Shown piece after piece: positions 1 to 64,000 of a DNA stretch of 64,000 nt (the stretch's first letter is position 1; each line of letters begins with the position of its first letter). A model generated the notes under the pieces. That model did not search any database. It saw nothing but the letters and a program-made list of their open reading frames with translations, and was not told where the DNA came from. Source of the stretch: an uncultured Acholeplasmatales bacterium. GTDB taxonomy: Bacteria; Bacillota_I; Bacilli_A; Acholeplasmatales; Anaeroplasmataceae. Location of the stretch: the NCBI GenBank assembly GCA_944324705.1, contig CALUXI010000005.1:7288-71287 (forward strand), written 5' to 3'. The position numbers and the translations under genes are program-made.

Positions 1-254
1 TTCAAAGAATTCACAGCAAAAGCTCTAACAATTTTAGGATAATACTTATTAAAAAACTCTTTTACAATTTCATTACAATCTTCCCTTATGAAATATATGG
101 TGACAAAGGTTAATCTAACGTTTTATTATGTACAACAAAAAGCCGTTACTTTTCTTTTATAACAACTTTTTGCAAACCATTCTACAAATACTCTTTCTAC
201 ATAAAAACAGTGTTTGTGATAATTAACCCTAGTAGATTTACGCTTTATATCATT

Positions 255-599
255 CTATTCATTATTATTCTGATTCTCTTCTGGATTTTGCTTATCTTTA
301 TTTAGTAATAATACTATAAATTTAATCGTATTATTTAAAGCAATTAATATGTAAATTATCCCAAATATTATAGCACCAAAATCTACATAAGATTCATAAG
401 CAACAAGTTGAGCATGACCTGAAGTGTTTTGATGATTTAATGTTGCTGTACAATCAACTGTAAAATATACAATGCTAATAAATAGTACTATAGCAATAAA
501 TACGATTGTCGAAAAACTATATTTTTCAATACTATTATTTTTAAGTTTAGTAACTCCTCGTATATATTCCCATATATAAGATTCGCTCCAATATTTCAT
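255..599 (-). CDS. hypothetical small membrane protein (114 aa)
   Basis: ORF-track ORF with two long hydrophobic stretches. No family recognised. Lies between two diverged copies of the tRNA-Lys 3' flank. Confidence 0.35.
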   Translation of the reverse strand: MKYWSESYIWEYIRGVTKLKNNSIEKYSFSTIVFIAIVLFISIVYFTVDCTATLNHQNTSGHAQLVAYESYVDFGAIIFGIIYILIALNNTIKFIVLLLNKDKQNPEENQNNNE

Positions 600-832
600 A
601 TAGGTATTATTCCTACTCGAACTACTTCGGAAACTGCAATGTATCTGTAAATAAATTATAGCATAATTACGTATTTTTGTAAAACTAGATTGAATATAAT
701 AATTAACTCTTAAAAAGCAAAAAAGTCGCTACTTTTTTTATTAGTAACGACCTTGATTTTATTTATTTTTTAACGAAACCCATTGTGCAAAGTAACCTTC
801 TCATAAAAAACGGTGTTCGTAATAATTAACTT

Positions 833-908
833 TGGTGGACCCTAAGAGACTCGAACTCTTGACCCACTGATTAAGAGTCAGTTGCTCTACCAACTGAGCT
901 AAGGGTCC
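833..908 (-). tRNA. tRNA-Lys (anticodon CTT)
   Basis: Reverse complement folds as a cloverleaf: acceptor GGACCCT/AGGGTCC, anticodon stem ACTGA/TCAGT with loop CTCTTAA, T-arm AAGAG-TTCGAGT-CTCTT, encoded CCA. Confidence 0.9.
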
Positions 909-1385
909 ATAAACTTGCGAGAGTTATTATACCAAAAATATTCTCTTAATACAAGTTTTTTATTTATTTTCATAAAAATTTAAAAATGTTTAAAAATCTA
1001 TTAATGGTTGTTTTGGTCATGCTAATAAATTAAAAAAACCTAAGCCTATTATTTCTAATAAAATAAAAGATAAAATCATTACTATTTATAATTGTTTACT
1101 AAGAATTGTTATAATTTAAAAGTATCTGGCCACTAAAGAAAAAATAGGCACTCAATTTATGCATAAATAGTTAGGCATATTCTTCTATCTAGCAAAAGAA
1201 AAAACTTCTAAAGTTTTTGATGCAAATCAAATCCCTCAAAAGTCTAAGTCTATATATAGTATCTATTAATAATCTATGGAAATGAAAGGTATTTATGAAG
1301 TATTTAAACACTATTAGAAATTAATAAAATAAAGCTAATGTTTAAAATATTCAATATATATTTGCAAAATATATTTGCAAAAAAC

Positions 1386-1841
1386 CTAATCTAAATCTTT
1401 TAATATTTCTTCTACGTGTTTATCAGGTTTAACCTTATCATATATCTTTAAAATTAAACCTTCTTCAGATACTAAATAAGTCATCCTAATAGTTCCCATA
1501 TAAGTTTTACCATACATCTTTTTTTCACCATAAGCACAATAAGCCTCAATTACTTGATGATTAGGGTCAGACAATAAAATAAATGGTAAACCATACTTAT
1601 TTTTAAACTTAATATGACTGTTTACACTATCTTTACTAATACCAATAACAACAACATTTTTACTTCTTAAGCTATCATAATTGTCTCTAAAACTACAAGC
1701 TTCTTTTGTACAACCAGAAGTATCATCTTTAGGATAAAAATAAATTATTACTTTATTACCTTTAAAATCACTTAAAGAAACAACATTTCCATCACTATCT
1801 AATAAAGTGAAATTTGGGGCTACATCACCATTTTTTAACAT
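1386..1841 (-). CDS. bcp: thioredoxin-dependent thiol peroxidase (peroxiredoxin Bcp, AhpC/TSA family)
   Basis: 151 aa with the motif YFYPKDDTSGCTKEACSFRD, typical of Bcp-type peroxiredoxins. Confidence 0.85.
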   Translation of the reverse strand: MLKNGDVAPNFTLLDSDGNVVSLSDFKGNKVIIYFYPKDDTSGCTKEACSFRDNYDSLRSKNVVVIGISKDSVNSHIKFKNKYGLPFILLSDPNHQVIEAYCAYGEKKMYGKTYMGTIRMTYLVSEEGLILKIYDKVKPDKHVEEILKDLD

Positions 1842-1846
1842 CTTTT

Positions 1847-2584
1847 CTACCTCACATAAAATTTTAAACTTTCTAAAAAATCATTTAATAAATATTCTTT
1901 TAAATTTTCCTTACCTGCTTTTAATGTAGCATAATATTTAGCTCTATCTTTAACTTCAAACAATAATGGAATTAATCTTAATCTTAATAAAACATAATTT
2001 ATCAATAGTCTAGCTACCGCTTCACTACCAATATTAAATGGTTCATATCTAACAAATTTAAGACTTAGTTCAGCAAGACAATCAAATAATAAATCAAAAT
2101 CTAATTGTTCTTTTTGTTGAAAAATCAAATTTTCTAATTCGTTAAATAATTCATTTAATTTATCTTCTAAATAACGTGCTTCAATAACCATATCATCATC
2201 TAAATAAGTATAATCATTTGTCCTAAACTCAAAATCACCAGGAATAATTAAATTATGAATTTTTTTAATTAATTTAACAGTAATAACATCATCTTTTAAA
2301 GCTTTTAAATAAATAAAGTCTAAAGCTCTCTTAGTAGAAACTACTTCTTCATGACAAGTATAAGAATGATTTTTAAATACTTTATTTTCTTCTATTAATT
2401 CTCTTATTTCTTTTAATACAAATGTATTATTATTTAATAAACAACTATTGCTTATATAATACGGCATATATTCTATGTATTTTAAATAATACTTATCCTC
2501 ATCATATTTTTTAGTTTTTAGTTTCTTATATTTTAATTCTATTTCTTCTAATAGTTCTAATGCCATAACATTCACCTTAGTCAA
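1847..2584 (-). CDS. Fic/DOC-like protein with degenerate active-site motif
   Basis: 245 aa. EPFNIGSEAVARLLINYVLL sits where the Fic motif HPFxxGNGRxxRLL is expected, but the His, Asn and first Arg are replaced. Confidence 0.4.
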   Translation of the reverse strand: MTKVNVMALELLEEIELKYKKLKTKKYDEDKYYLKYIEYMPYYISNSCLLNNNTFVLKEIRELIEENKVFKNHSYTCHEEVVSTKRALDFIYLKALKDDVITVKLIKKIHNLIIPGDFEFRTNDYTYLDDDMVIEARYLEDKLNELFNELENLIFQQKEQLDFDLLFDCLAELSLKFVRYEPFNIGSEAVARLLINYVLLRLRLIPLLFEVKDRAKYYATLKAGKENLKEYLLNDFLESLKFYVR

Positions 2585-2640
2585 TATTTTCTTTAATAAT
2601 TATACATCTAATTAATGAATCTTTCTATATTCTTTTATAT

Positions 2641-3152
2641 TTACTTATCTAAATCTTTTTCAATAAAATGAATTTCACTCTCATTCCAATATTTATTGAA
2701 CACTTTATTATCAGTAACATTTAAATTCAAATAATATAACCTAAATGCAACTAAAAAATTCTTAGGCATCCGTCTTTCAAGATAAGAGTAACAATAATGC
2801 ATCCAAATTTCCAACATAACTTTTCCACTTTTGGGATTATTAATATCATGAGTAGCTGTTATATAGTTGATTTTTTTATTTTAAGTTTCAAAATAAAAGC
2901 TTTGGCTGCTTCTTGCATAATCCCCTTATGCCAATATTCACTTTTAAGGGCATAACCTAAGTCATGTGAATCATCACCATTCATATTAATGTAACCAATT
3001 GGAATATTATCTTCTTTAAGACATATTGCGTAATAATAACCTCCTCTTTGCCATTCAAATTCAATGTACTTTGTATAAAATTTTTCTACATCATCAATTG
3101 TTTTTAAAGGAAACCAAGGAAGGAAAGTATTCGTCTTTTCATCAAAGGGCAA
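2641..3152 (-). pseudogene. GNAT (RimJ/RimL-like) N-acetyltransferase, frameshifted and N-terminally truncated
   Basis: The ORF ends at ..AAKAFILKLKIKKSTI*. The GNAT sequence continues in another frame (INYITATHDINNPKSGKVML...) right after the A7/T7 run at 2871-2877. The usual N-terminal ~30 aa are missing. Confidence 0.6.
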
Positions 3153-3238
3153 ATTGGTAGATTTTTAACACCATACTCCTTTGCTAATTCCTCTTGATAT
3201 GTTGTTTTAAGGATAGTAATTTTACATTTATTCATCAT
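3104..3238 (-). pseudogene. short N-terminal fragment of an unrelated gene (TIGR04076-like, from memory)
   Basis: MMNKCKITILKTTYQEELAKEYGVKNLPICP..., then out-of-frame overlap with the GNAT remnant. The family call is recollection only. Confidence 0.3.
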
Positions 3239-3475
3239 AATCATTCACCCAACCTGACTATACTTAATAATAAAATAAAAAATATGAAAATTCAATGAAT
3301 AGGTTAAGAGATATAAAAAATGATACTTATTGAAGACTAAATTAATTGTTTCTATACACATAAAAAGAGTAATCTCAGCTTATGTATGCTTTATTGATTA
3401 CCCCTAATATTTCACAATATTTAGTTTTTTTGTTTATTATTTACTTAATACATTTTAATTATGTTAATAATAATA

Positions 3476-3730
3476 TTAATACCAATCATGTTTCTCATTT
3501 CTATCGAGTTTTGCAATTTTGTTCATTTCTTCCTCGGTTAAATTAAAATCGAATACCGAAATATTTTCCTTAATATGTTCAGGATTGTTTGAACCAGGAA
3601 TAGCAATTTTAGCAAACATTCTTTTGATGTTTTCTTGTTCAAAAAGAGAATTTCTCTCCATAAAAAAGCCTCCTAAAAATAGATTTTGAGAAACGCTTGC
3701 CTTCTTTCTCTTATTGACTATAAGGAGCAT
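3476..3730 (-). pseudogene. C-terminal remnant of an aldo/keto reductase
   Basis: The last ~40 aa (IPGSNNPEHIKENISVFDFNLTEEEMNKIAKLDRNEK) match the conserved AKR C-terminus. The catalytic body is absent. Confidence 0.55.
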
Positions 3731-4013
3731 ATATAGTTTTAAAGGAAATTAATTTTTATTTCTAGCTATTTTATCACTTTTAAGTATTTTTTATTCGAAT
3801 ATATTATTATACAATTTCATATACTATTACTTCTCAAATAGCTTATAAATTACTATTTAATTTAAACTTTCTTTTTATGTTTTTATAATTGTTAAAATTA
3901 AATTTAATCCAATTTTGTAAATATTAGGAAAAATTATCACAACAAAAAATAGTGGTTTACTCAGACATGATTTTGAATAATAACCAAGTTATGAGTAAAA
4001 GCGTAACAAAAAA

Positions 4014-4099
4014 TAACATTTTTTCTTATTCTGAGTAAATCAAAGAAACAAAAAAAGCCTTTAATAAGGCTGTAATTACAAAGTGGCGGAGCAGGAGGG
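4014..4099. repeat. attL: displaced copy of the tRNA-Ser 3' end plus its downstream terminator
   Basis: Identical to 38363-38448 except for 1 mismatch (G/A). Ends in TGGCGGAGCAGGAGGG, the last 16 nt of the tRNA including CCA. Confidence 0.85.
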
Positions 4100-4230
4100 T
4101 ATTACTCACATATAACTTTTAGCTTAGGTAACATAAAAAATGCCTATTTTCGTGAGTTAACTTAGCTTTTTAGGTATTTTTTGAGTATTTCTTAGATTGA
4201 CAAAGCATTTAAAAAAAGTATAATTATAGT

Positions 4231-4295
4231 AGAGAGAAATCTCGGTATAAGTGAGTTAAAAAAAGAAAAGGTTAGGGCTCAATCCTAACTTTTTT
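4231..4295 (+). ncRNA. candidate small RNA 1 (orphan paralog of sRNA 2)
   Basis: TTGACA (4197-4202), 16-nt spacer, TATAAT (4219-4224). No ORF. Terminator GTTAGG-loop-CCTAAC (4271-4289) plus T6. Shares AGTAGAGA, GTGAGTTAA and AAAAAGAAAA blocks with sRNA 2. Confidence 0.4.
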
Positions 4296-4334
4296 GCATA
4301 TTGACAAAAAATATTAATTAGGTATAATTTAAGT

Positions 4335-4418
4335 AGAGAAAGCCCATTGCTTGTCTCTAGCGTGTTAAGTTGCTAATCATTAAAAAGAAAACCCTAGGAT
4401 GGCTGTCCTAGGGTTTTC
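4335..4418 (+). ncRNA. candidate antitoxin small RNA 2, convergent with the 34-aa peptide gene
   Basis: TTGACA (4301-4306), 16-nt spacer, TATAAT (4323-4328). No ORF. Ends at hairpin CCCTAGGA/TCCTAGGG (4392-4413), which has U-runs on both strands. Confidence 0.5.
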
Positions 4419-4444
4419 ACTATTTTGGAGGCGTGTTAAGTTTG

Positions 4445-4549
4445 CTATTCTTCTTTTTGTTTAGAAGACTTGCTATTAGTAATTAAAGCTATTATGATCG
4501 GTAAAACCATAGCATATAGCCCCAATACCAATAAAACAAGATATTCCAT
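4445..4549 (-). CDS. 34-aa hydrophobic peptide, type I toxin-like (Fst/Ldr-like architecture)
   Basis: Below the ORF-track cutoff. ATG sits 10 nt after AAGGAG. Product is MEYLVLLVLGLYAMVLPIIIALITNSKSSKQKEE: one TM helix with a central Pro and a charged tail. Confidence 0.55.
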   Translation of the reverse strand: MEYLVLLVLGLYAMVLPIIIALITNSKSSKQKEE

Positions 4550-4631
4550 ATATAGGAAACTCCTTGTTAAAACATAACAACACCTGCAAAATAGCCTATG
4601 CTGTTATTCACATACAACGCCTCCGATACAT

Positions 4632-4660
4632 ATTATACTATAAACAACCTTTTAAAGTAA
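4632..4660 (-). promoter_or_regulatory. promoter of the peptide gene
   Basis: On the minus strand: TTACTT (4655-4660), 17-nt spacer, TATAAT (4632-4637), then a ~75-nt leader. Confidence 0.4.
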
Positions 4661-4693
4661 ATAAAAATAGGGCTAGCCGATTTGGCTAGCCTT
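4661..4693 (-). terminator. intrinsic terminator after the 307-aa gene
   Basis: GGCTAGCC-GATTT-GGCTAGCC hairpin overlapping the stop codon, followed by a T-run on the minus strand. Confidence 0.5.
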
Positions 4694-5596
4694 TTCAATA
4701 TTTGCACCTATCTTGCTATAGGTTTCTTTTATTATTTGTATACGCTCATCTAAAACGAATTTATAGTCATTAATAATAATTTTATTACCATTTCTAAATC
4801 CACTATATACTCCATTAGCTAAGGAAAAAGATAGTGTTAAAGCATTCATAATTGATTGAACTGTGTTAAAATTAGTTCCTATGTAAAAACAAGCTAAACA
4901 GTATGAAATAATTAAAGATATTATCATAAATGGTAAGTTATAGGAAAGATTAGTTTTAACTGCACTATAATAAATATTGTCAAAACTATCACCAGATTTA
5001 TTCTTATTATAATTTCTAAATACATCACTAGAAGTTAAATATTTTTGTTTAATCTTATCGATATCTAAAAATTTAAACTCTTTATCTGCATCATCATATT
5101 CTTTATATTTATTATTTTTAAGCAAGTTCTTTAATTCAATTACTTTCGTGGTATCTTCTTCTATCATTGTAAGATAATTAGCTATTCTAGGGCTTGCTGT
5201 TCTTTTTTGCCTTTTGAATTTATTGTATTTATACTTATACTGATTTAGTTTTAACAATGCTTTATCAAATCTTTTAAACTCACTCTCATAAAATAACACT
5301 TCATCAAATTTACTCATTTGATTTCTATTTAATATTTCACAGAATAAATTAACTATTGTTTTTTCACGTGTTGATATTTCATCGTTTAACATTGTTTTTT
5401 TACTAGAATATTGAGTAGATAAAACTTTAGCAAAAAAGCTGATACAGAAGTTAAGAATGAAAATATCATATTTGATTTTCGTAAATTCAAATTGAACGCT
5501 TAATAATTGAGTAAATAATACAATTGCTTCTAATGCTAGGACTTCAAGTATAAATATTATATCATCTTGATAATTCTTAATTTTATTTTTTATCAT
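4673..5596 (-). CDS. hypothetical membrane protein (307 aa)
   Basis: Hydrophobic helices at both ends and a Lys-rich middle. Located at the prophage end between the tail/lysis region and attL. Confidence 0.4.
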   Translation of the reverse strand: MIKNKIKNYQDDIIFILEVLALEAIVLFTQLLSVQFEFTKIKYDIFILNFCISFFAKVLSTQYSSKKTMLNDEISTREKTIVNLFCEILNRNQMSKFDEVLFYESEFKRFDKALLKLNQYKYKYNKFKRQKRTASPRIANYLTMIEEDTTKVIELKNLLKNNKYKEYDDADKEFKFLDIDKIKQKYLTSSDVFRNYNKNKSGDSFDNIYYSAVKTNLSYNLPFMIISLIISYCLACFYIGTNFNTVQSIMNALTLSFSLANGVYSGFRNGNKIIINDYKFVLDERIQIIKETYSKIGANIEKASQIG

Positions 5597-6063
5597 TATT
5601 TAAGCTCCTCTTTGACCCGTTTATATTTAGTTTTATAAGACCATCTAGGAAGAGGATTTATAACAATACCGCAAGCCACACTAACAAAAGACCACTGCAA
5701 TATATATTGTATTTTTTCTATGTTGTTGTTTATGCAGACACAACCTAAATAAGCTAAGCCAATCCAAACTAAACATTTTCTAAACCCGTTTAAACACTGG
5801 ATTATAAAAGAGTATTCAAAAGCATTTATAATATAACCAAGTAAAACATAAAGGGCTATAGCTCCAACTAATAAAGCTATAAGCCCCCAAGCGTTAAAAT
5901 CAATTCCACCGGTATCACGGCTAAACAATATAAATTTCTGGTTAATTAAAATAATAGGAACAACTGCAACCAAAACAACCCAAGCTAATAAACGAGGTAT
6001 AAATAATGCCTTGCTGTTCCATATTTTAACCCACTTATTAAAGGCTTTTTTCATTAATATCAA
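5596..6063 (-). CDS. hypothetical polytopic membrane protein (about 4 TM)
   Basis: 155 aa, mostly hydrophobic. Its stop overlaps the start of the next gene. Confidence 0.4.
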   Translation of the reverse strand: MILMKKAFNKWVKIWNSKALFIPRLLAWVVLVAVVPIILINQKFILFSRDTGGIDFNAWGLIALLVGAIALYVLLGYIINAFEYSFIIQCLNGFRKCLVWIGLAYLGCVCINNNIEKIQYILQWSFVSVACGIVINPLPRWSYKTKYKRVKEELK

Positions 6064-6071
6064 AGCCCCCT

Positions 6072-6695
6072 TTATAAGCTAATTTTAAGCCCATTTAAGC
6101 CCGTTTTATCTTCACTTGATAAATTATTAACATCATCAGTTTTTAAGCTATTTAGGGCAGTTTCTAGCCCCTCAACCTTAGTTTTAGTTTCCTCATTTCG
6201 TTTAATTTCTTCTTGTTCTTTTAATATGCGGTTATACTCGATATTTTTATTGTCTTCATTAACTTGATTAACTATATTTGTAGCTATAGTATTGTCAGCT
6301 TTTGGCAATTCTTTATACTTATTAGCTATCTTAACTATTTCATCATTTGAAAAGCCCATCTTGCTAGAAAGCATTAATAATAACTCGCTTATAATAGCAT
6401 TATCTTTACCATAAGTTGAGACTGTTTCTTTTGTCGCATCATTTGAATTATTTATTTTTTCTTCAAACTCTTTCATTAAACTCATAATATAATCATAGTT
6501 TTCTTTATTAGCCGTGTTAACACTATTAATTAAAGTCTTACTTTGTATTTTAGATTTAATTATAGTAATAATAGCCCCTATAATAGTTCCAGTTCCTATA
6601 GTGCCAACAATACCCAAAATCCAAGCTAGCCCCTCACTGCAATTTGTGGCTAAAGTTTTTAAAAACTCAGCAATGTTTACAGCTAAAAACATCAT
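6072..6695 (-). CDS. membrane-anchored coiled-coil protein (holin-like position)
   Basis: N-terminal TM (GIVGTIGTGTIIGAIITII), then a charged coiled-coil. Lies downstream of the tail fibre genes. Confidence 0.35.
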   Translation of the reverse strand: MMFLAVNIAEFLKTLATNCSEGLAWILGIVGTIGTGTIIGAIITIIKSKIQSKTLINSVNTANKENYDYIMSLMKEFEEKINNSNDATKETVSTYGKDNAIISELLLMLSSKMGFSNDEIVKIANKYKELPKADNTIATNIVNQVNEDNKNIEYNRILKEQEEIKRNEETKTKVEGLETALNSLKTDDVNNLSSEDKTGLNGLKISL

Positions 6696-6697
6696 TT

Positions 6698-6982
6698 TTA
6701 TAAGCCCCTTTCATTTATATTTTTAATTAAATCAATTAGTTTATTAAACTTAATCTTTAACTCATCATTTTCTTTTTTTAAGTCAGCGATATTACTTTCT
6801 AATAATTGAAAATAATCGCCTAGTGTAGTCCCTTTATTGAATCCTTTTTTTTCGGGTTCTACAATTTCTAAATTAAACAAATCTATATATTCGCTCTTTC
6901 TATATTTAGGGTCAACCATAACTAAAACCCCGTTTTTAAGCGGGGTCTTAAATATTTGTCTTTTATCATTTGTATTATACAT
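6698..6982 (-). CDS. hypothetical phage protein (94 aa)
   Basis: Compactly spaced ORF with a C-terminal coiled-coil. Confidence 0.35.
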   Translation of the reverse strand: MYNTNDKRQIFKTPLKNGVLVMVDPKYRKSEYIDLFNLEIVEPEKKGFNKGTTLGDYFQLLESNIADLKKENDELKIKFNKLIDLIKNINERGL

Positions 6983-6990
6983 AATAACTC

Positions 6991-7383
6991 CTATAAATAA
7001 TAAGCAATTTTAGGTGGTATAGCTTCTTTGGTATTTAAAGTTTGTGTATTTAAATCTAATAAATTTTTATACCATTCTAAAATAGCCTTATGTTCTTCTT
7101 CCGTTTCAGTAACTATACCATAAAGAACGTTTATTTTATAAACATCATACGCTTTTAATAAAGGTTCACGCAAAGAACGTAAGTAATTTAATTTATCTTC
7201 TTGTAAACGTGTTTTCAATTCGACACTTGTTTCTAAATGAACTACTTTACCATTAACAACGCTATATTCACAATTTAAAACATCACTAGGCAAATCATTT
7301 AATTCAAATTTTTCATTTTCATTAATTATTTCAGGTCTAATCCCAATAATTCTATCATAACGTTTTTTAAAATTAACTAACAT
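6991..7383 (-). CDS. hypothetical phage protein (130 aa), possibly a tail-fibre accessory protein
   Basis: Called only from its position immediately after the fibre genes. Confidence 0.3.
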   Translation of the reverse strand: MLVNFKKRYDRIIGIRPEIINENEKFELNDLPSDVLNCEYSVVNGKVVHLETSVELKTRLQEDKLNYLRSLREPLLKAYDVYKINVLYGIVTETEEEHKAILEWYKNLLDLNTQTLNTKEAIPPKIAYYL

Positions 7384-7398
7384 AATTTACCTCCAATT

Positions 7399-8307
7399 CT
7401 AAATCCATTTAGCACTTATAAAATTAAAATCTCTAATATATGCATTATCCAAAAGATAGGTATAGGTTGGCGTATCTATTACAATCTCATCAGTATCATA
7501 CGATAATAGACAATCGGCACTATCATCGTTTAAAGCATCTACGCCTGTTTTATAAAAAACTTTTAAGATTTTATTATTACGATATAAATTCCTAAATATT
7601 TCTACGCTTGTTATTAATGTATTTGTTAAAGTATAAATTACAAAATACGTATTATAACTGTTTTTTTGAAGCTTAACGGTTACTTCTTGAACAAATATAT
7701 TAGCGCCACCACTGCCAACTTTACTATTAACATATTCTTCGGTTGCCATTCTTACAAAATCGCCATTAGGTTCTGAACCATAACCATATCGAATATCTAA
7801 TTTTGGACCATTATCATCACTAACTTTTATTTGACATTCACTGCCACCATCAGTACCTTTTAAATTAAGCAACATATGGTTAAGACCACCATACGTGCTA
7901 GGTCTAACGCTACATTCACCCATATAGTTATCATCACTATCACTAACTTCTGATTGTTTTTTTAAATAATTGTTTAAATCATTAGTGCTAGCTATCGCAA
8001 CCCAACCTTGCCAAGTGCCACTTGAATTACCAACTGCATTACCAGTTCTTAAAAACATACGTGAGTCTTGATAAGGGAAACATAACTGGGCTATTGTATC
8101 ATCAGCACCCCTAACTACTAATAATTGTCCGAAAGAACCCGCTCCATCAGGTCCATTTGTAATAGAACTGTTATAGCGATACATTCCACCTTCAGTAACA
8201 TCATTAAAATTAGCATTTTCACCTAGCTTAGCCTTTTTAACAAACATTGACTTTATCTTATTCCATAATGTAGTAACTCCTGCTTTATCTAAAAATTGTT
8301 TAGCCAT
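7399..8307 (-). CDS. tail fibre / receptor-binding protein (paralog 2)
   Basis: N-terminus MAKQFLDKAGVTTLWNKIK is shared with the upstream gene. ATG at 8307 follows AGGTGA; the ORF-track start at 8325 is unlikely. Confidence 0.55.
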   Translation of the reverse strand: MAKQFLDKAGVTTLWNKIKSMFVKKAKLGENANFNDVTEGGMYRYNSSITNGPDGAGSFGQLLVVRGADDTIAQLCFPYQDSRMFLRTGNAVGNSSGTWQGWVAIASTNDLNNYLKKQSEVSDSDDNYMGECSVRPSTYGGLNHMLLNLKGTDGGSECQIKVSDDNGPKLDIRYGYGSEPNGDFVRMATEEYVNSKVGSGGANIFVQEVTVKLQKNSYNTYFVIYTLTNTLITSVEIFRNLYRNNKILKVFYKTGVDALNDDSADCLLSYDTDEIVIDTPTYTYLLDNAYIRDFNFISAKWI

Positions 8308-8315
8308 AGCATCAC

Positions 8316-9152
8316 CTATACACAAATAGCTTCTATTTCAGTAGCAGTTAGTGCCATACTTTCATCTAAAATTTCAAATTCAGTTTGTTCTGCATCCAAC
8401 TTAAAAATAGCATCTGCACGAATATCACAAATGGGGTCATCACTAAAAATAATATAACTATTAGTAGCTGCTGCTAATTTTGCCGAACCTGCTTCCAATT
8501 CAATAAAAGCACCATCAACTTCTTTATCTAGCTTCTTATTTAAATCACTAGTATTTGCTTTACCATTTAATTTAGTATCAACTTCAGATTTAGTATAAGC
8601 TCCTACTTGACCAGCCGTAACGCCATGTGGATTTGATTTATTATTGGTATGCGATGTTAAAGCTGATGTGTCTGCTTTGCCATTGACAATATTTTCTAAA
8701 CTTGTCATACCAGTTTCTAATCTATTAACATCAGCCGTTAATTGAGCTCCCAAAGCACCATCAAACGCTTGACCAGGTTGACCACCTATCGTTATTGATT
8801 TGCTAATTAAAACAAACGCAGTTCCACTCCAACGATATGTATTCATATCCGATAAATCTACATAAATTTTGCTTCCTTCGCCGTTAATTACTGTTGTGTG
8901 AGCTTCTTCTTTATAAAATTTTCCATTATATAAATAACCTTCAACTACATCATCTACATAACTAGGTAATTGTGAACTTGGAACTTGACCATTGCCATCT
9001 AATGATGCTAAACCATTCGCTACCCCTTTTGTAGCCTTAAAATTAGTCAACTCAGTTTGAACAGCGCTAACTTCTGTTTTTCGTGCAAATAACGTTGTAA
9101 TTTTATTCCAAACTGTAGTAAGTCCAGTATAATCTAAAAATTTTTTTGCCAT
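8316..9152 (-). CDS. tail fibre / receptor-binding protein (paralog 1)
   Basis: N-terminus MAKKFLDYTGLTTVWNKIT, followed by a Gly/Ala/Thr-rich fibre-like sequence. Confidence 0.55.
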   Translation of the reverse strand: MAKKFLDYTGLTTVWNKITTLFARKTEVSAVQTELTNFKATKGVANGLASLDGNGQVPSSQLPSYVDDVVEGYLYNGKFYKEEAHTTVINGEGSKIYVDLSDMNTYRWSGTAFVLISKSITIGGQPGQAFDGALGAQLTADVNRLETGMTSLENIVNGKADTSALTSHTNNKSNPHGVTAGQVGAYTKSEVDTKLNGKANTSDLNKKLDKEVDGAFIELEAGSAKLAAATNSYIIFSDDPICDIRADAIFKLDAEQTEFEILDESMALTATEIEAICV

Positions 9153-9166
9153 ATTATTAAAACCTC

Positions 9167-9913
9167 CTATTTTACGACTAATAAACTTTCTAAATCAGTA
9201 TCTGTAATGACCATAGAATCATCAACCATTTCTTTCAATGTACTATTGCTATATTTAACTATGCTATCACCAATTAGCCTAATTTCCGAACCATTCGTTT
9301 CACTTAATTGAATAGCCGTTCCCTTATTTCTTAATCTAACAAATCCACTAGTTAGTTGTAATAATGACGTATTGTCTTGATTTAAAGTTATATACGTATC
9401 TTTATTAAAAATCTTATTTTTACCATTAGGACTTTCAACATTGACTTTTGCGTCCCAAATTACTTTATATTTATCTAATTGTTGTTGCAGTAAATATAGT
9501 TGTTCAGTAATATTTTGAACAGCGTCCTCGCCACCTATTAAAATAACATCATCAACAACAACAGCATCGTAAACATTAGCAAAAACTTCAACAACATTTT
9601 TCTCTTCTACAACTTCACCGCTTTCGTTTGTTAAATTAATAGTGAATGTTACTTGTAAAACTCCATCAACTGCTAACAAATTATCAGTCAAAATCCACTC
9701 AAATGACCTATAAGTATCATCAACTGTTTGATTTTGACAAATATAAGGTCCCCATTTTCTTCCATCACGCCTTAAGAAATTAGCCGTTGGATAATAATTA
9801 GTGCATTCAATTGGTATCTTCAAAATTAAGCTATCGTAATTATCAGAACCTTTAACAATATTTTCATCTGTTGTTTTAACAATTGAAAACTTATTATCTA
9901 ATACGATATCCAT
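9167..9913 (-). CDS. baseplate/tail-associated structural protein
   Basis: 248 aa. Called from its position between the large tail protein and the fibre genes. Confidence 0.35.
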   Translation of the reverse strand: MDIVLDNKFSIVKTTDENIVKGSDNYDSLILKIPIECTNYYPTANFLRRDGRKWGPYICQNQTVDDTYRSFEWILTDNLLAVDGVLQVTFTINLTNESGEVVEEKNVVEVFANVYDAVVVDDVILIGGEDAVQNITEQLYLLQQQLDKYKVIWDAKVNVESPNGKNKIFNKDTYITLNQDNTSLLQLTSGFVRLRNKGTAIQLSETNGSEIRLIGDSIVKYSNSTLKEMVDDSMVITDTDLESLLVVK

Positions 9914-9972
9914 TCTATCACTCCTTTCAAGTGATTTTTTGCAAAAATAAAAGAGGTTTTTAGCCTCTTAAA

Positions 9973-10275
9973 TTAGTTATTTTTTTTAATTCTAGTATTA
10001 GCTTGTTCTATTTCTTTGTTTATTTCATCAATAGTTAAACTCTTAATATAATTATATTCTTTTAATTTCTTAATTTCATAAGTATTATCATCTATTTGGA
10101 AACATACCAACCCAATAAATAAAATAAATATCAAAGCTAATAAACAAGCTAAAAAGTTAGATAAACCTAATAAACTAAAATTACAAATTATTACAATTAA
10201 AAAAATAATTACTATTGCTATTGTAGCAATACCTAGTATCAAACTCAAAGTTATACTTCTATTAAATCTTTGCAT
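9973..10275 (-). CDS. small membrane protein (2-3 TM, charged C-terminus), holin-like
   Basis: 100 aa. The N-terminal 60 aa are hydrophobic and the C-terminal tail is Lys/Glu-rich. Confidence 0.35.
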   Translation of the reverse strand: MQRFNRSITLSLILGIATIAIVIIFLIVIICNFSLLGLSNFLACLLALIFILFIGLVCFQIDDNTYEIKKLKEYNYIKSLTIDEINKEIEQANTRIKKNN

Positions 10276-10286
10276 TTTCTTTCTCC

Positions 10287-13142
10287 TTAATCAATTTCAG
10301 TTATATATATTTCGCCATCATCATATGTTTGTAAATTTACCGTATTAAAAGAATATTTATAGACTTTTTCTGCCACAGCTACCTTGTTTGAACTGCCACC
10401 AACATTCATATATGTTATGCCACTAGGTCCGGCAATTTGTAATGTTAATGAAGTAATGTTATTTAATCTTACAAAATCATTATCGTTGTTTAAAATTACA
10501 GATTCTGTTTCATTGTTTGAATTTGTATATATTACTGCCACTCCATAACTAGAGCTTTCAACAACTTCATTTATATAATTAATTCTAAAGCTATATAAAT
10601 CTAATACTGGTGTATCCGTATCAATTTCTTCAATATAAATATTAGAATTTTTATTAATTGTTATAGCCTCTAAATCATTAGGATATTTCGCTGATATTAT
10701 ATCATGTCCTCCTAGCGTATAACCCACATTTACTTTATGATCTGCACCCATAATAGCAACCCTAAAAGCATTTATATTTTTCATAGTAATACTTTCAACA
10801 TCATTGTTTAAACTTTGACTACTTACCAAATTTAAAAGGTCGTAACCTAAGATACGAACACCATGAGGTGATATTAATTTTGAACTATAATTAAATGTTA
10901 CAGTAAATTTAGTTTGCGGAGTATCATCTATTTCATTGCTATCTAGCTTACATACAAAAATCAGTCTTTCTCTTGCATCTTTGTATAACTTAACTTTATG
11001 TGAGCCATTGAAAGATAGAGAAATCATATTAGCATCATATTTTGGCATTTTTTTAGATAAATCTAAACTTAAATTTGACTTTATATCACACAATGAAACA
11101 GTGTATTCAACTTGTTCATTATCATCATTAGCATATGGGATATCTTTGTTTTCAGTATATCCATCTTTTAAATTACTGTTTTTGTAATTTTGTTTGTCAA
11201 AACAATAATTATCGGTTGCCTCAACAACAAAGTATCTATTTTTTCCCTTTTCTAAATAAACACCTTGTTTAATTAAGTCAAAATTAGAACCCGTTATATG
11301 TATAGCATTATATTTTAATGTCCTATCAAAATAGCCACAATAAACAATTCTATCAACTATATTATTTAATGGTAATCTTGTGCTCTCATATTGAGTTTTA
11401 ACTCCGAATACTTCAGCAATTTTATTATATTCTTTAACTAAATTAATAACGCTCGTATATTGATCAAGTAATATAGTCGTTTGAACACTTGATACATAAT
11501 AGGGTTTATTTTTAATATTAATTAAATCTCTAGGTTTAGGATATTTATTTCCATAATAATTTATAGATACTTCTGGAAGCCCCATCATATTATTATTTTT
11601 ATTAATACTATCAACTAATAAATCAAAATCAGACATTGAATCAGCTAGTTGAAAGCTCCTAGATACTAATTTATTACTTTCTTCATTAAATGATTTTTTA
11701 TCATTATTACTTAATAAATATGTTGATGTTATAGGCGTATATTCAACATTAAAAACATAATTCATAGGGTTATAATCTTTAAACCCTACAAAACTTATAT
11801 AACTTAAAACTGTTGTTCCATACCTATCATCTTCTTGAGCTGTTTCATCTACTAACTTTCCATTTAAGGCATAACTTAAAAAAGGATTTACTGTCATATT
11901 TAAAGAATGCCCCCACCAATCATCTGCATAAAATTCATACATTCCATATATCTTATTATCATTATGAATATAATAACAATATTTAGGTTTTTCTTGTGCA
12001 GTTAATAAATCATATTGTGATTTTTCTAAAACTTGCTCAGAGATATCAATATTTTTAACATCAACTTCAGTGTCTGGACTATCGGCGAGTGTAAATTGAC
12101 TTCCAGCAATACTAAGGGTTGCTCTTGTTGCGCCCGGAGCTGAAGAACCAGTAAGCATATAAACAACGGCATTATAATACGTTTCATCAGTAAACATATC
12201 TTTAAAATCCGTGAGATATTTGGTTTGTCCTTTATATTCATTTACTTTTTCCGCATCAACGTGTAAGCTAAAACCGGTTACAGATTTTTTACCAATAGCA
12301 ACGCCACTGGTTCTGAATTTAGTTATTTTTTCAATTTTAGTAGGCAAAACTAATATTTGATTATCAGCACTTATAACATATGATTCGCTTCTAACACTTA
12401 AGCTATAAACAGCACTTGTGGTGCTTCTATCTACTACATCATTAACTTCACTTTCTAAAACTGCCGTGTATTCATCTACATTTTGATTATATTGTCTTGT
12501 TAAGACTTTATTTTCATCAATTGTAAACCTATTATTATAATCTAATAAGTCCCAATTCACTGTTAAATTTAAAACTTCATTTTCTATAATGGTTGCTGTA
12601 GTTAATCTAGGTATAGCGTTACAAGTCTTGCCGATTTCTAATAATGCTTGAAATAAAGTAGTTCCACTACCAAACATAAACTCACGTTCTAGATCCCACC
12701 GGCTGTCATTAAATGCATCATCTTCAAATTTAAATGTATTAGCTTTATCACCAAAAATTAAACTATATTTATTATTAATAAAATCAACTAGAGCTTTGCA
12801 TTTGTCTTCATTTGTAGGGTACATCGTACCAGTGTTTGACATTGCTTTAGTCCCTACAATATAGCATTGCAAATAATAAGTTAATTCAATTAGTGTTACA
12901 TTATGATTATATTCTTTGGGATTGCTAGGGATTACCTCGTTGCACTCACTAGAGCATAGCCAATATTCACCATCGATATTACATAATGTTAAGGGTGGGA
13001 TGTTATAGTCAATTTCTTTACTTACAAAAGTAAAAGCGCCACTATCAAGCACTTCATCGACACGCCTATCAATAGTTATTGCTCCGACTATATAATTGCT
13101 TACATCAACCCAGCTATTATTTAATCTAATTTCTACTTGCAT
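10287..13142 (-). CDS. large virion tail protein (951 aa)
   Basis: Called from size and position. The N-terminus resembles distal-tail (Dit-like) proteins by eye. Confidence 0.45.
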   Translation of the reverse strand: MQVEIRLNNSWVDVSNYIVGAITIDRRVDEVLDSGAFTFVSKEIDYNIPPLTLCNIDGEYWLCSSECNEVIPSNPKEYNHNVTLIELTYYLQCYIVGTKAMSNTGTMYPTNEDKCKALVDFINNKYSLIFGDKANTFKFEDDAFNDSRWDLEREFMFGSGTTLFQALLEIGKTCNAIPRLTTATIIENEVLNLTVNWDLLDYNNRFTIDENKVLTRQYNQNVDEYTAVLESEVNDVVDRSTTSAVYSLSVRSESYVISADNQILVLPTKIEKITKFRTSGVAIGKKSVTGFSLHVDAEKVNEYKGQTKYLTDFKDMFTDETYYNAVVYMLTGSSAPGATRATLSIAGSQFTLADSPDTEVDVKNIDISEQVLEKSQYDLLTAQEKPKYCYYIHNDNKIYGMYEFYADDWWGHSLNMTVNPFLSYALNGKLVDETAQEDDRYGTTVLSYISFVGFKDYNPMNYVFNVEYTPITSTYLLSNNDKKSFNEESNKLVSRSFQLADSMSDFDLLVDSINKNNNMMGLPEVSINYYGNKYPKPRDLINIKNKPYYVSSVQTTILLDQYTSVINLVKEYNKIAEVFGVKTQYESTRLPLNNIVDRIVYCGYFDRTLKYNAIHITGSNFDLIKQGVYLEKGKNRYFVVEATDNYCFDKQNYKNSNLKDGYTENKDIPYANDDNEQVEYTVSLCDIKSNLSLDLSKKMPKYDANMISLSFNGSHKVKLYKDARERLIFVCKLDSNEIDDTPQTKFTVTFNYSSKLISPHGVRILGYDLLNLVSSQSLNNDVESITMKNINAFRVAIMGADHKVNVGYTLGGHDIISAKYPNDLEAITINKNSNIYIEEIDTDTPVLDLYSFRINYINEVVESSSYGVAVIYTNSNNETESVILNNDNDFVRLNNITSLTLQIAGPSGITYMNVGGSSNKVAVAEKVYKYSFNTVNLQTYDDGEIYITEID

Positions 13143-13596
13143 AATTAGTCCTCCTTGATACTACGGCGTTTTGATTACTATAACCAGCTCTTGCCCTTGC
13201 TTGACCTAATTCAACACTTTCTTGCCTACGCCTAAAGTTTTCATCAAGTGCGTATGTTATACCTTGTAATGCAACTTGACCTATTGCTAAATATGGATTA
13301 ACCATAAACATAGCTCCAAGTTGAATGCCTTGTTGTATATTGTTTACCATATTTTGATAATGACTATTACCGGTGTATTTACCTATGTTTGATGTCGCAT
13401 AATTGAACAGTCCTTGAGCTACCATTGAGGCTGTTGCTATACCACGCATTTGTAATATTGATTTTTTACCCTGTTCTGTTGAGGGTGAAGCATTATCCAT
13501 TGCTTGTTGAGGGGTGTTACTTTCAGTACCACCTTCAGTACTAGAGTTTGTATCATGAATATATAAATCAATTCTAGCATTATCTGCACTTGCCAT
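13126..13596 (-). CDS. Gly/Ala-rich hydrophobic virion protein (short tape-measure-like or internal protein)
   Basis: 156 aa. Called from composition and its position upstream of the large tail protein. Confidence 0.3.
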   Translation of the reverse strand: MASADNARIDLYIHDTNSSTEGGTESNTPQQAMDNASPSTEQGKKSILQMRGIATASMVAQGLFNYATSNIGKYTGNSHYQNMVNNIQQGIQLGAMFMVNPYLAIGQVALQGITYALDENFRRRQESVELGQARARAGYSNQNAVVSRRTNYASRN

Positions 13597-13598
13597 AT

Positions 13599-14420
13599 TT
13601 ACACACTTTCTACAAATGATATTCTAATCTTAACAACATCGCCTGTTATATCAACAAGTGTAAATTCACCTATCACGCACGTTCTACTAAAATTAAGACC
13701 ACCAATTTTATAAGTGATTGAATATGAACTATTTAACTGCCAATCAGCAATTATTTTTTTATGTAATGAACTATTTTTATTATAAATAAAATCTACTATT
13801 AAAGCATATTGAAGTCCATTATTTTGATTTTTGAATATTCCATCTTTAAATACTAAGCCATTAAATTGCTTATGTGATTGAAGAGTTACGTCTACAACAC
13901 AATCTAAAATCTCATTATTAATTGTGAGTGAACGTTCATTGCCAAATAAAAAATTTTCATAAATTACTGCACTAAATTGGATTGTTATTAATTCATAATA
14001 AACTCCGTCAATCGGATTTGATAACTTTGACCATGTGACTATAGATGTTCCTGTAGTAAAAAATGTAGTATCTTCTAACTCTATAGTTTGATTATTAAAG
14101 TTATTTAAAAAGTTATCGATTAGATTTTCTGCAAGTACTAAATCTTGTAAATTTAGTGGAATAATAATATTAATGTTATATACATCAGTTCTATTATTTG
14201 TTGTACTAGTTCCTTGCTGTAATTGAATAGTATTAGGCGTTGTTGATACTAAATTAACCACGCCATGAATCATATCATCATAAATAAGATTATTTGGATT
14301 AAATGCTTCGTTATTATTCAAAAATTTAATATCAAATAGGTTATTATCATTATTCAAGGTATCTTCGATTAATTCCGTTAATTTATTATAATTCATTCGT
14401 ACTACCACTACTTTCTGCAT
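13599..14420 (-). CDS. tail structural protein (273 aa); start uncertain (14396 possible)
   Basis: Called from its position after the head-tail joining genes. Confidence 0.35.
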   Translation of the reverse strand: MQKVVVVRMNYNKLTELIEDTLNNDNNLFDIKFLNNNEAFNPNNLIYDDMIHGVVNLVSTTPNTIQLQQGTSTTNNRTDVYNINIIIPLNLQDLVLAENLIDNFLNNFNNQTIELEDTTFFTTGTSIVTWSKLSNPIDGVYYELITIQFSAVIYENFLFGNERSLTINNEILDCVVDVTLQSHKQFNGLVFKDGIFKNQNNGLQYALIVDFIYNKNSSLHKKIIADWQLNSSYSITYKIGGLNFSRTCVIGEFTLVDITGDVVKIRISFVESV

Positions 14421-14697
14421 ATTGTTTTATTTCGTCGTTATATTTGCTAAACCATTCATTAATAGCTCTTGTTACCCATCCTTTGCTAGTTCTATTTTTT
14501 AAGTGGGTATATTTAGCATAACTTTCTGTAGCTACATAACCGCCAGTAGCTGGGTAGCCTATTTGTACTAAATATAGTCCTGGCTTAACATTTACTATCC
14601 CTTGTACACCATTATCACGTAGATTACCAGTTCTAACTGGAGCGTGTTGTTTTAAAATCGGTATAAGTTTTGCCACTAATTCGCTATTCAATAACAT
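14386..14697 (-). CDS. HK97 gp10-like head-tail joining protein
   Basis: APVRTGNLRDN motif, small size, and position. Confidence 0.5.
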   Translation of the reverse strand: MLLNSELVAKLIPILKQHAPVRTGNLRDNGVQGIVNVKPGLYLVQIGYPATGGYVATESYAKYTHLKNRTSKGWVTRAINEWFSKYNDEIKQYAESSGSTNEL

Positions 14698-14699
14698 AA

Positions 14700-15029
14700 T
14701 TATTCCAAATAGATATCACTTGCACCAGTGAAGTTATCAGTATCTTTTCTACGTTTAAATTCTAGCGGGTTATCATAATTATTTAAAACAGAAACAACGA
14801 CGAATTTTTTGTCAAACAACGGTGTTTTTACTACATCACCAGTAGCTACTTGGCACCAACCATTAGCCCGTATAACTAAATGTACTTTTTCTCTTGGTAA
14901 TCCTGTTATAATTTCAAAATAATTAAAATTAACATTATCTAAAACATTACCTCTAATTTTAGTCCCATTAGTTAGATTTTCACTAACCATATAATCATCT
15001 GAATAATCGTGAATAGTATTAATTCCCAT
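14700..15029 (-). CDS. head closure / head-tail adaptor protein
   Basis: Position and size; its stop is coupled to the next gene's start. Confidence 0.35.
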   Translation of the reverse strand: MGINTIHDYSDDYMVSENLTNGTKIRGNVLDNVNFNYFEIITGLPREKVHLVIRANGWCQVATGDVVKTPLFDKKFVVVSVLNNYDNPLEFKRRKDTDNFTGASDIYLE

Positions 15030-15433
15030 TAGTAAATCACATCCCTTACAATCCCAAAAGAATAAAGTGTTTTGATAGCTTCCTCGCTATGTTTTTTTCT
15101 AGTCGGGTCAATTTTACCTACCGCACTAAATCGCCCATTATCAATGAAAAAACGCATTTCATACATTTCAGCCCAATAGACACATTCGTAAATATCAGTT
15201 TCTATATTCTCTTCATTCGCTAAAAAATCATTTAATTTCTTAGTAAAAAATATACCCATTTTAGAAGTAATAAAATCAAATACGCTTTCGCAAGCTTCAT
15301 CTAACCAAGCTTCCACTGCATCTTTAGCACTACCAAAGCCACCAACAGTTACCATTGAAATCAAGTCATAACCAAAGTTTAGTTCTATATCTTTAGCTGT
15401 AATAAGCTTTGTATATAATTTTTTAGGGGTCAT
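15029..15433 (-). CDS. head-tail connector protein
   Basis: Lies directly downstream of the major capsid gene. Confidence 0.35.
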   Translation of the reverse strand: MTPKKLYTKLITAKDIELNFGYDLISMVTVGGFGSAKDAVEAWLDEACESVFDFITSKMGIFFTKKLNDFLANEENIETDIYECVYWAEMYEMRFFIDNGRFSAVGKIDPTRKKHSEEAIKTLYSFGIVRDVIY

Positions 15434-15516
15434 TGTTTACCTCCTTATTTTTTATTATAAGTAAAGGGGCAAAAAGCCCCTAAACTCATCTAAAATTTTT
15501 TTAAATATTAAGTACA

Positions 15517-16380
15517 TTATTCAGATGCTGTTTTAAATACATAAACGCCCTTAGCTCTATCTTCTAACACAAATAAATCATGCACTAAACGGCGATTAAT
15601 TAAAATGCCATCGAAATCTTCTGGATCTTCAATTAATTTAGAATAAGAACGTTTAATGCCAGCGATAACTGCTAATGGTTGAACTAAAATAGCAAGTGTA
15701 GATGCAGGCATTCTTGATGTAGGCACTTGAATAATTTTAGTAACATCATCAAGCATAACAATATTACGATTTATATTACCATCATTTTGATTAACATTAA
15801 CAGTTCTACGAACGTTATCATTTTGTTTTAATGCAGAATAGAATGATGGAGTGCAATATAAAATTGTACCAGATACTGGTAATTCGTTATCAGTTAAAGT
15901 CTCAACTGCTTTATCGTAAGCTTTAAGTAAATCATCAGTTCCTAAAGTGATTTCAACTGAAGTAACGCCACTAGCTGAAGCCAATTTATTTAAACGATAT
16001 TTATCAAGTGTAGGTATTTCCATTTGTCTTACTTGATTATTAATAATCATAATTGAAGTTAAATGTCCATCTTCTAAGTCTAATCTATCAACGCCAATTT
16101 GATAGCCTTTGTTCTGAGATACAGTTACTTCTTTACGATCATAATCAACATTAACTCTAGTGTAACCACCAGTTTTAGAATAATCAGGTAAATCAGTAGT
16201 ATTCTTAGGGAATACTGGGTAGCTCATAGTAGATGCACCGACAAATTGTACAAATGGTGTATCTAAATCACCTGTTAATAATCCAGCACGTAATACCCCA
16301 TACAAGTTATTAGGGTCATCAACATAATTTTTAACATTGTCAATTGTGTTTGCTAAAGCAATATTTTCTGTAGTTGCCAT
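15517..16380 (-). CDS. major capsid protein (putative)
   Basis: 287 aa, directly after the scaffold-like gene, with a strong RBS. Confidence 0.55.
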   Translation of the reverse strand: MATTENIALANTIDNVKNYVDDPNNLYGVLRAGLLTGDLDTPFVQFVGASTMSYPVFPKNTTDLPDYSKTGGYTRVNVDYDRKEVTVSQNKGYQIGVDRLDLEDGHLTSIMIINNQVRQMEIPTLDKYRLNKLASASGVTSVEITLGTDDLLKAYDKAVETLTDNELPVSGTILYCTPSFYSALKQNDNVRRTVNVNQNDGNINRNIVMLDDVTKIIQVPTSRMPASTLAILVQPLAVIAGIKRSYSKLIEDPEDFDGILINRRLVHDLFVLEDRAKGVYVFKTASE

Positions 16381-16411
16381 AAATTAAATTTTCCTTCCTT
16401 TTTTATAATTT

Positions 16412-16933
16412 TTAAAGTTTTCTAAGGTCTTCATTGGTAAGCTCATCCACTTTTTTACCATTATAAGCCTCTATTTTAGGTGCTCCTTTTGGCTTATAAT
16501 CTTTTTCAACAACACTGAATAAGTCGTTATACTTTTCTTTAATGTCATTAAAATAAGCAGTTTCAAACTCTTTTTTGTCTTTATCGAACTTAGACCAATC
16601 TAGTCTATCAACAAGTAGTTCTGGATGCTTACAATTAAAACCTTTTAAGTAACCTATTTTGTTATTAGCTTCGGTTTCATTAACTAACTTTTGATACTTT
16701 TCTTTTAAATCATTGTAGTTAGTTAGTTCATCGATATAGTCGTTATTAGTTTTTTCAAGCTCAGTATATTTGTTTTTTAAAGTTTCATATTCTGCTTTAG
16801 CAACATATTTACTAGCTGTATCTTCTTTTAACAACTCGATATCATTGCCGTTTTCATTCATTATTTTGTTTAGCTTTTCATCAACCGATAAATTAGCATC
16901 ATCCAAAATAGATTTAATTACATCTCTTTTCAT
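16412..16933 (-). CDS. capsid scaffolding protein (putative)
   Basis: 173 aa, acidic and coiled-coil-rich, upstream of the capsid gene. Confidence 0.5.
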   Translation of the reverse strand: MKRDVIKSILDDANLSVDEKLNKIMNENGNDIELLKEDTASKYVAKAEYETLKNKYTELEKTNNDYIDELTNYNDLKEKYQKLVNETEANNKIGYLKGFNCKHPELLVDRLDWSKFDKDKKEFETAYFNDIKEKYNDLFSVVEKDYKPKGAPKIEAYNGKKVDELTNEDLRKL

Positions 16934-17083
16934 TTTTTCCTCCTACGCTAGTTTTTACGGGTCTAGCTCCCTAGATTTCAAAATGGCTGTTTCCTTTCTT
17001 TTACGTTGTAAGAACAGCTTATCAACAATGTTGTCGTTTTTACGTTTCAGCAACCTTCAACAAGTATAAAAAAAGATGTTAAA

Positions 17084-17110
17084 CTTATAACACCTTGTTT
17101 TACCCGTCAA
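17084..17110 (-). promoter_or_regulatory. internal promoter ahead of the scaffold/capsid genes
   Basis: On the minus strand: TTGACG (17105-17110), 15-nt spacer, TGTTATAAG extended -10. The GTGTTATAA core is identical to the late promoter at 25490-25498. Confidence 0.35.
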
Positions 17111-17355
17111 ATTTTGATTTTAAGCAATGTTTTAACTTAATTAGTATAATTAATCATTTACTAAAATTTAAACAAAACAAGCCCAATTATTAAGCCTATA
17201 ACTAAACCAACAATAAAGGCTATACTAGCTAAATACAATTTATTTACAAAATCATCATTTATTTTTAACACCCCACTATTTATGATTTTCTACAACACTT
17301 ATTTTTTTACTCCTTTACAAAATTTAATTTATAGTTTAAAATAAAGTTAGATAAA

Positions 17356-17460
17356 GATATGATTTGAGGTAGACAAATGCCGCCGTCTACGCTAGTTTGA
17401 GATGCTGGGACGATTATGGGCGTTAAGTCACATAACACGGCGGTCCAGCCAAATCATATC
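17356..17460 (-). ncRNA. ~105-nt GC-enriched structured element immediately after the MuF gene
   Basis: 11-bp closing stem GATATGATTTG/CAAATCATATC. Internal hairpins GCTGGAC/GTCCCAGC and GTAGAC/GTCTAC. CCGCC/GGCGG pseudoknot potential. Confidence 0.35.
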
Positions 17461-17465
17461 TTTTT

Positions 17466-19130
17466 TTATTTAATTTTTTTGAAATTTCTCTCTTTTATAA
17501 ACTCATCTAACTTTTTGTCCTTAATGCTCGTATATCTAAAAGACTTAATTCTATTTTCTGCATTTGACATAACTATTCCTATTTGCATATATCTTTCTTT
17601 TTTGCTTAATGGAATTAATAATGTTAAATTATTTTTACCATATTTTTCATCATTATCATTAACATATACATTTTCAGGATTATCTAATGCATTTTTAATT
17701 ACATTTATATAATTTGGAACTTTTTCTAAAATCTCAGGATGTCTATCTAATGCGTGAATAACATTATTTTCATCTTTAATTAATGTAAAGTGATTACTAA
17801 AAGATATTTTTTTATTTTTTCTATAATGTTTAGTCCAATTAAATTTTGCTTTGAATTTGAATACATACCTATCTTCATTTTGTTTTAGAACTATATTTTT
17901 ATTGTTTAATGAACCACGTTCATAAATATTGCCCATGTTTCTATCATTTGATTCAAAACTTATAGCCCCACTTTTAAGTCCCTCACGTTCTTCAAGGCTT
18001 ATACGTGTTCGCCACTCAGCAACAGCATAATCATGTTCTTTACAATACTGCCAATATTCTTTTTCTAAAGCTTGTGCATTTTGACGAGCTTTTTTTCTTT
18101 CTTCTTTATTAGGTAATATAAGAGCTTTTCTTTTTTCCTTACGGATGTTGTTTTCCATATTTCTAATATAAGTTTCCTTGCTACGTTCATTTTGAATTCG
18201 CCTAGCTGGGTATTCCCTTGGCATAGTCATACCTTTTTCGTAACGAACTAAATGATGTCGGCAGTTATAACCTAAAAAACCGTGTGACATTGCTTCTTTA
18301 AGTGAATAATAATCTTTACCATCTGGTGTTTTACCTCTAGGTTCTGGCTCACCATTATAGTGATTATCTTTTATCTCTACACTACCTACTTCAGCATCTA
18401 AAATAAATATTTTACCTTGCCAAGGTTGACATCTAGAACTTGCATTAACATGTGATGTAGCTACTACATATGTAACACCATTATTTTTTAGCTTTTTTAT
18501 ATCCTTTACTTGTTCCTCGTATCTAACTTGCATTTCGGCTAAATTTCTTACAGACATTCGTCTGCCACGCCTATCACGAAGAACTACATTTAATCCTGCT
18601 AGTCTTATTATTTCTTGATTAACTCTTTTTTGATAATCTTCAATAAACATTTGAGAATAGCCGGTTTCCCACGTTGTAAAAAAATCACGAATATTTTTTA
18701 CTGCTCCTTCTTCTAAATTGTCGCCTAATTCAATATCTCTACTATCTCTCATACCAGTTAAACCTAAACTAATAATTAAGCTTTTACCATTAGCTTTAGG
18801 CACAATACCTGTAATAGATTTATAGCTTAATGCATAATACGGATTTTTCTTTTTCTTTGCTTCGTTTAAGAGTTTAGCTGTTATATCATTATACCAACGC
18901 ATAAATGATCCTTTTAAACCTATTTCAGTTTTACTTATTAAACTAGAATCTGCATCGTGATCTTGAAGTTGCTTTATGCAATCATTAATGATTTGTCTAG
19001 CCTGATTGCCTATCATTTCTTTTTGAAGAATGCTTGTGACAGCAGTTGATAGTAGTTGCTTTAATTTGGTATTGGCATCTTCTATTATCTCTACAATTAC
19101 ATAATCATCATTGTTGTCATTAACTGGCAT
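17466..19130 (-). CDS. MuF/SPP1 gp7-family head morphogenesis protein with a C-terminal extension
   Basis: 554 aa with the FLGYNCRHHL motif. Start is coupled to the portal stop (TAATG). About 150 extra C-terminal aa. Confidence 0.65.
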   Translation of the reverse strand: MPVNDNNDDYVIVEIIEDANTKLKQLLSTAVTSILQKEMIGNQARQIINDCIKQLQDHDADSSLISKTEIGLKGSFMRWYNDITAKLLNEAKKKKNPYYALSYKSITGIVPKANGKSLIISLGLTGMRDSRDIELGDNLEEGAVKNIRDFFTTWETGYSQMFIEDYQKRVNQEIIRLAGLNVVLRDRRGRRMSVRNLAEMQVRYEEQVKDIKKLKNNGVTYVVATSHVNASSRCQPWQGKIFILDAEVGSVEIKDNHYNGEPEPRGKTPDGKDYYSLKEAMSHGFLGYNCRHHLVRYEKGMTMPREYPARRIQNERSKETYIRNMENNIRKEKRKALILPNKEERKKARQNAQALEKEYWQYCKEHDYAVAEWRTRISLEEREGLKSGAISFESNDRNMGNIYERGSLNNKNIVLKQNEDRYVFKFKAKFNWTKHYRKNKKISFSNHFTLIKDENNVIHALDRHPEILEKVPNYINVIKNALDNPENVYVNDNDEKYGKNNLTLLIPLSKKERYMQIGIVMSNAENRIKSFRYTSIKDKKLDEFIKERNFKKIK

Positions 19131-20680
19131 TAATTGCTACCACCAAACATACTATCAAAAGCACCATTTGTTGCACTACTATCTCGCTCATCATTTATTC
19201 TTTCTATTTCTGCATCAACTTCTACCTCTGACCAATCAGTATGTATTGATTTAATAGCTGTTTTTAAACTAATTAATCCTGCTTGATATTGTTGCATTAC
19301 AAGTGACTGATTTTGTACTTTATTGATAATAGAGCTAGGGTCAAACACAACAAATAGACGAGTTTCTGTAAATCCTAATTCAGTAGCTATATCATTTAGC
19401 ATTTTATTAAGCTCATCTTTTAATAAAGCTCTTTTTTCTTTAACTGTATTAGCTGTGATATCTGATAAGTAATCAACTTCAGTTGCTGTTCTTTGTGCTC
19501 CACCAATTAAGGTAGGATCAAAGTCTAATATTGATAAACCACATCTAATACACACTTTAGCTTCAGCTTCTTCTAGTGATAACTTCCACTGATCTGCTCT
19601 TAGATCAAATTGCACTTTATCAATTGGCGCTTTTTTATCAATGTTATTTGTTTCATCTTGAAATGGAGTCATAAATGAATAATCAAGTTGTGTCACTTTA
19701 TTTCTTTTTAATAAACCATTGTTTACTTGATTATAACGTGGTAGTAAAACTCTACCTCTACCGATATACTTATCGATTTCTTGATAGGTCATAGAGTTTT
19801 CAAGTGCCATCATAAAACCTGTAGCATTTATAAATTGTGATTCACCAATATCAGTGTATCTTGCTAGCTTATTAACTGCCGTGTTCTTAAATCGATACAC
19901 ACCTAGTGAATTAATAGCTTTAGGCTTATTAATTTCAATGTCACCTATTTGTTCTTTTATTTTACTTGGAATATTATCTACTTCTAACTTATACCTCTTA
20001 ACTTCCTTTTTTAGCAGTCCTATTTGTGAGCCCCAGATGTTTTTTACAACATTGTATTCAACATAAGGTGTTTTTACTCCATCCCTCATTTTGTAAAAAC
20101 GATGCTCTAAAAATAAAAAACTTGAATAAGAGTCTTCGCCTTCAAACATATTCTTAAATAAAAATGCTTCATATATTTCTCCATTAACTTCTCTCTTGAT
20201 GATATATCTGCCAAGTGGATATACATCAATAGTCATTTTATTGCCACTATCTTCTTCAACAAGATTCGTAGAAACGACTGCCTCTCCACGTGCTAGTACA
20301 TCTGATTCCATTTTCATAATCGAATTAGAAAAATCAATGATTGCATCTTTTACATTTGAAACATCTTCATCATTTTCTCCTTCGATAGATATATTACCTA
20401 CTATCTTCGAAATTAAAATATTAGCTATAACTGGGCACGTTTTAGAATTAAGGCTCTGATAATGTATCATCGGGACAAATCCCATCGCCCATTGATTAGC
20501 AAGTAAATTATTATAAATAGCTCTTCTTTCATATGGTTCAAACATTATAAGATATATTTCATCTTCTATTCCTTTGGCTTCTGGTAAGGTTTTAAGCATT
20601 TGACGTGAATTTAAAGGTAGATAATCTTGTTCATTTAAACCGAGCGCATCATATATTGGCTTATTTTCAATATTTGACAT
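19130..20680 (-). CDS. portal protein
   Basis: 516 aa, between the terminase and MuF genes; GAGGAGG RBS. Confidence 0.6.
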   Translation of the reverse strand: MSNIENKPIYDALGLNEQDYLPLNSRQMLKTLPEAKGIEDEIYLIMFEPYERRAIYNNLLANQWAMGFVPMIHYQSLNSKTCPVIANILISKIVGNISIEGENDEDVSNVKDAIIDFSNSIMKMESDVLARGEAVVSTNLVEEDSGNKMTIDVYPLGRYIIKREVNGEIYEAFLFKNMFEGEDSYSSFLFLEHRFYKMRDGVKTPYVEYNVVKNIWGSQIGLLKKEVKRYKLEVDNIPSKIKEQIGDIEINKPKAINSLGVYRFKNTAVNKLARYTDIGESQFINATGFMMALENSMTYQEIDKYIGRGRVLLPRYNQVNNGLLKRNKVTQLDYSFMTPFQDETNNIDKKAPIDKVQFDLRADQWKLSLEEAEAKVCIRCGLSILDFDPTLIGGAQRTATEVDYLSDITANTVKEKRALLKDELNKMLNDIATELGFTETRLFVVFDPSSIINKVQNQSLVMQQYQAGLISLKTAIKSIHTDWSEVEVDAEIERINDERDSSATNGAFDSMFGGSN

Positions 20681-20697
20681 TAAATTACCTCCTCGTA

Positions 20698-20925
20698 TTA
20701 TAGTTTGCTTAATTCAGCCTGTAAATCTCTTCTCTCTTTTTCTAACTGTTTTAATTGAGCATGCAATTTGTCTTGTTTTGCAATGTTTATTGCATAATTT
20801 CTATCCTTAATCGGATTTAATTTACTAGCTTCCTTTTCTAATTGTTTGATTTTAGCAAACACATCATTTATTTGTCTAGAATTCTCTGATAATTTCATTT
20901 TGATTTGATTCACTGTCATTGGCAT
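20698..20925 (-). CDS. small coiled-coil phage protein
   Basis: 75 aa, between the terminase and portal genes. Confidence 0.35.
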   Translation of the reverse strand: MPMTVNQIKMKLSENSRQINDVFAKIKQLEKEASKLNPIKDRNYAINIAKQDKLHAQLKQLEKERRDLQAELSKL

Positions 20926-20942
20926 TCAATTTCACCTCCTCC

Positions 20943-22346
20943 TTAAATTGCTTTTACTGCATATTTTGTCGCATCTATCATATGGTCATTGCCATCAATA
21001 GGCTTATTTGTCTTTTCATCTATCATTAAACTTAATGTTTCAACGATTAACATATCATCATCGCCAAGCATTCTAAAATTAGGGTGCTCATAGCTTTTCT
21101 TACTTGGAATAGTTAACGGGTCAACATACCCAGCATTTATGGTTATAAAATAATCAGGAACCGTATAAACATTTTGAAGCCTACGCATATCAAGTATTAC
21201 ATCTTTTTGCCCAACTGACATCGCATGATATTTAGTTGAGTTATTAAACTCAAGCATCATATCTTGGCTAGCACTATCTACGATAATTCTAATATCTAGA
21301 ACAGCTCCCAATTTGTAATACCATAGCCAGTAATCAAGCCAAGCCTCCATTAACTTAACTTGAATTGTAGGTGCTAAAGGACTATGCCCCCAATTAGCAG
21401 GATCATAATAATATCCTGGTAACCTTACAATTCTACCCATTGTAGTAATACATAAAATTGATAGTGTGGTTGCATCTATGATAGTACCAACATCACATCC
21501 AACTATAATTCTTGATACTCTTTCTATTGGATAAAATGCAAACTTCTTTATATCAATAACGTGCTTATTAACATCAAACATCGGATAGCATAAACCATCT
21601 GTCCCTACTACTTCTCCTAGGAATATGTTTTGATATTCTTTAAAATTTCGTTTTTTAGTGATTTCTGCTTCTTCGTAAAGTTCATCTCGTAGTATTCCTT
21701 TTGGCACTTGTAAGTAGGTAGAATGGTGAATCACCCTATCTTTTCTTTGATAGTGATATTCAATGTTAAGCCAGTGATTAAGTTCAGGCTTAGGGTTTGC
21801 AGTTCTAAAAACAACAAATCCATCAAATTTATAATCTTGATTAGAACGCATACAAGATAGAAGTATGCTTTGTATATCACTAGCTTTTTTAAACTCCTGT
21901 GTCTCTTCAAACCATATGTATTTTATATATCCTTTAGCAAACGTTATTGATTTTAATTTAGTAGGGTCATCACAACCATCAAATCTTATATATTGTGGGG
22001 TATCACTGTTTGGTAAATAGATTAATCTTTTGGGTACTCTTTGACGTTTCCATAAATGATTAACATCAAGCTTATCAATAGCTCTTTGCACTTGTTCTAT
22101 AACTGAACCCTCTAAACTTGTAGCTGTCATTCTTAATGCTAGTGCATGACTAATAATGCCACGTTCCCTATCTCGCATTATTCCAAGCACTAACTCTTCA
22201 GCAGTAAAGTAAGATTTCCCACTAGCACGCCCACCTTTCAAATCATAGTAGGTGTATTTTTTATTAGCTATATCAACATGTATTTGCCAAAATGCAGGAA
22301 GTATTAAATTTGATATATCTACCTTAGTCTTCCTTTGAACCTTCAT
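20943..22346 (-). CDS. terL: terminase large subunit (PBSX-like family)
   Basis: Walker A GGRASGKS near the N-terminus, and a C-terminal nuclease-like region. ATG at 22346 follows AAGGTG. Confidence 0.8.
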   Translation of the reverse strand: MKVQRKTKVDISNLILPAFWQIHVDIANKKYTYYDLKGGRASGKSYFTAEELVLGIMRDRERGIISHALALRMTATSLEGSVIEQVQRAIDKLDVNHLWKRQRVPKRLIYLPNSDTPQYIRFDGCDDPTKLKSITFAKGYIKYIWFEETQEFKKASDIQSILLSCMRSNQDYKFDGFVVFRTANPKPELNHWLNIEYHYQRKDRVIHHSTYLQVPKGILRDELYEEAEITKKRNFKEYQNIFLGEVVGTDGLCYPMFDVNKHVIDIKKFAFYPIERVSRIIVGCDVGTIIDATTLSILCITTMGRIVRLPGYYYDPANWGHSPLAPTIQVKLMEAWLDYWLWYYKLGAVLDIRIIVDSASQDMMLEFNNSTKYHAMSVGQKDVILDMRRLQNVYTVPDYFITINAGYVDPLTIPSKKSYEHPNFRMLGDDDMLIVETLSLMIDEKTNKPIDGNDHMIDATKYAVKAI

Positions 22347-22884
22347 TTTTAGCACCTTGTTCTTCTAATTTTTGTTTTATGTCATCTACAAACTCGATAC
22401 TACCTATCTTGTTAAGTTCATCATTTAAGTTCTTCATATTTAAGTCAAGACCTTTCTCAATAAATTTATCATCGTAATTTCTCAAGAGCATAGCACATGC
22501 TCTTTCATTTGGCGGGTAGTAATGTTCGACTACTTCTTGATGAACTATGACTCCATTCTTTCTTATTATTTTTGATTCGGTTTCTTTATAACCTAAAGCT
22601 TGTTTGAGTAAGCTAGCTTTGATTTCTAAAACAAGTTGTCGTGCGCCCGTGCGTAAAGCCTCGTTTAAATCGCTGTGCTCATTTTTCCAACGGTGCAACG
22701 TAGAAACATTAACACCTAAAACATCTGCTATTTCTTTATTAGTAGCACCTAATTTGACCCAATTTTTAATATTACTGAGATAAGGCTTAACATTATTTTC
22801 ATAACTAGATTTCTTAGATTTATTATGATTAACATCAGTTAGCATTCGATTTATTTGAGCATCTTTTTCAAGTACTTCTGACAT
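22324..22884 (-). CDS. terS: terminase small subunit (HTH)
   Basis: HTH segment NKEIADVLGVNVSTLHRWK; overlaps the terL start. Confidence 0.6.
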   Translation of the reverse strand: MSEVLEKDAQINRMLTDVNHNKSKKSSYENNVKPYLSNIKNWVKLGATNKEIADVLGVNVSTLHRWKNEHSDLNEALRTGARQLVLEIKASLLKQALGYKETESKIIRKNGVIVHQEVVEHYYPPNERACAMLLRNYDDKFIEKGLDLNMKNLNDELNKIGSIEFVDDIKQKLEEQGAKNEGSKED

Positions 22885-22962
22885 AATAATTAAGCCTCAC
22901 CTTCTTTCTTTTATTTTTAATTTTCTTTCTTAATATTACCTTTAATTAATAATTAAATATAT

Positions 22963-24072
22963 TTATTTAATATTACTTAGTAATTTATTAATTATATTAT
23001 TATTTAAATATTCCCAAGGGTATTTATTGTTACTAAAGTGACCGTAAGAAGCTAATGTTGAATAACTAGTAATATCTTTTAGTTTTAATTCTTCAATCAT
23101 ATTCTTTGGCGTAAAATCAAAAGTTTTTAAAACTGCATTATAAATCTTTCTAGCATTTACTTTATTAGTTCCAAAAAACTCAATGTTAATACTTACTGGT
23201 TCTGATTTACCAATGCAGTAAGCTACAGATACTTCACATCTTTTAGCCAAATTAGCAGTTACTATTGCTCTAGCAACATACCTAGCATAATAAGCACCAC
23301 TTCTATCAACTTTACTAGGGTCTTTACCACTAAAAGCTCCACCACCATGATGTGCTAAACCACCATATGTATCAACCATTAACTTTCTGCCTGTTAAACC
23401 ACTGTCAGCATCAGGACCACCTACTAAAAAAATACCAGTAGGATTAATTAATATTTGTGCATCTTTGTAAAAGTTGGTATCTATAACTTTACTGATACAT
23501 TCACTAATAATTAATTCTTTTAAAACATTTAGATCTATTTCTTTTTTAGTTTGAGTTGATATAACTATAGTTGTTACTTTTATAGCTTTGTTATTTCGAT
23601 ATAAAACTGATACTTGGCATTTGCCATCTGGAGCTAATAATTCAGGATACATATGTCTTACTTCTTCCATTTGCACTGATATTTTTCTTGCTAAAATGTA
23701 AGGTAAAGGTAGCATTTCTTCTGTTTCATCCGTTGCATATCCATACACTATCCCTTGGTCACCAGCACCATCTAGATCTACCCCTTTAGCAATATCAGGA
23801 CTTTGAATAGTGATGTTTTTTATTATTTCAAATGAGGATTTATAACCTATTTCATTTAATTTTTCTCTTACGATTTTGTCATAATCTAAATTGGCTTTAG
23901 TGGTAATCTCACCAAGTAAATATACTTGATGCTGTTTAATTGCTGTTTCAATTGCCACTCTTGAATTTTTATCTTGTTTTAGACATTCATCTAAAATAAC
24001 ATCACTTATTTGGTCACATACTTTATCTGGATGACCTCTAAATACTGATTCACTAGTTATTATTTTTTCCAT
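22963..24072 (-). CDS. metK: S-adenosylmethionine synthetase (phage-encoded MetK)
   Basis: GHPDKVCDQISD, GAGDQG and GGGAFSGKDPSKVDRS motifs. The ATG lies 1 nt after the methyltransferase stop codon. Confidence 0.9.
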   Translation of the reverse strand: MEKIITSESVFRGHPDKVCDQISDVILDECLKQDKNSRVAIETAIKQHQVYLLGEITTKANLDYDKIVREKLNEIGYKSSFEIIKNITIQSPDIAKGVDLDGAGDQGIVYGYATDETEEMLPLPYILARKISVQMEEVRHMYPELLAPDGKCQVSVLYRNNKAIKVTTIVISTQTKKEIDLNVLKELIISECISKVIDTNFYKDAQILINPTGIFLVGGPDADSGLTGRKLMVDTYGGLAHHGGGAFSGKDPSKVDRSGAYYARYVARAIVTANLAKRCEVSVAYCIGKSEPVSINIEFFGTNKVNARKIYNAVLKTFDFTPKNMIEELKLKDITSYSTLASYGHFSNNKYPWEYLNNNIINKLLSNIK

Positions 24073-24073
24073 T

Positions 24074-25308
24074 TTAAACACTTATTAATCCTTTCTCTCT
24101 TTCTTCTTTTATGATTTCAAGTTCGCTAAGTTTATAATTCTTACCCTCTCGAATTAAATAGCAATCATCTATATTTTCTTTTGATTGAGCATATCTTTTA
24201 ACGATAACATCAGTGTATCTTTCATCAAGTTCCATTGTATAGCAAATTCTATCTAGTTGGTCACTTGCTATTAAAGTGCTACCAGAACCGCCAAATAAAT
24301 CAAGCACAATTTCACCTATCTTACTAGAATTACTTATAGCCTTACCAACTAACTCTAGTGGTTTCATCGTTGGATGTAAACTGTTGCTTTTAGGTTTTGA
24401 AACTTCCCACACTGTATCTTGAGTTCTATCATCGATAAAATAATGACTTGCCCCCTCTTTCCAACCATAGAGAATAGGCTCGTGTCGCCAATGATAATCT
24501 TGTCTTCCTAAAACAAGTGAATTCTTAACCCAAATTAAGCATTCTGCAATTTTAAAACCTGCTTCTTTAAATGCACGCCTAAAATTAAGTCCTTCACTAT
24601 CGGCATGACAGCAATATATAACCCCCCCGATTTGATATTTTCAAACATATTTTTAAATGCAGATAGTAAAAAATTATAGAAGTCACTATCACTTTGCTTA
24701 TCGTTTTGGATTTTCATACCGTCTTGTCCTTCGTAATCCACATTGTACGGAGGGTCAGTAAAAATTAAATCTGCTAAATTATTATTCATTAATTCTTTGA
24801 CATCATCAGCTAGAGTTGAATCACCACACATTACTCTATGTTTGCCTAGAACGTAAATGTCGCCCTTCATAGAAAAAGGCACTTCAGGAATTAGTGCCTC
24901 TTCATCAAAATTATCATCTACAACTTCTTTTTGTAAAAGCTCCGTTAAATCATCAAATCCAAATTGTGTCATGCCTATATTATCAAGCTCTTTTAGCTCA
25001 GACACTAACTTATCAAAATCCCACTCAGCCAATTCAGACGTTTTATTATCGGCAATTCTAAATGCTTTTATTTGTTCTTCAGTTAAATCATCTGCTACGA
25101 TACATGGTACTTCTTTAAAACCTAACTTCTTACTAGCTTTTAATCTTGTATGACCTGCTACTATGACGTTGTTTTTATCAACAATAATAGGAACTTTAAA
25201 ACCAAATTCACGGATAGAATTAGCTACTGCCTCTACTGCATCATCATTTTTTCTAGGGTTATTTTCATAAGCTATTAAATCATTAATATTTTTAAAAGTT
25301 ATTTCCAT
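24074..25308 (-). pseudogene. ParB-like nuclease domain / DNA methyltransferase fusion, interrupted by a frameshift in a G7 tract
   Basis: N-part has a ParB-like domain plus DPPYN. C-part has HPTMKP and FGGSGST. Adding one G at 24622-24628 restores a continuous 411-aa frame (..SGGVIYCCHADSEGLNFRRAFKEAGF..). Confidence 0.8.
24622..24628. repeat. C7/G7 homopolymer at the methyltransferase frameshift site
   Basis: acCCCCCCCga on the plus strand; unusual in this AT-rich sequence. Confidence 0.9.
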
Positions 25309-25330
25309 AAAAATCCTCACTTTTTTGCAA

Positions 25331-25359
25331 ATAAAAAAGAGCTTTTATACAGAGCTCTT
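25331..25359 (-). terminator. hairpin plus T-run in the leader just upstream of the methyltransferase start
   Basis: AAGAGC/GCTCTT stem followed by TTTTTTAT on the minus strand, ~20 nt before the RBS GAGGA. Confidence 0.4.
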
Positions 25360-25489
25360 GTAACTGTTAGGAATTAAAATCGATTAAATAAAAATAAATA
25401 GATCGTTGAAAGCAATGAAAACTAAAGTTTAAATTTAAAGAAGTCATCAACTTAATTTTTATAGATTAATTCCAAAAATCTACGATACT

Positions 25490-25534
25490 ATTATAACACA
25501 TATCATTGTTAGAAACTGTTAGAAAGTGTTAGAA
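25490..25534 (-). promoter_or_regulatory. late promoter: three 10-bp-phased TTCTAACA repeats plus an extended -10
   Basis: TGTTAGAA at 25507, 25517 and 25527 on the plus strand. TGTTATAAT on the minus strand at 25490-25498. Lies directly downstream of the sigma-like gene. Confidence 0.5.
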
Positions 25535-25557
25535 CTTTCAGTAATTTTTAACAAAAA

Positions 25558-25962
25558 TTAATGATTTAAACTCATTTTACATAATTTTTTATATGCTTGA
25601 GATTTAATCTGCCTCACATATCCATATGAGTAGTTCATCTTTTGGCTTATTTGAAATAGTGTCAACCCTTGAACATAGTATAACTGAATAATAATTTTAT
25701 CATCAGTTTTAGTTAAATGTTCTAAATACTCACCAATTCTATTTTCTATTTCAGTTATTTCTGTTTGTTTGTGTCGCCACTCACGTATTAGCTGACAATA
25801 TTGTGCATACTTTTCCTCAAGATCAGATGGAACACCACCAATAGTTCGTTCCCTAAATTGTGGACTTGATAAAAATCTACAGTTATCTATTTTATTCTCA
25901 AGTACTATCAATTCAAATTTCTTTGTTTTTAAATCTTTAACTAAAACTTCAAATTCACTCAT
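25558..25962 (-). CDS. sigma-70 region-4-like / ArpU-like late transcription regulator
   Basis: C-terminal HTH LTLFQISQKMNYSYGYVRQIKSQAYKKL. Lies upstream of the packaging genes. Confidence 0.55.
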   Translation of the reverse strand: MSEFEVLVKDLKTKKFELIVLENKIDNCRFLSSPQFRERTIGGVPSDLEEKYAQYCQLIREWRHKQTEITEIENRIGEYLEHLTKTDDKIIIQLYYVQGLTLFQISQKMNYSYGYVRQIKSQAYKKLCKMSLNH

Positions 25963-25965
25963 TAT

Positions 25966-26130
25966 TTATTTTTCCTTTCCCTCTGCAACTTTTATGTTAA
26001 TAGCCTCTTGCAAATCCTTTATTAACTCTTGATAACCTTTAACATCAGTGTTTTTAAAAAAATCTAAAACTATTTTTTTGGTGTTATTTCCAGATACTTC
26101 TAGTAATTTAATTAAAGTGTTTTTTTTCAT
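25966..26130 (-). CDS. hypothetical phage protein (54 aa from the ATG at 26130)
   Basis: AAGGAAG RBS before the internal ATG; the ORF-track start at 26166 is unlikely. Confidence 0.35.
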   Translation of the reverse strand: MKKNTLIKLLEVSGNNTKKIVLDFFKNTDVKGYQELIKDLQEAINIKVAEGKEK

Positions 26131-26429
26131 ATTTTTATTCTTCCTTTTTTTCTTTCCCAAAATCAATTAAAACACAAGTTAAAGCGTGGATTTAACTTGC
26201 ACTAATTTAAAAAAAGACCATACTAATAGGAGGATTTTTCACACCTCTTCTTTCTTTTTTATTTTTTTATTTAAATTGCCACGCTCAATTTAAACCATAG
26301 TAATTTAGATAAATATAAATATGACTAAAAATATTACTAATACTATAATTACACTAATAATTAAATGTATAAATACACTAATTAATGTGTATTTAATATT
26401 ACTTAGTCTATAATGTTTATAATTTTTAA

Positions 26430-26702
26430 CTAACACAAATTACCACCGAAAGAAACTAATTTCTCAGCATATAAGCCATCTTGTAAAATGCGCCCTTTAA
26501 TGCCCACCATTTGATTAATAAGCAATTTATTAATATCTGGCACATCAAATATCTTTTCTTTCTTAAAAACAAGCTTATCAAATTTTACTTTAATTTTGTG
26601 GTCGGTTTTGTCAACATTAGTATAAACCAAAGTCATATTCCTACCGAATAAAGTCTCTTCAACCTCAATACATCTGCCAACTATCATAAAATAACTATAC
26701 AT
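26430..26702 (-). CDS. hypothetical phage protein (90 aa)
   Basis: ORF in the early operon. Confidence 0.35.
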   Translation of the reverse strand: MYSYFMIVGRCIEVEETLFGRNMTLVYTNVDKTDHKIKVKFDKLVFKKEKIFDVPDINKLLINQMVGIKGRILQDGLYAEKLVSFGGNLC

Positions 26703-26703
26703 A

Positions 26704-27123
26704 TTAATCTAACTCTAACTCCTTTAAAGTATATTCTTTTAACTTTTCAAATTCTCGAAGATAATCAGTCTCATCATGAATAAAATAGTCTTCTTTGTAA
26801 TTTAGGTTAAATTTATCACACATAGGAATAATAATTTCTTTTTCAAATTTATCTATTGCTTTTCGAATATATTTACAAATAGTTTCTAAGCAATCAAAAC
26901 TTTGCTTATAATAAAGCGTATCCATGTTCTTAAAATCAAAATATAGCGTTAATGTTGATCTAGTTATTTCACTAGTGCTAATATCTTGATATATATCTAT
27001 TTCAAAAAATGGTAAATCTTTATTACTAAATCTATATTCTCTTTCCTCATCACTATAGGGAATATTATTTTTTAGCAAATAGAACCCACGTTGATATAAA
27101 TAATAAGCTACTTCATTAATCAT
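26704..27123 (-). CDS. hypothetical phage protein (139 aa)
   Basis: Start/stop overlaps with neighbouring genes. Confidence 0.4.
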   Translation of the reverse strand: MINEVAYYLYQRGFYLLKNNIPYSDEEREYRFSNKDLPFFEIDIYQDISTSEITRSTLTLYFDFKNMDTLYYKQSFDCLETICKYIRKAIDKFEKEIIIPMCDKFNLNYKEDYFIHDETDYLREFEKLKEYTLKELELD

Positions 27124-27496
27124 TTTCTTGTGCCTCCTTTAATTTTTCTAAGATTGGACCTAAAACAGCTCTAAATTCTTCATCACTTAATGGTTCAACT
27201 CTATAAGCGTGGTCTTTAATGAATTTCAAAAAGTTTTCAATACGCTCTATATAGTTAAGATTTGCTTCTTTATCTTTTAGCCACGAAGAATGAGCAGTAT
27301 TTAGCCACACTTTAAAATCAACACAGATGTGATGTTTATTTGGGTATTCTTCGTTCATAAAACCTAATTCACCATAATCAGTAACTTTCATTAGAGCATT
27401 AGAACATAATAGATCTAAAAACTCTACTGCTTCGATAATATCTTCTTTACTCATTTTATCTATATCAAGATGAGCTGGTTTTATTTTTTCAGTCAT
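27116..27496 (-). CDS. hypothetical phage protein (126 aa)
   Basis: Start/stop overlaps with neighbouring genes. Confidence 0.4.
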   Translation of the reverse strand: MTEKIKPAHLDIDKMSKEDIIEAVEFLDLLCSNALMKVTDYGELGFMNEEYPNKHHICVDFKVWLNTAHSSWLKDKEANLNYIERIENFLKFIKDHAYRVEPLSDEEFRAVLGPILEKLKEAQEND

Positions 27497-27935
27497 ATAG
27501 CACCTTATCTAATTCCCTTTCTAAATTGTCTAAATCATATTTAAGCCTATTTAATTTATTCTTTTTGTATTTCCATTTTTGATTAAACTTATAACTGTTG
27601 TCAAAAGGTATGCCAAGTTTAAGTAAATTTTCTTCTACTTTATCGAATACAGATTTCATTATTTCTAAATCTTTCTTTACAACATCATCTATATTGACTA
27701 ATTCAAGCCAACATAACCCCAATTTACCATTGATATTAAAATCAGCTTTTGAGCTTTGATAAACAATTAAAACATCATATTCTCTATCATAGTAAGTATT
27801 TGCAGTGAATTTAAATTCTGTATAATCATAAGTGTTATTTTCAAGTTTTTGTTTATCATAGCCTAACATATAAAACTCATAATTAATTTTATTTCTAAAA
27901 TCATTTAGTTTCTTTAATACTTCTTCTTTATTCAT
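27489..27935 (-). CDS. hypothetical phage protein (148 aa)
   Basis: Start/stop overlaps with neighbouring genes. Confidence 0.4.
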   Translation of the reverse strand: MNKEEVLKKLNDFRNKINYEFYMLGYDKQKLENNTYDYTEFKFTANTYYDREYDVLIVYQSSKADFNINGKLGLCWLELVNIDDVVKKDLEIMKSVFDKVEENLLKLGIPFDNSYKFNQKWKYKKNKLNRLKYDLDNLERELDKVLYD

Positions 27936-27945
27936 TTAGTTTCTC

Positions 27946-28161
27946 CTAATAATCAAATAGTGTTGGTGCTTCTTTTTTAGCTTTTCTAGGCTTATATGTG
28001 TGTCCAAAGTTAAATACATCGATTTCATTAAATTCAAACATTTTACATTTATTTGGTCTACAAGCATTTTGTTTATTCATAACGATATTTAATTTATTAC
28101 AAGCACACATATCTTCTTCAACTTGAGTTGCATAACAACAATATCTACAATATTGTTTCAT
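27946..28161 (-). CDS. Cys-rich small protein (zinc-finger-like)
   Basis: CRYCCY..CAC..C..C pattern in 71 aa. Confidence 0.4.
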   Translation of the reverse strand: MKQYCRYCCYATQVEEDMCACNKLNIVMNKQNACRPNKCKMFEFNEIDVFNFGHTYKPRKAKKEAPTLFDY

Positions 28162-28476
28162 TTATTCATTCATATCCTCTATTTCTACAAAATTAAAATC
28201 GACTATTTTAAATTCCATATTTTTATCACAACAAAATATGCTACTTATCCAAACGGTATTATCTCTATTTAATTTTTTTATTTCCTTACCTTTATAGTTT
28301 TGCAAAATTAAATTGTGATTATCATAATAAATTCGTTGAAATTTATAATATGTTTTAGAAGCGTGTGTTCCATAATTTTCACATAGAAAAATTTTAAACC
28401 ATACTTTATGATTATAATAGTCTAAAATTTTATGCTTTTTTTTGAAAAATTTATTAACTATTTCAAATGGTGTCAT
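28162..28476 (-). CDS. hypothetical phage protein (104 aa)
   Basis: ORF whose start shares an ATGA overlap with an upstream small ORF. Confidence 0.4.
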   Translation of the reverse strand: MTPFEIVNKFFKKKHKILDYYNHKVWFKIFLCENYGTHASKTYYKFQRIYYDNHNLILQNYKGKEIKKLNRDNTVWISSIFCCDKNMEFKIVDFNFVEIEDMNE

Positions 28477-28716
28477 TCCGTTTTATCCTCCTTGAGCCAC
28501 CACGTTTTCTTGTAATCTTTTAATTTATAGGTGCCATCAAATGCAAAATCTCCAGCATCATCTAAATATAATGATATTGATATTTGTTTTTGTTTTTTAC
28601 CTCTAAACCTCTCATTTTTTTAATTTTAAGCCAAGTTTATACTTAGCCCTATATATTTATACGTTTTAACCTCTTTCGTGGCTCTACGTGGCTAAAACAA
28701 GCCTAAAATCAAATGT

Positions 28717-29106
28717 TTATAAGTTGCTATCAAATAAAGTCGGTTCGTTTAGTGCCATTTGATACTTTTGTTCTATTAACTTAGTTCTTTTGGCGTATTT
28801 AGCTAAATAGGCTTTGCGCCTTGCTATGTATTCCCTATAGTCCTCAAGACTTGCTATTTTATAACCAGTTTTATTTGATACTATGATGTGCTGTGTTGGA
28901 TCTAAGTTTGTATTTAATAACTCAACATCAGCTTCAATTTCTCTTAAATACCTTGTTGATTTATCATTCACGTTATAATAAGTCGGCAAGGCTCTTGCTA
29001 TTTGCTCTTTGGTTATATACTTGTTGTGTAACTCGATATCTTGGTAACACTCCATTAAAAAGTCATATAGCCTCCAGCTTCTTATTGTTGAACTTTCACA
29101 TTTCAA
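28717..29106 (-). CDS. hypothetical phage protein (129 aa)
   Basis: ORF in the early operon. Confidence 0.4.
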   Translation of the reverse strand: MKCESSTIRSWRLYDFLMECYQDIELHNKYITKEQIARALPTYYNVNDKSTRYLREIEADVELLNTNLDPTQHIIVSNKTGYKIASLEDYREYIARRKAYLAKYAKRTKLIEQKYQMALNEPTLFDSNL

Positions 29107-29121
29107 ATTTTTAACCCCCCT

Positions 29122-29355
29122 TTATGTATAAAGCCCGCTAGCAAACTTCGCTTGTTTACTAAGCTTTAATTTTTTGGGTCTTTTAGTCCCTATCACATCA
29201 ATGTATATTAAACGTTCATCATCTAGTCTATTTAAATTTGTTTCATCAATAAACAGTCTTACTTTCCTAACCATATGCGAGCCATCTATGCAAACGTGTA
29301 AAAAAGTTAAATTACAAAGCTTGTTTAAATAACTGCTTTTATCTTGTATTTTCAT
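29122..29355 (-). CDS. hypothetical phage protein (77 aa from the ATG at 29355)
   Basis: ATGA overlap with the upstream stop supports the internal start. Confidence 0.35.
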   Translation of the reverse strand: MKIQDKSSYLNKLCNLTFLHVCIDGSHMVRKVRLFIDETNLNRLDDERLIYIDVIGTKRPKKLKLSKQAKFASGLYT

Positions 29356-29519
29356 TTTTCTACAACATCCCCATTTTTGTAAATGCGGTATGTGCATAAA
29401 TCGCCCCAACGCTCACATTGCACCTCTAGGCATTCCCCAAAGTTATAAACCGCAATTAATTTGCTGTAAGTAATACCAGCTTTCTCAATTCTTTTTTTAA
29501 TTTCCTTAGTTATTTTCAT
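29352..29519 (-). CDS. hypothetical phage protein (55 aa from the ATG at 29519)
   Basis: Short ORF overlapping the end of the replisome organizer gene. Confidence 0.3.
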   Translation of the reverse strand: MKITKEIKKRIEKAGITYSKLIAVYNFGECLEVQCERWGDLCTYRIYKNGDVVEK

Positions 29520-30309
29520 TTTTAAATCCCTCCATAATTTCATTCATACCATCAACTTGCCAATCTTCTAAATCAATGTCTGATTTATTAGATTTAGCTT
29601 TTAAATAATTTTCATTCCAAATCCTAGCAATTGCTTTCCAGTCATTAATTTTATCTTTACCTACCATCCATCCATTTGAACTATAATGGTTATAAAATTT
29701 TACTGGGTCTATTTGCATTTCTTCTTCTTCGATAAATTTTCTTATTTCTTCTAAAGTTGGGATTGTTTCCTCATACTCCTTCTTTGAAGAAGAAGGATTC
29801 TTATATTCTTCTTCTATTTCTTTATTCTTATTTCTAGGAGCGTTACTTAACGTTTCTGTAGCGTTACTTGTAACGTTACATTCAAGCATTTTTTGCTTAT
29901 CTCGATACTTTTGAACACGTTTTTTTGTTTGTTCTCTAACATCGTCTAATGATTTAATTGACTGATATTTAGTCCAATTAGCCAAACAATAAACATTGTC
30001 TATAATTTCAATCATTTTATTTTTTTGAAACCAAGCAATAGCACATTTAACTTCTTCTGGTTCTCTATCAATCATCACAGCTATATCTTGATATTGATTT
30101 TCTAAATCAAATGGCAATTCTAAATTTTGGCTATCTACTAGCTTACCATCATCATTTGTTTTACCAGCCAAATCTAGAAGCTCAAACCAAATAGCAGTTA
30201 ATCTATCTCGGTAACTTGTTCCATCCGCTAATTTAGCTCTTTTAATTCTTTTAAAACTAGCACCATCAAATGTGCCAACCTTAAACTTTATCCATTTAAC
30301 TTCACTCAT
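29506..30309 (-). CDS. phage replisome organizer (N-terminal domain) with a DnaD-like C-terminus
   Basis: N-terminus VKWIKFKVGTFDGASFKRIKR..RDRLTAIWFELLDLAGK, typical of the replisome-organizer N-domain. C-terminal FYNHYSSNGWMVGKDKINDWKA. Confidence 0.7.
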   Translation of the reverse strand: MSEVKWIKFKVGTFDGASFKRIKRAKLADGTSYRDRLTAIWFELLDLAGKTNDDGKLVDSQNLELPFDLENQYQDIAVMIDREPEEVKCAIAWFQKNKMIEIIDNVYCLANWTKYQSIKSLDDVREQTKKRVQKYRDKQKMLECNVTSNATETLSNAPRNKNKEIEEEYKNPSSSKKEYEETIPTLEEIRKFIEEEEMQIDPVKFYNHYSSNGWMVGKDKINDWKAIARIWNENYLKAKSNKSDIDLEDWQVDGMNEIMEGFKNENN

Positions 30310-30980
30310 TATTTAAAACCACCTTTTTTCAAGCAAACCCTAGTTGGAATCCTAGTTGTTGAATAAACTAGAGATTGCATTTGTAGTTCATCTGATAACG
30401 CATCAGATAGATGCATTAAAAATATCTCATTACATTTATTTAAGTTCATATTTTTTAAATAAGTAATACATCCATTAAGCGATAAATGCGTATTTTTTTG
30501 TCGCCTAATTTTAGACCAATCTTCTATTTTTTCTAACAATTCATCAGAATAATTACACTCTATCATTATTTTATTAAATGGCGTTGTTAAAATCTTTTTT
30601 AAATCTTCTTTGTTAATAAAATTAATAAAGTCAGTAGCAAATAATAATCTCTCGTTATCTATGTTAAAAGTATAAGCATTACATTTGGCGTTGCCGTGAT
30701 TTACTGGTATAGCATTAACTAATATATCACCCGCTAAATAATCACTTTCTATTACTTTTACACCCCTTTTAATTAGGTCTTTTTTACTTAAAGCGTGGTC
30801 TTTATGATCGTGTGATATGGTGCAAAAACTAATATCATTTAAAGTTAAATTAAGCTCTAACAACTTTTTAACTATTAAATTAATACCAATGCCACACTCC
30901 AGCAAAACATTAATTCTATTGTTAAATCTAGCAAGGTAGCAGTTTCCAGAACTGCTACTTGCAAAGTTATAAATTTTCAT
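30309..30980 (-). CDS. MBL-fold metallo-hydrolase
   Basis: HDHKDH motif; usual partner of RecT modules. Confidence 0.65.
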   Translation of the reverse strand: MKIYNFASSSSGNCYLARFNNRINVLLECGIGINLIVKKLLELNLTLNDISFCTISHDHKDHALSKKDLIKRGVKVIESDYLAGDILVNAIPVNHGNAKCNAYTFNIDNERLLFATDFINFINKEDLKKILTTPFNKIMIECNYSDELLEKIEDWSKIRRQKNTHLSLNGCITYLKNMNLNKCNEIFLMHLSDALSDELQMQSLVYSTTRIPTRVCLKKGGFK

Positions 30981-30988
30981 AAAAACTC

Positions 30989-31945
30989 CTAAAAGTTATT
31001 AAATACATCATCGTTGTTTTCTTGATTGTAATTTTTAATAAAGTCATCAACATTAACTTTATTATTTGGTTCTTCTTTAACATCAGCTAACGCTTCTTTT
31101 ATTTGGGCTTGTTGCTCCTGAGTGATAGCCTTAATGTCAGTGTCCTTATACTCGGCATCCATATAATGCCTATTATTTAGGCTATCGCCGTAAGTTTCAT
31201 CTGCAGTATATGCATCACGCATTTCAATAGACATAACGCCCCACTTGCTTATTATTTGCCTTAAAAGTGTTTTAAAAGACATGTCGTCGAACGAGCGGTA
31301 CCAGAATGAACTATATTTCCACATATCTTTATCACTAACTTTGCCATCTTTAATTTGTTGATAAGCCGATGCGCTAAATGCTTGAGAATATGTGTCAGCG
31401 TGTTTTAACATCTTTTCTTTAGACCAATATAATGTCTTTTCAAAACCTGATGTTAACTTAATGTAGGCATAGTAGCCTACTACTTCTTTACTTAACCTTT
31501 CTTTATCATCCTCAATAAACTCTATTTTTGCTTCACCAGTTAATCTATCAAGCCCTTTATATTCTCCTTCACGTACTTCAATTACGTTTATAGCTTTATA
31601 CTGACCACTTCTAATTGCTAGTTGAACATACCCTTTATAACCTAGAATAAACTGAGCTTGACTAGTTCCAGTTTTCTTGTTCTTAAATGGTACTAAATAA
31701 TAGTGTCCTAATTGTGGTGATGGGCTTAGATTTAAAGCTTCGCCTATTAAAGCACCAGTTAATACTGAACTAGGTTCACATTCCTTTAATGCTGGATTAA
31801 CAGATACTGCACTGATAATTGATGCTGTAAATCTTTGGCACTTCACAGTATCTTGCAATGTGTTTTTTATTGCTGTTTGACTTGCTTTTGAATTTATAAA
31901 AGCACTAAAACTTTCTTTTTTAACTACTTGATTATTGTTTTGCAT
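30989..31945 (-). CDS. recT: RecT-family single-strand annealing recombinase
   Basis: 318 aa with GYKGYVQLAIRSGQYK-type core motifs. Confidence 0.75.
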   Translation of the reverse strand: MQNNNQVVKKESFSAFINSKASQTAIKNTLQDTVKCQRFTASIISAVSVNPALKECEPSSVLTGALIGEALNLSPSPQLGHYYLVPFKNKKTGTSQAQFILGYKGYVQLAIRSGQYKAINVIEVREGEYKGLDRLTGEAKIEFIEDDKERLSKEVVGYYAYIKLTSGFEKTLYWSKEKMLKHADTYSQAFSASAYQQIKDGKVSDKDMWKYSSFWYRSFDDMSFKTLLRQIISKWGVMSIEMRDAYTADETYGDSLNNRHYMDAEYKDTDIKAITQEQQAQIKEALADVKEEPNNKVNVDDFIKNYNQENNDDVFNNF

Positions 31946-31957
31946 TTTCTTACTCCT

Positions 31958-32128
31958 TTAAATCACTAATACACTATTTACATCTTTTAAACTTTTGTAA
32001 TAATTAACTATCACATCTAAATCGTTAAACTTACAAATTCTATAAAGTAATCTATCTTCTGTTTTATCAAATACTAAGTAGTATTTGTCCTCAGCTTTGG
32101 TGCTTATTAAAATATCTCTTTTAACCAT
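31958..32128 (-). CDS. unlisted 56-aa phage ORF
   Basis: ATG lies 6 nt after AAGGAG and fills the gap between the ATPase and recT. Product begins MVKRDILISTKAEDKYYLVFDK... Confidence 0.5.
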   Translation of the reverse strand: MVKRDILISTKAEDKYYLVFDKTEDRLLYRICKFNDLDVIVNYYKSLKDVNSVLVI

Positions 32129-32131
32129 AAT

Positions 32132-34078
32132 TTACTCCTTAACTAACTCTAATATATTTTTATTACTTACTACACGAGTAGCTATAATTTGGCTACCCAT
32201 ATTAACTATTTTATTTAAGCTGTTAGAACCTAAACTTTCGGCGTTATCTATTAAAATTGGCATATCTTTAACATTTGTTAACTCTTTAATTTTAGTTATA
32301 AATAAAGCCCCTAAATACTCTTTTAAGCCCCTATTTAATTGGTTGTAGGCTTTGCCATCTAATACCGGATAACATACTTCTTCAAGTCCTCCGTTAACTT
32401 GTTCTTTTAACATTTCAAACTCGATGCCAAAAGTTGAATAGGCTTTATCATTTATAGCTTTAATTCTTGTTTTAATATATTCATCGCATAATGTATAACT
32501 ACTTTCAGCATCATTTAACTGGCTTATTAATTCTTGTTTTTCTTTATCAGTTTTCTTATAAAGTTTTAAGTTATATTTAGCTTGCATTATTGGCTCTAAC
32601 TCTTTATTGATTTGGGCTAAATCATTAGCGTATTTAGTCTCAATTTCAACCTCTAAATTATTATGTTTTTCTTCTAACTTGTTTAATTCTTCTTTTAAAC
32701 TTAAATATATGTTTTTTAATGTGTTTGTGTCTTCGCTAATAGGGTTAAAAGGTTCGCCCTTAACTTTATCAAGGTTAGCCTCTTTTTTACTTAAATCGGC
32801 TTTTAAATCGCTTAAATCACTATTAGCACCATCTATTAATTCTAATAACTCATTTTTATCATTTGCCAATTTTTTAGTATCTTCTATTAAACTAGCTTTT
32901 TGATTATTTAAATTTGTTATTTTAGCTTTTAAATTATAAATTTTTTCTTGCTGTTTTTCCTCGTTTAAAATGTAGCCACAATTTGGGCATTTATCTGGGT
33001 TATTAATTACTTCAGCAAGTTCAAGTTGTAATTTTTCTAACTCATTAACTAAACTTTCATTTTTAGTTTTATTAAATTTGCCCTTCTCATTAATAATCTT
33101 TAATTTGTTTTCGTAATCTTTTAAAACAATCTCGCAACTATGCAATTTTTCTTTACTACCACTTACCAGCTCCATAGCCTCATTTAACTTAATATTTTGG
33201 TTAGCTTGGTAATCATTAGTTTTACTATTTAAATAAGCTCTTTCAGCCTCAATTACTTTCTTTTGTAATTCTATTAAATCAGCATTACTTCCGCTTAAAT
33301 CGCCTTGTTTTAAAGCCTCTATACTTGTTTTTCTAACCTCAAACTCTTTTAATTTATCTTCATCAAAATTAATGTCTAAACCCTCTAAAATACCCTGTTT
33401 AACATCAATTTGTTTTTGTAAATCTAAAATAATAGCTTTGTAATTTTTACGTGCTAAATCTAATCGACCATCATATTTAAATACATCATCTTTTAAGCTG
33501 TTAAATTCTGGATGTTCTCTAGCTAAATCCTCAAAGCTAATATCACCAGTAAAATATATTACTAGTTCTCTTAATAGCTTATAATCAATCTTAGCAAACG
33601 CATAAAATACATCAGTTATTAAAGCTATAGCATTAAACTTACTATCATTAACTTTAATATCTTTTAACTTATCTAAATTAAAAGCTACATTTAAAGCACT
33701 ATCAAATTCAGATATATTTTTACATTTAACACCATTAAAATAATAATCAGTGGTTCTACCCTTAAATACTTCCTCATTTGTTCCCCTAGTTTTTTGGTAA
33801 ACGTTGTAGAACTTAAATCCAAACTCCTGACCTAAATCAGTTGTTAAATTAACACTAGCTATAGCACGTTCATTGTCGATCGGAATCAAACTAGTGAACT
33901 CACTCTCATTTTTGCCTTGGTCGCTAAATATTCTTTTAGCTAACAAATAACTAATAGCGTTTAATGTGTTAGTTTTACCAACCCCATTATCAGCCTCAAA
34001 CACGTTTAATTTTGGTGCTAAATCGTAGGTGACGTGTTTGATATTACCCACGTTTTCAATTTCTAATTTTTGAATCAT
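32132..34078 (-). CDS. SbcC/RecF-like AAA ATPase with a long coiled-coil
   Basis: N-terminal Walker A (ADNGVGKTN), a central CxxC within the coiled-coil, and C-terminal signature/Walker B-like motifs. Confidence 0.6.
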   Translation of the reverse strand: MIQKLEIENVGNIKHVTYDLAPKLNVFEADNGVGKTNTLNAISYLLAKRIFSDQGKNESEFTSLIPIDNERAIASVNLTTDLGQEFGFKFYNVYQKTRGTNEEVFKGRTTDYYFNGVKCKNISEFDSALNVAFNLDKLKDIKVNDSKFNAIALITDVFYAFAKIDYKLLRELVIYFTGDISFEDLAREHPEFNSLKDDVFKYDGRLDLARKNYKAIILDLQKQIDVKQGILEGLDINFDEDKLKEFEVRKTSIEALKQGDLSGSNADLIELQKKVIEAERAYLNSKTNDYQANQNIKLNEAMELVSGSKEKLHSCEIVLKDYENKLKIINEKGKFNKTKNESLVNELEKLQLELAEVINNPDKCPNCGYILNEEKQQEKIYNLKAKITNLNNQKASLIEDTKKLANDKNELLELIDGANSDLSDLKADLSKKEANLDKVKGEPFNPISEDTNTLKNIYLSLKEELNKLEEKHNNLEVEIETKYANDLAQINKELEPIMQAKYNLKLYKKTDKEKQELISQLNDAESSYTLCDEYIKTRIKAINDKAYSTFGIEFEMLKEQVNGGLEEVCYPVLDGKAYNQLNRGLKEYLGALFITKIKELTNVKDMPILIDNAESLGSNSLNKIVNMGSQIIATRVVSNKNILELVKE

Positions 34079-34340
34079 CTTTTTTACACTCCTTCAATAT
34101 TTCATTTACTTTTTTAACAAGTTCTTTTTTATCAACATTGTAGAACTTTAGCACATTATCTAAATCAACCTTAGTTTTATCATAAGGACAAATTAGCGAC
34201 TCGTCTTTACTGATGACCTCCCTAATTCTAGGAATGGCATTAGTATTAACGCCAAGTGCTATTCTTAAATCTTTATAATTCACGTATGGTTTTTTTAAGA
34301 TAACTGCCAACTTTCTTGCTTTTGCTCGATCTATCTTCAT
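34056..34340 (-). CDS. hypothetical early protein (94 aa)
   Basis: ORF downstream of operator copy 2. Confidence 0.35.
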   Translation of the reverse strand: MKIDRAKARKLAVILKKPYVNYKDLRIALGVNTNAIPRIREVISKDESLICPYDKTKVDLDNVLKFYNVDKKELVKKVNEILKECKKDDSKIRN

Positions 34341-34372
34341 TTTACCTCCAATATTTTTATTTTTTAAAACTC

Positions 34373-34391
34373 TGTATTAATATTTAAAACA
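34373..34391. promoter_or_regulatory. operator copy 2 (TGTATTAATATTTAAAACA)
   Basis: 18/19 identical to the perfect palindrome at 34836-34854. Confidence 0.5.
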
Positions 34392-34397
34392 AAATAT

Positions 34398-34601
34398 TTA
34401 AAAAAACACTTCCTCAAACGTGATATTTATATTTAACTTATTTTTTAAAACATCATATGCCTTCTTCATTTCAGTCAATGTAAAATCATTTTTCCCACTT
34501 TCTTTTAAGGAGTAAGTTATCTTACTTATCCCCAAAGCTTCAGCCATATCTTTTTGAGTATAGCCAGCCATAACTCTGTAGCCTTTTAGTTTATTTGGCA
34601 T
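34398..34601 (-). CDS. XRE-family HTH protein (Cro-like or Aca-like)
   Basis: YTQKDMAEALGISKITYSLKESG helix-turn-helix. Confidence 0.65.
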   Translation of the reverse strand: MPNKLKGYRVMAGYTQKDMAEALGISKITYSLKESGKNDFTLTEMKKAYDVLKNKLNINITFEEVFF

Positions 34602-34805
34602 CTATTTCACCTCCAACATTTTCTTGTTTAACACCATAAAGTGCGTTAACTGATAATTAAGTTCATCAATGTCTTGATTTATATCTCTTAGTTCACTATC
34701 TTCTACTAAGTCATCCGCCCAGTCGGTCAGTAAATTACTTTTTACGTAATTTAATCTATGAACTAAGTCCAATAAATCATCCATTCTTAAAGCCCTATAC
34801 TTCAT
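34602..34805 (-). CDS. small acidic protein, first gene of the early operon
   Basis: 67 aa with 14 Asp/Glu against 9 Lys/Arg; no family recognised. Confidence 0.4.
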   Translation of the reverse strand: MKYRALRMDDLLDLVHRLNYVKSNLLTDWADDLVEDSELRDINQDIDELNYQLTHFMVLNKKMLEVK

Positions 34806-34835
34806 CTTTTCCTCCTTGTTTATTAATTTAAAACT

Positions 34836-34854
34836 TGTATTAATATTTAATACA
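34836..34854. promoter_or_regulatory. operator copy 1 (perfect 19-bp palindrome TGTATTAA-TAT-TTAATACA)
   Basis: Lies in the divergent intergenic region between the repressor gene and the early operon. Confidence 0.55.
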
Positions 34855-34977
34855 CCTACATTATACTTATTTTGTTTTAAAAATCAATACATTAGTTTTA
34901 ATTTTTTTAACATTTGTTTAAAATTGTTTTAATTTTTAAAAAAGCTATTATAATAATGTTAGGAGGTTTAAAACATC

Positions 34978-35304
34978 ATGAATAAAAACAGATTAAAACA
35001 ACTAAGACAAGAGAGAAAATTAACATTAAGGGAACTAGCTGAAAAAGTAAATATATCTTTTCCAAATTTAAATGCTATGGAAAATGGTAAAATAGGAATA
35101 TCAAACGAAAATATTGATACTTTTTGCGATTTTTATAATGTTAGTGCTGACTATTTGTTAGGGCGTTCAAATTATAGATATACAAATGATAAATCTAATA
35201 TATCCTTCGCATTGGGTGGTTTGGAGGATGAACTAACGGATAAAGACAAAGAGATGATTTTAAATTTAGCCCAGTCATTAGCTGACAAAAACAAAGATGA
35301 ATAG
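34978..35304 (+). CDS. CI-like XRE-family repressor
   Basis: LTLRELAEKVNISFPNLNAMENG HTH; transcribed divergently from the early operon. Confidence 0.7.
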   Translation: MNKNRLKQLRQERKLTLRELAEKVNISFPNLNAMENGKIGISNENIDTFCDFYNVSADYLLGRSNYRYTNDKSNISFALGGLEDELTDKDKEMILNLAQSLADKNKDE

Positions 35305-35359
35305 AAACCTAAACTTTTTTTATTTTAAGGTTTAATTAAAAACAACGGGGAGGGACAAC

Positions 35360-35800
35360 ATGACAGAACTTGAAGAACTAGAACAATATTTATGTAATAA
35401 TAAAATTGATTACTTTGAAAAAGATCTAAGCGAAACCTCTTTTGAATCAGTAATTATTAAAGCTTTTGAAAAAGTTGGTATATTCGTAAATAAAGAACTT
35501 CCTACAAACGAGAAAATTCATTATATCAAACACGAGCTTGCTCATTACAACACTTCTTCTTTTTATGGTTTTAACACCAGCAACAAGCGCATTAACAAGC
35601 AAGAAACAAAAGCAATTAACTATATGTGTAAGAACTATTTACCTTTAGACAAAATAAAAGAGCTATTTTGTATGGAATACGAACCTTACGAAATAGCCGA
35701 GATTTTAAATATAAGTGAGTTATCTATTAACGATGCTATTAAGTATATGTATAGAAAGGGAATACTTAAAATTTATAGTTTTAGCGAAACGGAGGATTAA
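35360..35800 (+). CDS. ImmA/IrrE-like metallopeptidase (anti-repressor protease)
   Basis: HELAH zinc motif (IKHELAHY); lies directly after the repressor gene. Confidence 0.5.
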   Translation: MTELEELEQYLCNNKIDYFEKDLSETSFESVIIKAFEKVGIFVNKELPTNEKIHYIKHELAHYNTSSFYGFNTSNKRINKQETKAINYMCKNYLPLDKIKELFCMEYEPYEIAEILNISELSINDAIKYMYRKGILKIYSFSETED

Positions 35801-35802
35801 AA

Positions 35803-36792
35803 ATGGAAAATGAAAAAGAGGAACTAAAAATAGAAACATTAATGTTAAATAAAAGCATTGAAGCTTTTCTAATGTCAATAGAAATTTATAATAAACCAAC
35901 TATAAAATATAGACTAGAAGGCTTCAGTTTTTTCATATGCAATGCGTGGGAACTATTATTAAAAGCAAAAATGTTAAAAGATGGTAAAAATATATACTAT
36001 GAAGATAAACCTAATAGAACAATATCATTAAATAAGTGTTTGGATAATATATTTACCAATGAAAAAGATTATATTAGAAAAAATCTTGAAATTATTATTA
36101 ATCTTAGGAACACTGCTACTCATTATATAATTAAAGAATTAGATTTAATCTATTTGCCTTTTATGCAAGCAAACGTTTTAAACTATTCACAAAAGCTTTA
36201 CGATTTTTTTAACGTTGATATTACAGAAAAAATAAGTAGTTCTTTTTTAACTTTGGTAGCAAATCAAGAGCAAGTAAATGATGAGAAAATATTAAGCACA
36301 TACGGAAATAATATATTTAACCATTATATAAAAATAAAAAACGAAACTCAAAACATTATTAATGAGAGTCAAAATGATAAATTGGCTATAAAAGTTGATA
36401 TGAATATAAAGATAGTAAAAGATACAGACAAAGCACAAGCTACATTTAGAATAGCTAAAGATGGCGAAGAACCTATAAAAATTATAAAGGAAATTAAGGA
36501 TGTAAACTTAATATATTGTTATACACAAAAAAGAGTAAGAGAAATAGTAGTAGATAGATTAAAAAGAAAAAATATTTCTATTAAATTTACTCAGTATGAA
36601 TTAAATTTATTATGTGATAAATATAACTTAAAGGATGATGAAAAATATTATTACTATCACCAGTTAACAAGTCGTTGGGGATGTTCTCAACAACTAATAG
36701 ATTTTATAGTTAATTTATTTACTTCTAATCCAAATATTTTAGACGATATTAAAAATGAATTCAAAACAAATCATTACAATAAAAAAGATTAG
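35803..36792 (+). CDS. uncharacterised helical protein with an R-x4-H motif (HEPN-like; DUF3644-like from memory)
   Basis: 329 aa. LRNTATH at aa 101-107 (R-x4-H = R102-H107, nt 36106-36123). Co-transcribed with the lysogeny genes. Confidence 0.4.
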   Translation: MENEKEELKIETLMLNKSIEAFLMSIEIYNKPTIKYRLEGFSFFICNAWELLLKAKMLKDGKNIYYEDKPNRTISLNKCLDNIFTNEKDYIRKNLEIIINLRNTATHYIIKELDLIYLPFMQANVLNYSQKLYDFFNVDITEKISSSFLTLVANQEQVNDEKILSTYGNNIFNHYIKIKNETQNIINESQNDKLAIKVDMNIKIVKDTDKAQATFRIAKDGEEPIKIIKEIKDVNLIYCYTQKRVREIVVDRLKRKNISIKFTQYELNLLCDKYNLKDDEKYYYYHQLTSRWGCSQQLIDFIVNLFTSNPNILDDIKNEFKTNHYNKKD

Positions 36793-36957
36793 CCCCAGGA
36801 GCAAAGGAATTCTAAATATACTTAAGTATATCTACTCTCATTCGAGAACCCAGCTTTAATCCTTCACAAGCTAATCTCAGTGCAATTATTTTAATTTAAA
36901 TTAAATCTTTTTTCAATACTTTTTTATAAAAAATAACAAGGAGGATTAAAAAAACAA

Positions 36958-37158
36958 ATGATTAAAGAAAACAACATTTTAAATTTATTAATTAAAAATT
37001 TAAAGACTGGTGATGAACTAGCCGAGTATTTAGGGCTAACATTAAAGGAAACCGAGGACTATATTTTAATGCGTAAATTTTTACCTTGGCAAATTGCTTT
37101 TCTTTGCTCTAAATTTTTTAATGTAAACCCCGAAGAGGTTATTTATGCCAGCATATAA
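36958..37158 (+). CDS. small HTH protein (excisionase/regulator candidate)
   Basis: 66 aa; overlaps the integrase start. Confidence 0.35.
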   Translation: MIKENNILNLLIKNLKTGDELAEYLGLTLKETEDYILMRKFLPWQIAFLCSKFFNVNPEEVIYASI

Positions 37159-38257
37159 ATACACAGATTCAAAAGGCAAAAAACGCTGGTATTTTCAAGG
37201 AATGTATAAAGGGGTCCATTATTGCCGGAGGGTTTGGCAAGGTAAGCCAATGCTTACTAAAATTGAAGCTGTTAATGCTGAATATTACTATTTAGCTCAA
37301 CTCAATTATAAAGAGGCTAATACACCATTAACACAAACTTTCCTATTTGAACTTTGGGATGAATACGTATCTACTAAAGTAGTCAAAGATACTACTAAAA
37401 GGCGATTTGACATTTTTAAGAAAAATTACTTATTACCTATAGGCAACGTTAGACTTGATACTATAACAGTTCAAATGTTACTTCAATGGCGTAAAAAACT
37501 AGAAAAGAAAAGCATAGTTACTTCTTCTAAAAATAAAATATTACAATTTATGCGAAGCTTAATTCAATATGGAATTGATGCATATCAAATGTCTAGCAAA
37601 CTTATAGTGGTATTACGAGAACCATTTAAAGATTACTCAATAAAGAAACATGAAAGTAAACAAGTAATATATACAGATGATGAGTTTAATAAATTTATTA
37701 AAACTTTTGAAAATGATTATATGAGCCAAAATTATAAATTACTTTTTTGCTTGCTTTATTATACAGGATTAAGAATAAGTGAACTAATGGCGTTACGGTT
37801 TAATGATTATAAATTTGATGGTAAAATTCACGTGTATAGGCAGTGGCAAGTAATAGATCGTGTCGGTCAATTTACAAGTTTAAAAACAGATAACAGCAAC
37901 CGCATTGTTACTTTAGATGATCTCACTAGAAAACAACTTGAAGATTTTATAGAACTTACTAAAAAAATAATTAAAGACTTTAAAAAAGACTGGTTCTTTT
38001 TCTTTGGTGATAAGCCAATAAACGAACAAAAGATACGGCGTATTTGTAAAGAACATAGTGATATAGCTAAATTACCACATATTAAATTACATGGTTTTAG
38101 ACATAGCCACGCCACTTATTTACGTAATATGGGATATGATGAATGGACCATAAGTCAAAGATTAGGTAATGATCCAACAACTGCCTCAAAAACTTATATT
38201 CACGCATCTAGTAAAGATGATGAGGAAGTTGCTAAAGCTATAAAAAGAAAAACCTAG
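37145..38257 (+). CDS. int: tyrosine integrase
   Basis: GLRISELMALR, HGFRHSHATYL and KTYIH catalytic-motif pattern; adjacent to attR and the tRNA. Confidence 0.85.
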   Translation: MPAYKYTDSKGKKRWYFQGMYKGVHYCRRVWQGKPMLTKIEAVNAEYYYLAQLNYKEANTPLTQTFLFELWDEYVSTKVVKDTTKRRFDIFKKNYLLPIGNVRLDTITVQMLLQWRKKLEKKSIVTSSKNKILQFMRSLIQYGIDAYQMSSKLIVVLREPFKDYSIKKHESKQVIYTDDEFNKFIKTFENDYMSQNYKLLFCLLYYTGLRISELMALRFNDYKFDGKIHVYRQWQVIDRVGQFTSLKTDNSNRIVTLDDLTRKQLEDFIELTKKIIKDFKKDWFFFFGDKPINEQKIRRICKEHSDIAKLPHIKLHGFRHSHATYLRNMGYDEWTISQRLGNDPTTASKTYIHASSKDDEEVAKAIKRKT

Positions 38258-38362
38258 GATAGTGATATGATATATGGCAATATTTACACAAAGAAAAATA
38301 GTTGTTAACTCAGGCATCTATTTAAAATATGGCTTATTTTTGAGTTAAAATATAACACTTTC

Positions 38363-38448
38363 TAACATTTTTTCTTATTCTGAGTAAATCAAAAAAACAA
38401 AAAAAGCCTTTAATAAGGCTGTAATTACAAAGTGGCGGAGCAGGAGGG
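38363..38448. repeat. attR: repeat overlapping the 3' end of the intact tRNA-Ser
   Basis: 85 of 86 nt identical to 4014-4099. Confidence 0.85.
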
Positions 38449-38523
38449 ATTCGAACCCTCGCACCAGTTACCCGGTCTACTTCCTTAGCAGGGAAGCCTC
38501 TTGAGCCTCTTGAGTACTGCTCC
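38433..38523 (-). tRNA. tRNA-Ser (anticodon GCT), class II with a long variable arm
   Basis: Acceptor GGAGCAG/CTGCTCC, anticodon stem CTTCC/GGAAG with loop CTGCTAA, T-arm GAGGG-TTCGAAT-CCCTC, encoded CCA. Confidence 0.9.
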
Positions 38524-38575
38524 ATTACCTGTCAAGCTCCTATATTATATAGGAAAACTTGACATATTGCAAGAA

Positions 38576-40741
38576 CTAATTTAATAATTCTAATTGTAAT
38601 TTATGATGATCATAATCAATATCTAAAACTTTAACTTTAATTAAATCACCAACACTCAATACTTCTGAAGGGTGTTTAATATCTTTTCTATTCATTTTAG
38701 AAATATGTAATAAACCATCATATTTAACTCCGCAATCAACAAAACAACCAAAATCGATAACGTTGCGAACTGTACCCTCTAATTCATCACCAGCTTTTAC
38801 ATCTTCAAAATGTAAAATATCGCTACGTAATGTTGGGGTAGGATAACTATCCCTAATATCTCTCAATGGTTGAACAAAAGCGTCACAAATATCATTTAAT
38901 GTATATTTATCAATATCAATGTCTTTAACTATTTCATTACGATCTAACTTAGCTACTGCTTCCTTTATTTCAGGTGTTCCAATTGCTTCTTCTGTTAGAC
39001 CCATGTAATTCAAAATGGCTCTAGCTTTATCATAACTTTCAGGGTGAATTGATGTCATATCTAATTTTTCTTCAGGTTCAGCAATTCTTAGGAAACCTAT
39101 AGCTTGTTCATAGGTTTTAGGGCCTATTTTTTTAACATCTTTAATTTCCTTACGTGATTTAATTTTACCATTATTTTCTCTAAATTTGACAATCTCTTGA
39201 GCTGATGATTTTGATAAGCCTGAAACATATGTTAAAAGACTTACTGAAGCTGTATTTACATTAACCCCAATATTATTAACAACATCTTCAACTACATGAT
39301 CTAAAGCTTCAGATAATTGTTTTTGATTAACATCATGTTGATATTGACCAACACCAATACTCTTAGGATCTATCTTAACCAATTCAGCTAACGGATCTTG
39401 AATTCTTCTAGCAATACTTACTGCACTTCTTTCTTGAACTTCAAAATCTGGGAATTCTTCTTTAGCTATATCACTAGCACTATAAACAGAGGCTCCAGCT
39501 TCACTAACAATAATATATTTAACATCTAAATTATTCTTTTTAATTACATCAGCAATAAAACTTTCTGTTTCTCTTGAGGCAGTCCCATTACCAATAGCCA
39601 TTATTTCTACATTATATTTTTTACATAAATTAACTATAGTCTTTTCAGACTTTAATAATTGTGCTTCATCTACTGTAGCACCCTTACTCTTTTCATTAGG
39701 ATAAATAACCCCAATTTCTAAAACCTTACCTGTTGGATCAACAACAGCTAATTTGCAACCTGTTCTAAAAGCCGGATCCACCCCTAATACAACCTTACCT
39801 TTAAGAGGTGGTTGTAATAATAAGTTTTTAACATTTAATGAGAAAACATCAATTGCCTTTATTTCTGCATCTTCAGTCAACATACTTCTAATTTCTCTTT
39901 CGATTGAAGGGGCAATCAATCTCTTATAACTATCAGCTATAGCTTCTTTTACTTCCGTTAAAAACAATAAATGTCTCTTATGAATAACTTGATATTCTAA
40001 ATAATCAATATCTCTTTCTGGCTGTAAAGTGACAGTGATAGTTAAAATATCTAAGTCTTCTCCTCTATTCATTGCTAAAATGCGGTGTGGTTTGATATAG
40101 GCTAGCCCTTCAGTATTATCGTAATACATTTTAAACTTCAAATCAACATCTTCGGCATTTTTCTTTAATTTAGAGCTAATCTTACCATATCTTAATGCTT
40201 TTTCTCTTATATATTTACGATAAGTTGCATTATCACTAACCATTTCAGCAATAATGTACTTAGCACCTTCAATAGCCTTCTCATAAGTTAAATCATCTTT
40301 TAAATATGGTTTAACAATTTCTTCTTTACTCTTACCATAATTAGGTTCAATCATTTGTTTAGCTAAAGGTTCTAAACCAAGTTTAATAGCTTCAGTAGCT
40401 TTAGTCTTCTTCTTTTCTTTGTAAGGACGATATAAATCTTCTACTTCAATTAATTTAGTCGCTTTTAAAATCTCATTTTTTAATTCTTCAGTAAGTAATC
40501 CTTTTTCATCAATTAAACGCATTACATCTTCTTTACGCTTTTCTAAATTAACAGCATAATTATATTTATCACTAATTTCCCTAATAACAACTTCATTTAA
40601 GCCACCAGTTGCTTCTTTACGATATCTAGCAATAAAAGGTACAGTGGCATCTTCAGCTAATAAATTTAAAACAGCCTCTACTTGTTTTTTTGTGATATTT
40701 AATTCATTAGCAATTGGTTCAATTAAATTTTCTTTTTCCAT
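38576..40741 (-). CDS. tex: Tex-like transcription accessory protein (S1 RNA-binding domain)
   Basis: 721 aa with a YqgF-like core, HhH repeats and a C-terminal S1 domain. Confidence 0.85.
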   Translation of the reverse strand: MEKENLIEPIANELNITKKQVEAVLNLLAEDATVPFIARYRKEATGGLNEVVIREISDKYNYAVNLEKRKEDVMRLIDEKGLLTEELKNEILKATKLIEVEDLYRPYKEKKKTKATEAIKLGLEPLAKQMIEPNYGKSKEEIVKPYLKDDLTYEKAIEGAKYIIAEMVSDNATYRKYIREKALRYGKISSKLKKNAEDVDLKFKMYYDNTEGLAYIKPHRILAMNRGEDLDILTITVTLQPERDIDYLEYQVIHKRHLLFLTEVKEAIADSYKRLIAPSIEREIRSMLTEDAEIKAIDVFSLNVKNLLLQPPLKGKVVLGVDPAFRTGCKLAVVDPTGKVLEIGVIYPNEKSKGATVDEAQLLKSEKTIVNLCKKYNVEIMAIGNGTASRETESFIADVIKKNNLDVKYIIVSEAGASVYSASDIAKEEFPDFEVQERSAVSIARRIQDPLAELVKIDPKSIGVGQYQHDVNQKQLSEALDHVVEDVVNNIGVNVNTASVSLLTYVSGLSKSSAQEIVKFRENNGKIKSRKEIKDVKKIGPKTYEQAIGFLRIAEPEEKLDMTSIHPESYDKARAILNYMGLTEEAIGTPEIKEAVAKLDRNEIVKDIDIDKYTLNDICDAFVQPLRDIRDSYPTPTLRSDILHFEDVKAGDELEGTVRNVIDFGCFVDCGVKYDGLLHISKMNRKDIKHPSEVLSVGDLIKVKVLDIDYDHHKLQLELLN

Positions 40742-40780
40742 AATACAAGAAAAACGCTCAATGGCGTTCTTTTTCCTTTC

Positions 40781-41413
40781 TTAACTTAAAGTTATATTTT
40801 GAATCATTTTAGTAGTATCTCTTGTAATTTGAACAAAAGAACCTACTGATGTAGCATTAAATTTGATTGCTTCACTATTAGTATCAATAATTCCTTCTAA
40901 ACCACTATTAGCATCAATTGCACTTTCCATATCAGCATAGAAAGTTCCATCATAAAAGAACAATAGTTGTGGCGTAAAAGTAAAGCTGCCATACGAACTA
41001 TTTTCTAAAATAGAACTATTAACAGATAAACTTGCATCAATTATGTAAAAATCAATAGCATATGTTTCATTCTTCGCAGTAATAGCATTTAATAAATTAC
41101 TTACTTGAGTTTCTACACTACTCTTATCACTATCACTTAAACTATCAAATTCATCATTATTATAGACAAAAATAAAGCTCATTTCTGAATCATCAATCTT
41201 ATTTCCAATTTGTGATGTATTAATTTTATATTCTTCATATTCACTAAAATATGTAGGTATTTCTTTATCACCATTAAATACGCCAACACCCCATAAAATT
41301 AATAATACAATACCTGCAATAAGTATTATACTTACAGGAATTAAAATCATTAATAAGACTTTATGATTCTTTTTTACGCTTCCATTTTTGTTATATACAT
41401 TAGCACGTGCCAA
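40781..41413 (-). CDS. membrane-anchored hypothetical protein
   Basis: Single N-terminal TM, then an Asn/Ser-rich extracytoplasmic part. Confidence 0.4.
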   Translation of the reverse strand: MARANVYNKNGSVKKNHKVLLMILIPVSIILIAGIVLLILWGVGVFNGDKEIPTYFSEYEEYKINTSQIGNKIDDSEMSFIFVYNNDEFDSLSDSDKSSVETQVSNLLNAITAKNETYAIDFYIIDASLSVNSSILENSSYGSFTFTPQLLFFYDGTFYADMESAIDANSGLEGIIDTNSEAIKFNATSVGSFVQITRDTTKMIQNITLS

Positions 41414-41488
41414 GATACATTCCTCCTTAAAATATTATAATTATTATAATAAATTAGACCATAAATAGCAAGATTATTTCTATTTTGC

Positions 41489-41815
41489 CTAAATTATTTG
41501 ACATATTGCTATACTATAATCATCAGTATGACTTAAAGATATTAAAAAATTATAGTCTAAATTAGTTTTAACATAAGGTTTACCCAACTTGTCATTTAAA
41601 ATACTAAAGTCTTTATATCCTAAATTATAATTACTACCTAGAGCTTTATAAATGGCTTCTTTAGCAGCCCAACGACTTGCTACAAACTCGATTTTCCTTT
41701 TTTCTAATTTTAAATTATTATAAACTTCTAATTCTAAATCACTTAATACTCTAGCAGCTAACCTCTCTAAATCCCTAGCTATTCTAGCATTTTCAACTAA
41801 ATCAATCCCTAGCAT
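41489..41815 (-). CDS. acpS: holo-ACP synthase (4'-phosphopantetheinyl transferase)
   Basis: MLGIDLVENARI start, WAAKEAIYKA motif, about 110 aa. Confidence 0.8.
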   Translation of the reverse strand: MLGIDLVENARIARDLERLAARVLSDLELEVYNNLKLEKRKIEFVASRWAAKEAIYKALGSNYNLGYKDFSILNDKLGKPYVKTNLDYNFLISLSHTDDYSIAICQII

Positions 41816-42762
41816 TATTCTTGCCTCTTTTTTTGATAGTTAACAGCTATTTCTTTTATTTTTCTTAATCTATGGTTTAATCCTGATTTAGTTATTTTTT
41901 CATTATAATCTTTTTCTAAAATATGACATAATTCCGTTAAAGAAGCCTCTAAATTATTTTTCCTAACTTCCATTATTAACCTTAGCTTAGAATCTAATTT
42001 ATCAAGGGGATAATATGTTTCTAGGTATTTAATATAGCGCATAAAATTCTTGCTAGCTTCATTTGTCTTACTCTGATTAGCTATATCAAAATTTATTTTC
42101 CTTTTAGTGCTAGTAATCATATTGCGTTTAATAATTATTTCTTCCATATTAAACACTTCTTTACTAACTCCTATTATCCTCAATAAATCACAGATAGCAT
42201 CTCTTTCTTTAATATAAATTACATACTTGTCTTTTCTTTTACTAATCCTAGCATTAAAGTTATAACTATTAACCATACTTTGAATAAATAAGGCTTCATT
42301 ATCACTATTTAAAGCCCATTCTAAATGATAATTAGAAGTTTTAGGGTCATTAACTGAACCAGAGGTTATAAAACTAGCTCTTAAATAAGCTTTTTTCAAT
42401 AAATCTTCACTATATATTTCTTTTTTTAATTCTTCATCACCATGAATTAAAGCAAACTCTTCAACTAATAAATCAGCTGAATCATTAATTTCTAAAACAT
42501 ATAAATTAGGTTTATCAAAGCGCATAATTTGTTTTTGCATTAAATCATATTTGATATTAGGATGCATTTTAGTTAATAATTTAATAACATAACGCATAAT
42601 CGGATTACTTCTAGTTGCAAAACTTAATTTAAAATTAGTAAACCCTGTCATAATTAAACTAAAACCAGTATGAAGAATAGCACATAATGCCACTTCATTT
42701 TCTCTAGTATTTTCAAGTGGTAAATGAGTTAATTCCTCCTTAACCCTTAAAGCATAACTCAT
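41815..42762 (-). CDS. whiA: DNA-binding protein WhiA
   Basis: 315 aa with an MSYALRVKEEL start, a LAGLIDADG-like core and a C-terminal HTH. Confidence 0.8.
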   Translation of the reverse strand: MSYALRVKEELTHLPLENTRENEVALCAILHTGFSLIMTGFTNFKLSFATRSNPIMRYVIKLLTKMHPNIKYDLMQKQIMRFDKPNLYVLEINDSADLLVEEFALIHGDEELKKEIYSEDLLKKAYLRASFITSGSVNDPKTSNYHLEWALNSDNEALFIQSMVNSYNFNARISKRKDKYVIYIKERDAICDLLRIIGVSKEVFNMEEIIIKRNMITSTKRKINFDIANQSKTNEASKNFMRYIKYLETYYPLDKLDSKLRLIMEVRKNNLEASLTELCHILEKDYNEKITKSGLNHRLRKIKEIAVNYQKKRQE

Positions 42763-42763
42763 T

Positions 42764-44488
42764 TTATTCTCCTAATTGTCTAACTAAATCATACATTGAA
42801 GTAACGTAATAATCTGGTAAAGTGTTCAATAAACTTTCGCTTCTTGAACTATCTTTTTTATAACAGATTGCACAAGTCTTAATTTTAGCATTCTTACCAG
42901 CCTCAATATCAGTTACACTATCACCTACATATAAAGTTCTTTTAGCTTTTAAGGTCATAACTGCTTTTCTAATACCTTCAGGATCTGGTTTAGGTTTAGA
43001 TACATCATCACTACCTATTACTATATCAAAATAATCTTTAATTTTAAAATACTCTAAAGCATGATTAACTAAATCATTTTTCTTAGAAGAAACTACCCCT
43101 AATTTATAATTTCTTTTGCTTAATAATTTTAAAACTTCCTTAACGCCAGGAAATAAATTAACTAATTTATCATGATTTTCTTTATTGAAAGCTCTATAAT
43201 ATTCAACCATTTCATTAATTTTAGCTTCGTCACTAGTATATTTTGAAAATGTTTGAACTAATGTTGGGCCGAAAAATGAATCGAGTTCAGCATCACTTAA
43301 TTCATGTTCTGGGTAGAAATGTTCGAATGTATGAATAAATGAACGGAAAATTAATTCTTTAGAGTCTAAAATAGTACCATCTAAATCAAATAAAATAGTA
43401 TCAATTTTATTATTTTTAATATAATCTAATAATTCTAAATATTTTTTTCTTGGTAAGAATAATCTCTTTAAGATTAAATAAGCTATACCACAAACCATAA
43501 ATAATACAGATACTAAAATACTTACTCTAATACTCCCAATTAATAAAACTTCACCTTCAAAACGGAATGATTCAGTAATTGTTCTAACTATACCATACCA
43601 AAATAAATATATACCTAACATATCGCCTGATTCTAAATATTTTGATTTACGTCTTAATATGAACATAATAATTAAACCAACTAAATTTAACATACTTTCA
43701 TATAAGAACATTGGCTGATAATCCCCAGGTGATAACCCTGGCAATAAATAAGAACCATCAATATGCATATTTTCAGTAATAAATCTTGGGAAAAAGATAT
43801 TAAAAATATCTGTATTATGAATTAACGGGCCATACAATTCATGATTGCAGAAATTACCCCAACGACCAAAAATTTGACCAATTAAAAATCCTGGAGCCAC
43901 TACATCTAAGGCCTTAAATAAAGACACCTTTCTAACTTTACAATAAATTATTACTACAATAATCGCAACAATAATACCACCTTGAATACCAAGACCAGCC
44001 CAACCATCACGTAGACCAATAGCATCAGCAAAAGTAGGGAACTTTTCTAAGTTAAATAAAACATACCATACTCTAGCACCAATGATAGCTAAAGGTAAAG
44101 TTATTAAAATACCAGTATAAATAAAGTCACTACTGATACCTATTTTTTTACCTTCATAAACCCCGGCTATAACAGCAACTACAACACCTAACAAAATCCA
44201 CAACGCATACCATCTAACTTCTACATTTAAAATGGTAAAAGCTACTGGATCTATTATGATATATTCAAGTGGCAAAGTTAAATCTAATATCAACAAAACA
44301 ATAAAAGCAAAAATACCAAAAATAATTGGAACTGAATATCTAAAATAAAAATATTCATTCTTATTTTTCCCTTTATTAAAGAGATTTTTTATTTTCCATT
44401 TAGGATATTCTCCATTAATTTTTATATATGGATAATATAAAGCTAAAAGGATAATAATTATTATTGAAACATATAAAGCATATACCAT
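42764..44488 (-). CDS. lgt: prolipoprotein diacylglyceryl transferase fused to a HAD phosphatase (PpaX-like) domain
   Basis: Polytopic Lgt core (GRWGNF) followed by HAD motifs DLDGTILDS ... GDSVTD. Confidence 0.75.
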   Translation of the reverse strand: MVYALYVSIIIIILLALYYPYIKINGEYPKWKIKNLFNKGKNKNEYFYFRYSVPIIFGIFAFIVLLILDLTLPLEYIIIDPVAFTILNVEVRWYALWILLGVVVAVIAGVYEGKKIGISSDFIYTGILITLPLAIIGARVWYVLFNLEKFPTFADAIGLRDGWAGLGIQGGIIVAIIVVIIYCKVRKVSLFKALDVVAPGFLIGQIFGRWGNFCNHELYGPLIHNTDIFNIFFPRFITENMHIDGSYLLPGLSPGDYQPMFLYESMLNLVGLIIMFILRRKSKYLESGDMLGIYLFWYGIVRTITESFRFEGEVLLIGSIRVSILVSVLFMVCGIAYLILKRLFLPRKKYLELLDYIKNNKIDTILFDLDGTILDSKELIFRSFIHTFEHFYPEHELSDAELDSFFGPTLVQTFSKYTSDEAKINEMVEYYRAFNKENHDKLVNLFPGVKEVLKLLSKRNYKLGVVSSKKNDLVNHALEYFKIKDYFDIVIGSDDVSKPKPDPEGIRKAVMTLKAKRTLYVGDSVTDIEAGKNAKIKTCAICYKKDSSRSESLLNTLPDYYVTSMYDLVRQLGE

Positions 44489-45420
44489 TATTTCTCACCC
44501 CTAGCTTTATTATTTACTGCTTCAACAAATGTTTTAGCATCATTATAATTATTATATATTCTTAATTTTTCATTTAATACTGCTGATTCAACTAATAAGG
44601 CAACATTTCTACCAGGTAAAACCGGAATAATCATTTTAGTTATCTCAGTATCAAAAAATTTGATTTTTTCTTGTTTTAAACCAAGTCTATCATAATACTT
44701 ATCTTTATCCCAAGCTTCAAGTTCAATTACTAATTTAACATTTTTCTTAGGTCTATAAGCTGCCGCCCCAAACATATGAACAACATCAACAATACCAATA
44801 CCTCTAATTTCCATATAACGTTTAAGAATATCTGGAGCAGTACCTATTAAGTTGCCTGGCTCTTTTTCAAATATTTCAACTAAGTCATCAGAAATTAATT
44901 GATGGCCTCTTTTTATTAAATCTAAAGCTGTTTCAGATTTACCAATCCCACTATGACCCATAATTAAAGTTCCTAAGCCATGTATATCTAAAAATGTAGC
45001 ATGTAAACTAATTCTAGCAGCTAAGGTTTCTTGTAAATAAGTATATAATTTTGATGAGGTAGCTGTAGTTGATAAATCACTTTTAACTATTGCTATTTTA
45101 TATTTTTTAGCTAGCTCTATAAAATAATCCGGTAAAACAACGTTTTTAGAAATCACAAAAAGTGGCGGTTCTAAATTAAAAATATTATTAACTCGTTCTT
45201 TTTGTGTCTTTAAGTCTAAGGTTTTTAAAAAAGTAGTTTCCTTTGTACCTAATAAAACTATTCTTTGAGGTTCATAAAAATCTAAATACCCACACAATTC
45301 CATTCCAGGACGACAAATCATATCTTCTAATACAACTCTATCTAATCCAGTATCACCATATATAACTGATAAATTATTATCAGCAATAATATTCTTTACA
45401 AGTACTCCTTTATCTTTCAT
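44488..45420 (-). CDS. hprK: HPr kinase/phosphorylase
   Basis: GHSGIGKSETALDLIKRGH Walker A signature. Confidence 0.9.
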   Translation of the reverse strand: MKDKGVLVKNIIADNNLSVIYGDTGLDRVVLEDMICRPGMELCGYLDFYEPQRIVLLGTKETTFLKTLDLKTQKERVNNIFNLEPPLFVISKNVVLPDYFIELAKKYKIAIVKSDLSTTATSSKLYTYLQETLAARISLHATFLDIHGLGTLIMGHSGIGKSETALDLIKRGHQLISDDLVEIFEKEPGNLIGTAPDILKRYMEIRGIGIVDVVHMFGAAAYRPKKNVKLVIELEAWDKDKYYDRLGLKQEKIKFFDTEITKMIIPVLPGRNVALLVESAVLNEKLRIYNNYNDAKTFVEAVNNKARGEK

Positions 45421-45428
45421 TTTACCTC

Positions 45429-48242
45429 CTACTTATTTAATAATTTTTTTAAATATTTACCTGTGTAAGACGCTTCTACTTCAGTTACTTCTTCTGGGGT
45501 ACCTGAAGCTACTAAAGTACCGCCCAAATCGCCACCTTCTGGGCCTAAATCAATCAAATAATCAGCTGATTTAATAATGTCTAAGTTGTGTTCAATAACA
45601 ATTAAAGTTGCTCCATTATCAGCAATTTTATTAAATACATTTAATAATTTCTTAATATCATCAGTATGAAGACCAGTTGAAGGTTCATCTAATATATATA
45701 ATGTTCTTTCGCTAATTCTTGAATATAGTTCACTAGCTAACTTTATTCTTTGCGCTTCACCACCAGATAAAGTGGTTGATGATTGGCCTAATTTCATATA
45801 ACCGAGACCAACTGCCATCAAAGTTTCTAACTTATTCTTAATTTTTGGGAAAGCCTTAAAAAATTCATAAGCTTCTTCAATGCGCATATCTAAAACATCT
45901 GCTATATTTTTATCCTTATATTTAATTTCTAATGTTTCTTTTTGATAACGGGTACCATGACAGACTTCACATGGTACAAAAACATCTGGTAAAAAATGCA
46001 TAGAAATTCTTTTTACCCCGTCACCACCACAAGCTTCACAACGTCCACCCTTAACATTGAAACTAAACCTACTTTTATCATAACCACGCATTTTTGCTTC
46101 ATTGGTTTGACTAAACAACTCTCTAATGTCATCAAAAACACTAGTATATGTTGCCGGATTTGATCTAGGTGTTCTACCAATTGGTTGTTGGCTAATCTCA
46201 ATAACTCTATCAATATTTTCTAAACCCTTGATAGTTTTCACTTTACCTGGTGCCACTTTTTTCGCTTTATAGAGCGTTTTTTGACAATATTTAAGCAATA
46301 TTTCATTAACTAAAGTTGATTTACCAGAGCCAGATACTCCGGTTACACAAATAAATTTACCTAATGGAAACTTAACATTTATATTTTTTAAATTATTTTC
46401 TGCAGCACCAATAACTTCGATAAATTTACCATTACCTTTTCTTCTTTCCTTAGGTACTTCAATTTTTAACTCACCATTTAAATACTTGCCTGTTAAACTA
46501 TTAGGATTAGACATTACTTCTTGTGGAGTACCAGCAGCTACAATTTCACCACCATGTATGCCAGCCCCAGGTCCAACATCCACTAAATAATCAGCCGCAA
46601 GCATTGTTTCCTCATCATGTTCAACAACAACCAATGTATTACCTAAATCTCGCATTTTCTTCAAACTAGTAATTAATCTATCATTATCTCTTTGGTGAAG
46701 ACCAATACTAGGTTCATCTAAAACATAAATAATACCTGTAAGTTGGCTGCCAATTTGTGTAGCAAGTCTAATTCTTTGTGCCTCCCCACCAGATAAACTA
46801 ACCGCACTTCTAGCTAAATTTAAATAATCTAAACCTACATCAATTAAAAATCTTAATCTATCTTTAATTTCTTTTATTGCTAGAGCTGCTATTTTTTCTT
46901 TTTCTTCACTTAATTTTAAATTATCAAAGAAATCATATAAATCACTAATAGACATTCTTGAAAGGTCATCAATATTCTTATCAGCAATATAAACAGATAA
47001 AACTTCATCATTTAACCTTGCCCCATGACAAGTTTTACATTCTGTTTCAACCATATACCCTTCAATCCATTCTCTAATCCAATCTGAACTAGTTTCTCTA
47101 TATCTTCTTTCAAAATTATTTATTATTCCTTCATAGGCCTTATCTACATCACTAACCCTACCACTAGTTGAAATTAAATGAAAATGTAAAATATCAGGAG
47201 AACCATATAGAATAATGTCTTGTTTGTCTTTACTTAATTCTTTAAACGGAATATCCTTATCAATATTATAGTAACTACAAACTTGATCTAATTCTGCAAA
47301 ATTTAAATTTTCTTTATCTTGATTACGATATGGAACAATGGCTCCACTATTCAAACTTTTATCTTCATCTAAAATTAAATTACGGTCAATATGTAAATTA
47401 TAACCTAATCCATGGCAATCAGGACAAGCCCCTAAAGGATTATTAAAAGAAAATAATCTTGGTTCAAGTTCCGGCAAAGTGAAACCACATATAGGACATG
47501 CATAATTTTCACTATATAAGTCACATTTATCATCATGCATAATCTTAACAAAACCAGAACTAGCTTTAAAAGCTAACTCTATAGCTTCTGCTATTCTTGA
47601 TCTTGAATCTTCTTTTAACTTTAATCTATCAACAACAATATCTATATCATGTTTTTTATTCTTTTCAAGTTTAATTTCTTCATCTAATTCATGTAACTCA
47701 TGATCAATATAAGCTCTAATATAACCATCTTTTAAATATTTATCTAAAAGCTTTTGATGTTCTCCTTTTTGTTGTCTTACTACAGGTGCCAAAATATATA
47801 AGCGAGTATCAATAGGTAAAGACATAACTTTGTTAACTATTTCATCAATAGACCACGAACTGATTGGAATATGATGATTGGGACAATAAGGGGTCCCTAT
47901 TCTGGCAAATAACACCCTTAAATAATCATGAATTTCTGTAACTGTTCCTACTGTTGAACGCGGATTATGACTTGCTGTTTTTTGATCTATAGAAATAGCT
48001 GGTGATAAACCTTCAATATAATCAACATCTGGTTTTTCTTGTAAACCAATAAATTGCCTAGCATAAGTAGAAAGAGATTCAACAAAACGTCTTTCTCCTT
48101 CTTGATAAATAGTATCAAAAGCTAAACTAGATTTACCTGAACCCGAAACTCCAGTCATAACTATTAATTTATTTTTAGGAAGCTTAAGACTAACATTTTT
48201 TAAGTTATTTTCTCTAGCTCCTTTTATATATATATAATCCAT
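45429..48242 (-). CDS. uvrA: excinuclease ABC subunit A
   Basis: 937 aa with two ABC modules and zinc-finger Cys clusters. Confidence 0.95.
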   Translation of the reverse strand: MDYIYIKGARENNLKNVSLKLPKNKLIVMTGVSGSGKSSLAFDTIYQEGERRFVESLSTYARQFIGLQEKPDVDYIEGLSPAISIDQKTASHNPRSTVGTVTEIHDYLRVLFARIGTPYCPNHHIPISSWSIDEIVNKVMSLPIDTRLYILAPVVRQQKGEHQKLLDKYLKDGYIRAYIDHELHELDEEIKLEKNKKHDIDIVVDRLKLKEDSRSRIAEAIELAFKASSGFVKIMHDDKCDLYSENYACPICGFTLPELEPRLFSFNNPLGACPDCHGLGYNLHIDRNLILDEDKSLNSGAIVPYRNQDKENLNFAELDQVCSYYNIDKDIPFKELSKDKQDIILYGSPDILHFHLISTSGRVSDVDKAYEGIINNFERRYRETSSDWIREWIEGYMVETECKTCHGARLNDEVLSVYIADKNIDDLSRMSISDLYDFFDNLKLSEEKEKIAALAIKEIKDRLRFLIDVGLDYLNLARSAVSLSGGEAQRIRLATQIGSQLTGIIYVLDEPSIGLHQRDNDRLITSLKKMRDLGNTLVVVEHDEETMLAADYLVDVGPGAGIHGGEIVAAGTPQEVMSNPNSLTGKYLNGELKIEVPKERRKGNGKFIEVIGAAENNLKNINVKFPLGKFICVTGVSGSGKSTLVNEILLKYCQKTLYKAKKVAPGKVKTIKGLENIDRVIEISQQPIGRTPRSNPATYTSVFDDIRELFSQTNEAKMRGYDKSRFSFNVKGGRCEACGGDGVKRISMHFLPDVFVPCEVCHGTRYQKETLEIKYKDKNIADVLDMRIEEAYEFFKAFPKIKNKLETLMAVGLGYMKLGQSSTTLSGGEAQRIKLASELYSRISERTLYILDEPSTGLHTDDIKKLLNVFNKIADNGATLIVIEHNLDIIKSADYLIDLGPEGGDLGGTLVASGTPEEVTEVEASYTGKYLKKLLNK

Positions 48243-48248
48243 TTAAAA

Positions 48249-50255
<2,007 letters not shown>

Positions 50256-50351
50256 TTATACTATTATTTTTAACTTTTATGTAGTGTTTAACTTAAAAAA
50301 GATAACTTTAAATAAAACTACAAATATGCTAAAATTTTAACAGGTGGTATT

Positions 50352-51227
50352 GTGAAAAGCTTAATTGTTAAAAATCTAACTAAATTATATGATAAAAATC
50401 ATGGTATTAAAGAACTATCCTTTGAATTATTAGAAAAAGAATGTTTAGCTATAATAGGTAAAAGTGGAACTGGTAAATCAACTTTAATTAAAACAATTCT
50501 AAATATTTTGACTCCCGATAGAGGTAACATAAAAATTTATAACACTAATCTTAATGATAACTATGTTGACATTATGAAAATAGTAGGTTATTTACAAGAT
50601 AAACCTATTGATTTTCCTAAAGTAACAATTAATAAATTTATTAAAGTAATTAATGACTACTATGATCAAGATTACACCAATGATCTTATGTATTACCTTG
50701 ATTTATTTAAATTAAATAAAGATAATATTATCACTAGTTTATCAAGTGGTGAAATTCAAAAATTAAGTTTTATTTTAGCCATTTTTCACAAACCAAAAAT
50801 ATTATTCTTAGATGAACCAACTAATTTTTTAGATACTAATACAATCCATATAATGTCTGATATTTTAAAGAAACTAAAATATGAAGGAACTAGTATTATA
50901 GTATGTAGCCATTCCCTAAATTTTATTTTAGATTTAGCTGATAAAATTTATTTATTAAATGATTTTAAATTAATAGATATAAAAGATAAATTATTAAAGA
51001 AAGATTACAAAAAAATAACTCTTGCTACTAATAATCCTCTAACATATAAAGACCTAAACATAGAAGGTATCAGTAATATTAAAATAAGCAATAAAGTTGC
51101 AGACTTTATCTATATTGGCAATCTAAATTATTTATTAAAAAAATTAAGTCATTTTGACTTAACTGATATAACCTTAGAGAATCCTAGTATTGATGAAGTT
51201 CTAGGAGGTCTATTAAATGTATTATAG
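50352..51227 (+). CDS. ABC transporter ATP-binding protein
   Basis: GKSGTGKST Walker A, LSSGE signature, LFLDEP Walker B. Confidence 0.8.
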   Translation: MKSLIVKNLTKLYDKNHGIKELSFELLEKECLAIIGKSGTGKSTLIKTILNILTPDRGNIKIYNTNLNDNYVDIMKIVGYLQDKPIDFPKVTINKFIKVINDYYDQDYTNDLMYYLDLFKLNKDNIITSLSSGEIQKLSFILAIFHKPKILFLDEPTNFLDTNTIHIMSDILKKLKYEGTSIIVCSHSLNFILDLADKIYLLNDFKLIDIKDKLLKKDYKKITLATNNPLTYKDLNIEGISNIKISNKVADFIYIGNLNYLLKKLSHFDLTDITLENPSIDEVLGGLLNVL

Positions 51228-51996
51228 TAAATTATTTATTAAATATTTAAAAATAAGTTTGCTTTTTTTAATTATAATATTTATCTCTTCTTTGATTTTC
51301 TTATTACTTTATCCTAAATATCAAAATAGTGAGTTTGAATTGATTAATATTTATAATCAAATTGACAACAAAGCTTTAAATTTTTTAAATCTAAGTACTT
51401 TAAGTTTCAAAAATATCTTAGCTTATTATTTAATTTATTTAAACATTGGAATTATTATTTATCTTCTTCTAGCTATAATATTAGCTATCTACACTACTAA
51501 TTCTAATAACTATTATAATAAAATACTTGTCACAGCTCCTATTGATTATAAAAAAGAATTAAAGAAAAAAGTTTTCCTAGCTTTAATTAATATATTAATA
51601 GTAGATTTTCTAATTTATATATTCCTAATTATTTATTTTTCCTTCTATGACACAAATATATTAGGTCTTACTTTATTAATAATTGCTATTTTTTGTTCTC
51701 AACTAACTATCTACGCCTTAGTTCTAGCTATAAGTACTTTTATTAATAATAATTATATTTATTTAATAAGTATAATGATTTTATTTATTTTTATTATAAT
51801 AAGTATTATTTATAAGATGCTAGACTTTAAAGTTTTGGCCTATATTTGTCCATTATGTTATTTTAATTACCTCGATATTATAACTAATAATAATATCGAA
51901 CTGGATTATTTAGCTAGTATGATTATAATAACTGTCTTTGGCTTTAACCTAGCTCTTTGTGAATACACAAGAAAAGGTGGTCTAAGCCATGAATAA
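51217..51996 (+). CDS. ABC-2-type permease-like membrane protein
   Basis: Polytopic; overlaps the end of the ATPase gene. Confidence 0.45.
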   Translation: MYYSKLFIKYLKISLLFLIIIFISSLIFLLLYPKYQNSEFELINIYNQIDNKALNFLNLSTLSFKNILAYYLIYLNIGIIIYLLLAIILAIYTTNSNNYYNKILVTAPIDYKKELKKKVFLALINILIVDFLIYIFLIIYFSFYDTNILGLTLLIIAIFCSQLTIYALVLAISTFINNNYIYLISIMILFIFIIISIIYKMLDFKVLAYICPLCYFNYLDIITNNNIELDYLASMIIITVFGFNLALCEYTRKGGLSHE

Positions 51997-52669
51997 GTTG
52001 TTATTTAAAACTAATTTAATTAAAACTATTTTATTGAGTTTATTATTAATGTTATTTATTATTTTAGTAATTAGCCTTAATTATAATAAAACTAATATCA
52101 ATTATGAAAATATTTCTTTATATTTAAGATTATTTTTTACTTATATCATTCCTATTTCTAGTAATTATAATTATATATTTCATTTTATTAATTTGTACTT
52201 ATCTATTATTTTAATTATCTATACAATTTATTTAGCTTTAAAGAAAAATAAAATAAATATCTTATTACCAATTACTAAAAACAAACAAAAAACCAATACA
52301 TTATTAACATCATATTCTCATATTCTTATTTTAATAAACATTAGTTATTTAACTATTTTAATAAATACATTAATATGCTATAAAAATCTTTCACTAATTA
52401 TATTGAATAGCTATTTACTAACTATTTTATTAACCTTAACTATATTTCTAATCTTTAATAATGAGCGAAAAAAATATTATAAATATTTAATAATTACTGT
52501 TTTTATCTACCTATTAATTACCTTAATTTTAAATATATTTATTACTAGTTCTATTGTATATTATTTATCCCCAATAAATATTATAATAGATCCTAATGAT
52601 AATTTATTATCGTTAATAAGCCCTATTATTATCTCAACCATTTTAATACTTCCAATTTTTAAAAAATGA
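51989..52669 (+). CDS. polytopic membrane protein (second permease-like component)
   Basis: Hydrophobic; overlaps the upstream gene. Confidence 0.4.
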   Translation: MNKLLFKTNLIKTILLSLLLMLFIILVISLNYNKTNINYENISLYLRLFFTYIIPISSNYNYIFHFINLYLSIILIIYTIYLALKKNKINILLPITKNKQKTNTLLTSYSHILILINISYLTILINTLICYKNLSLIILNSYLLTILLTLTIFLIFNNERKKYYKYLIITVFIYLLITLILNIFITSSIVYYLSPINIIIDPNDNLLSLISPIIISTILILPIFKK

Positions 52670-52690
52670 CCTATTGGGTCATTTTATTTT
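52661..52690. terminator. bidirectional terminator between convergent genes
   Basis: AAAATGACC-TATTG-GGTCATTTT hairpin spanning both stop codons. Confidence 0.55.
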
Positions 52691-53195
52691 TAGATTTATT
52701 AAATAATATATAAATAGGTGGAACAACAATCAATTGAATAATAATACCGGGAAAGGCCATAATAAATGACAAACTTAACCAAACATTAAAATTATATGTA
52801 CCAACTTGAAAAATAAATGCATTAACTATACCAGATACACATCTACCTAATATCATACTTATAATTAGCGAAGTATAAATATTAAAATATATATTTTTTG
52901 TTTTAATAATTTTAGTTAATAATCCCATCATAAAGCCATAAACTGCCAATTCAAACAACATTCCTGGAAGAACGACAGCACTTGGCATACTAGAAATTAA
53001 AAATGAAATTAACGGTGTGGAAACCCCAACAACTATACCAGGAATCATACCTAAAAGTGCCCCTGCTAAAATAACTGGTAAATGCATTGGTAAAAAAATA
53101 TTACCACCACTAGGAATGCTGTGAAAACATAGAGGTAATACTATCCCTATCGCAATAAATAAAGCTGTATAAACTAGATCCTTAATTTTAATCAT
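52671..53195 (-). CDS. ECF transporter S component-like membrane protein
   Basis: 174 aa, 5-6 TM, typical size and composition. Confidence 0.45.
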   Translation of the reverse strand: MIKIKDLVYTALFIAIGIVLPLCFHSIPSGGNIFLPMHLPVILAGALLGMIPGIVVGVSTPLISFLISSMPSAVVLPGMLFELAVYGFMMGLLTKIIKTKNIYFNIYTSLIISMILGRCVSGIVNAFIFQVGTYNFNVWLSLSFIMAFPGIIIQLIVVPPIYILFNKSKNKMTQ

Positions 53196-54024
53196 GATAT
53201 GCCTTTTTTAATAAACTTATTTCTTTTTCATAACCACTTAAAGATTCATGAGGGGTTTCTAAATACATAGGGAGTTCTTTTAAAACCGGATGATTTATTA
53301 TTTTATAAAAAGGTTCTAAACCAATATAACCTTCCCCTAATGCAGCATGTCTATCTTTATATGATTGAAATGGCATTTTTGAATCATTTAAATGTAAGGC
53401 TTTCAAATATTTTAAACCAATTATTTTATCAAATTCTAATAAAACTCCTTCTAAATCATTTACTATATCATATCCAGCAGCAAAAACGTGACAAGTATCT
53501 AAACAAACACCAAATCTATCACTTAATTTAAGTCTTTTTAAAATTTCAGCAACTTCATTAAAACTTCTTCCTATGTCACTTCCCTTACCAGCCATTAATT
53601 CTAGTAAAATAGTTGATTTATATTCTGCCTTATAAGATTTATTTAAGGCCTCCGCAATTAATTCAATCCCTTTTTCACTACCTTGACCAACATGGGCACC
53701 CGGATGCAAATTATAATACATTCCACCATAAAGCTCTAATCTTTTTAAATCATTTTCTAATATTAAATCTGCTAACTCTTTAACCCTATCATCTTTACTA
53801 CATAAATTTAGTGTATAAGGGGCATGACATAATGGCTTAAACAAATTATTTTCCTTACTATATTCTGAAAATTTTTTAAAGTCAGTATCATCATATTCTT
53901 TTTGCTTAAAACCTTGAGGATTACGACTAAAAAATTGAAAGGTATTACCACCTATACTAACTATTTCCTTAGCAGCATTGTATAAACCTTTACTTATTGA
54001 TAAATGACATCCTATTTTTAACAT
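53188..54024 (-). CDS. nfo: endonuclease IV
   Basis: MLKIGCHLS start and conserved His/Asp/Glu TIM-barrel motifs. Confidence 0.85.
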   Translation of the reverse strand: MLKIGCHLSISKGLYNAAKEIVSIGGNTFQFFSRNPQGFKQKEYDDTDFKKFSEYSKENNLFKPLCHAPYTLNLCSKDDRVKELADLILENDLKRLELYGGMYYNLHPGAHVGQGSEKGIELIAEALNKSYKAEYKSTILLELMAGKGSDIGRSFNEVAEILKRLKLSDRFGVCLDTCHVFAAGYDIVNDLEGVLLEFDKIIGLKYLKALHLNDSKMPFQSYKDRHAALGEGYIGLEPFYKIINHPVLKELPMYLETPHESLSGYEKEISLLKKAYHD

Positions 54025-55262
54025 TTCTTACCATCCTTTATTTTTAATAACTTGGCATTTTTCTCTTGCCTTTTTAAGTATGGTTCTGCAATAAACACTA
54101 AGTGTGTATTAGCAACTTCCCATTTTTTTATTCTTGTTTGACTATAAATACTAAACAAACCAAATGTTATAAGGGATAGAAAAAACCAAAATAAATATTT
54201 ATGATACAAATCTCTAGCCCTACCCATAAAAGTTAGCTTATAACCATCATATGTTAAATGTTTATATTTCCATCTATTCTTAAGACAAATAGTAAATGGA
54301 TATATTAAGAAAAAGGTTACAATGTTTAAAAAGACAATTACAAAATTTAATAAAAATGAAGTAAAAAAATGACCATTAAATTCACTTTTACCCTGACTTT
54401 TTAAATCAACAAAATGTGTATTACTAATTTTAAATTTATTTATTTGTTTAGGAATAAAAATAATAAAAATCCCTAAAGTTATTATACTTAGAAAAAACCA
54501 TAAAATCCAACGGGCAATTAAACTCGAACCTCTACCTGTAAAATCGAGTTTATGATTATCATAACAAATAAATTTAGTATCTAGACGCAGTTTTAAACAA
54601 AAAACAAAAGGATAAGCCAAACCCAAACTAATAAAAAGTAAAAAATAGCAACCTAAATTAGTTAAGAAATATCTAATTAACTTTTTCTTAAAATAACTAT
54701 TTAACACTTCATCTTTTAAAACTTTTTTATCTAGCCTCATCTTTTTAATATGAGCTAAATCTAAATCATTATAGTAACCATTTAACTCCCTTATTAAATT
54801 ATTTTTATCTGTGTATGATAGGTTGCTTTCACAAATATCATCATAGATTTTACTAGTCAAACTAAAAACTCTATCCTTTTTTAAATTGAATAAATTTACA
54901 CTTAAACATATAAGAAAAAATACAAAAGTAACACCACTTATAATAACTATATATTTATAAAGGGGCATATATTTATTTATAGCAACTTCATCATTAGTCA
55001 AATAACTAACTAAAACAACTACAATATCATAAATTGTATATACGAGATATAAGATATAACTTCTTATAATTATTAAATTTTTACTAACAACTCTATTAAA
55101 TAAATAAAGCAAAATAAAAATTATAGCTATAGCTAAATGTGGATAAAGAATAATTGTTTTAAAATCACTAAATAACTCATCCTTAAATAAAAAAATACTT
55201 AAAGAAATCCCAATAACATAAATAGCTAGTAAAACAAAAAAGAACTTTTTTAACTTATTCAT
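54018..55262 (-). CDS. membrane protein with two DUF898(YjgN)-like repeats
   Basis: Internal duplication: LDFTGRGSSL..ITLGIF..NTH and LTFMGRARDL..ITFGLF..NTH. Confidence 0.4.
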   Translation of the reverse strand: MNKLKKFFFVLLAIYVIGISLSIFLFKDELFSDFKTIILYPHLAIAIIFILLYLFNRVVSKNLIIIRSYILYLVYTIYDIVVVLVSYLTNDEVAINKYMPLYKYIVIISGVTFVFFLICLSVNLFNLKKDRVFSLTSKIYDDICESNLSYTDKNNLIRELNGYYNDLDLAHIKKMRLDKKVLKDEVLNSYFKKKLIRYFLTNLGCYFLLFISLGLAYPFVFCLKLRLDTKFICYDNHKLDFTGRGSSLIARWILWFFLSIITLGIFIIFIPKQINKFKISNTHFVDLKSQGKSEFNGHFFTSFLLNFVIVFLNIVTFFLIYPFTICLKNRWKYKHLTYDGYKLTFMGRARDLYHKYLFWFFLSLITFGLFSIYSQTRIKKWEVANTHLVFIAEPYLKRQEKNAKLLKIKDGKKC

Positions 55263-55809
55263 ATAAAAAATCCCTTATATTTTTAAACAAAATTTCATCT
55301 TTTTGATAATTAAAATCACTAGCATCAATATTTACAACTTTAAATTGGGATAAATCAATTTCTCTTCCTTTAGCAAGATATTCTTTAAACTTATTAACAT
55401 TTGTTAAACCAGCAGATTGGTGAACAATATGGCGTCCTTCATTATTAATGCGATTCATAAATCTTTGATATAAAATTTCATCTTTACCTGTAAAATTTAA
55501 AACCAAAACCTTGCTATTTGAAGCTGTCAAGTTATAAAGAGTAGTAATGTCATCTTTTTTAAAATTAGCTTCTAAAATAATTGGTAAATCAACTTTAATC
55601 GTTTCTTTTAACACATAAAACATTAAAGCTAAAGATGCCCTACTTAACTTTAAATTTTCTTCTCTATTTGAAAAACCAATATTATCACCTAATAATTCCT
55701 TAATCTTATCTTTAGTTAATAATAAAGTATTAAATTTTTCACTTAAAATATTAGCATATGTAGATTTGCCTGTTGCTAAATCACCTGTTATAATTAAAAC
55801 TTTATTCAT
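55255..55809 (-). CDS. P-loop kinase-like protein (AAA_33-like)
   Basis: GDLATGKST Walker A; 184 aa. Confidence 0.5.
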   Translation of the reverse strand: MNKVLIITGDLATGKSTYANILSEKFNTLLLTKDKIKELLGDNIGFSNREENLKLSRASLALMFYVLKETIKVDLPIILEANFKKDDITTLYNLTASNSKVLVLNFTGKDEILYQRFMNRINNEGRHIVHQSAGLTNVNKFKEYLAKGREIDLSQFKVVNIDASDFNYQKDEILFKNIRDFLYE

Positions 55810-55946
55810 ATAACCACCTACTAAAATTATACACGATAAATATAATTTATTCTATATTAATATTTATTAAATATATTTAATAAATTCTATTAAATCCTAT
55901 AACTAAGCCAAATTTAAACTTAAATAAAAGTCTATTTTATGTTTAT

Positions 55947-55973
55947 AAAAAATGAATTAGGAAAACCTAATTC
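55947..55973 (-). terminator. intrinsic terminator after pncB
   Basis: GAATTAGG-TTTT-CCTAATTC, then a T-run on the minus strand. Confidence 0.6.
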
Positions 55974-55974
55974 A

Positions 55975-57420
55975 CTATTCTTCGATTTCTTCTAACATTT
56001 TATGTTTTAGATTAGATAATTTTTTAGTTAAATCAACATAATAAATTTGTGGATATTCAAAACGTTTAATTTCTTCCCAAATTGTTTTAAATTGTTGATT
56101 AGAGTATTCTCTAATTTCTGATAAAGTAGGTAATTTATATACTAGCTTACCTTTCTTAAAAATTGGTTCTAATAAAGGCCTTAAGGTATATGTATTAGCT
56201 TTAAATGTTTTATTCTTCCATGTATTCATTTGGTGATAAATAGTTAAATCTTCATTTTCTGATAATTTTTCTTTATGAAGACTCATAACATCAGCTAAAG
56301 CCATACCCGTTTCTTTATCATAAATTCTATATAAATCTTTATAGCCAGGATTAGTAATTTTTTCTACATTCTCAGATCTTTTAATCTTTGGGACAGCTCT
56401 ACCATTCACATAAATACTTGATAATTTATATACACCACCAAATACTGGGGTAGTCTTAGAACAAATTAAATTTTCACCAACCCCCATTGAGTCAATTTGC
56501 GCTCCCTGCTTTAATAAAGATGAAATTAAATACTCATCTAAACTATTTGAAATAACAATTGTACAATCCTGCATATTAGCATTATCTAATTCTTTTCTTA
56601 TTTTTTTAGATAAATAAGCCATATCACCAGAATCAATTCTGACACCTTTTAAACGATATCCTTTGGGTTCTAATTCTTCTTTTGCTGCCTTAATAGCATT
56701 AGGTAGACCAGATTTTAAAGTGTCGTAAGTATCAAGTAATAAAACCGCATTGTTAGGATAAGCACGACAATAGGCTTTAAATGCTTCTAATTCTGTATCA
56801 AAAGATTGAACAAAAGAATGAGCCATAGTTCCTAAAGCAGGTATCCCAAATTCTTTACCTGCATATGTAGTTGCTGTACCAACAACCCCACCAATATAAG
56901 CGGCCCTAGCACCATAAATTGCAGCATCAAAATTATGAGATCTACGGGCTCCAAATTCCATAATAGCTCTACCTTCAGCTGCCTCAACAATTCTATGAGC
57001 CTTAGTTGCTATCATTGTTTGGTGGTTAATAGATAATAATAAAACTGTTTCTAATAATTGAGCTTCAATTATATTACCCTTAACTCTAATAATAGGTTCA
57101 TATGGGAAAACTGGAGTTCCCTCAGGGATAGCATAAATATCTCCCTTGAATTTAAAATTCTTTAAATAATTCAAGAAATCTTCTGTAAACTGTTTAGTAC
57201 TTCTAAGATATGCAATATCATCAGCACTAAACTTAAAATTCTCGACAAAATCAACAACTTGTTCAAGACCGGCACATAATGAATAACCTGCATTATCTGG
57301 GTTTTTTCGGTAAAATAAATCAAAAGTTACGCACTCCTCCGTTTTACCTTCATTAAAATAAACTTGAGACATAGTAAGCTCATAAAAATCCATTACTAAA
57401 CTTAAATTTCTTATATCCAT
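55975..57420 (-). CDS. pncB: nicotinate phosphoribosyltransferase
   Basis: 481 aa with the N-terminal LSLVMDFYELTMSQVYF signature. Confidence 0.85.
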   Translation of the reverse strand: MDIRNLSLVMDFYELTMSQVYFNEGKTEECVTFDLFYRKNPDNAGYSLCAGLEQVVDFVENFKFSADDIAYLRSTKQFTEDFLNYLKNFKFKGDIYAIPEGTPVFPYEPIIRVKGNIIEAQLLETVLLLSINHQTMIATKAHRIVEAAEGRAIMEFGARRSHNFDAAIYGARAAYIGGVVGTATTYAGKEFGIPALGTMAHSFVQSFDTELEAFKAYCRAYPNNAVLLLDTYDTLKSGLPNAIKAAKEELEPKGYRLKGVRIDSGDMAYLSKKIRKELDNANMQDCTIVISNSLDEYLISSLLKQGAQIDSMGVGENLICSKTTPVFGGVYKLSSIYVNGRAVPKIKRSENVEKITNPGYKDLYRIYDKETGMALADVMSLHKEKLSENEDLTIYHQMNTWKNKTFKANTYTLRPLLEPIFKKGKLVYKLPTLSEIREYSNQQFKTIWEEIKRFEYPQIYYVDLTKKLSNLKHKMLEEIEE

Positions 57421-57483
57421 TTTTTCAACTTCTTTCTTGTTCCTTAATTATACATTATTTTAATTAAATGTTCTATTATTTTT

Positions 57484-57510
57484 AAACGAAAAAGATAGGG
57501 TTTGCCTATC
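57484..57510 (-). terminator. intrinsic terminator after pcrA
   Basis: GATAGG-CAAAC-CCTATC, then TTTTT on the minus strand; overlaps the stop codon. Confidence 0.55.
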
Positions 57511-59597
57511 TACTTAATCTTAATAATTGCCGGATGATTAGCCAAAATAGTCTTAATGCCATAAGGAACAGGAAAGGCTACTTTAATAAATTTACCATCA
57601 ACACTTACAACTAAACCATCTCCAAATACTTTATGATTAACTTTATCTCCTACTTGGAAAATATTGCCTATTTCAACTTTAGGTTTAGAAATTTCCTTTG
57701 GTTTAATAACTAATGGTTTTACCTTAGGTGTATGGATTAACTCCATTTCGTTTATAAATCTAGATGGTGTATGATGTTCCTCTCTTCCATACATCAATCT
57801 AACATTAGCCGCACTTAAATATAACCTTTCGCAAGCCCTAGTAATTCCAACATAACAAATTCTTCTTTCTTCTTCTAAATCACTTGGAGAATAGGCATTT
57901 ACACTTGGGAAAATTCCTTCTTCTAAAGCAACCATAAAGACAACTTTAAACTCTAGGCCTTTAGCTTGATGGAAAGTCATTAATTTAACTACATTATCAT
58001 CATCATTTTTATTATCCGTATCTGTCCTTAAACTTAAATCTTGTAATAAACTAGCTAAAATATTAACATTATCTCCTTCATAAGTATCACGCGCTTCATT
58101 TAAAACTGATTTAAATTCATTAAGGTTTTCAATTCTTTCTTCCTCTTCATTACTTTTTAAATACTCTAAATAATTAGTCTTATCAACTAATAAATCAAAA
58201 TAATCATTCAATTCATAATTTAAAATATTATCTTTTAAGAAATTAATTAATTCATAAAACTTATTTAAATTACTATTATTTACTAAAGGTATAGCCTCAA
58301 ATAAAGACAAATTATTATCACTTGCTAATTTATCTAATTTTTCTAATGTAGTAGTTCCTATTTTTCTTTTAGGTTCATTAACAATTCTTAAAAAAGATAA
58401 ATTATCATTATTATTTAAAATAAGTCTTAAATAGGCAACAACATCTTTTATTTCTTTTCGACTAAAAAAAGACATACCACCATAAATGACATATGGTATT
58501 TTATTCTTAACAAAAACATCTTCAAAATTACGAGAAATATAATTAGCCCTATATAATACAGCAAAATCTTTGTATGAATAACCTTTATTTAATAATTCTT
58601 TAATCTTTTCTAAAACAAATATTACTTCTTCATATGAATTAACGGCTTTAAAATAATAAGGCTTAATAGAATCTACTCTATCAGTAAATAAATTCTTCTC
58701 AACCCTTGATGAATTATGTTTTATAACTTTGTTAGCTAAATCCAAAATTGCTTTAGTTGAGCGATAATTCTCTTCTAATAAAATTAATTTAGTAAGTGGA
58801 AAAACTTCTCTAAATCTTCTAATATTAGTAACTAATGCCCCTCTAAAAGAATATATTGATTGATCTTCATCACCAACAACAAAAATATTTTGATATCGTG
58901 CAGCTAACAAAGAAATTAATTCAAATTGAACTTTATTAGTATCTTGAAATTCATCTACTAAAATATAATTGAACTTATCTTGATATTTAGTTAATATTTC
59001 TGGATTATTCTTGATAACTTCTACTGTTTTTAATAATAAATCATCAAAATCAAAAGCATTATTTAAAGCTAAATATTCTTGATACTTATTATAAACTGAC
59101 TCTAAAAGCCTTTCTTTAAAAGGATCACTTAATTTAAAATCCGGGAAATTTTTCATCTGACTAATTAAATTTTTGAAATAATTAGGCTTAATATCATCAT
59201 CTAAATTTAATTCTTTAACAATTTTTTTAATAATTTTTAAAGTATCTTCATCATCTAAAATTTGGAAATTTGAAGTATACATGCCACCTAAATATTTAGC
59301 TTCAACTCTTAATAATCTTGTACAAAAACTATGAAATGTCGAAACCCACATAAATTTAGTATCAATACCTAATAAATCTGTGATTCTTTCCTTCATTTCT
59401 CTAGCTGCTTTATTAGTAAAAGTCACTGCTAAAATACTATATGGATTAACTCCTAAATCATTAATTAAATACGCAATACGTCTAGTTAAAACTCTTGTTT
59501 TCCCTGAACCAGCTCCAGCCATAACCATAACTGGGCCTTCAGTTGTTAAGACAGCTTCTTTTTGTTTTTCATTTAATCCACTTAATAAATCAGCCAT
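57510..59597 (-). CDS. pcrA: ATP-dependent DNA helicase PcrA/UvrD
   Basis: AGAGSGKTRVL Walker A and the conserved SF1 helicase motifs. Confidence 0.9.
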   Translation of the reverse strand: MADLLSGLNEKQKEAVLTTEGPVMVMAGAGSGKTRVLTRRIAYLINDLGVNPYSILAVTFTNKAAREMKERITDLLGIDTKFMWVSTFHSFCTRLLRVEAKYLGGMYTSNFQILDDEDTLKIIKKIVKELNLDDDIKPNYFKNLISQMKNFPDFKLSDPFKERLLESVYNKYQEYLALNNAFDFDDLLLKTVEVIKNNPEILTKYQDKFNYILVDEFQDTNKVQFELISLLAARYQNIFVVGDEDQSIYSFRGALVTNIRRFREVFPLTKLILLEENYRSTKAILDLANKVIKHNSSRVEKNLFTDRVDSIKPYYFKAVNSYEEVIFVLEKIKELLNKGYSYKDFAVLYRANYISRNFEDVFVKNKIPYVIYGGMSFFSRKEIKDVVAYLRLILNNNDNLSFLRIVNEPKRKIGTTTLEKLDKLASDNNLSLFEAIPLVNNSNLNKFYELINFLKDNILNYELNDYFDLLVDKTNYLEYLKSNEEEERIENLNEFKSVLNEARDTYEGDNVNILASLLQDLSLRTDTDNKNDDDNVVKLMTFHQAKGLEFKVVFMVALEEGIFPSVNAYSPSDLEEERRICYVGITRACERLYLSAANVRLMYGREEHHTPSRFINEMELIHTPKVKPLVIKPKEISKPKVEIGNIFQVGDKVNHKVFGDGLVVSVDGKFIKVAFPVPYGIKTILANHPAIIKIK

Positions 59598-59598
59598 C

Positions 59599-61170
59599 TT
59601 ATTCTCCTATAAATTCTTCATAAGTTGTATATTTGTCAATTATTTTTCCATCATTTGTAAACGCAATAATTCGATTAGCTACCGTTTCTAATAATTCAGC
59701 ATCATGACTTGAAAATATTATATTTCCTTTATAAGCTGTCAATCCATTATTTAGGGCTGTAATAGATTCAAGATCTAAATGGTTTGTCGGATCCTCTAAT
59801 AGTAATACATTAGGTCCTTCAAGCATTAATTTAGCTAAATTACATCTAATCTTTTCGCCACCCGATAAAACATTTGCTTTTTTTAAACTCTCTTCCCCAC
59901 TAAACAACATTCTTCCAAGCCATCCTCTTATAAATGTTTCGGCTTGTTCTTCTTTTGAATATTGTCTTAACCAATCTATTAAATTTAAATCATTATCAAA
60001 AAGTTCTTTATTATCTTGTAATAAACTACCTACTTGAGTTGTAACTCCCCATTTAAATGAACCAGTATAATCTTTATCCTTACCTAATAAAATATTGAAT
60101 AAAGCTTCAATAATTTGAGAATTTTCAGCTAACAAAGCAATCTTATCATTTTTATTTACACTAAATGTTAAATTTTCAAACAAACCCGGTTTAGATAATT
60201 TTTCAACAAATAATATATCATTACCAACTTCCCTATTAGGTTTAAAACCAACAAATGGATAACGACGACTTGAAGGTTCTAAAGTATTAAGTTCGATCTT
60301 ATCTAATAATTTTTTCCTTGATGTGGCTTGTCTTGATTTAGATTTATTCGCACTAAAACGTTCAATAAAAGCTTTTAATTCTTTTATTTTTTGTTCAGCC
60401 TTTTTATTTTGATCTTTCATTTGGCTAAGTAATAATTGGCTTGATTCATACCAAAATTCATAATTACCTACATATAGTTTAATCTTACCATAATCTACAT
60501 CACAAATATGTGTACAAACATTATTTAAAAAATGACGATCATGAGATACTACTAATACAGTATTAGGAAAATTAAGTAAAAAATTTTCAAGCCATCTTAC
60601 TGCTTTATAATCTAAGTTATTAGTAGGTTCATCTAAAAGTAAAACATCAGGATTACCAAACAAAGCTTGAGCTAGCAAAACCTTCACTTTAACTTTAGCA
60701 TCTAAATCTTTCATTAAAGAATAAAACATATCACTAGGCACACCAAGTCCGGCAAGTAAAGTTTCTGCGTCACTTTCAGCTTCCCAACCACCCAGACTAG
60801 CAAATTCACCTTCCAGTTCAGCTAAAATAAGTCCATCTTCATCTGTAAAGTTTTCCTTTGTGTAATACTTTTCTTTTTCATTTTTGATACGCATTAATTC
60901 TTTATGTCCCATTAAAACTGTATCAATAACATTATATTCATTATATTTATTTTGATCTTGAGCTAAAATAGACATTCTTTCTTTAGGATCTAAATATACT
61001 TCCCCATTAGTTGGTTCTATTTCATGAGCTAATAATTTTAAAAAAGTTGATTTACCTGCCCCATTAGCCCCAATTATTCCATAACAATTACCATTTGTAA
61101 ACTTTAAATTAACATCTTTAAATAAAGTACGACTACCATATTGTAAACCTAAATTAACTACTTGTAACAT
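59599..61170 (-). CDS. ABC-F family ATPase (two ABC domains, no TM)
   Basis: GANGAGKST, two LSGGE signatures, and an interdomain linker. Confidence 0.85.
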   Translation of the reverse strand: MLQVVNLGLQYGSRTLFKDVNLKFTNGNCYGIIGANGAGKSTFLKLLAHEIEPTNGEVYLDPKERMSILAQDQNKYNEYNVIDTVLMGHKELMRIKNEKEKYYTKENFTDEDGLILAELEGEFASLGGWEAESDAETLLAGLGVPSDMFYSLMKDLDAKVKVKVLLAQALFGNPDVLLLDEPTNNLDYKAVRWLENFLLNFPNTVLVVSHDRHFLNNVCTHICDVDYGKIKLYVGNYEFWYESSQLLLSQMKDQNKKAEQKIKELKAFIERFSANKSKSRQATSRKKLLDKIELNTLEPSSRRYPFVGFKPNREVGNDILFVEKLSKPGLFENLTFSVNKNDKIALLAENSQIIEALFNILLGKDKDYTGSFKWGVTTQVGSLLQDNKELFDNDLNLIDWLRQYSKEEQAETFIRGWLGRMLFSGEESLKKANVLSGGEKIRCNLAKLMLEGPNVLLLEDPTNHLDLESITALNNGLTAYKGNIIFSSHDAELLETVANRIIAFTNDGKIIDKYTTYEEFIGE

Positions 61171-61277
61171 AATATCTTATCTCCTTTAAAATCTCAAAAA
61201 TTATATCATAAAGATAATATATAAACAACTTGATTTATCTATTAAATTGTAATAAAATTACCATAGAGGTTGATAAG

Positions 61278-62690
61278 ATGAATATTAAAGCTAGAATAAT
61301 AGATAATACGAAATTAGAATTACTTGAAGATGCTAAAAAAGGAGATATTATTGATTTAAAAGAGTTAGTTGATATAGATTTAAGTTTCTTAAATAAAAAG
61401 ATAGAAAATGAAGCTACTTCTTTATATCAAAAGAACTTAAATGAACAATTTGATTTAAAGGAAAAAGAAATATTATCTCAAAAACAACAAGAATTAACTG
61501 ATTTAAAAAATGAGAAAGATAAAGAAATCACTAATTTAAAAAATCAAATTGAGAAAATTAAACAAGAAATAACTAGTGAGTATAATCTTAAACTTAAAGA
61601 TTTAGAAAATAAAATAAATAATAAAGATGTCGAACGAAATAATGCTTTAAATGAATTAAATCTAAAGAATCAAAATCTAATTAATGAACTTAAAGCTAAA
61701 CATGACGCTGAAATTTTAAAACTTCAAAATCAAATTAGTACTAAAGATTTAGAAAAACAAAATGAAATTGACAAGATAAAAAATCAAGCTAAAGAAGACT
61801 TGCAAGCTAAGAATACAGAAATTCAAAATCTAAATAATGAACATAATTTAAACTTATTAAAACTAGAAAGTGAACATAAAGAAGTTACTTCTTCTTTAGA
61901 AGCAGAAATTAATAATTTAAAATTGCAAAAATCAGCTCTTAATGTTAAAAAGCTTGGTGAAGAGTTAGAACGTTGGTGTGATGAAGAATACAAAAATTAT
62001 GCTTTAATGGGATTTAAAAACTGTACATGGGAAAAAGACAATACTTCTATTAAAGATGAAGATGATAAAAAAGGTACTAAAGCTGATTATATCTTTAAAG
62101 TATTCTTAGATGATAAATTAGATACTGTTTTAGCTAGTGTTTGTTGTGAAATGAAAAATGAAGATCCTAACAGTACCAACAAAAAGAAAAATAGTGATCA
62201 CTATGCTAAATTAGATAAAGATAGAATCAAAAAAGGTTGTGAATACGCCCTTTTAGTTTCTGAGTTAGAGTGGGACACAGCTAATGATGCCCCTATTAAA
62301 TTAGTTTCTGGCTATGATAAAATGTATTTAGTAAGACCACCTTATTTCATTGCATTTTTAGCTATAATATTTAGTTTAGCTGAAAAATATAGAAATATAT
62401 TATTAGCCAAAAACAAGGAAAACATAACTTTAAAAGATAAACAAGCATTAATTGAAGAGTTTGATTCATTAATCAAAACTTATTTAAATAATCCAATTGA
62501 TTCATTAAATAAAAGAATTGAAGATATCTTAGCAAGTAGTGAAGCTATAACTAAAGCTAATCAAAAGATTAAAGATATTTGTAATGAAATAATTAATAAA
62601 ACAATTAATACAATTAAAGAAAAAATTAATACTTTAGAAATAAAAAAATTACCTAGTTTATATAAAAAACTAGATAAAGTAAATGATTAA
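61278..62690 (+). CDS. DUF2130-family protein (coiled-coil plus PD-(D/E)xK-like C-terminal domain)
   Basis: C-terminal ..KADYIFKV..CCEMKNE..AKLDKDRIKKGCEYALLVSELE..MYLVRP.. matches my recollection of DUF2130. ATG at 61278 follows GAGGT. Confidence 0.65.
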   Translation: MNIKARIIDNTKLELLEDAKKGDIIDLKELVDIDLSFLNKKIENEATSLYQKNLNEQFDLKEKEILSQKQQELTDLKNEKDKEITNLKNQIEKIKQEITSEYNLKLKDLENKINNKDVERNNALNELNLKNQNLINELKAKHDAEILKLQNQISTKDLEKQNEIDKIKNQAKEDLQAKNTEIQNLNNEHNLNLLKLESEHKEVTSSLEAEINNLKLQKSALNVKKLGEELERWCDEEYKNYALMGFKNCTWEKDNTSIKDEDDKKGTKADYIFKVFLDDKLDTVLASVCCEMKNEDPNSTNKKKNSDHYAKLDKDRIKKGCEYALLVSELEWDTANDAPIKLVSGYDKMYLVRPPYFIAFLAIIFSLAEKYRNILLAKNKENITLKDKQALIEEFDSLIKTYLNNPIDSLNKRIEDILASSEAITKANQKIKDICNEIINKTINTIKEKINTLEIKKLPSLYKKLDKVND

Positions 62691-62707
62691 AGTCAAATTG
62701 AAATAGT

Positions 62708-62759
62708 AAGATGTTCGTAGACACAAAAAAGCTATTAGTGTTTATAAACATCTTTTTTT
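62708..62759 (+). terminator. probable terminator after the DUF2130 gene
   Basis: AAGATGTT...AACATCTT outer stem with an inner TAGACAC/GTGTTTA stem, followed by T6. Confidence 0.4.
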
Positions 62760-63566
62760 ATAATAATTATATACTTCTTCCAAGGAAGAATCGTGGTGTT
62801 GAAAATATGGTAAGACGTAAAGGTAGAACAAATAAAACATGGCCTGCTGGTAAAAAATAGTTATTAAACCTATAGAAGGGCTTATTTCTACTAACCAAAG
62901 AGCAAAAATTTCAGGATTGGGCTATATGAATTGTTATAAATCGGTTCATAAAATACAACAATAATGGACATTTAGCATATCCATTAAATTATAAAAGCTC
63001 AATACAGTATAGTACTGAGCTATCATACAATTAACTTTTTTTGTGCCCAAGAACTATTAAATAGTTCACTTAATATAACTTATCCAACATTTTCACATAT
63101 TATTTTAATATTCGAATCAATTATCAAAAAAATTGTTTTTATTTTTTCCATTATATTCTCTTCTTTTTAAAATAACTGAATCTAAATAATGATTTAGATT
63201 TAATGGTGCCCCTGCTTTTAATAAATCCTTTAATAGTCTATTACATTCTTTTTTTGTTCAAGCATAACTTCTTTGATAAATAGGTATTTGTTATTGTATA
63301 GTTCTTTGTAATAGTCCAAAAAAATGCTTTCTTAAAGTTTCATTAAACCTTCCTCATTTGTACCTATTCAACTTTTTTTAATTTTATTTTTAGAAACTAT
63401 ATTTTCAATTAGATAAAAAAGTACTTAATAATTTTTATTACTATTTAAGCAATCTGTAATTTCATATCAACAACACAATATGTTTTTAGATTTCAAGATT
63501 TATCTTCTTGCAAGTTTTTATTTATTCTAATTTTTCTAATTCATATAATACTTCATCTTTCTACAC

Positions 63567-64000
63567 TTTTTATTGACATTTGTATTAGCAAACCACGCAA
63601 ACAAACACCTATAATGAAATTAAGACCTTGTTGTTAGTTAAACATTTGTATTAGCAAACCACGCAAACCATAACCGGAACAGCTGGCGTTAACATTCGTT
63701 AGTTAAACATTTGTATTAGCAAACCACGCAAACCTAACGTTATTATGGCGCATATTAATAGTAGTTAGTTAAACATTTGTATTAGCAAACCACGCAAACG
63801 GTAAATGGGTACGTGCCGAAGGTATTATGTTAGTTAAACATTTGTATTAGCAAACCACGCAAACACCAAGCGTATTTCTAATAAATTCACAGGCGTTAGT
63901 TAAACATTTGTATTAGCAAACCACGCAAACCATAAATTCACCAACAGCACCAGCTTGGCAGTTAGTTAAACATTTGTATTAGCAAACCACGCAAACTCTA
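63567..64000 (-). CRISPR. CRISPR array, type II-like (36-nt repeats, 29-30-nt spacers), truncated by the window end
   Basis: 7 repeats: 63567, 63633, 63698, 63764, 63829, 63895, 63961. Plus-strand consensus GTTAGTTAAACATTTGTATTAGCAAACCACGCAAAC. The first copy is degenerate in its outer 10 nt, so it is probably the terminal repeat of a minus-strand array (GTTTGCG...CTAAC). Confidence 0.9.

Follow-up and report, generated by a model that had tools for sequence, protein, structure and literature searches.

Close to one end of a prophage, the 64,000-nucleotide stretch of DNA analysed here (the window) carries a compact cassette in which a gene for a 34-aa membrane peptide converges on a gene for a small non-coding RNA. 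We consider it probable (about 0.7), from the sequence of this cassette and its relatives, that it serves for addiction or exclusion, as a type I toxin-antitoxin-like module that a temperate phage carries as an accessory gene. The initial annotation had proposed a type I toxin-antitoxin-like unit, and this reading is supported by conservation of the cassette, purifying selection on the peptide, co-varying pairing sites and the asymmetry of decay. All the sequence features that it named were recovered at the positions given, beyond chance expectation. On sequence grounds the cassette represents a new family, in which a layout like that of par is joined to a fold-back like that of hok/aapA, with the target site at the 3′ end. 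Its elements and those next to it are:

4046–4099, no strand assigned: att core repeat, formed by the 3′ end of tRNA-Ser and the hairpin downstream of tRNA-Ser
4197–4297, plus strand: orphan sRNA unit without toxin ORF, promoter TTGACA-16-TATAAT at 4197–4224
4301–4328, plus strand: sRNA promoter TTGACA-16-TATAAT (12/12 match), the same signature being found at every cassette
4335–4424, plus strand: predicted antitoxin sRNA, about 90 nt, ORF-less, ends placed from promoter and terminator
4360–4375, plus strand: R1, the 16-nt trans-pairing repeat of the sRNA, GCGUGUUAAGUUGCUA
4387–4418 (core 4392–4413), both strands: bidirectional intrinsic terminator common to sRNA and toxin mRNA
4419–4447, minus strand: 3′UTR hub of the toxin mRNA, comprising R2′ (4431–4447) and the anti-SD-like ACGCCUCC (4427–4434)
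4445–4549, minus strand: putative toxin ORF, 34 aa
4560–4565, minus strand: Shine-Dalgarno sequence AAGGAG, 10 nt 5′ of the ATG
4569–4596, minus strand: R3, SD-proximal 5′UTR element GGCUAUUUUGCAGGUGUUGUUAUGUUUU, able to pair with 4419–4444 of the same mRNA
4617–4624, minus strand: 5′-terminal fold-back element GGAGGCGU, pairing with ACGCCUCC
4632–4661, minus strand: toxin promoter TTTACT-18-TATAAT (equivalently TTACTT-17-TATAAT), detected by motif

The prophage is delimited by a 54-bp exact repeat (4046–4099 identical to 38395–38448), and a tRNA-Ser gene lies at 38433–38523. The integrase gene (37145–38257; PHROG integrase match at 1.9e-53) sits at the other end of the prophage, so that the cassette occupies the integrase-distal end, whose boundary is the att repeat at 4046–4099. 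By the lambda convention the integrase-distal end is attR; the earlier placement of the cassette at the "attL end" is therefore a mislabel if attL denotes the integrase-proximal site. The terminator of the neighbouring gene, described at 4661–4693, is present. The cassette follows tail-fibre and uncharacterised membrane-protein genes at the prophage end, and PHROGs and PADLOC assigned no function to the neighbouring genes.

Translation of the minus-strand ORF reads MEYLVLLVLGLYAMVLPIIIALITNSKSSKQKEE, which confirms the 34-aa peptide called earlier: a single hydrophobic helix with a proline, followed by a Lys/Ser/Glu tail. The ribosome-binding site and the toxin promoter (4661 to 4632) were likewise recovered on the minus strand, and from the promoter position the leader should measure about 76 nt, in agreement with the ~75 nt first estimated. 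By motif this promoter is weaker than that of the sRNA, which is closer to consensus. With its ends placed from consensus motifs, the toxin mRNA should be about 245 nt long, and its predicted fold is very structured (−87.5 kcal/mol, against −51.7 ± 4.2 in shuffles; z = −8.5). The same 34-aa peptide was found unchanged on 5 other contigs. Selection on the ORF is purifying (pS about 0.47, pN about 0.03): most type-A pairs give pS of 0.24–0.62 against pN of 0.03–0.08, with pN up to 0.30 in pairs that include L071, the most divergent variant, and type C pairs give pS of 0.15–0.29 and pN of 0.00–0.07.

On the plus strand, the TTGACA-16-TATAAT promoter, the terminator and the absence of any ORF confirm the predicted sRNA unit of the initial annotation. 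Perfect sigma-70 promoters occur only twice in the 64 kb, where 0.23 would be expected by chance, and both copies are found here (4301–4328 and 4197–4224). The predicted sRNA consists of a 5′ stem-loop (4336–4357), a central segment containing R1 and the terminator; it folds at −33.4 kcal/mol (z = −5.4 versus shuffles), and this three-part architecture recurs in 18 sRNAs of 70–98 nt. The terminator hairpin has T-runs on both strands, as had been noted, and compensatory changes affect five pairs of its stem among relatives. Since this terminator is common to both RNAs, their 3′ ends are predicted to be complementary over about 35–44 nt, in line with the overlap of about 35 nt that had been anticipated.

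The second pairing region is formed by R1 and R2′, the complement of R1 in the toxin mRNA, which covers the TAG stop codon; both repeats are as first described. The R1/R2 alignment score was equalled by 0 of 5000 shuffles and the energy of the R1-R2′ duplex (−24.6 kcal/mol) by 0 of 2000. An R1/R2 pair was found in all 11 cassettes analysed, in the form of five unrelated sequences, and a sixth and a seventh R sequence (A2 and A3) were read in further cassettes. Both the repeat of the sRNA and that of the toxin 3′UTR are type-specific, yet matched inside every cassette: cognate duplexes have energies of −22 to −29 kcal/mol whereas non-cognate ones mostly lie between −8 and −15 kcal/mol (about −12; a few reach −21), and the energy matrix across cassettes is block-diagonal. 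It had been suggested that the two transcripts would pair both at their 3′ ends and through the repeats. Cofolding retained the first part, with a 44-bp intermolecular duplex at the terminator overlap (ddG −35 kcal/mol), but not the second, R1 remaining unused in the minimum free energy (MFE) structure because the fold-back of the mRNA occupies R2′.

Pairing of GGAGGCGU with ACGCCUCC, proposed earlier between the leader and the 3′ end, is present in the MFE fold of the predicted mRNA, and a long-distance helix of 10–25 bp between the 5′UTR and the 3′UTR is present in the MFE of all 17 toxin mRNAs folded. The helix sequences are type-specific, with compensatory changes on the same 3′ element, such as the GGAGGCGA::UCGCCUCC pair in L081. 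The initial annotation overlooked R3, a second and longer fold-back partner at 4569–4596. Its duplex with the hub has an energy of −23.9 kcal/mol (z = −5.1), and an equivalent element that co-varies with R2 is found at −48 to −3 in all cassettes. The hub has alternative predicted partners, R1 of the sRNA or the 5′UTR of its own mRNA; R3 and R1 are of the same sense, which would make R3 and the sRNA competitors for it.

Because R1 shares its sense with the 5′UTR elements, binding of the sRNA should open the fold-back. We modelled the accessibility of the SD in three states of the mRNA (full length, 3′ region blocked, and truncated). Blocking the 3′ region raised the probability that the SD is unpaired from 0.40 to 0.52 in the window cassette, and from 0.10–0.28 to 0.46–0.58 in types B and E. 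These shifts are small and model-dependent, and we accordingly do not claim that the fold-back sequesters the SD, since no clear switch is seen. In the model, sRNA binding raises accessibility, contrary to what simple translational repression would require, and repression would therefore have to come from decay. The sRNA could also be read as an activator that mimics the 5′UTR elements, displaces the fold-back and turns on translation of the peptide, as suggested by its competition for the same 3′ hub and by the increased predicted accessibility of the SD in most cassettes. We regard this as quite improbable, given how slight and model-dependent the accessibility changes are: the perfect-consensus sRNA promoter is presumably constitutive, which would leave the peptide always on; peptide-less cassettes keep the sRNA and no case of the reverse was seen; and the perfect overlap of 35–44 nt would produce a long double-stranded RNA of the kind that is degraded in characterised Gram-positive systems (PMC3834814).

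A search of related prophages for the cassette, one of the checks suggested for the toxin-antitoxin-like reading, showed conservation of the ORF and the terminator, of the toxin and sRNA promoters and of the geometry of the repeats. We found 27 distinct sRNA units in related assemblies from uncultured bacteria, one of which is labelled Acholeplasmatales; in 21 units a peptide gene of 26–36 aa is intact. The units are always located at the same prophage end or adjoining an att site, and are often in tandem. The peptides of the 21 cassettes follow the pattern ME(Y/L/T)L, hydrophobic stretch, charged tail. Tails of types B–D are short and acidic or neutral (e.g. ...GNDDDHNNKS), less typical than Lys-rich tails, and the type E toxin has an ATA start codon. 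Promoters, SD and terminator are kept in the 21 cassettes, with TATAAT 73–105 nt upstream of the AUG in all but one, a deletion variant. It is hardly credible, in view of this conservation and of the strong purifying selection on the ORF, that the repeats and hairpin are structural debris (a target-site duplication or att-arm sequences) around a fortuitous ORF. Direct repeats around an inverted repeat do resemble an insertion footprint, and the region adjoins att; however, the repeats measure 13–30 nt and vary from type to type, yet the copies of any one cassette still match where the remainder has diverged. Because of their length, diversity and coordinated change we rejected a target-site duplication as their origin.

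Decay of the cassettes is one-sided. The toxin ORF is interrupted by an IS insertion in one related cassette, the toxin promoter is deleted in one variant, one toxin is frameshifted, and six sRNA units are toxin-less. Every intact toxin ORF is accompanied by an sRNA promoter, and no case was seen in which the sRNA was lost and the toxin kept. Inactivation that strikes the peptide gene alone and spares the sRNA is the pattern expected of, and would be typical for, a toxin gene. These observations also bear on the view that the peptide acts as a phage membrane protein (for superinfection exclusion, modulation of lysis or holin activity, or another form of lysogenic conversion) and that the antisense RNA merely tunes its level. 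In favour of this view, morons and lysis genes are classically found where this cassette lies, at the prophage end behind tail-fibre and membrane-protein genes, and no function is known for the genes next to it. Some of the peptides have an acidic instead of a basic tail, and the cassette is dispensable, since one related phage lacks it. We nevertheless consider this view unlikely. Up to three cassettes can stand in tandem, each with an RNA specificity that excludes the others, which is hard to reconcile with a structural or lytic role; orphan sRNAs and repeated, independent inactivation of the peptide gene are what toxins typically display; and one cassette persists beside a phage-gene remnant.

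The family, which was recognised from raw sequence anatomy, had no match in Pfam, NCBIfam, Rfam, PHROGs, PADLOC or the phage, plasmid and IMG/VR collections searched. Seven family peptides compared with Pfam and NCBIfam (E≤10) hit no curated toxin family, the only matches being weak, unrelated TM models. A phmmer search of 1.84 billion representatives returned one sibling toxin from a cassette and one repeat-protein artefact. In Rfam, the sole scoring family was SIB_RNA (RF00113), at 30.1 bits against a gathering threshold of 56; membership was rejected on this score, the best-aligned stretches being promoter hexamers and the terminator. Neither the cassette DNA, compared with GenBank phages by distant blastn, nor the peptides, compared with phages and plasmids by tblastn, gave a match, and IMG/VR yielded none either with the promoter and 5′-stem pattern or with the 307-aa neighbour protein. 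A relaxed pattern applied to JGI metagenomes retrieved 55 loci, all of them unrelated strong promoters and none a cassette. Among eight genome pattern matches, two (in the candidate-phyla-radiation MAGs L010 and L011) were discarded as due to chance.

The cassette has the generic anatomy of type I systems, namely a gene, served by its own promoter and RBS, for a hydrophobic peptide of fewer than 60 aa, and an adjacent non-coding RNA predicted to be complementary to the toxin mRNA. As in par/Fst of Enterococcus faecalis pAD1, toxin and sRNA genes converge on a common bidirectional terminator, a second pairing region comes from direct repeats that are transcribed from opposite strands, and the toxin is a TM peptide of similar length (~33 aa in par) with a charged tail, with a proline in type A. 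We know of no description of par in which same-sense 5′UTR copies fold back on the target. The par repeats lie at the 5′ ends, over the fst translation start, whereas here R1 lies in the 5′ half of the sRNA and R2 between the ORF and the terminator, at the stop codon and 3′UTR. The likeness to par first drawn thus holds for the direct repeats and the shared terminator, elements of the established par architecture (PMC8167048), but extends neither to repeat position nor to the toxin, which has no detectable Fst homology.

Prophages of B. subtilis and C. difficile carry established 3′-overlapping type I systems (PMC6563280); bsrG/SR4, for example, is prophage-borne and acts through mRNA decay and a structure change (PMC3834814). 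The cassette resembles bsrG/SR4, txpA/RatA, yonT/SR6 and the C. difficile systems in its prophage location, its convergent, 3′-overlapping sRNA (the TxpA/BsrG-type geometry) and its small TM peptide with a charged C-terminus, and in both cases one prophage can hold several modules. In contrast to the SR4 overlap of more than 100 nt, the overlap here is limited to the terminator (about 35–44 nt) and is complemented by a discrete trans repeat. The peptides are shorter (26–36 aa), without sequence similarity or any TxpA, BsrG, BsrE or YonT family match in Pfam, NCBIfam and phmmer, and the host belongs to an uncultured, Acholeplasmatales-labelled lineage.

Long-distance 5′-3′ interactions silence the hok and aapA toxin mRNAs, and insertion elements inactivate chromosomal copies of these genes (PMC6733600), a point in common with the IS-interrupted toxin ORF of the present family. 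The fold-back seen here in silico is like that of hok/sok (plasmid R1) and aapA/IsoA (Helicobacter pylori), where a 3′ anti-SD-like element likewise gives a compact, very stable full-length toxin mRNA and where alternative 5′ partners, as here, suggest a folding pathway. The antisense RNAs of those systems target the 5′ region of the mRNA (the leader in the case of Sok) and bind only after 3′ processing, whereas the present sRNA is complementary to the 3′ end alone and targets the fold-back element itself. Of the hok-like arrangement proposed initially, the fold-back stands, but there is neither Hok or AapA homology, nor a 5′ antisense RNA, nor a mok-like leader ORF, since no leader frame is conserved among the cassettes compared. 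Finally, the Ibs/Sib loci of E. coli (RF00113) resemble the family in their tiny hydrophobic peptides, multiple copies and type-specific antisense RNAs; Sib spans the whole ibs ORF, which the sRNA here does not. The par and hok likenesses are ones of construction, not of membership.

For the toxin-antitoxin-like reading we propose the following mechanism. A weak promoter would produce the highly folded ~245-nt mRNA for the presumed toxin, and the perfect-consensus promoter the convergent ~90-nt presumed antitoxin, whose single-stranded 16-nt R1 could pair in trans with R2′ at the toxin 3′UTR and stop codon. In the mRNA, the 3′ element would pair with the two 5′UTR elements (at the 5′ terminus and next to the SD), closing a fold-back that may keep the full-length mRNA stable and poorly translated. 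An abundant sRNA would then bind the 3′ region of the mRNA, probably starting from the terminator loops or from R1, and the long duplex may be cut or degraded, as happens through RNase III in Bacillus systems, so that no toxin would be made as long as the prophage remains. In the B. subtilis and C. difficile prophage systems, an sRNA bound to the 3′ end can work through decay and through a structural change at a remote RBS (PMC3834814, PMC6563280). Upon loss of the element or of the sRNA supply, the stable mRNA would be translated and the peptide would damage the membrane.

The antitoxin target would in that case be the fold-back element of the toxin mRNA, joining par-type and hok-type regulatory logics. 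Type I toxin-antitoxin systems have so far been found in few phyla (PMC12390103), and the family would aid prophage annotation in uncultured, probably Acholeplasmatales-related bacteria. Its natural variants supply the co-variation that usually requires mutagenesis, and mark the nucleotides engaged in sRNA-mRNA and intra-mRNA pairing; the mutually orthogonal RNA pairs are possible regulatory parts. We tentatively suggest, as a speculation, that the cassettes form at least six orthogonal RNA "locks". One motif of about 17 nt would be written four times per cassette (once in the sRNA, twice in the toxin 5′UTR and once as its complement in the 3′UTR), and the antitoxin would act by displacing the strand engaged in the mRNA's own fold-back rather than by masking the ribosome site. 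Related prophages might then shuffle modules and keep orphan antitoxins to counter addiction, or to gain cross-immunity, to the toxins of one another, and the whole could act as an RNA-based barcode with which the prophages of this uncultured, Acholeplasmatales-like lineage compete.

One orphan sRNA unit, at 4197–4297, lies beside the cassette itself and had been overlooked by the initial annotation. For its segment 4244–4260, no target beyond chance was found in the 64-kb window or the fetched loci. Its 5′ stem-loop reads AGAGA-GAAA-UCUC and its terminator hairpin (4271–4289) is followed by T6; the 5′ part of the unit has homology with the full type-C cassettes of L009 and L002.

The cassette of the window consists of a peptide gene on the minus strand, the presumed toxin, and a small RNA (sRNA) gene on the plus strand, the presumed antitoxin. 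Its elements, with those of a neighbouring orphan unit, are located as follows (window coordinates):

4197-4297, plus: orphan sRNA unit, with perfect promoter, 5' stem-loop AGAGA-GAAA-UCUC and terminator (4271-4289 plus T6)
4301-4328, plus: sRNA promoter, perfect TTGACA-16-TATAAT
4335-4424, plus: predicted sRNA of 90 nt, opening with a 5' stem-loop at 4336-4357
4360-4375: repeat R1, within the sRNA
4387-4418: terminator hairpin, about 55 nt past the predicted sRNA start
4431-4447: repeat R2, in the toxin 3'UTR and covering the TAG stop codon
4445-4549, minus: ORF of 34 aa encoding the peptide
4560-4565, reverse complement: ribosome binding site AAGGAG, 10 nt from the ATG
4661..4632, minus: toxin promoter, TTTACT-18-TATAAT, with a predicted leader of about 76 nt
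4625 to 4381, minus: predicted toxin mRNA of 245 nt

The peptide ORF, its ribosome binding site, both promoters, the hairpin and the two repeats had been proposed in the initial annotation and are all borne out; the 5' stem-loop of the sRNA and the orphan unit, in which there is no peptide gene, had been overlooked. The window is AT-rich, and perfect TTGACA-N16-18-TATAAT promoters occur in it twice in 64 kb, at 4197 and 4301, versus 0.23 expected. The terminator scan scores the hairpin on both strands. The alignment score of the repeats was reached in 0/5000 shuffles and their duplex energy (-24.6 kcal/mol) in 0/2000. The predicted sRNA folds at -33.4 kcal/mol (z = -5.4), and the conserved ...GTAGAGA that follows the -10 box is explained by the sRNA starting with its 5' stem-loop.

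An exact 54 bp repeat (4046-4099 and 38395-38448) comprises the 3' end of tRNA-Ser(gct) and a downstream hairpin. The intact tRNA-Ser gene (38433-38523) has its 3' end inside this repeat and is adjoined by an integrase gene (37145-38257; PHROG integrase, E = 1.9e-53); the two repeat copies delimit a prophage at ~4.1-38.4 kb (~34 kb). The cassette, previously placed at attL, is the last feature of the integrase-distal end, which is attR in the lambda convention. The neighbouring genes (307, 155 and 207 aa) have no match in Pfam, PHROGs or PADLOC. The bacterial flank by the att site (2600-3750, minus) contains gene fragments, a GNAT piece of 97 aa (2859-3152, minus) and a C-terminal aldo/keto reductase piece of 84 aa (3476-3730, minus), with a weak Fic/DOC-like ORF at 1847-2584; genes next to the integration site appear to be decaying. 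The prophage also has a match to skipping-rope RNA (RF02924) at 17359-17457 (plus), flanked by ORFs 16412-16933 and 17466-19130, whose 40.3 bits exceed the Rfam gathering threshold of 36.7.

The same cassette was then searched for in related prophages. Five other contigs encode the identical peptide. Two of them are from the same strain, and two more, L002 and L004, are 91-94% identical and carry a second complete cassette in place of the window's orphan unit. Scanning a genome collection for the promoter and 5'-stem signature gave six genuine loci, spread over four MAGs of uncultured bacteria, one of these labelled Acholeplasmatales, and further prophage ends were gathered through homologues of the 307-aa neighbour. 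In total, 27 distinct sRNA units were obtained, and in 21 of them the peptide ORF on the other strand is intact. Cassettes form tandem arrays of up to three; in locus L008 (CASFCK010000004.1, oriented ~6064-7400), types E, C and A follow each other downstream of a tyrosine-recombinase C-terminus. Locus L085 keeps one cassette beside a truncated phage gene. In a more distant related phage (L083 and L084; Logan SRR7685273, DRR279221), no cassette is present between the 298-aa neighbour (71% identity) and the att/tRNA fragment, and the module is therefore accessory.

The peptides share a common plan, ME(Y/L/T)L followed by 14-22 hydrophobic residues and a polar or charged tail. Differences within the ORF are predominantly synonymous, both between the window and locus L074 (pS 0.47, pN 0.03) and in type C pairs (pS 0.15-0.29, pN 0.00-0.07), which indicates that the ORF is a real gene under selection. 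The peptide matches no curated toxin family in Pfam/NCBIfam, with only sub-threshold transmembrane-like matches (e.g. YxzE, E = 0.037). A phmmer search of 1.84 billion representatives returned one sibling toxin, one repeat-protein artefact and nothing else, and tblastn against phages and plasmids gave no match.

Peptides and fold-back elements of the toxin mRNA, by cassette type
Type A (window): peptide MEYLVLLVLGLYAMVLPIIIALITNSKSSKQKEE; fold-back 5' GGAGGCGU, 3' ACGCCUCC
Type A': peptide MEYLVLLAIILYIIVLPIIVILANKQSSKEKEE
Type A2: peptide ...ITRGKSSKDKEDL
Type A3: peptide ...SNRKDKED
Type B: peptide MELAYLCIIFFTILVVVYGHNDKDDK; fold-back 5' AUGGAGGUU, 3' AACCUCCAU
Type C: peptide MEYLIILVVILYIIWLSGNDDDHNNKS; fold-back 5' AUUUUGUGGAGG, 3' CCUCCACAAAAU
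Type D: peptide MEYLVILAVILYIIYLGGNGKDKDNK
Type E: peptide ETLALLAIIFFIIYLASKSKDDNNKK, ATA start; fold-back 5' GGAGGUUUUAUGAAGU, 3' ACUUCGUAAAAUCUCU

Both inter- and intramolecular pairing co-vary among these types. All 18 sRNAs folded (70-98 nt) have a 5' stem-loop, a central segment bearing R1 and a strong terminator, in which five stem pairs have changed in a compensatory manner. R1 recurs as R2 just past the terminator, in the toxin 3'UTR, in 11/11 cassettes analysed for the repeat. The repeat sequences (GCGTGTTAAGTTGCTA, GGCGTTGCTAATGATTA, GAGGTTGGAAGTTATA, GGAGGTCTTGTTGTTAA, GAGGTTGTGCTTA, ACGAAGTTTTATTTAAAAGGTTAATGA and GGCG(T/A)(T)GTTATCGTTAT) are wholly different between types, yet R1 and R2 match inside each cassette. 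The matrix of sRNA-by-mRNA duplexes is consequently block-diagonal, with cognate energies of -22 to -29 kcal/mol whereas non-cognate ones are mostly -8 to -15 kcal/mol, with a few up to -21. In type C, the terminators of L007/L008 and L009/L073 have the same stems and 7-nt loops that are exact reverse complements (ctaccaa versus ttggtag), which suggests an inversion of the hairpin or an exchange of the module between strands.

The predicted toxin mRNA of the window has a folding energy of -87.5 kcal/mol, where shuffles give -51.7 +/- 4.2 (z = -8.5). The fold-back suggested earlier, between 4617-4624 and 4427-4434, is present in its minimum-energy structure; a longer SD-proximal element (4569-4596), with 4419-4444 as its possible partner (-23.9 kcal/mol, z = -5.1), had been missed. 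A 5'UTR-3'UTR helix of 10-25 bp, which uses the R2-bearing 3' element, is predicted in the MFE of 17/17 full-length toxin mRNAs. Its sequence differs by type, and locus L081 shows a compensatory change (GGAGGCGA/UCGCCUCC versus GGAGGCGU/ACGCCUCC in the window). The SD-proximal element, R3, occupies -48..-15 in types A and C; in B, D and E it extends as far as the SD. It forms duplexes of -21 to -32 kcal/mol (z -3 to -5) and co-changes with R2. At the RNA level, a single motif has three copies of like sense, one in the sRNA and two in the toxin 5'UTR, and one complementary copy in the 3'UTR. In several types, the first codons AUG GAA UAU CUU can also pair with the SD or the spacer (4550-4580, minus, in the window; AGGUAUUC/GAAUAUCU in type C), and this local hairpin over the start site may be part of the reason why the MEYL N-terminus is conserved.

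An sRNA promoter accompanies every intact toxin ORF, and decay is one-sided, striking the toxin. The third toxin ORF of L008 is broken by an insertion opening with hairpin ccacccgttcaacgggtgg, which by eye (terminal hairpin and adjacent reverse-strand ORF) appears to be of IS200/IS605 type; chromosomal hok copies are likewise inactivated by IS (PMC6733600). L073 has lost the toxin -10 box through a deletion and kept the sRNA, the L078 toxin is frameshifted, ATA replaces ATG in two MAGs with type E, and six sRNA units are toxin-less. In L079 (type B), a deletion took the terminator 3' half, R2 and the toxin stop codon. Such one-sided decay is to be expected of a harmful peptide paired with a protective RNA. 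L073/L074/L076 and L081/L082 have a degenerate unit between their type-C and type-A cassettes: a promoter of the sRNA type is joined to a toxin-ORF remnant in antisense (…GGAATACCTTGTCATATTAGCGG…), and the terminator of the window orphan follows; this suggests that orphan sRNAs arise through deletion or recombination between cassettes.

As an antitoxin, the sRNA would be in excess through its strong promoter and would contact the toxin mRNA via the complementary terminator hairpins. The predicted cis duplex is 44 bp long (ddG -35 kcal/mol) and the cofold MFE contains the cis overlap only; R1:R2' may be an additional contact. The long duplex would lead to toxin mRNA decay if the 3'-overlapping Bacillus systems are a guide, among which SR4 both induces RNase III-dependent decay and alters RBS structure remotely (PMC3834814). 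By analogy with hok and aapA (PMC6733600), the fold-back would give a compact and stable full-length mRNA that is translated poorly. Because R1 and the 5'UTR elements are alike in sense, an sRNA bound at R2' must displace the fold-back, and blocking the 3' region in silico slightly increases SD accessibility. Both observations would fit an sRNA acting as an activator, which we consider improbable; for an antitoxin sRNA, they imply that repression proceeds via decay or that its target is a processed form.

The cassette resembles par in its convergent genes, common bidirectional terminator and direct repeats forming a second pairing site (PMC8167048), but the repeat targets the toxin 3' end, not the translation start, and the toxin has no homology to Fst. 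It shares the fold-back with hok and aapA, whose antisense RNAs, in contrast, act at the 5' end. Prophage location, 3' overlap and several modules per prophage recall the Bacillus and C. difficile systems (PMC6563280), although there is no sequence similarity. The cassette's sole Rfam signal is to SIB_RNA (Ibs/Sib), whose 30.1 bits fall short of the threshold of 56, the best-aligned parts being the promoter hexamers and the terminator. Membership of par, hok, Ibs or TxpA/BsrG was therefore rejected, and given these partial likenesses without homology, we infer from the sequences a new family of type I toxin-antitoxin-like modules, a reading that the comparative data strengthen considerably. 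New type I families turn up regularly; distinctive here are tandem arrays with several specificities that are orthogonal to one another, an sRNA target site that doubles as fold-back element, and a scarcely explored host lineage. Finally, L071 (ena:ERZ16268236 scaffold_2639, locus 4649-5369) carries a HicB-like gene just outside its att site, together with an ORF that by eye is HicA-like; both adjoin a type-A' cassette, placing type II and putative type I modules side by side.

Follow-up and report, generated by a model that had tools for sequence, protein, structure and literature searches.

Genes for S-adenosylmethionine (SAM) synthetase, metK, are well documented in phages: a MetK match is found in 141 GenBank phage records, 94 of them from Streptococcus phages, and most of these matches are annotated as 'S-adenosylmethionine synthetase'. 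In the Streptococcus phages (phi1207.3 orf29, phi-m46.1 ORF25, the Javan prophages and GBS 12/111phiA), which are temperate phages of the Bacillota, the gene encodes a full three-domain MetK and lies a few genes from a ParB-domain N6/N4 methylase, just upstream of the terminase genes terS and terL. The usual order is MetK, (HNH), methylase(s), often with an extra C5 methylase. In phi1207.3, orf32 encodes a 410-aa ParB-domain DNA methylase upstream of terS, and the phage MetK (orf29) was suggested to be a source of methyl donor for the phage methylases (orf32 and orf33) (PMC4260502). Among Ca. Heliusvirales, temperate gut phages of Bacillota, 58.9% of genomes carry metK (K00789) and 67% carry a (cytosine) DNA methyltransferase, making these the two commonest 'auxiliary' genes of the order (PMC11283538). 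The prophage metK of Streptococcus agalactiae 12/111phiA has been deleted, with changes in flocculation, chain length, glycocalyx and biofilm; the study reported host aggregation and biofilm, with DNA methylation outside its measurements (PMC8223999). No test of phage MetK supporting phage DNA methylation or restriction escape was found in the literature searched. The host SAM pool is also the target of another phage gene linked to restriction and defence, that for the T3 SAM lyase (SAMase), which cleaves SAM and inhibits MetK, evading Type I R-M and BREX (bioRxiv 10.1101/2023.02.27.530186). This protein is unrelated to MetK and works in the opposite direction, as SAM is destroyed rather than made.

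The window analyzed here, a stretch of 64,000 nucleotides from an uncultured Acholeplasmatales bacterium, contains a prophage metK (Table 1) that resembles those of the Streptococcus phages: it likewise encodes a full three-domain MetK, belongs to a temperate Bacillota phage, and has a ParB-domain N6/N4 methylase gene nearby and terS and terL just downstream. Several features set it apart: the Streptococcus phage MetKs are 47-49% identical to the window MetK and belong to different MetK clades, the window has the methylase first and then MetK, with the two genes overlapping or abutting, and the window methylase carries a frameshift at a G tract. The best GenBank phage match is the Anaerosphaera heliusvirus, in which MetK is followed directly by a ParB-methylase, although heliusvirus MetKs reach 50.6% identity at best and the likeness to that order is known here from MetK alone. 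In addition, the window TerL is of the Terminase_3 type, whereas the nearest MetK relatives carry a PF03354-type TerL. The gene kind, its neighborhood and its proposed role are thus already in print, and the novelty implied by the first-pass annotation of this DNA falls away in view of the many annotated phage MetKs, the role discussed for phi1207.3, the frequency of metK in Ca. Heliusvirales and the one deletion described above.

Table 1. Features of the prophage and of the methylase-metK-terminase block, numbered from the first letter of the window.
Feature	Position	Strand	Evidence and remarks
att repeat, far end of prophage	4046..4099		exact 54-bp match to 38395-38448
terminase large subunit (terL)	20943..22355	-	PF04466 Terminase_3, E 1.8e-25; phrog_3717
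terminase small subunit (terS)	22324..22884	-	phrog_309, E 1.7e-27; 78 nt 3' of metK
prophage metK	22963..24081	-	Pfam PF00438, PF02772, PF02773; TIGR01034; phrog_1569; motifs; AF2 model
ParB_N + beta-class N6/N4 DNA methyltransferase	24074..25320	-	Pfam ParB_N + N6_N4_Mtase N- and C-terminal halves; phrog_498; PADLOC
Shine-Dalgarno-like AAAGGA	24089..24094	-	read from sequence; 7 nt 5' of GTG 24081, 16 nt 5' of ATG 24072
G7 homopolymer in methylase, K-S-G-G codons	24622..24628	-	frameshift; one extra G gives a single open frame
sigma-70 region 4 / DUF1492-type regulator	25558..25962	-	PF04545, PF07374, phrog_36; directly upstream of methylase-metK-terminase block
att repeat at tRNA-Ser(gct)	38395..38448		54-bp repeat; overlaps 3' end of tRNA-Ser(gct) 38433-38523; adjoins integrase gene

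The first-pass annotation recognized a full-length MetK with all hallmark motifs, and profile, motif and fold comparisons agree. In its 369-aa form, counted from the ATG, the protein has the three MetK domains one after another, with PF00438 on residues 3-81, PF02772 on 102-215 and PF02773 on 217-354 (E 2e-32 to 3e-60). It scores 453 bits against TIGR01034, the NCBIfam metK equivalog (EC 2.5.1.6), above the curated cutoff of 309.4, and 442 bits against the phage MetK profile phrog_1569 (E 3e-132), covering profile positions 2-345 of 346. Alignment to the E. coli and Thermus MetK structures places the motifs GHPDK (13), RVAIE (38), QSPDI (90), GAGDQG (102) and DGKCQ (149) in the first half of the protein, and GGPDADSGLTGRK (218), DTYGG (234), HGGGAFSGKD (242) and KVDR (254) in the second. 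The catalytic and ligand-binding residues of E. coli MetK are H14, D16, E42, D118, K165, D238, R244, K245, K265, K269 and D271, and these positions are matched in the prophage protein within GHPDK, RVAIE, GAGDQG, DGKCQ, GGPDADSGLTGRK, HGGGAFSGKD and KVDR. Across 27 phage and host MetKs, 76 alignment columns are invariant, including H14, D16, K17, E42, D105, K151, R229, K230, K250, K254 and D256. The closest homologues are 55-59% identical, with none above 59% among the matches listed from a collection of 5.8 billion proteins, and each catalytic motif is kept in at least 118 of 121 sequences (120 listed matches and the window translation). This retention of motifs despite divergence fits a working enzyme.

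An AF2 model of the prophage MetK, built on 22 sequences, has a pLDDT of 84.5 and a pTM of 0.84, with low confidence at residues 228-249 and at about 95-110. The best 50 Foldseek matches to this model are all methionine adenosyltransferases (MATs), with E values of 1e-41 to 1e-43 and TM scores of 0.85-0.91 to solved MATs; PDB 8bb1 is among the fold matches. MATs make SAM from methionine and ATP, in an active site that is built at the interface of a dimer. The gene therefore encodes a complete MetK with a predicted three-repeat MAT fold, and on the strength of its sequence and predicted fold the product is expected to be a catalytically competent methionine adenosyltransferase. Cellular MetKs (E. 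coli, PDB 1FUG and 7LL3, and the host's own copy) have the same domains, catalytic residues and fold, and the prophage protein is 45-47% identical to solved structures. It is, however, about 15 residues shorter than cellular MetK, with 8 residues missing beyond the 'IGY' strand, as is typical of the phage clade. The stretch from QSPDI to GAGDQG, in the region of the active-site gating loop, also differs in length, with 7 residues in the prophage MetK compared to 11 in the host copy and 12 in E. coli; the 7-residue form is common to 108 of the 121 sequences kept.

Two start codons are available to the prophage metK: the GTG (24081) would give a protein of 372 aa, and the ATG (24072) one of 369 aa. 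The first-pass annotation correctly placed the ATG (24072-24070) 1 nt after the methylase stop codon, with the TAA at 24076-24074 and a lone spacer base at 24073. Nevertheless, the GTG is the likelier start, since the AAAGGA is the only Shine-Dalgarno-like sequence ahead of metK and is better placed for the GTG; initiation there would give an 8-nt overlap with the 3' end of the methylase gene. A search of Rfam found no SAM riboswitch or other Rfam element near the prophage metK or the host metK, which rules out the reading that the prophage gene was captured together with a riboswitch.

The prophage extends over about 34.3 kb between exact 54-bp direct repeats, and is integrated into the 3' end of the tRNA-Ser(gct) gene, with a tyrosine integrase gene (PF00589) at 37145-38257 beside the repeat at that end. 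As the first-pass annotation had it, metK lies inside the prophage between the methylase and terS; it is 14-19 kb inside both repeats. Beyond terS and terL are a portal gene and a gene for a MuF-like head protein, and tail genes are present as well as those for integrase, terminase and portal. Between positions 22200 and 26200, no terminator-like site was found, and promoter-like matches are no commoner than in shuffled sequence. Given that the genes share one strand, that they abut or overlap at the metK start, that no terminator-like site interrupts them and that a sigma-like regulator lies just upstream, the methylase-metK-terminase block is the apparent start of a single late transcript, from which methylase, metK, terS and terL would be co-transcribed late.

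Two further elements were seen elsewhere in the prophage. A match to the Rfam skipping-rope RNA (RF02924) at 17359-17457 on the plus strand scores 40.3 bits, compared to a gathering score of 36.7, and lies, antisense to the phage genes, in the 530 bp that separate the MuF-like gene from the scaffold gene. In the lysogeny module, a plus-strand gene at 35803-36792 encodes DUF3644 and an EC042_2821 restriction-endonuclease-like domain and matches the PADLOC candidate family PDC-S19 (E 6e-108); this is likely a prophage-borne defence gene.

The pairing of MetK with a ParB-type methylase extends well beyond this prophage, and the survey of related phages proposed in the first-pass annotation has now been run. 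The three nearest metagenomic relatives whose contigs were inspected (five loci) have a ParB_N-N6_N4 methylase of 418-419 aa, then MetK, then HNH, with TerL further on, and of the six extra MetK copies fetched from related genomes, five are in prophages with the order methylase-MetK-HNH-TerL. A ParB-type methylase directly adjoins MetK on the same strand at 20 of 21 IMG/VR loci retrieved with the protein. Of nine GenBank phages inspected, eight have a methylase directly after MetK or no more than about 2 kb away. These counts come from samples that are not phylogenetically independent, and more weight attaches to the range of lineages and gene orders in which the pairing occurs. The eight are the Anaerosphaera, Evtepia and Clostridium heliusviruses, NatCom_35866, Javan244, Javan630, phi-m46.1 and a Mycoplasmopsis phage, and FP_Brigit is the sole phage of the nine without the pairing. 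Among chromosomal MetKs, a ParB-methylase neighbor was found in none of 17 within 1.5-kb flanks. The pairing is scattered over five or more deep lineages of the MetK tree, with the two genes in either order, and has therefore been kept or re-formed repeatedly rather than inherited once. The window MetK shows the same marks of a phage-borne pairing, namely a match to phrog_1569, a position inside a phage, an adjacent methylase on the same strand and packaging genes nearby. Judged by gene content and order, MetK and the ParB-fused N6/N4 methyltransferase form a conserved two-gene phage module that heads the late (packaging and structural) block. Homologues of the ParB-methylase occur in 651 phage records compared to 141 for MetK, so that ParB-methylases can function in the absence of MetK, which is better seen as an optional helper.

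Other observations from these surveys concern related or misleading loci. Apparent phage MetK matches in Helicobacter were set aside, as they are the host metK at a prophage integration site and not phage genes. The IMG/VR loci L050-L057 (genes at about 5001-6032) carry a very divergent MetK-like clade, at 42-45% identity, that abuts a ParB-methylase. In L054, the only member of the clade that was read, GHPDK, GAGDQG and GLTGRK are kept, while DTYGG is replaced by DAYQS, HGGGAFSGKD by VGSRCMNGKD and KVDRS by KVDIS; activity in this clade may be altered or lost. In the phages with the nearest MetK relatives, a pair of genes for Amidoligase_2 and GGACT (gamma-glutamyl cyclotransferase-like) lies between the MetK-HNH block and TerL (L026 8090-9438, L027 9308-10759 and L029 8039-9432). 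This pair is absent from the window prophage.

The first-pass annotation was right that metK immediately follows a phage DNA methyltransferase gene, but it missed that this gene is frameshifted at a run of seven G residues. Both genes are on the minus strand, which refines that annotation. In the assembly, the methylase is split into two ORFs, 24535-25320 with the ParB_N domain and the DPPY half, and 24074-24412 with the FGGSG half. Together they cover positions 33-273 and 348-443 of phrog_498, match the PADLOC model MTase_II PDLC03229 and are 66-75% identical to an intact 418-aa homologue (locus L027). A distant IMG/VR lineage with the MetK-methylase pair has a G run at the same K-S-G-G codons, and tract length differs among IMG/VR phages with nearly identical MetKs: L054 has G8 (in frame, position 4410), L057 has G6 (about 4411) and in L053 an extra A follows the G8 (4409), while the L051 contig has its boundary at the tract (1-8). 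Because tract length varies among near-identical phages, a slippage-prone on/off switch is suggested, and is favored over simple decay. In the window, the G7 tract may alternatively be an assembly error rather than a true frameshift. The idea that the partner is a non-specific adenine methylase like M.EcoGII, which would explain a large SAM demand, was dropped as having no basis for transfer, given that the M.EcoGII paper names no ParB domain; it remains speculation.

A further and rather improbable extension is that MetK and the ParB-methyltransferase act as one coupled, phase-variable 'methylation unit'. Phage subpopulations would then toggle DNA methylation through the hypermutable G tract of the methylase, and perhaps SAM synthesis as well, through translational coupling where the metK start meets the methylase stop. 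Another option is that MetK docks with the methylase, so that SAM would be made where DNA is packaged. If such a unit exists, it would amount to bet-hedging between methylation-dependent and methylation-sensitive host defences.

For the function of the prophage MetK, the reading given somewhat better than an even chance is that it supplies SAM late in infection for the methylation of progeny DNA by the partner methylase. After induction, the late regulator would drive one transcript running from the methylase through metK, terS and terL onwards. The phage MetK would convert methionine and ATP to SAM, free of the control exerted on the host metK, and the SAM pool would thus be non-limiting for methylation of the burst of new genomes before or during packaging. 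Methylated virion DNA would in turn resist restriction in the next host. This sequence of events presumes that SAM supply would otherwise be limiting for phage methylation. Self-methylation, one of the roles raised in the first-pass annotation, is favored here because the linkage of MetK with a methylase is conserved across many phages. Several observations run counter to a role in methylation. In this prophage the partner methylase is out of frame while MetK is intact and, due to the G7 frameshift, the prophage as sequenced would produce MetK but no functional phage methylase, barring slippage of the tract or an erroneous base call. In addition, ParB-methylases are found in more phage records than MetK (651 compared to 141), the only prophage metK to have been deleted gave host phenotypes (PMC8223999), and the window MetK has a long terminal branch.

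The first-pass annotation also allowed that the gene was simply a captured host gene, or the host's housekeeping copy enclosed by misdrawn prophage borders. The only point in favor of either is that GC3 is close in the two copies (0.134 in the prophage metK and 0.128 in the host metK), which fits amelioration to the 27% GC host and is weak evidence. A second metK is present in the host genome (1.64 Mb, 97% complete), on another contig, C8, where it is flanked by the core genes priA, fmt, secA and hpf; it encodes 383 aa and scores higher against TIGR01034, at 588 bits. The two proteins are only 49-51% identical, depending on the tool used. In the phylogeny called for in the first-pass annotation, a maximum-likelihood tree (LG+C20), the prophage MetK falls in a separate 24-row clade with support of 99/98, and its phage clade is recovered in a larger MetK tree with support of 97. 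This clade is made up of metagenomic (phage) sequences and of additional or prophage MetKs from related genomes within the same order. The host MetK, on the other hand, pairs with a genome of the same genus and is nested within the chromosomal MetKs of the same family. The terminal branch of the prophage MetK is long (0.55-0.72). With the host metK on its own contig, the placement of the prophage copy in a phage clade and the att borders 14-19 kb away, the prophage metK is neither a trapped housekeeping gene nor a recent host capture, and misdrawn borders are considered extremely unlikely. The host also has an open frame of 570 aa for an HsdM-like N6_Mtase (G000:C2:104212-105198), pointing to a restriction system of Type I or IIG, which the phage methylase might need to evade.

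Of the remaining accounts, lysogenic conversion draws on the host phenotypes altered by deletion and plasmid complementation of the 12/111phiA prophage metK, although complementation was incomplete and the study noted secondary mutations (PMC8223999). Under this account, MetK would be expressed in the lysogen and raise host SAM (with effects on AI-2, polyamines and host methylation), altering aggregation or biofilm rather than phage methylation, and an intact MetK next to a frameshifted methylase would be in keeping with it. Conversion is unlikely given that metK is placed on the lytic strand with the late regulator before it and the terminase genes after it, with no terminator of its own and with promoter-like matches no commoner than in shuffled sequence. 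Genes for lysogenic conversion are usually at prophage ends, and metK is away from them; its linkage to methylase and packaging genes is, furthermore, conserved across phage lineages. That the enzyme counters changes in the SAM pool independently of the phage methylase, by offsetting depletion through a host response or through the SAM lyase of a rival phage, or by perturbing SAM-dependent defences such as Type I R-M or BREX, is given a similarly small chance. The level of SAM is a known battleground, as T3 SAM lyase illustrates (bioRxiv 10.1101/2023.02.27.530186), the host encodes the HsdM-like N6_Mtase, and MetK is intact though the methylase is off. Against this, the prophage MetK matches none of the PADLOC defence or anti-defence families, and in the literature searched neither a SAM-depleting defence nor an anti-defence role for phage MetK was found. 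Extra SAM would also be expected to aid, not hinder, SAM-dependent restriction, and such a role leaves the near-universal adjacency of the methylase unexplained. It is very unlikely that the module has been shut down permanently here, leaving metK as a still undamaged remnant that lacks a present function, as the frameshifted methylase, the long terminal branch of MetK and the lack of homologues above 59% identity among the matches listed might suggest. MetK is full length with all of its catalytic motifs, the att repeats are intact, integrase, terminase, portal and tail genes are present, and the damage to the methylase is a single-base homopolymer change of a kind that varies among near-identical phages (G6, G8, G8 and an extra A), suggesting a reversible switch.

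New here is a divergent MetK lineage with less than 60% identity to anything among the matches listed from the 5.8-billion-protein collection, in a locus that offers a natural contrast between an intact MetK and a methylase turned off at a homopolymer. The existing picture is left unchanged, and the value of the locus lies in the function of a very common phage module and in this natural methylase-off, MetK-intact state. Phages are best known for the destruction of SAM, yet in gut and oral Bacillota many temperate phages encode an enzyme that makes SAM, tied to their DNA methylase.

Follow-up and report, generated by a model that had tools for sequence, protein, structure and literature searches.

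A ParB-domain DNA methyltransferase gene interrupted at a G7 run in a temperate phage of wall-less gut Acholeplasmatales

A split methylase gene in a late-operon cassette

The window, by which we mean the whole 64-kb stretch of DNA analysed here, belongs to a host genome of 1.64 Mb with 27% GC, which RpoB places among uncultured Acholeplasmatales/Anaeroplasmataceae-like bacteria, and contains a whole prophage of 34.4 kb (4014..38448), integrated at tRNA-Ser(GCU). The prophage is young and otherwise intact: its 86-nt att repeats differ at one position in 86, its genes are tightly packed, and a frame-switch scan found no split gene in it other than the one described here. That gene, on the minus strand, encodes a ParB_N + N6_N4 methylase, and its frameshift site is a run of seven G residues on the gene strand (C7 on the plus strand) at 24622-24628. 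The 5’ reading frame (24535..25308, minus strand) encodes 257 aa from an ATG at 25308, or 261 aa (24535..25320) if counted from a GTG, and comprises ParB_N, a linker and motif IV, FTDPPYNV. Past the run, the 0 frame continues for 33 wrong-frame codons and ends at a TAA (24535-24537). The 3’ part (24074..24621, minus strand) lies in the -1 frame and carries HPTMKP and motif I, DLFGGSGST. It is free of stops from just before the run to a TAA at 24074-24076, and its earliest start codon, a GTG at 24412, gives an ORF of 112 aa (24074..24412).

The codons across the run are AAA TCG GGG GGG TTA, and its exact flanks on the two sides are ATGTTTGAAAATATCAAATC and TTATATATTGCTGTCATGCC. With one G added, translation gives an open frame of 411 aa with FTDPPYNV, LHPTMKP and DLFGGSGST; this G8 form reads K-S-G-G-V-I-Y-C-C-H-A-D at the run and stays open to the stop at 24074, so that all 183 codons past the run (411 minus 228) remain open. 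A change of one G in either direction in this in-ORF run thus toggles the methylase frame by translation, with G7 off and G8 on. An earlier note on this DNA had described the gene as split into ORFs at 24535-25320 and 24074-24412, and had claimed that one extra G would yield an uninterrupted 411-aa protein with both DPPYN and HPTMKP...FGGSGST; both ORFs and the Pfam pieces agree with the first statement, and translation bears out the second. The run is the sole G/C run of at least 7 nt in the window and in the prophage. Dinucleotide shuffles of the window contain on average 0.39 such runs, with at least one in 30 of 100 shuffles.

Each part of the gene accounts for a part of one protein. In Pfam searches the 5’ piece matches ParB_N and the start of N6_N4_Mtase, and the 3’ piece matches the end of N6_N4_Mtase: ParB_N (PF02195) covers residues 10-91 of the N-terminus (E 1e-9; ParB-type PHROGs match there too), and positions 2-49 and 149-220 of PF01555 divide over the 5’ and 3’ pieces. 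The order of the motifs is that of the beta class, with FTDPPYNV (IV) in the 5’ frame preceding DLFGGSGST (I) in the 3’ frame. Residues 1-398 of the 411-aa read-through protein match phrog_498 (‘DNA methyltransferase’) with E 2e-164. The search for homologues gave 8000 matches with a best identity of 74%, and intact homologues measure 404-419 aa (120 of the 120 listed); unlike their single ORFs of about 410 aa, the frame here is continuous only with G8. Among solved enzymes, beta-class methylases for adenine and N4-cytosine (DpnA-type, CcrM) come closest, together with ParB domains for the N-terminus. No restriction endonuclease lies beside the gene; the genes around it are those for a late regulator, MetK and terS. 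By these matches the gene encodes a phage orphan enzyme that combines ParB_N with a beta-class DPPY methylase, and its predicted specificity is N6-adenine, a type that the DPPY motif makes probable.

The methylase is the first gene behind a putative late promoter. Directly upstream of it and its partner lies a gene for a late transcription regulator of the sigma-70 region-4/DUF1492 type (25558..25962, minus strand; identified by Pfam and by phrog_36, ‘transcriptional regulator’), and the order from there is a 237-nt region with repeats and an extended -10, the methylase, MetK, terS and terL. The candidate promoter (25490..25534, minus strand) consists of three TTCTAACA repeats (25534-25527, 25524-25517 and 25514-25507) and the extended -10 element TGTTATAAT (25498-25490). 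This block is 87% identical in a sister phage (L041), where it stands directly before terS. A generic sigma-70 scan gives no call at 25490..25534, which is expected for an activator-dependent promoter; that the segment works as a late promoter is inferred. The second gene, metK (S-adenosylmethionine synthetase; 22963..24081, minus strand), is intact, with three MetK Pfam domains, and its GTG start and the methylase stop overlap by 8 nt. The gene for the terminase small subunit, terS (22324..22884, minus strand; phrog_309), is the first packaging gene beyond the pair.

The window at 22963-25473 was compared with loci of other phages. Sister phages (loci L041-L050) have a near-identical regulator and the same repeat promoter, and in them the regulator is followed straight by terS, without the methylase and MetK. 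Unrelated phages (L051-L054) carry an intact methylase-MetK pair, always just past a sigma-like late regulator. Because the sister phages are without the pair and unrelated phages have it intact, the two genes are, judging from gene order, a mobile accessory cassette heading the late operon. Its role is presumably to methylate progeny DNA before packaging, with MetK supplying the fuel, as would fit both its position and the proposal made for ParB-methylase fusions (PMC12704722); we likewise infer late expression and an anti-restriction role for the methylase.

Some further features of the region deserve mention. The TTCTAACA element occurs three times here and four times in the sister phage, in each case followed by TGnTATAAT. 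A leader of about 150 nt follows the promoter, with a weak hairpin and T-run at 25333-25359 (minus strand) immediately ahead of the ribosome-binding site of the methylase. The leader of the sister phage is different but also has a hairpin and T-run, in front of terS, and the element may serve antitermination-type control. Elsewhere in the window, a gene graveyard adjoins attL (2641-3244, minus strand). There a GNAT gene (Acetyltransf_3), without its N-terminus and with a frameshift at an A7 run, lies together with a short fragment of another gene; an aldo-keto-reductase-like C-terminal fragment lies near it at 3476-3730.

Copies of the G7 allele and origin of the run

The same interruption recurs outside the window. 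The identical 257-aa off product was found in five contigs (NCBI, Logan, ENA), and the DNA was read for three of these (L038, L039 and L040), each from a further metagenome assembly with G7 and the same split; these represent at least three other samples and two studies. L038 and L039 come from two samples of a single project and match the window at 100% identity. L040, from another project and with a coverage of 6, is 99.5% identical: relative to the window, its methylase gene has one synonymous SNP, four further SNPs lie in early genes, and one patch has recombined. The run length is therefore G7 in four of the four assemblies read, the window included, which represent two slightly diverged lineages; about two independent populations are sampled in this way, and consensus assemblies hide minority alleles. 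No pair of ON and OFF alleles was found among the sampled copies. The exact G8 (ON) protein is absent from a collection of 15 billion proteins although the OFF fragments are in it, and the homologues found there reach 74% identity at most. A variable-gap pattern between the exact flanks of the run had no match, at any run length, in IMG/VR or the JGI metagenomes, and near-identical copies of the methylase were not found in 60 related genomes (best DNA identity 70%) or among GenBank phages (below 75%).

About 25 homologues were compared at the frameshift site. All keep Gly-Gly there, coded as GGT GGA, GGC GGA or GGT GGT, and none has a G run, so the run is, as far as this comparison reaches, lineage-specific. 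The nearest homologue encodes the same K-S-G-G residues as AAA TCA GGT GGT, and therefore three synonymous third positions appear to have become G in this lineage. Such changes go against the codon usage of the genome, in which GGG makes up 8.8% of Gly codons, TCG 1.8% of Ser codons and G 7.7% of third positions, and in which only 4 of 1560 Gly-Gly pairs are GGG-GGG. The rarity of these codons makes the run improbable by chance, which could mean that a mutable run was selected. The run does go against usage, but it is lineage-specific, 80 homologues show no enrichment of such runs, and a similar one lies in a host methylase gene that is dead (see below).

The family as a whole was surveyed in 80 homologues from IMG/VR. 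The gene has 0.037 G/C runs of at least 7 nt per kb and its flanks have 0.025; as this is no clear excess at the 80 loci, the idea that ParB-methylases are enriched in G runs across the family was rejected. Individual homologues in IMG/VR do have in-frame runs at other places: a G9 run (4232-4240) over Q-G-G-G in L118, a G7 run (881-887) over M-G-G in L126, and a C7 run (2154-2160) over the catalytic D-P-P-Y itself in L133. Separately, many related IMG/VR phages have a C7-C8 run at a comparable distance, about 2.9-5 kb, downstream of the methylase: L076, L077, L079, L082, L090, L093, L097, L099, L107 and L110.

Long G runs are also a feature of the host. Its genome (G000) has six G/C runs of at least 9 nt where 0.3 are expected, and seven of at least 8 nt where 1.8 are expected. 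Four of the C9 runs are G9 runs of the opposite strand that lie inside the spacers of TTGACA-N-TATAAT promoters (C1:76996-77024, C2:49461-49490, C14:6081-6109 and C4:74625-74633, all on the minus strand), and these promoters precede signal-peptide or lipoprotein-like genes and one gene for an IclR-like regulator. This arrangement, with G8, G9 or G10 in spacers of 14-19 nt, is present in 6 of 10 genomes of the genus, in which a reversed control pattern gave no match, and paralogous promoters with identical flanks differ in the length of their G run. Together these runs look like a poly-G ‘phasome’ in uncultured Anaeroplasmataceae-like bacteria. As a side observation, a G7 run at C2:82596-82602 occupies the Shine-Dalgarno position of a gene for a small zinc-ribbon membrane protein, 5 nt before its ATG, and a change in its length would alter the spacing between ribosome-binding site and start codon.

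Two host genes carry G runs inside their coding sequence. One encodes a surface lipoprotein of 1044 aa (C4:18797-21929; lipobox LVSC, Listeria-Bacteroides repeats) and is split by a G7 run at C4:21105-21111. In a sister species (G006), at 97% identity, the run is G6 between identical flanks and the frame of 1056 aa is intact, and nearly all of the members listed from its 90% cluster of 74 are 1044 aa and intact. The difference between G6 in the sister species and G7 here argues that G runs slip in this clade. The other is a gene for a Dam-like adenine methylase (KWAGGK, D12-class; C1:~1240-2060, minus strand) with a G10 run (C1:2019-2028) over the Gly codons of its KWAGG motif. This gene is not in frame, has lost one base at each of two further places (T3 to T2) and is dead, and the orthologue in another sister species (G002) is intact, with GGT GGT codons. 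The dead gene thus indicates that G runs over Gly-Gly in this genome can simply mark or cause gene death. MutS and MutL are both present and intact in the host genome, and loss of mismatch repair as the cause of hypermutable runs was therefore rejected.

Inherited loss, switching and other readings

The reading that we favour, with modest confidence, is that the methylase was knocked out by slippage from G8 to G7 and that the lesion was inherited, reversible in principle but without programmed switching. The conserved K-S-G-G-V stretch would in this phage lineage have come to be written TCG GGG GGG GTT, a G8 run, from which strand slippage at replication would have taken out one G. The G7 allele that resulted would part the catalytic DPPY from the SAM-binding FGGSGST and so turn the enzyme off. 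The null allele would then have been inherited by the sampled phage copies, because it is the only state in every one of them, and the phage can apparently do without the methylase, since its sister phages have no part of the cassette. As the lesion lies in a mutable run and the rest of the gene is undamaged, a +1 slip could restore the methylase. This course of events would imply a G8 ancestor, and a loss that was neutral or tolerated.

Some of the same features could instead point to true phase variation, in which a selected G run flips often between G8 (ON) and G7 or G9 (OFF) and the assemblies have caught a majority OFF state. A lysogen population could in that case release progeny of both kinds, methylated and unmethylated, and so hedge its bets, since some hosts restrict unmethylated DNA and others methylated DNA. 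The change of three synonymous third positions to G relative to the nearest homologue, against a strong AT codon bias, would be explained by selection of the run, and the excess of G/C runs of at least 9 nt in the genome, the G8-G10 promoter spacers across the genus and the slipped lipoprotein gene all place the methylase in a clade where such a mechanism would be at home; the lack of secondary damage in the 3’ part of the gene and the G8/G9/G10 precedent in Bordetella phages fit as well. However, the four assemblies read, one of them diverged, are all G7 and no ON protein was found, the run is short (7-8 nt) in a host that has MutS and MutL, and runs of at least 7 nt are not clearly enriched in the 80 homologues. 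Moreover, the methylase stands behind an activator-dependent late promoter and is therefore probably silent in lysogens, where most replication takes place and where a slip would be neutral, so that most slippage would escape selection. On balance we consider phase variation possible but rather unlikely.

No evidence for toggling at an appreciable rate, or for selected switching, was seen in the assembled data. The earlier note had presented the run as a slipped-strand ON/OFF switch. Its view of the origin and reversibility of the lesion is supported, given the one-base change, the codon-defying run and the G runs of the clade, whereas the claim of a switch in operation is weakened by the G7 state of all copies and the absence of the G8 protein. 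That note had also named a uniform G7, with no variants and no methylation motif traceable to the enzyme, as an outcome that would speak against it, and in the assembled data the run is uniformly G7, which leans against active switching.

A wider form of the switching idea takes the run for an evolved switch in a temperate phage of wall-less gut Acholeplasmatales and for one case of a recurrent, convergent design in phage ParB-methyltransferases, and we hold it to be doubtful. In this view, slips between G8 and G7 would let each lysogen lineage release virions that are either methylated or unmethylated, which would hedge against classical and methylation-dependent restriction in the next host, and runs would have arisen over different Gly-Gly codons in different phage lineages. 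We found no report in the literature of homopolymer switches in ParB-methylases.

Recoding would turn the argument around. G7 would then be the working allele. Either -1 ribosomal frameshifting on G GGG GGG or slippage during transcription would yield the 411-aa protein, and a truncated protein with ParB only would predominate. Formally, the run does form an X XXY YYZ heptamer in the 0 frame (TC G GGG GGG TTA), a -1 slip on it yields exactly the 411-aa protein, and both the stability of G7 in all assemblies and the intact downstream frame would be accounted for. The signals that usually go with such a site are lacking, however: the fold of the 102 nt downstream is not significant (z = -0.98), no AGGAGG (Shine-Dalgarno-like) sequence lies upstream of the run, and the slippery site is found in no homologue compared. 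A cognate tRNA-Gly(CCC) is present, so GGG is no hungry codon, and the ParB-methylase family offers no precedent; G:C-rich A-site heptamers are not known to shift efficiently. Given the lack of structure and conservation and the presence of this tRNA, a programmed -1 frameshift was rejected as unlikely, and we regard recoding in general as very improbable.

Weaker still is the idea, put forward in the earlier note as equally plausible, that the true sequence is G8, that the methylase is intact and that systematic homopolymer error broke the frame. Homopolymers are classic sites of indel errors and a second gene (C4:21105) is likewise split at G7, but the same G7 recurs in separate assemblies from at least three other samples and two studies, and the two G7-split genes require opposite corrections, +1 for the methylase and -1 for the lipoprotein gene. 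Elsewhere in the assembly, one G8 run (C3:48537) and one G7 run are resolved in frame, and five C9 runs and one C10 run are resolved too. A frame-switch scan of the whole genome gave about 10 candidate split genes among roughly 1600, of which 3-4 are at homopolymers, few in view of the approximately 1545 A/T runs of at least 7 nt. The GNAT gene, which that note had cited as a parallel case, is indeed broken in the A7 run at 2871-2877: one added A joins its two frames, and the Acetyltransf_3 match crosses the junction. It is nonetheless a true remnant, without about 20 N-terminal profile positions and set among other gene fragments, and gives no sign of systematic error. With this remnant and the genome-wide scan, systematic homopolymer error was rejected; the G7 null allele is real DNA, and sequencing error is essentially excluded.

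For annotation, this means that the locus is best entered as a (pseudo)gene with a genuine frameshift, without any correction of the break as an assembly error, and that the phage DNA is expected to be without the methylation mark of its relatives. More generally, homopolymer-broken methylases in prophages of uncultured gut bacteria are real alleles and spread from sample to sample. The host clade itself shows the hallmarks of a poly-G ‘phasome’, with runs in promoter spacers, in a lipoprotein gene (G6 or G7) and in a Dam-like gene that is dead (G10); so far as we know, this has not been described in the Anaeroplasmataceae-like group, and these host loci at least match the methylase break in interest. 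Should switching prove true after all, the methylase would provide a phage-borne case of epigenetic bet-hedging.

Comparison with known systems

As it stands, the finding is an ordinary one and belongs with the homopolymer-interrupted methylases already known from phages and bacteria. In its outward form the run resembles a dnaX-type -1 frameshifting site, as it is an identical-base heptamer in the right frame and is followed by a short 0-frame product. It differs from that type in that neither a stimulatory hairpin nor an internal Shine-Dalgarno sequence is present, the site is not conserved among homologues, and the heptamer is made of G only.

The domain architecture of the enzyme is that of the fusions between a ParB-CTPase fold and an N6_N4 methyltransferase, which are enriched in prophages and for which an anti-defence role has been proposed (PMC12704722). 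Those fusions are intact single ORFs, unlike the gene described here, and that survey does not treat homopolymer runs.

Phasevarions, as known for Type III mod and Type I hsdS genes of Haemophilus, Neisseria, Helicobacter and Moraxella (for example ModM, PMC6902483), share with the present gene the principle that the length of a repeat within the ORF shifts the frame of a methyltransferase. They are, however, chromosomal restriction-modification genes of the host that are expressed in growing cells, whereas ours is an orphan enzyme of a prophage late operon. Their repeats are also longer or of several units, with documented variation and regulons, whereas no variation was seen here.

The closest precedent is the run in the bpm adenine methyltransferase of the Bordetella phages. 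In the three records that we checked, this run is G8 in BPP-1 (the annotated CDS), G9 in BIP-1 and G10 in BMP-1, so it varies among sibling phages and both ON and OFF states are seen, whereas only OFF is seen here. The GC-rich genome makes a run less surprising there, the Bordetella enzyme has neither a ParB domain nor a MetK partner, and its run lies before motif I, in contrast to the position after motif IV found here. The two cases nevertheless agree in essential points. Both concern a beta-class (DPPY ... FxGxG) orphan methylase of a temperate phage, both have the run over x-G-G-V (CCG GGG GGG GTG for M-P-G-G-V there, TCG GGG GGG GTT here), and in both G8 is the in-frame state.
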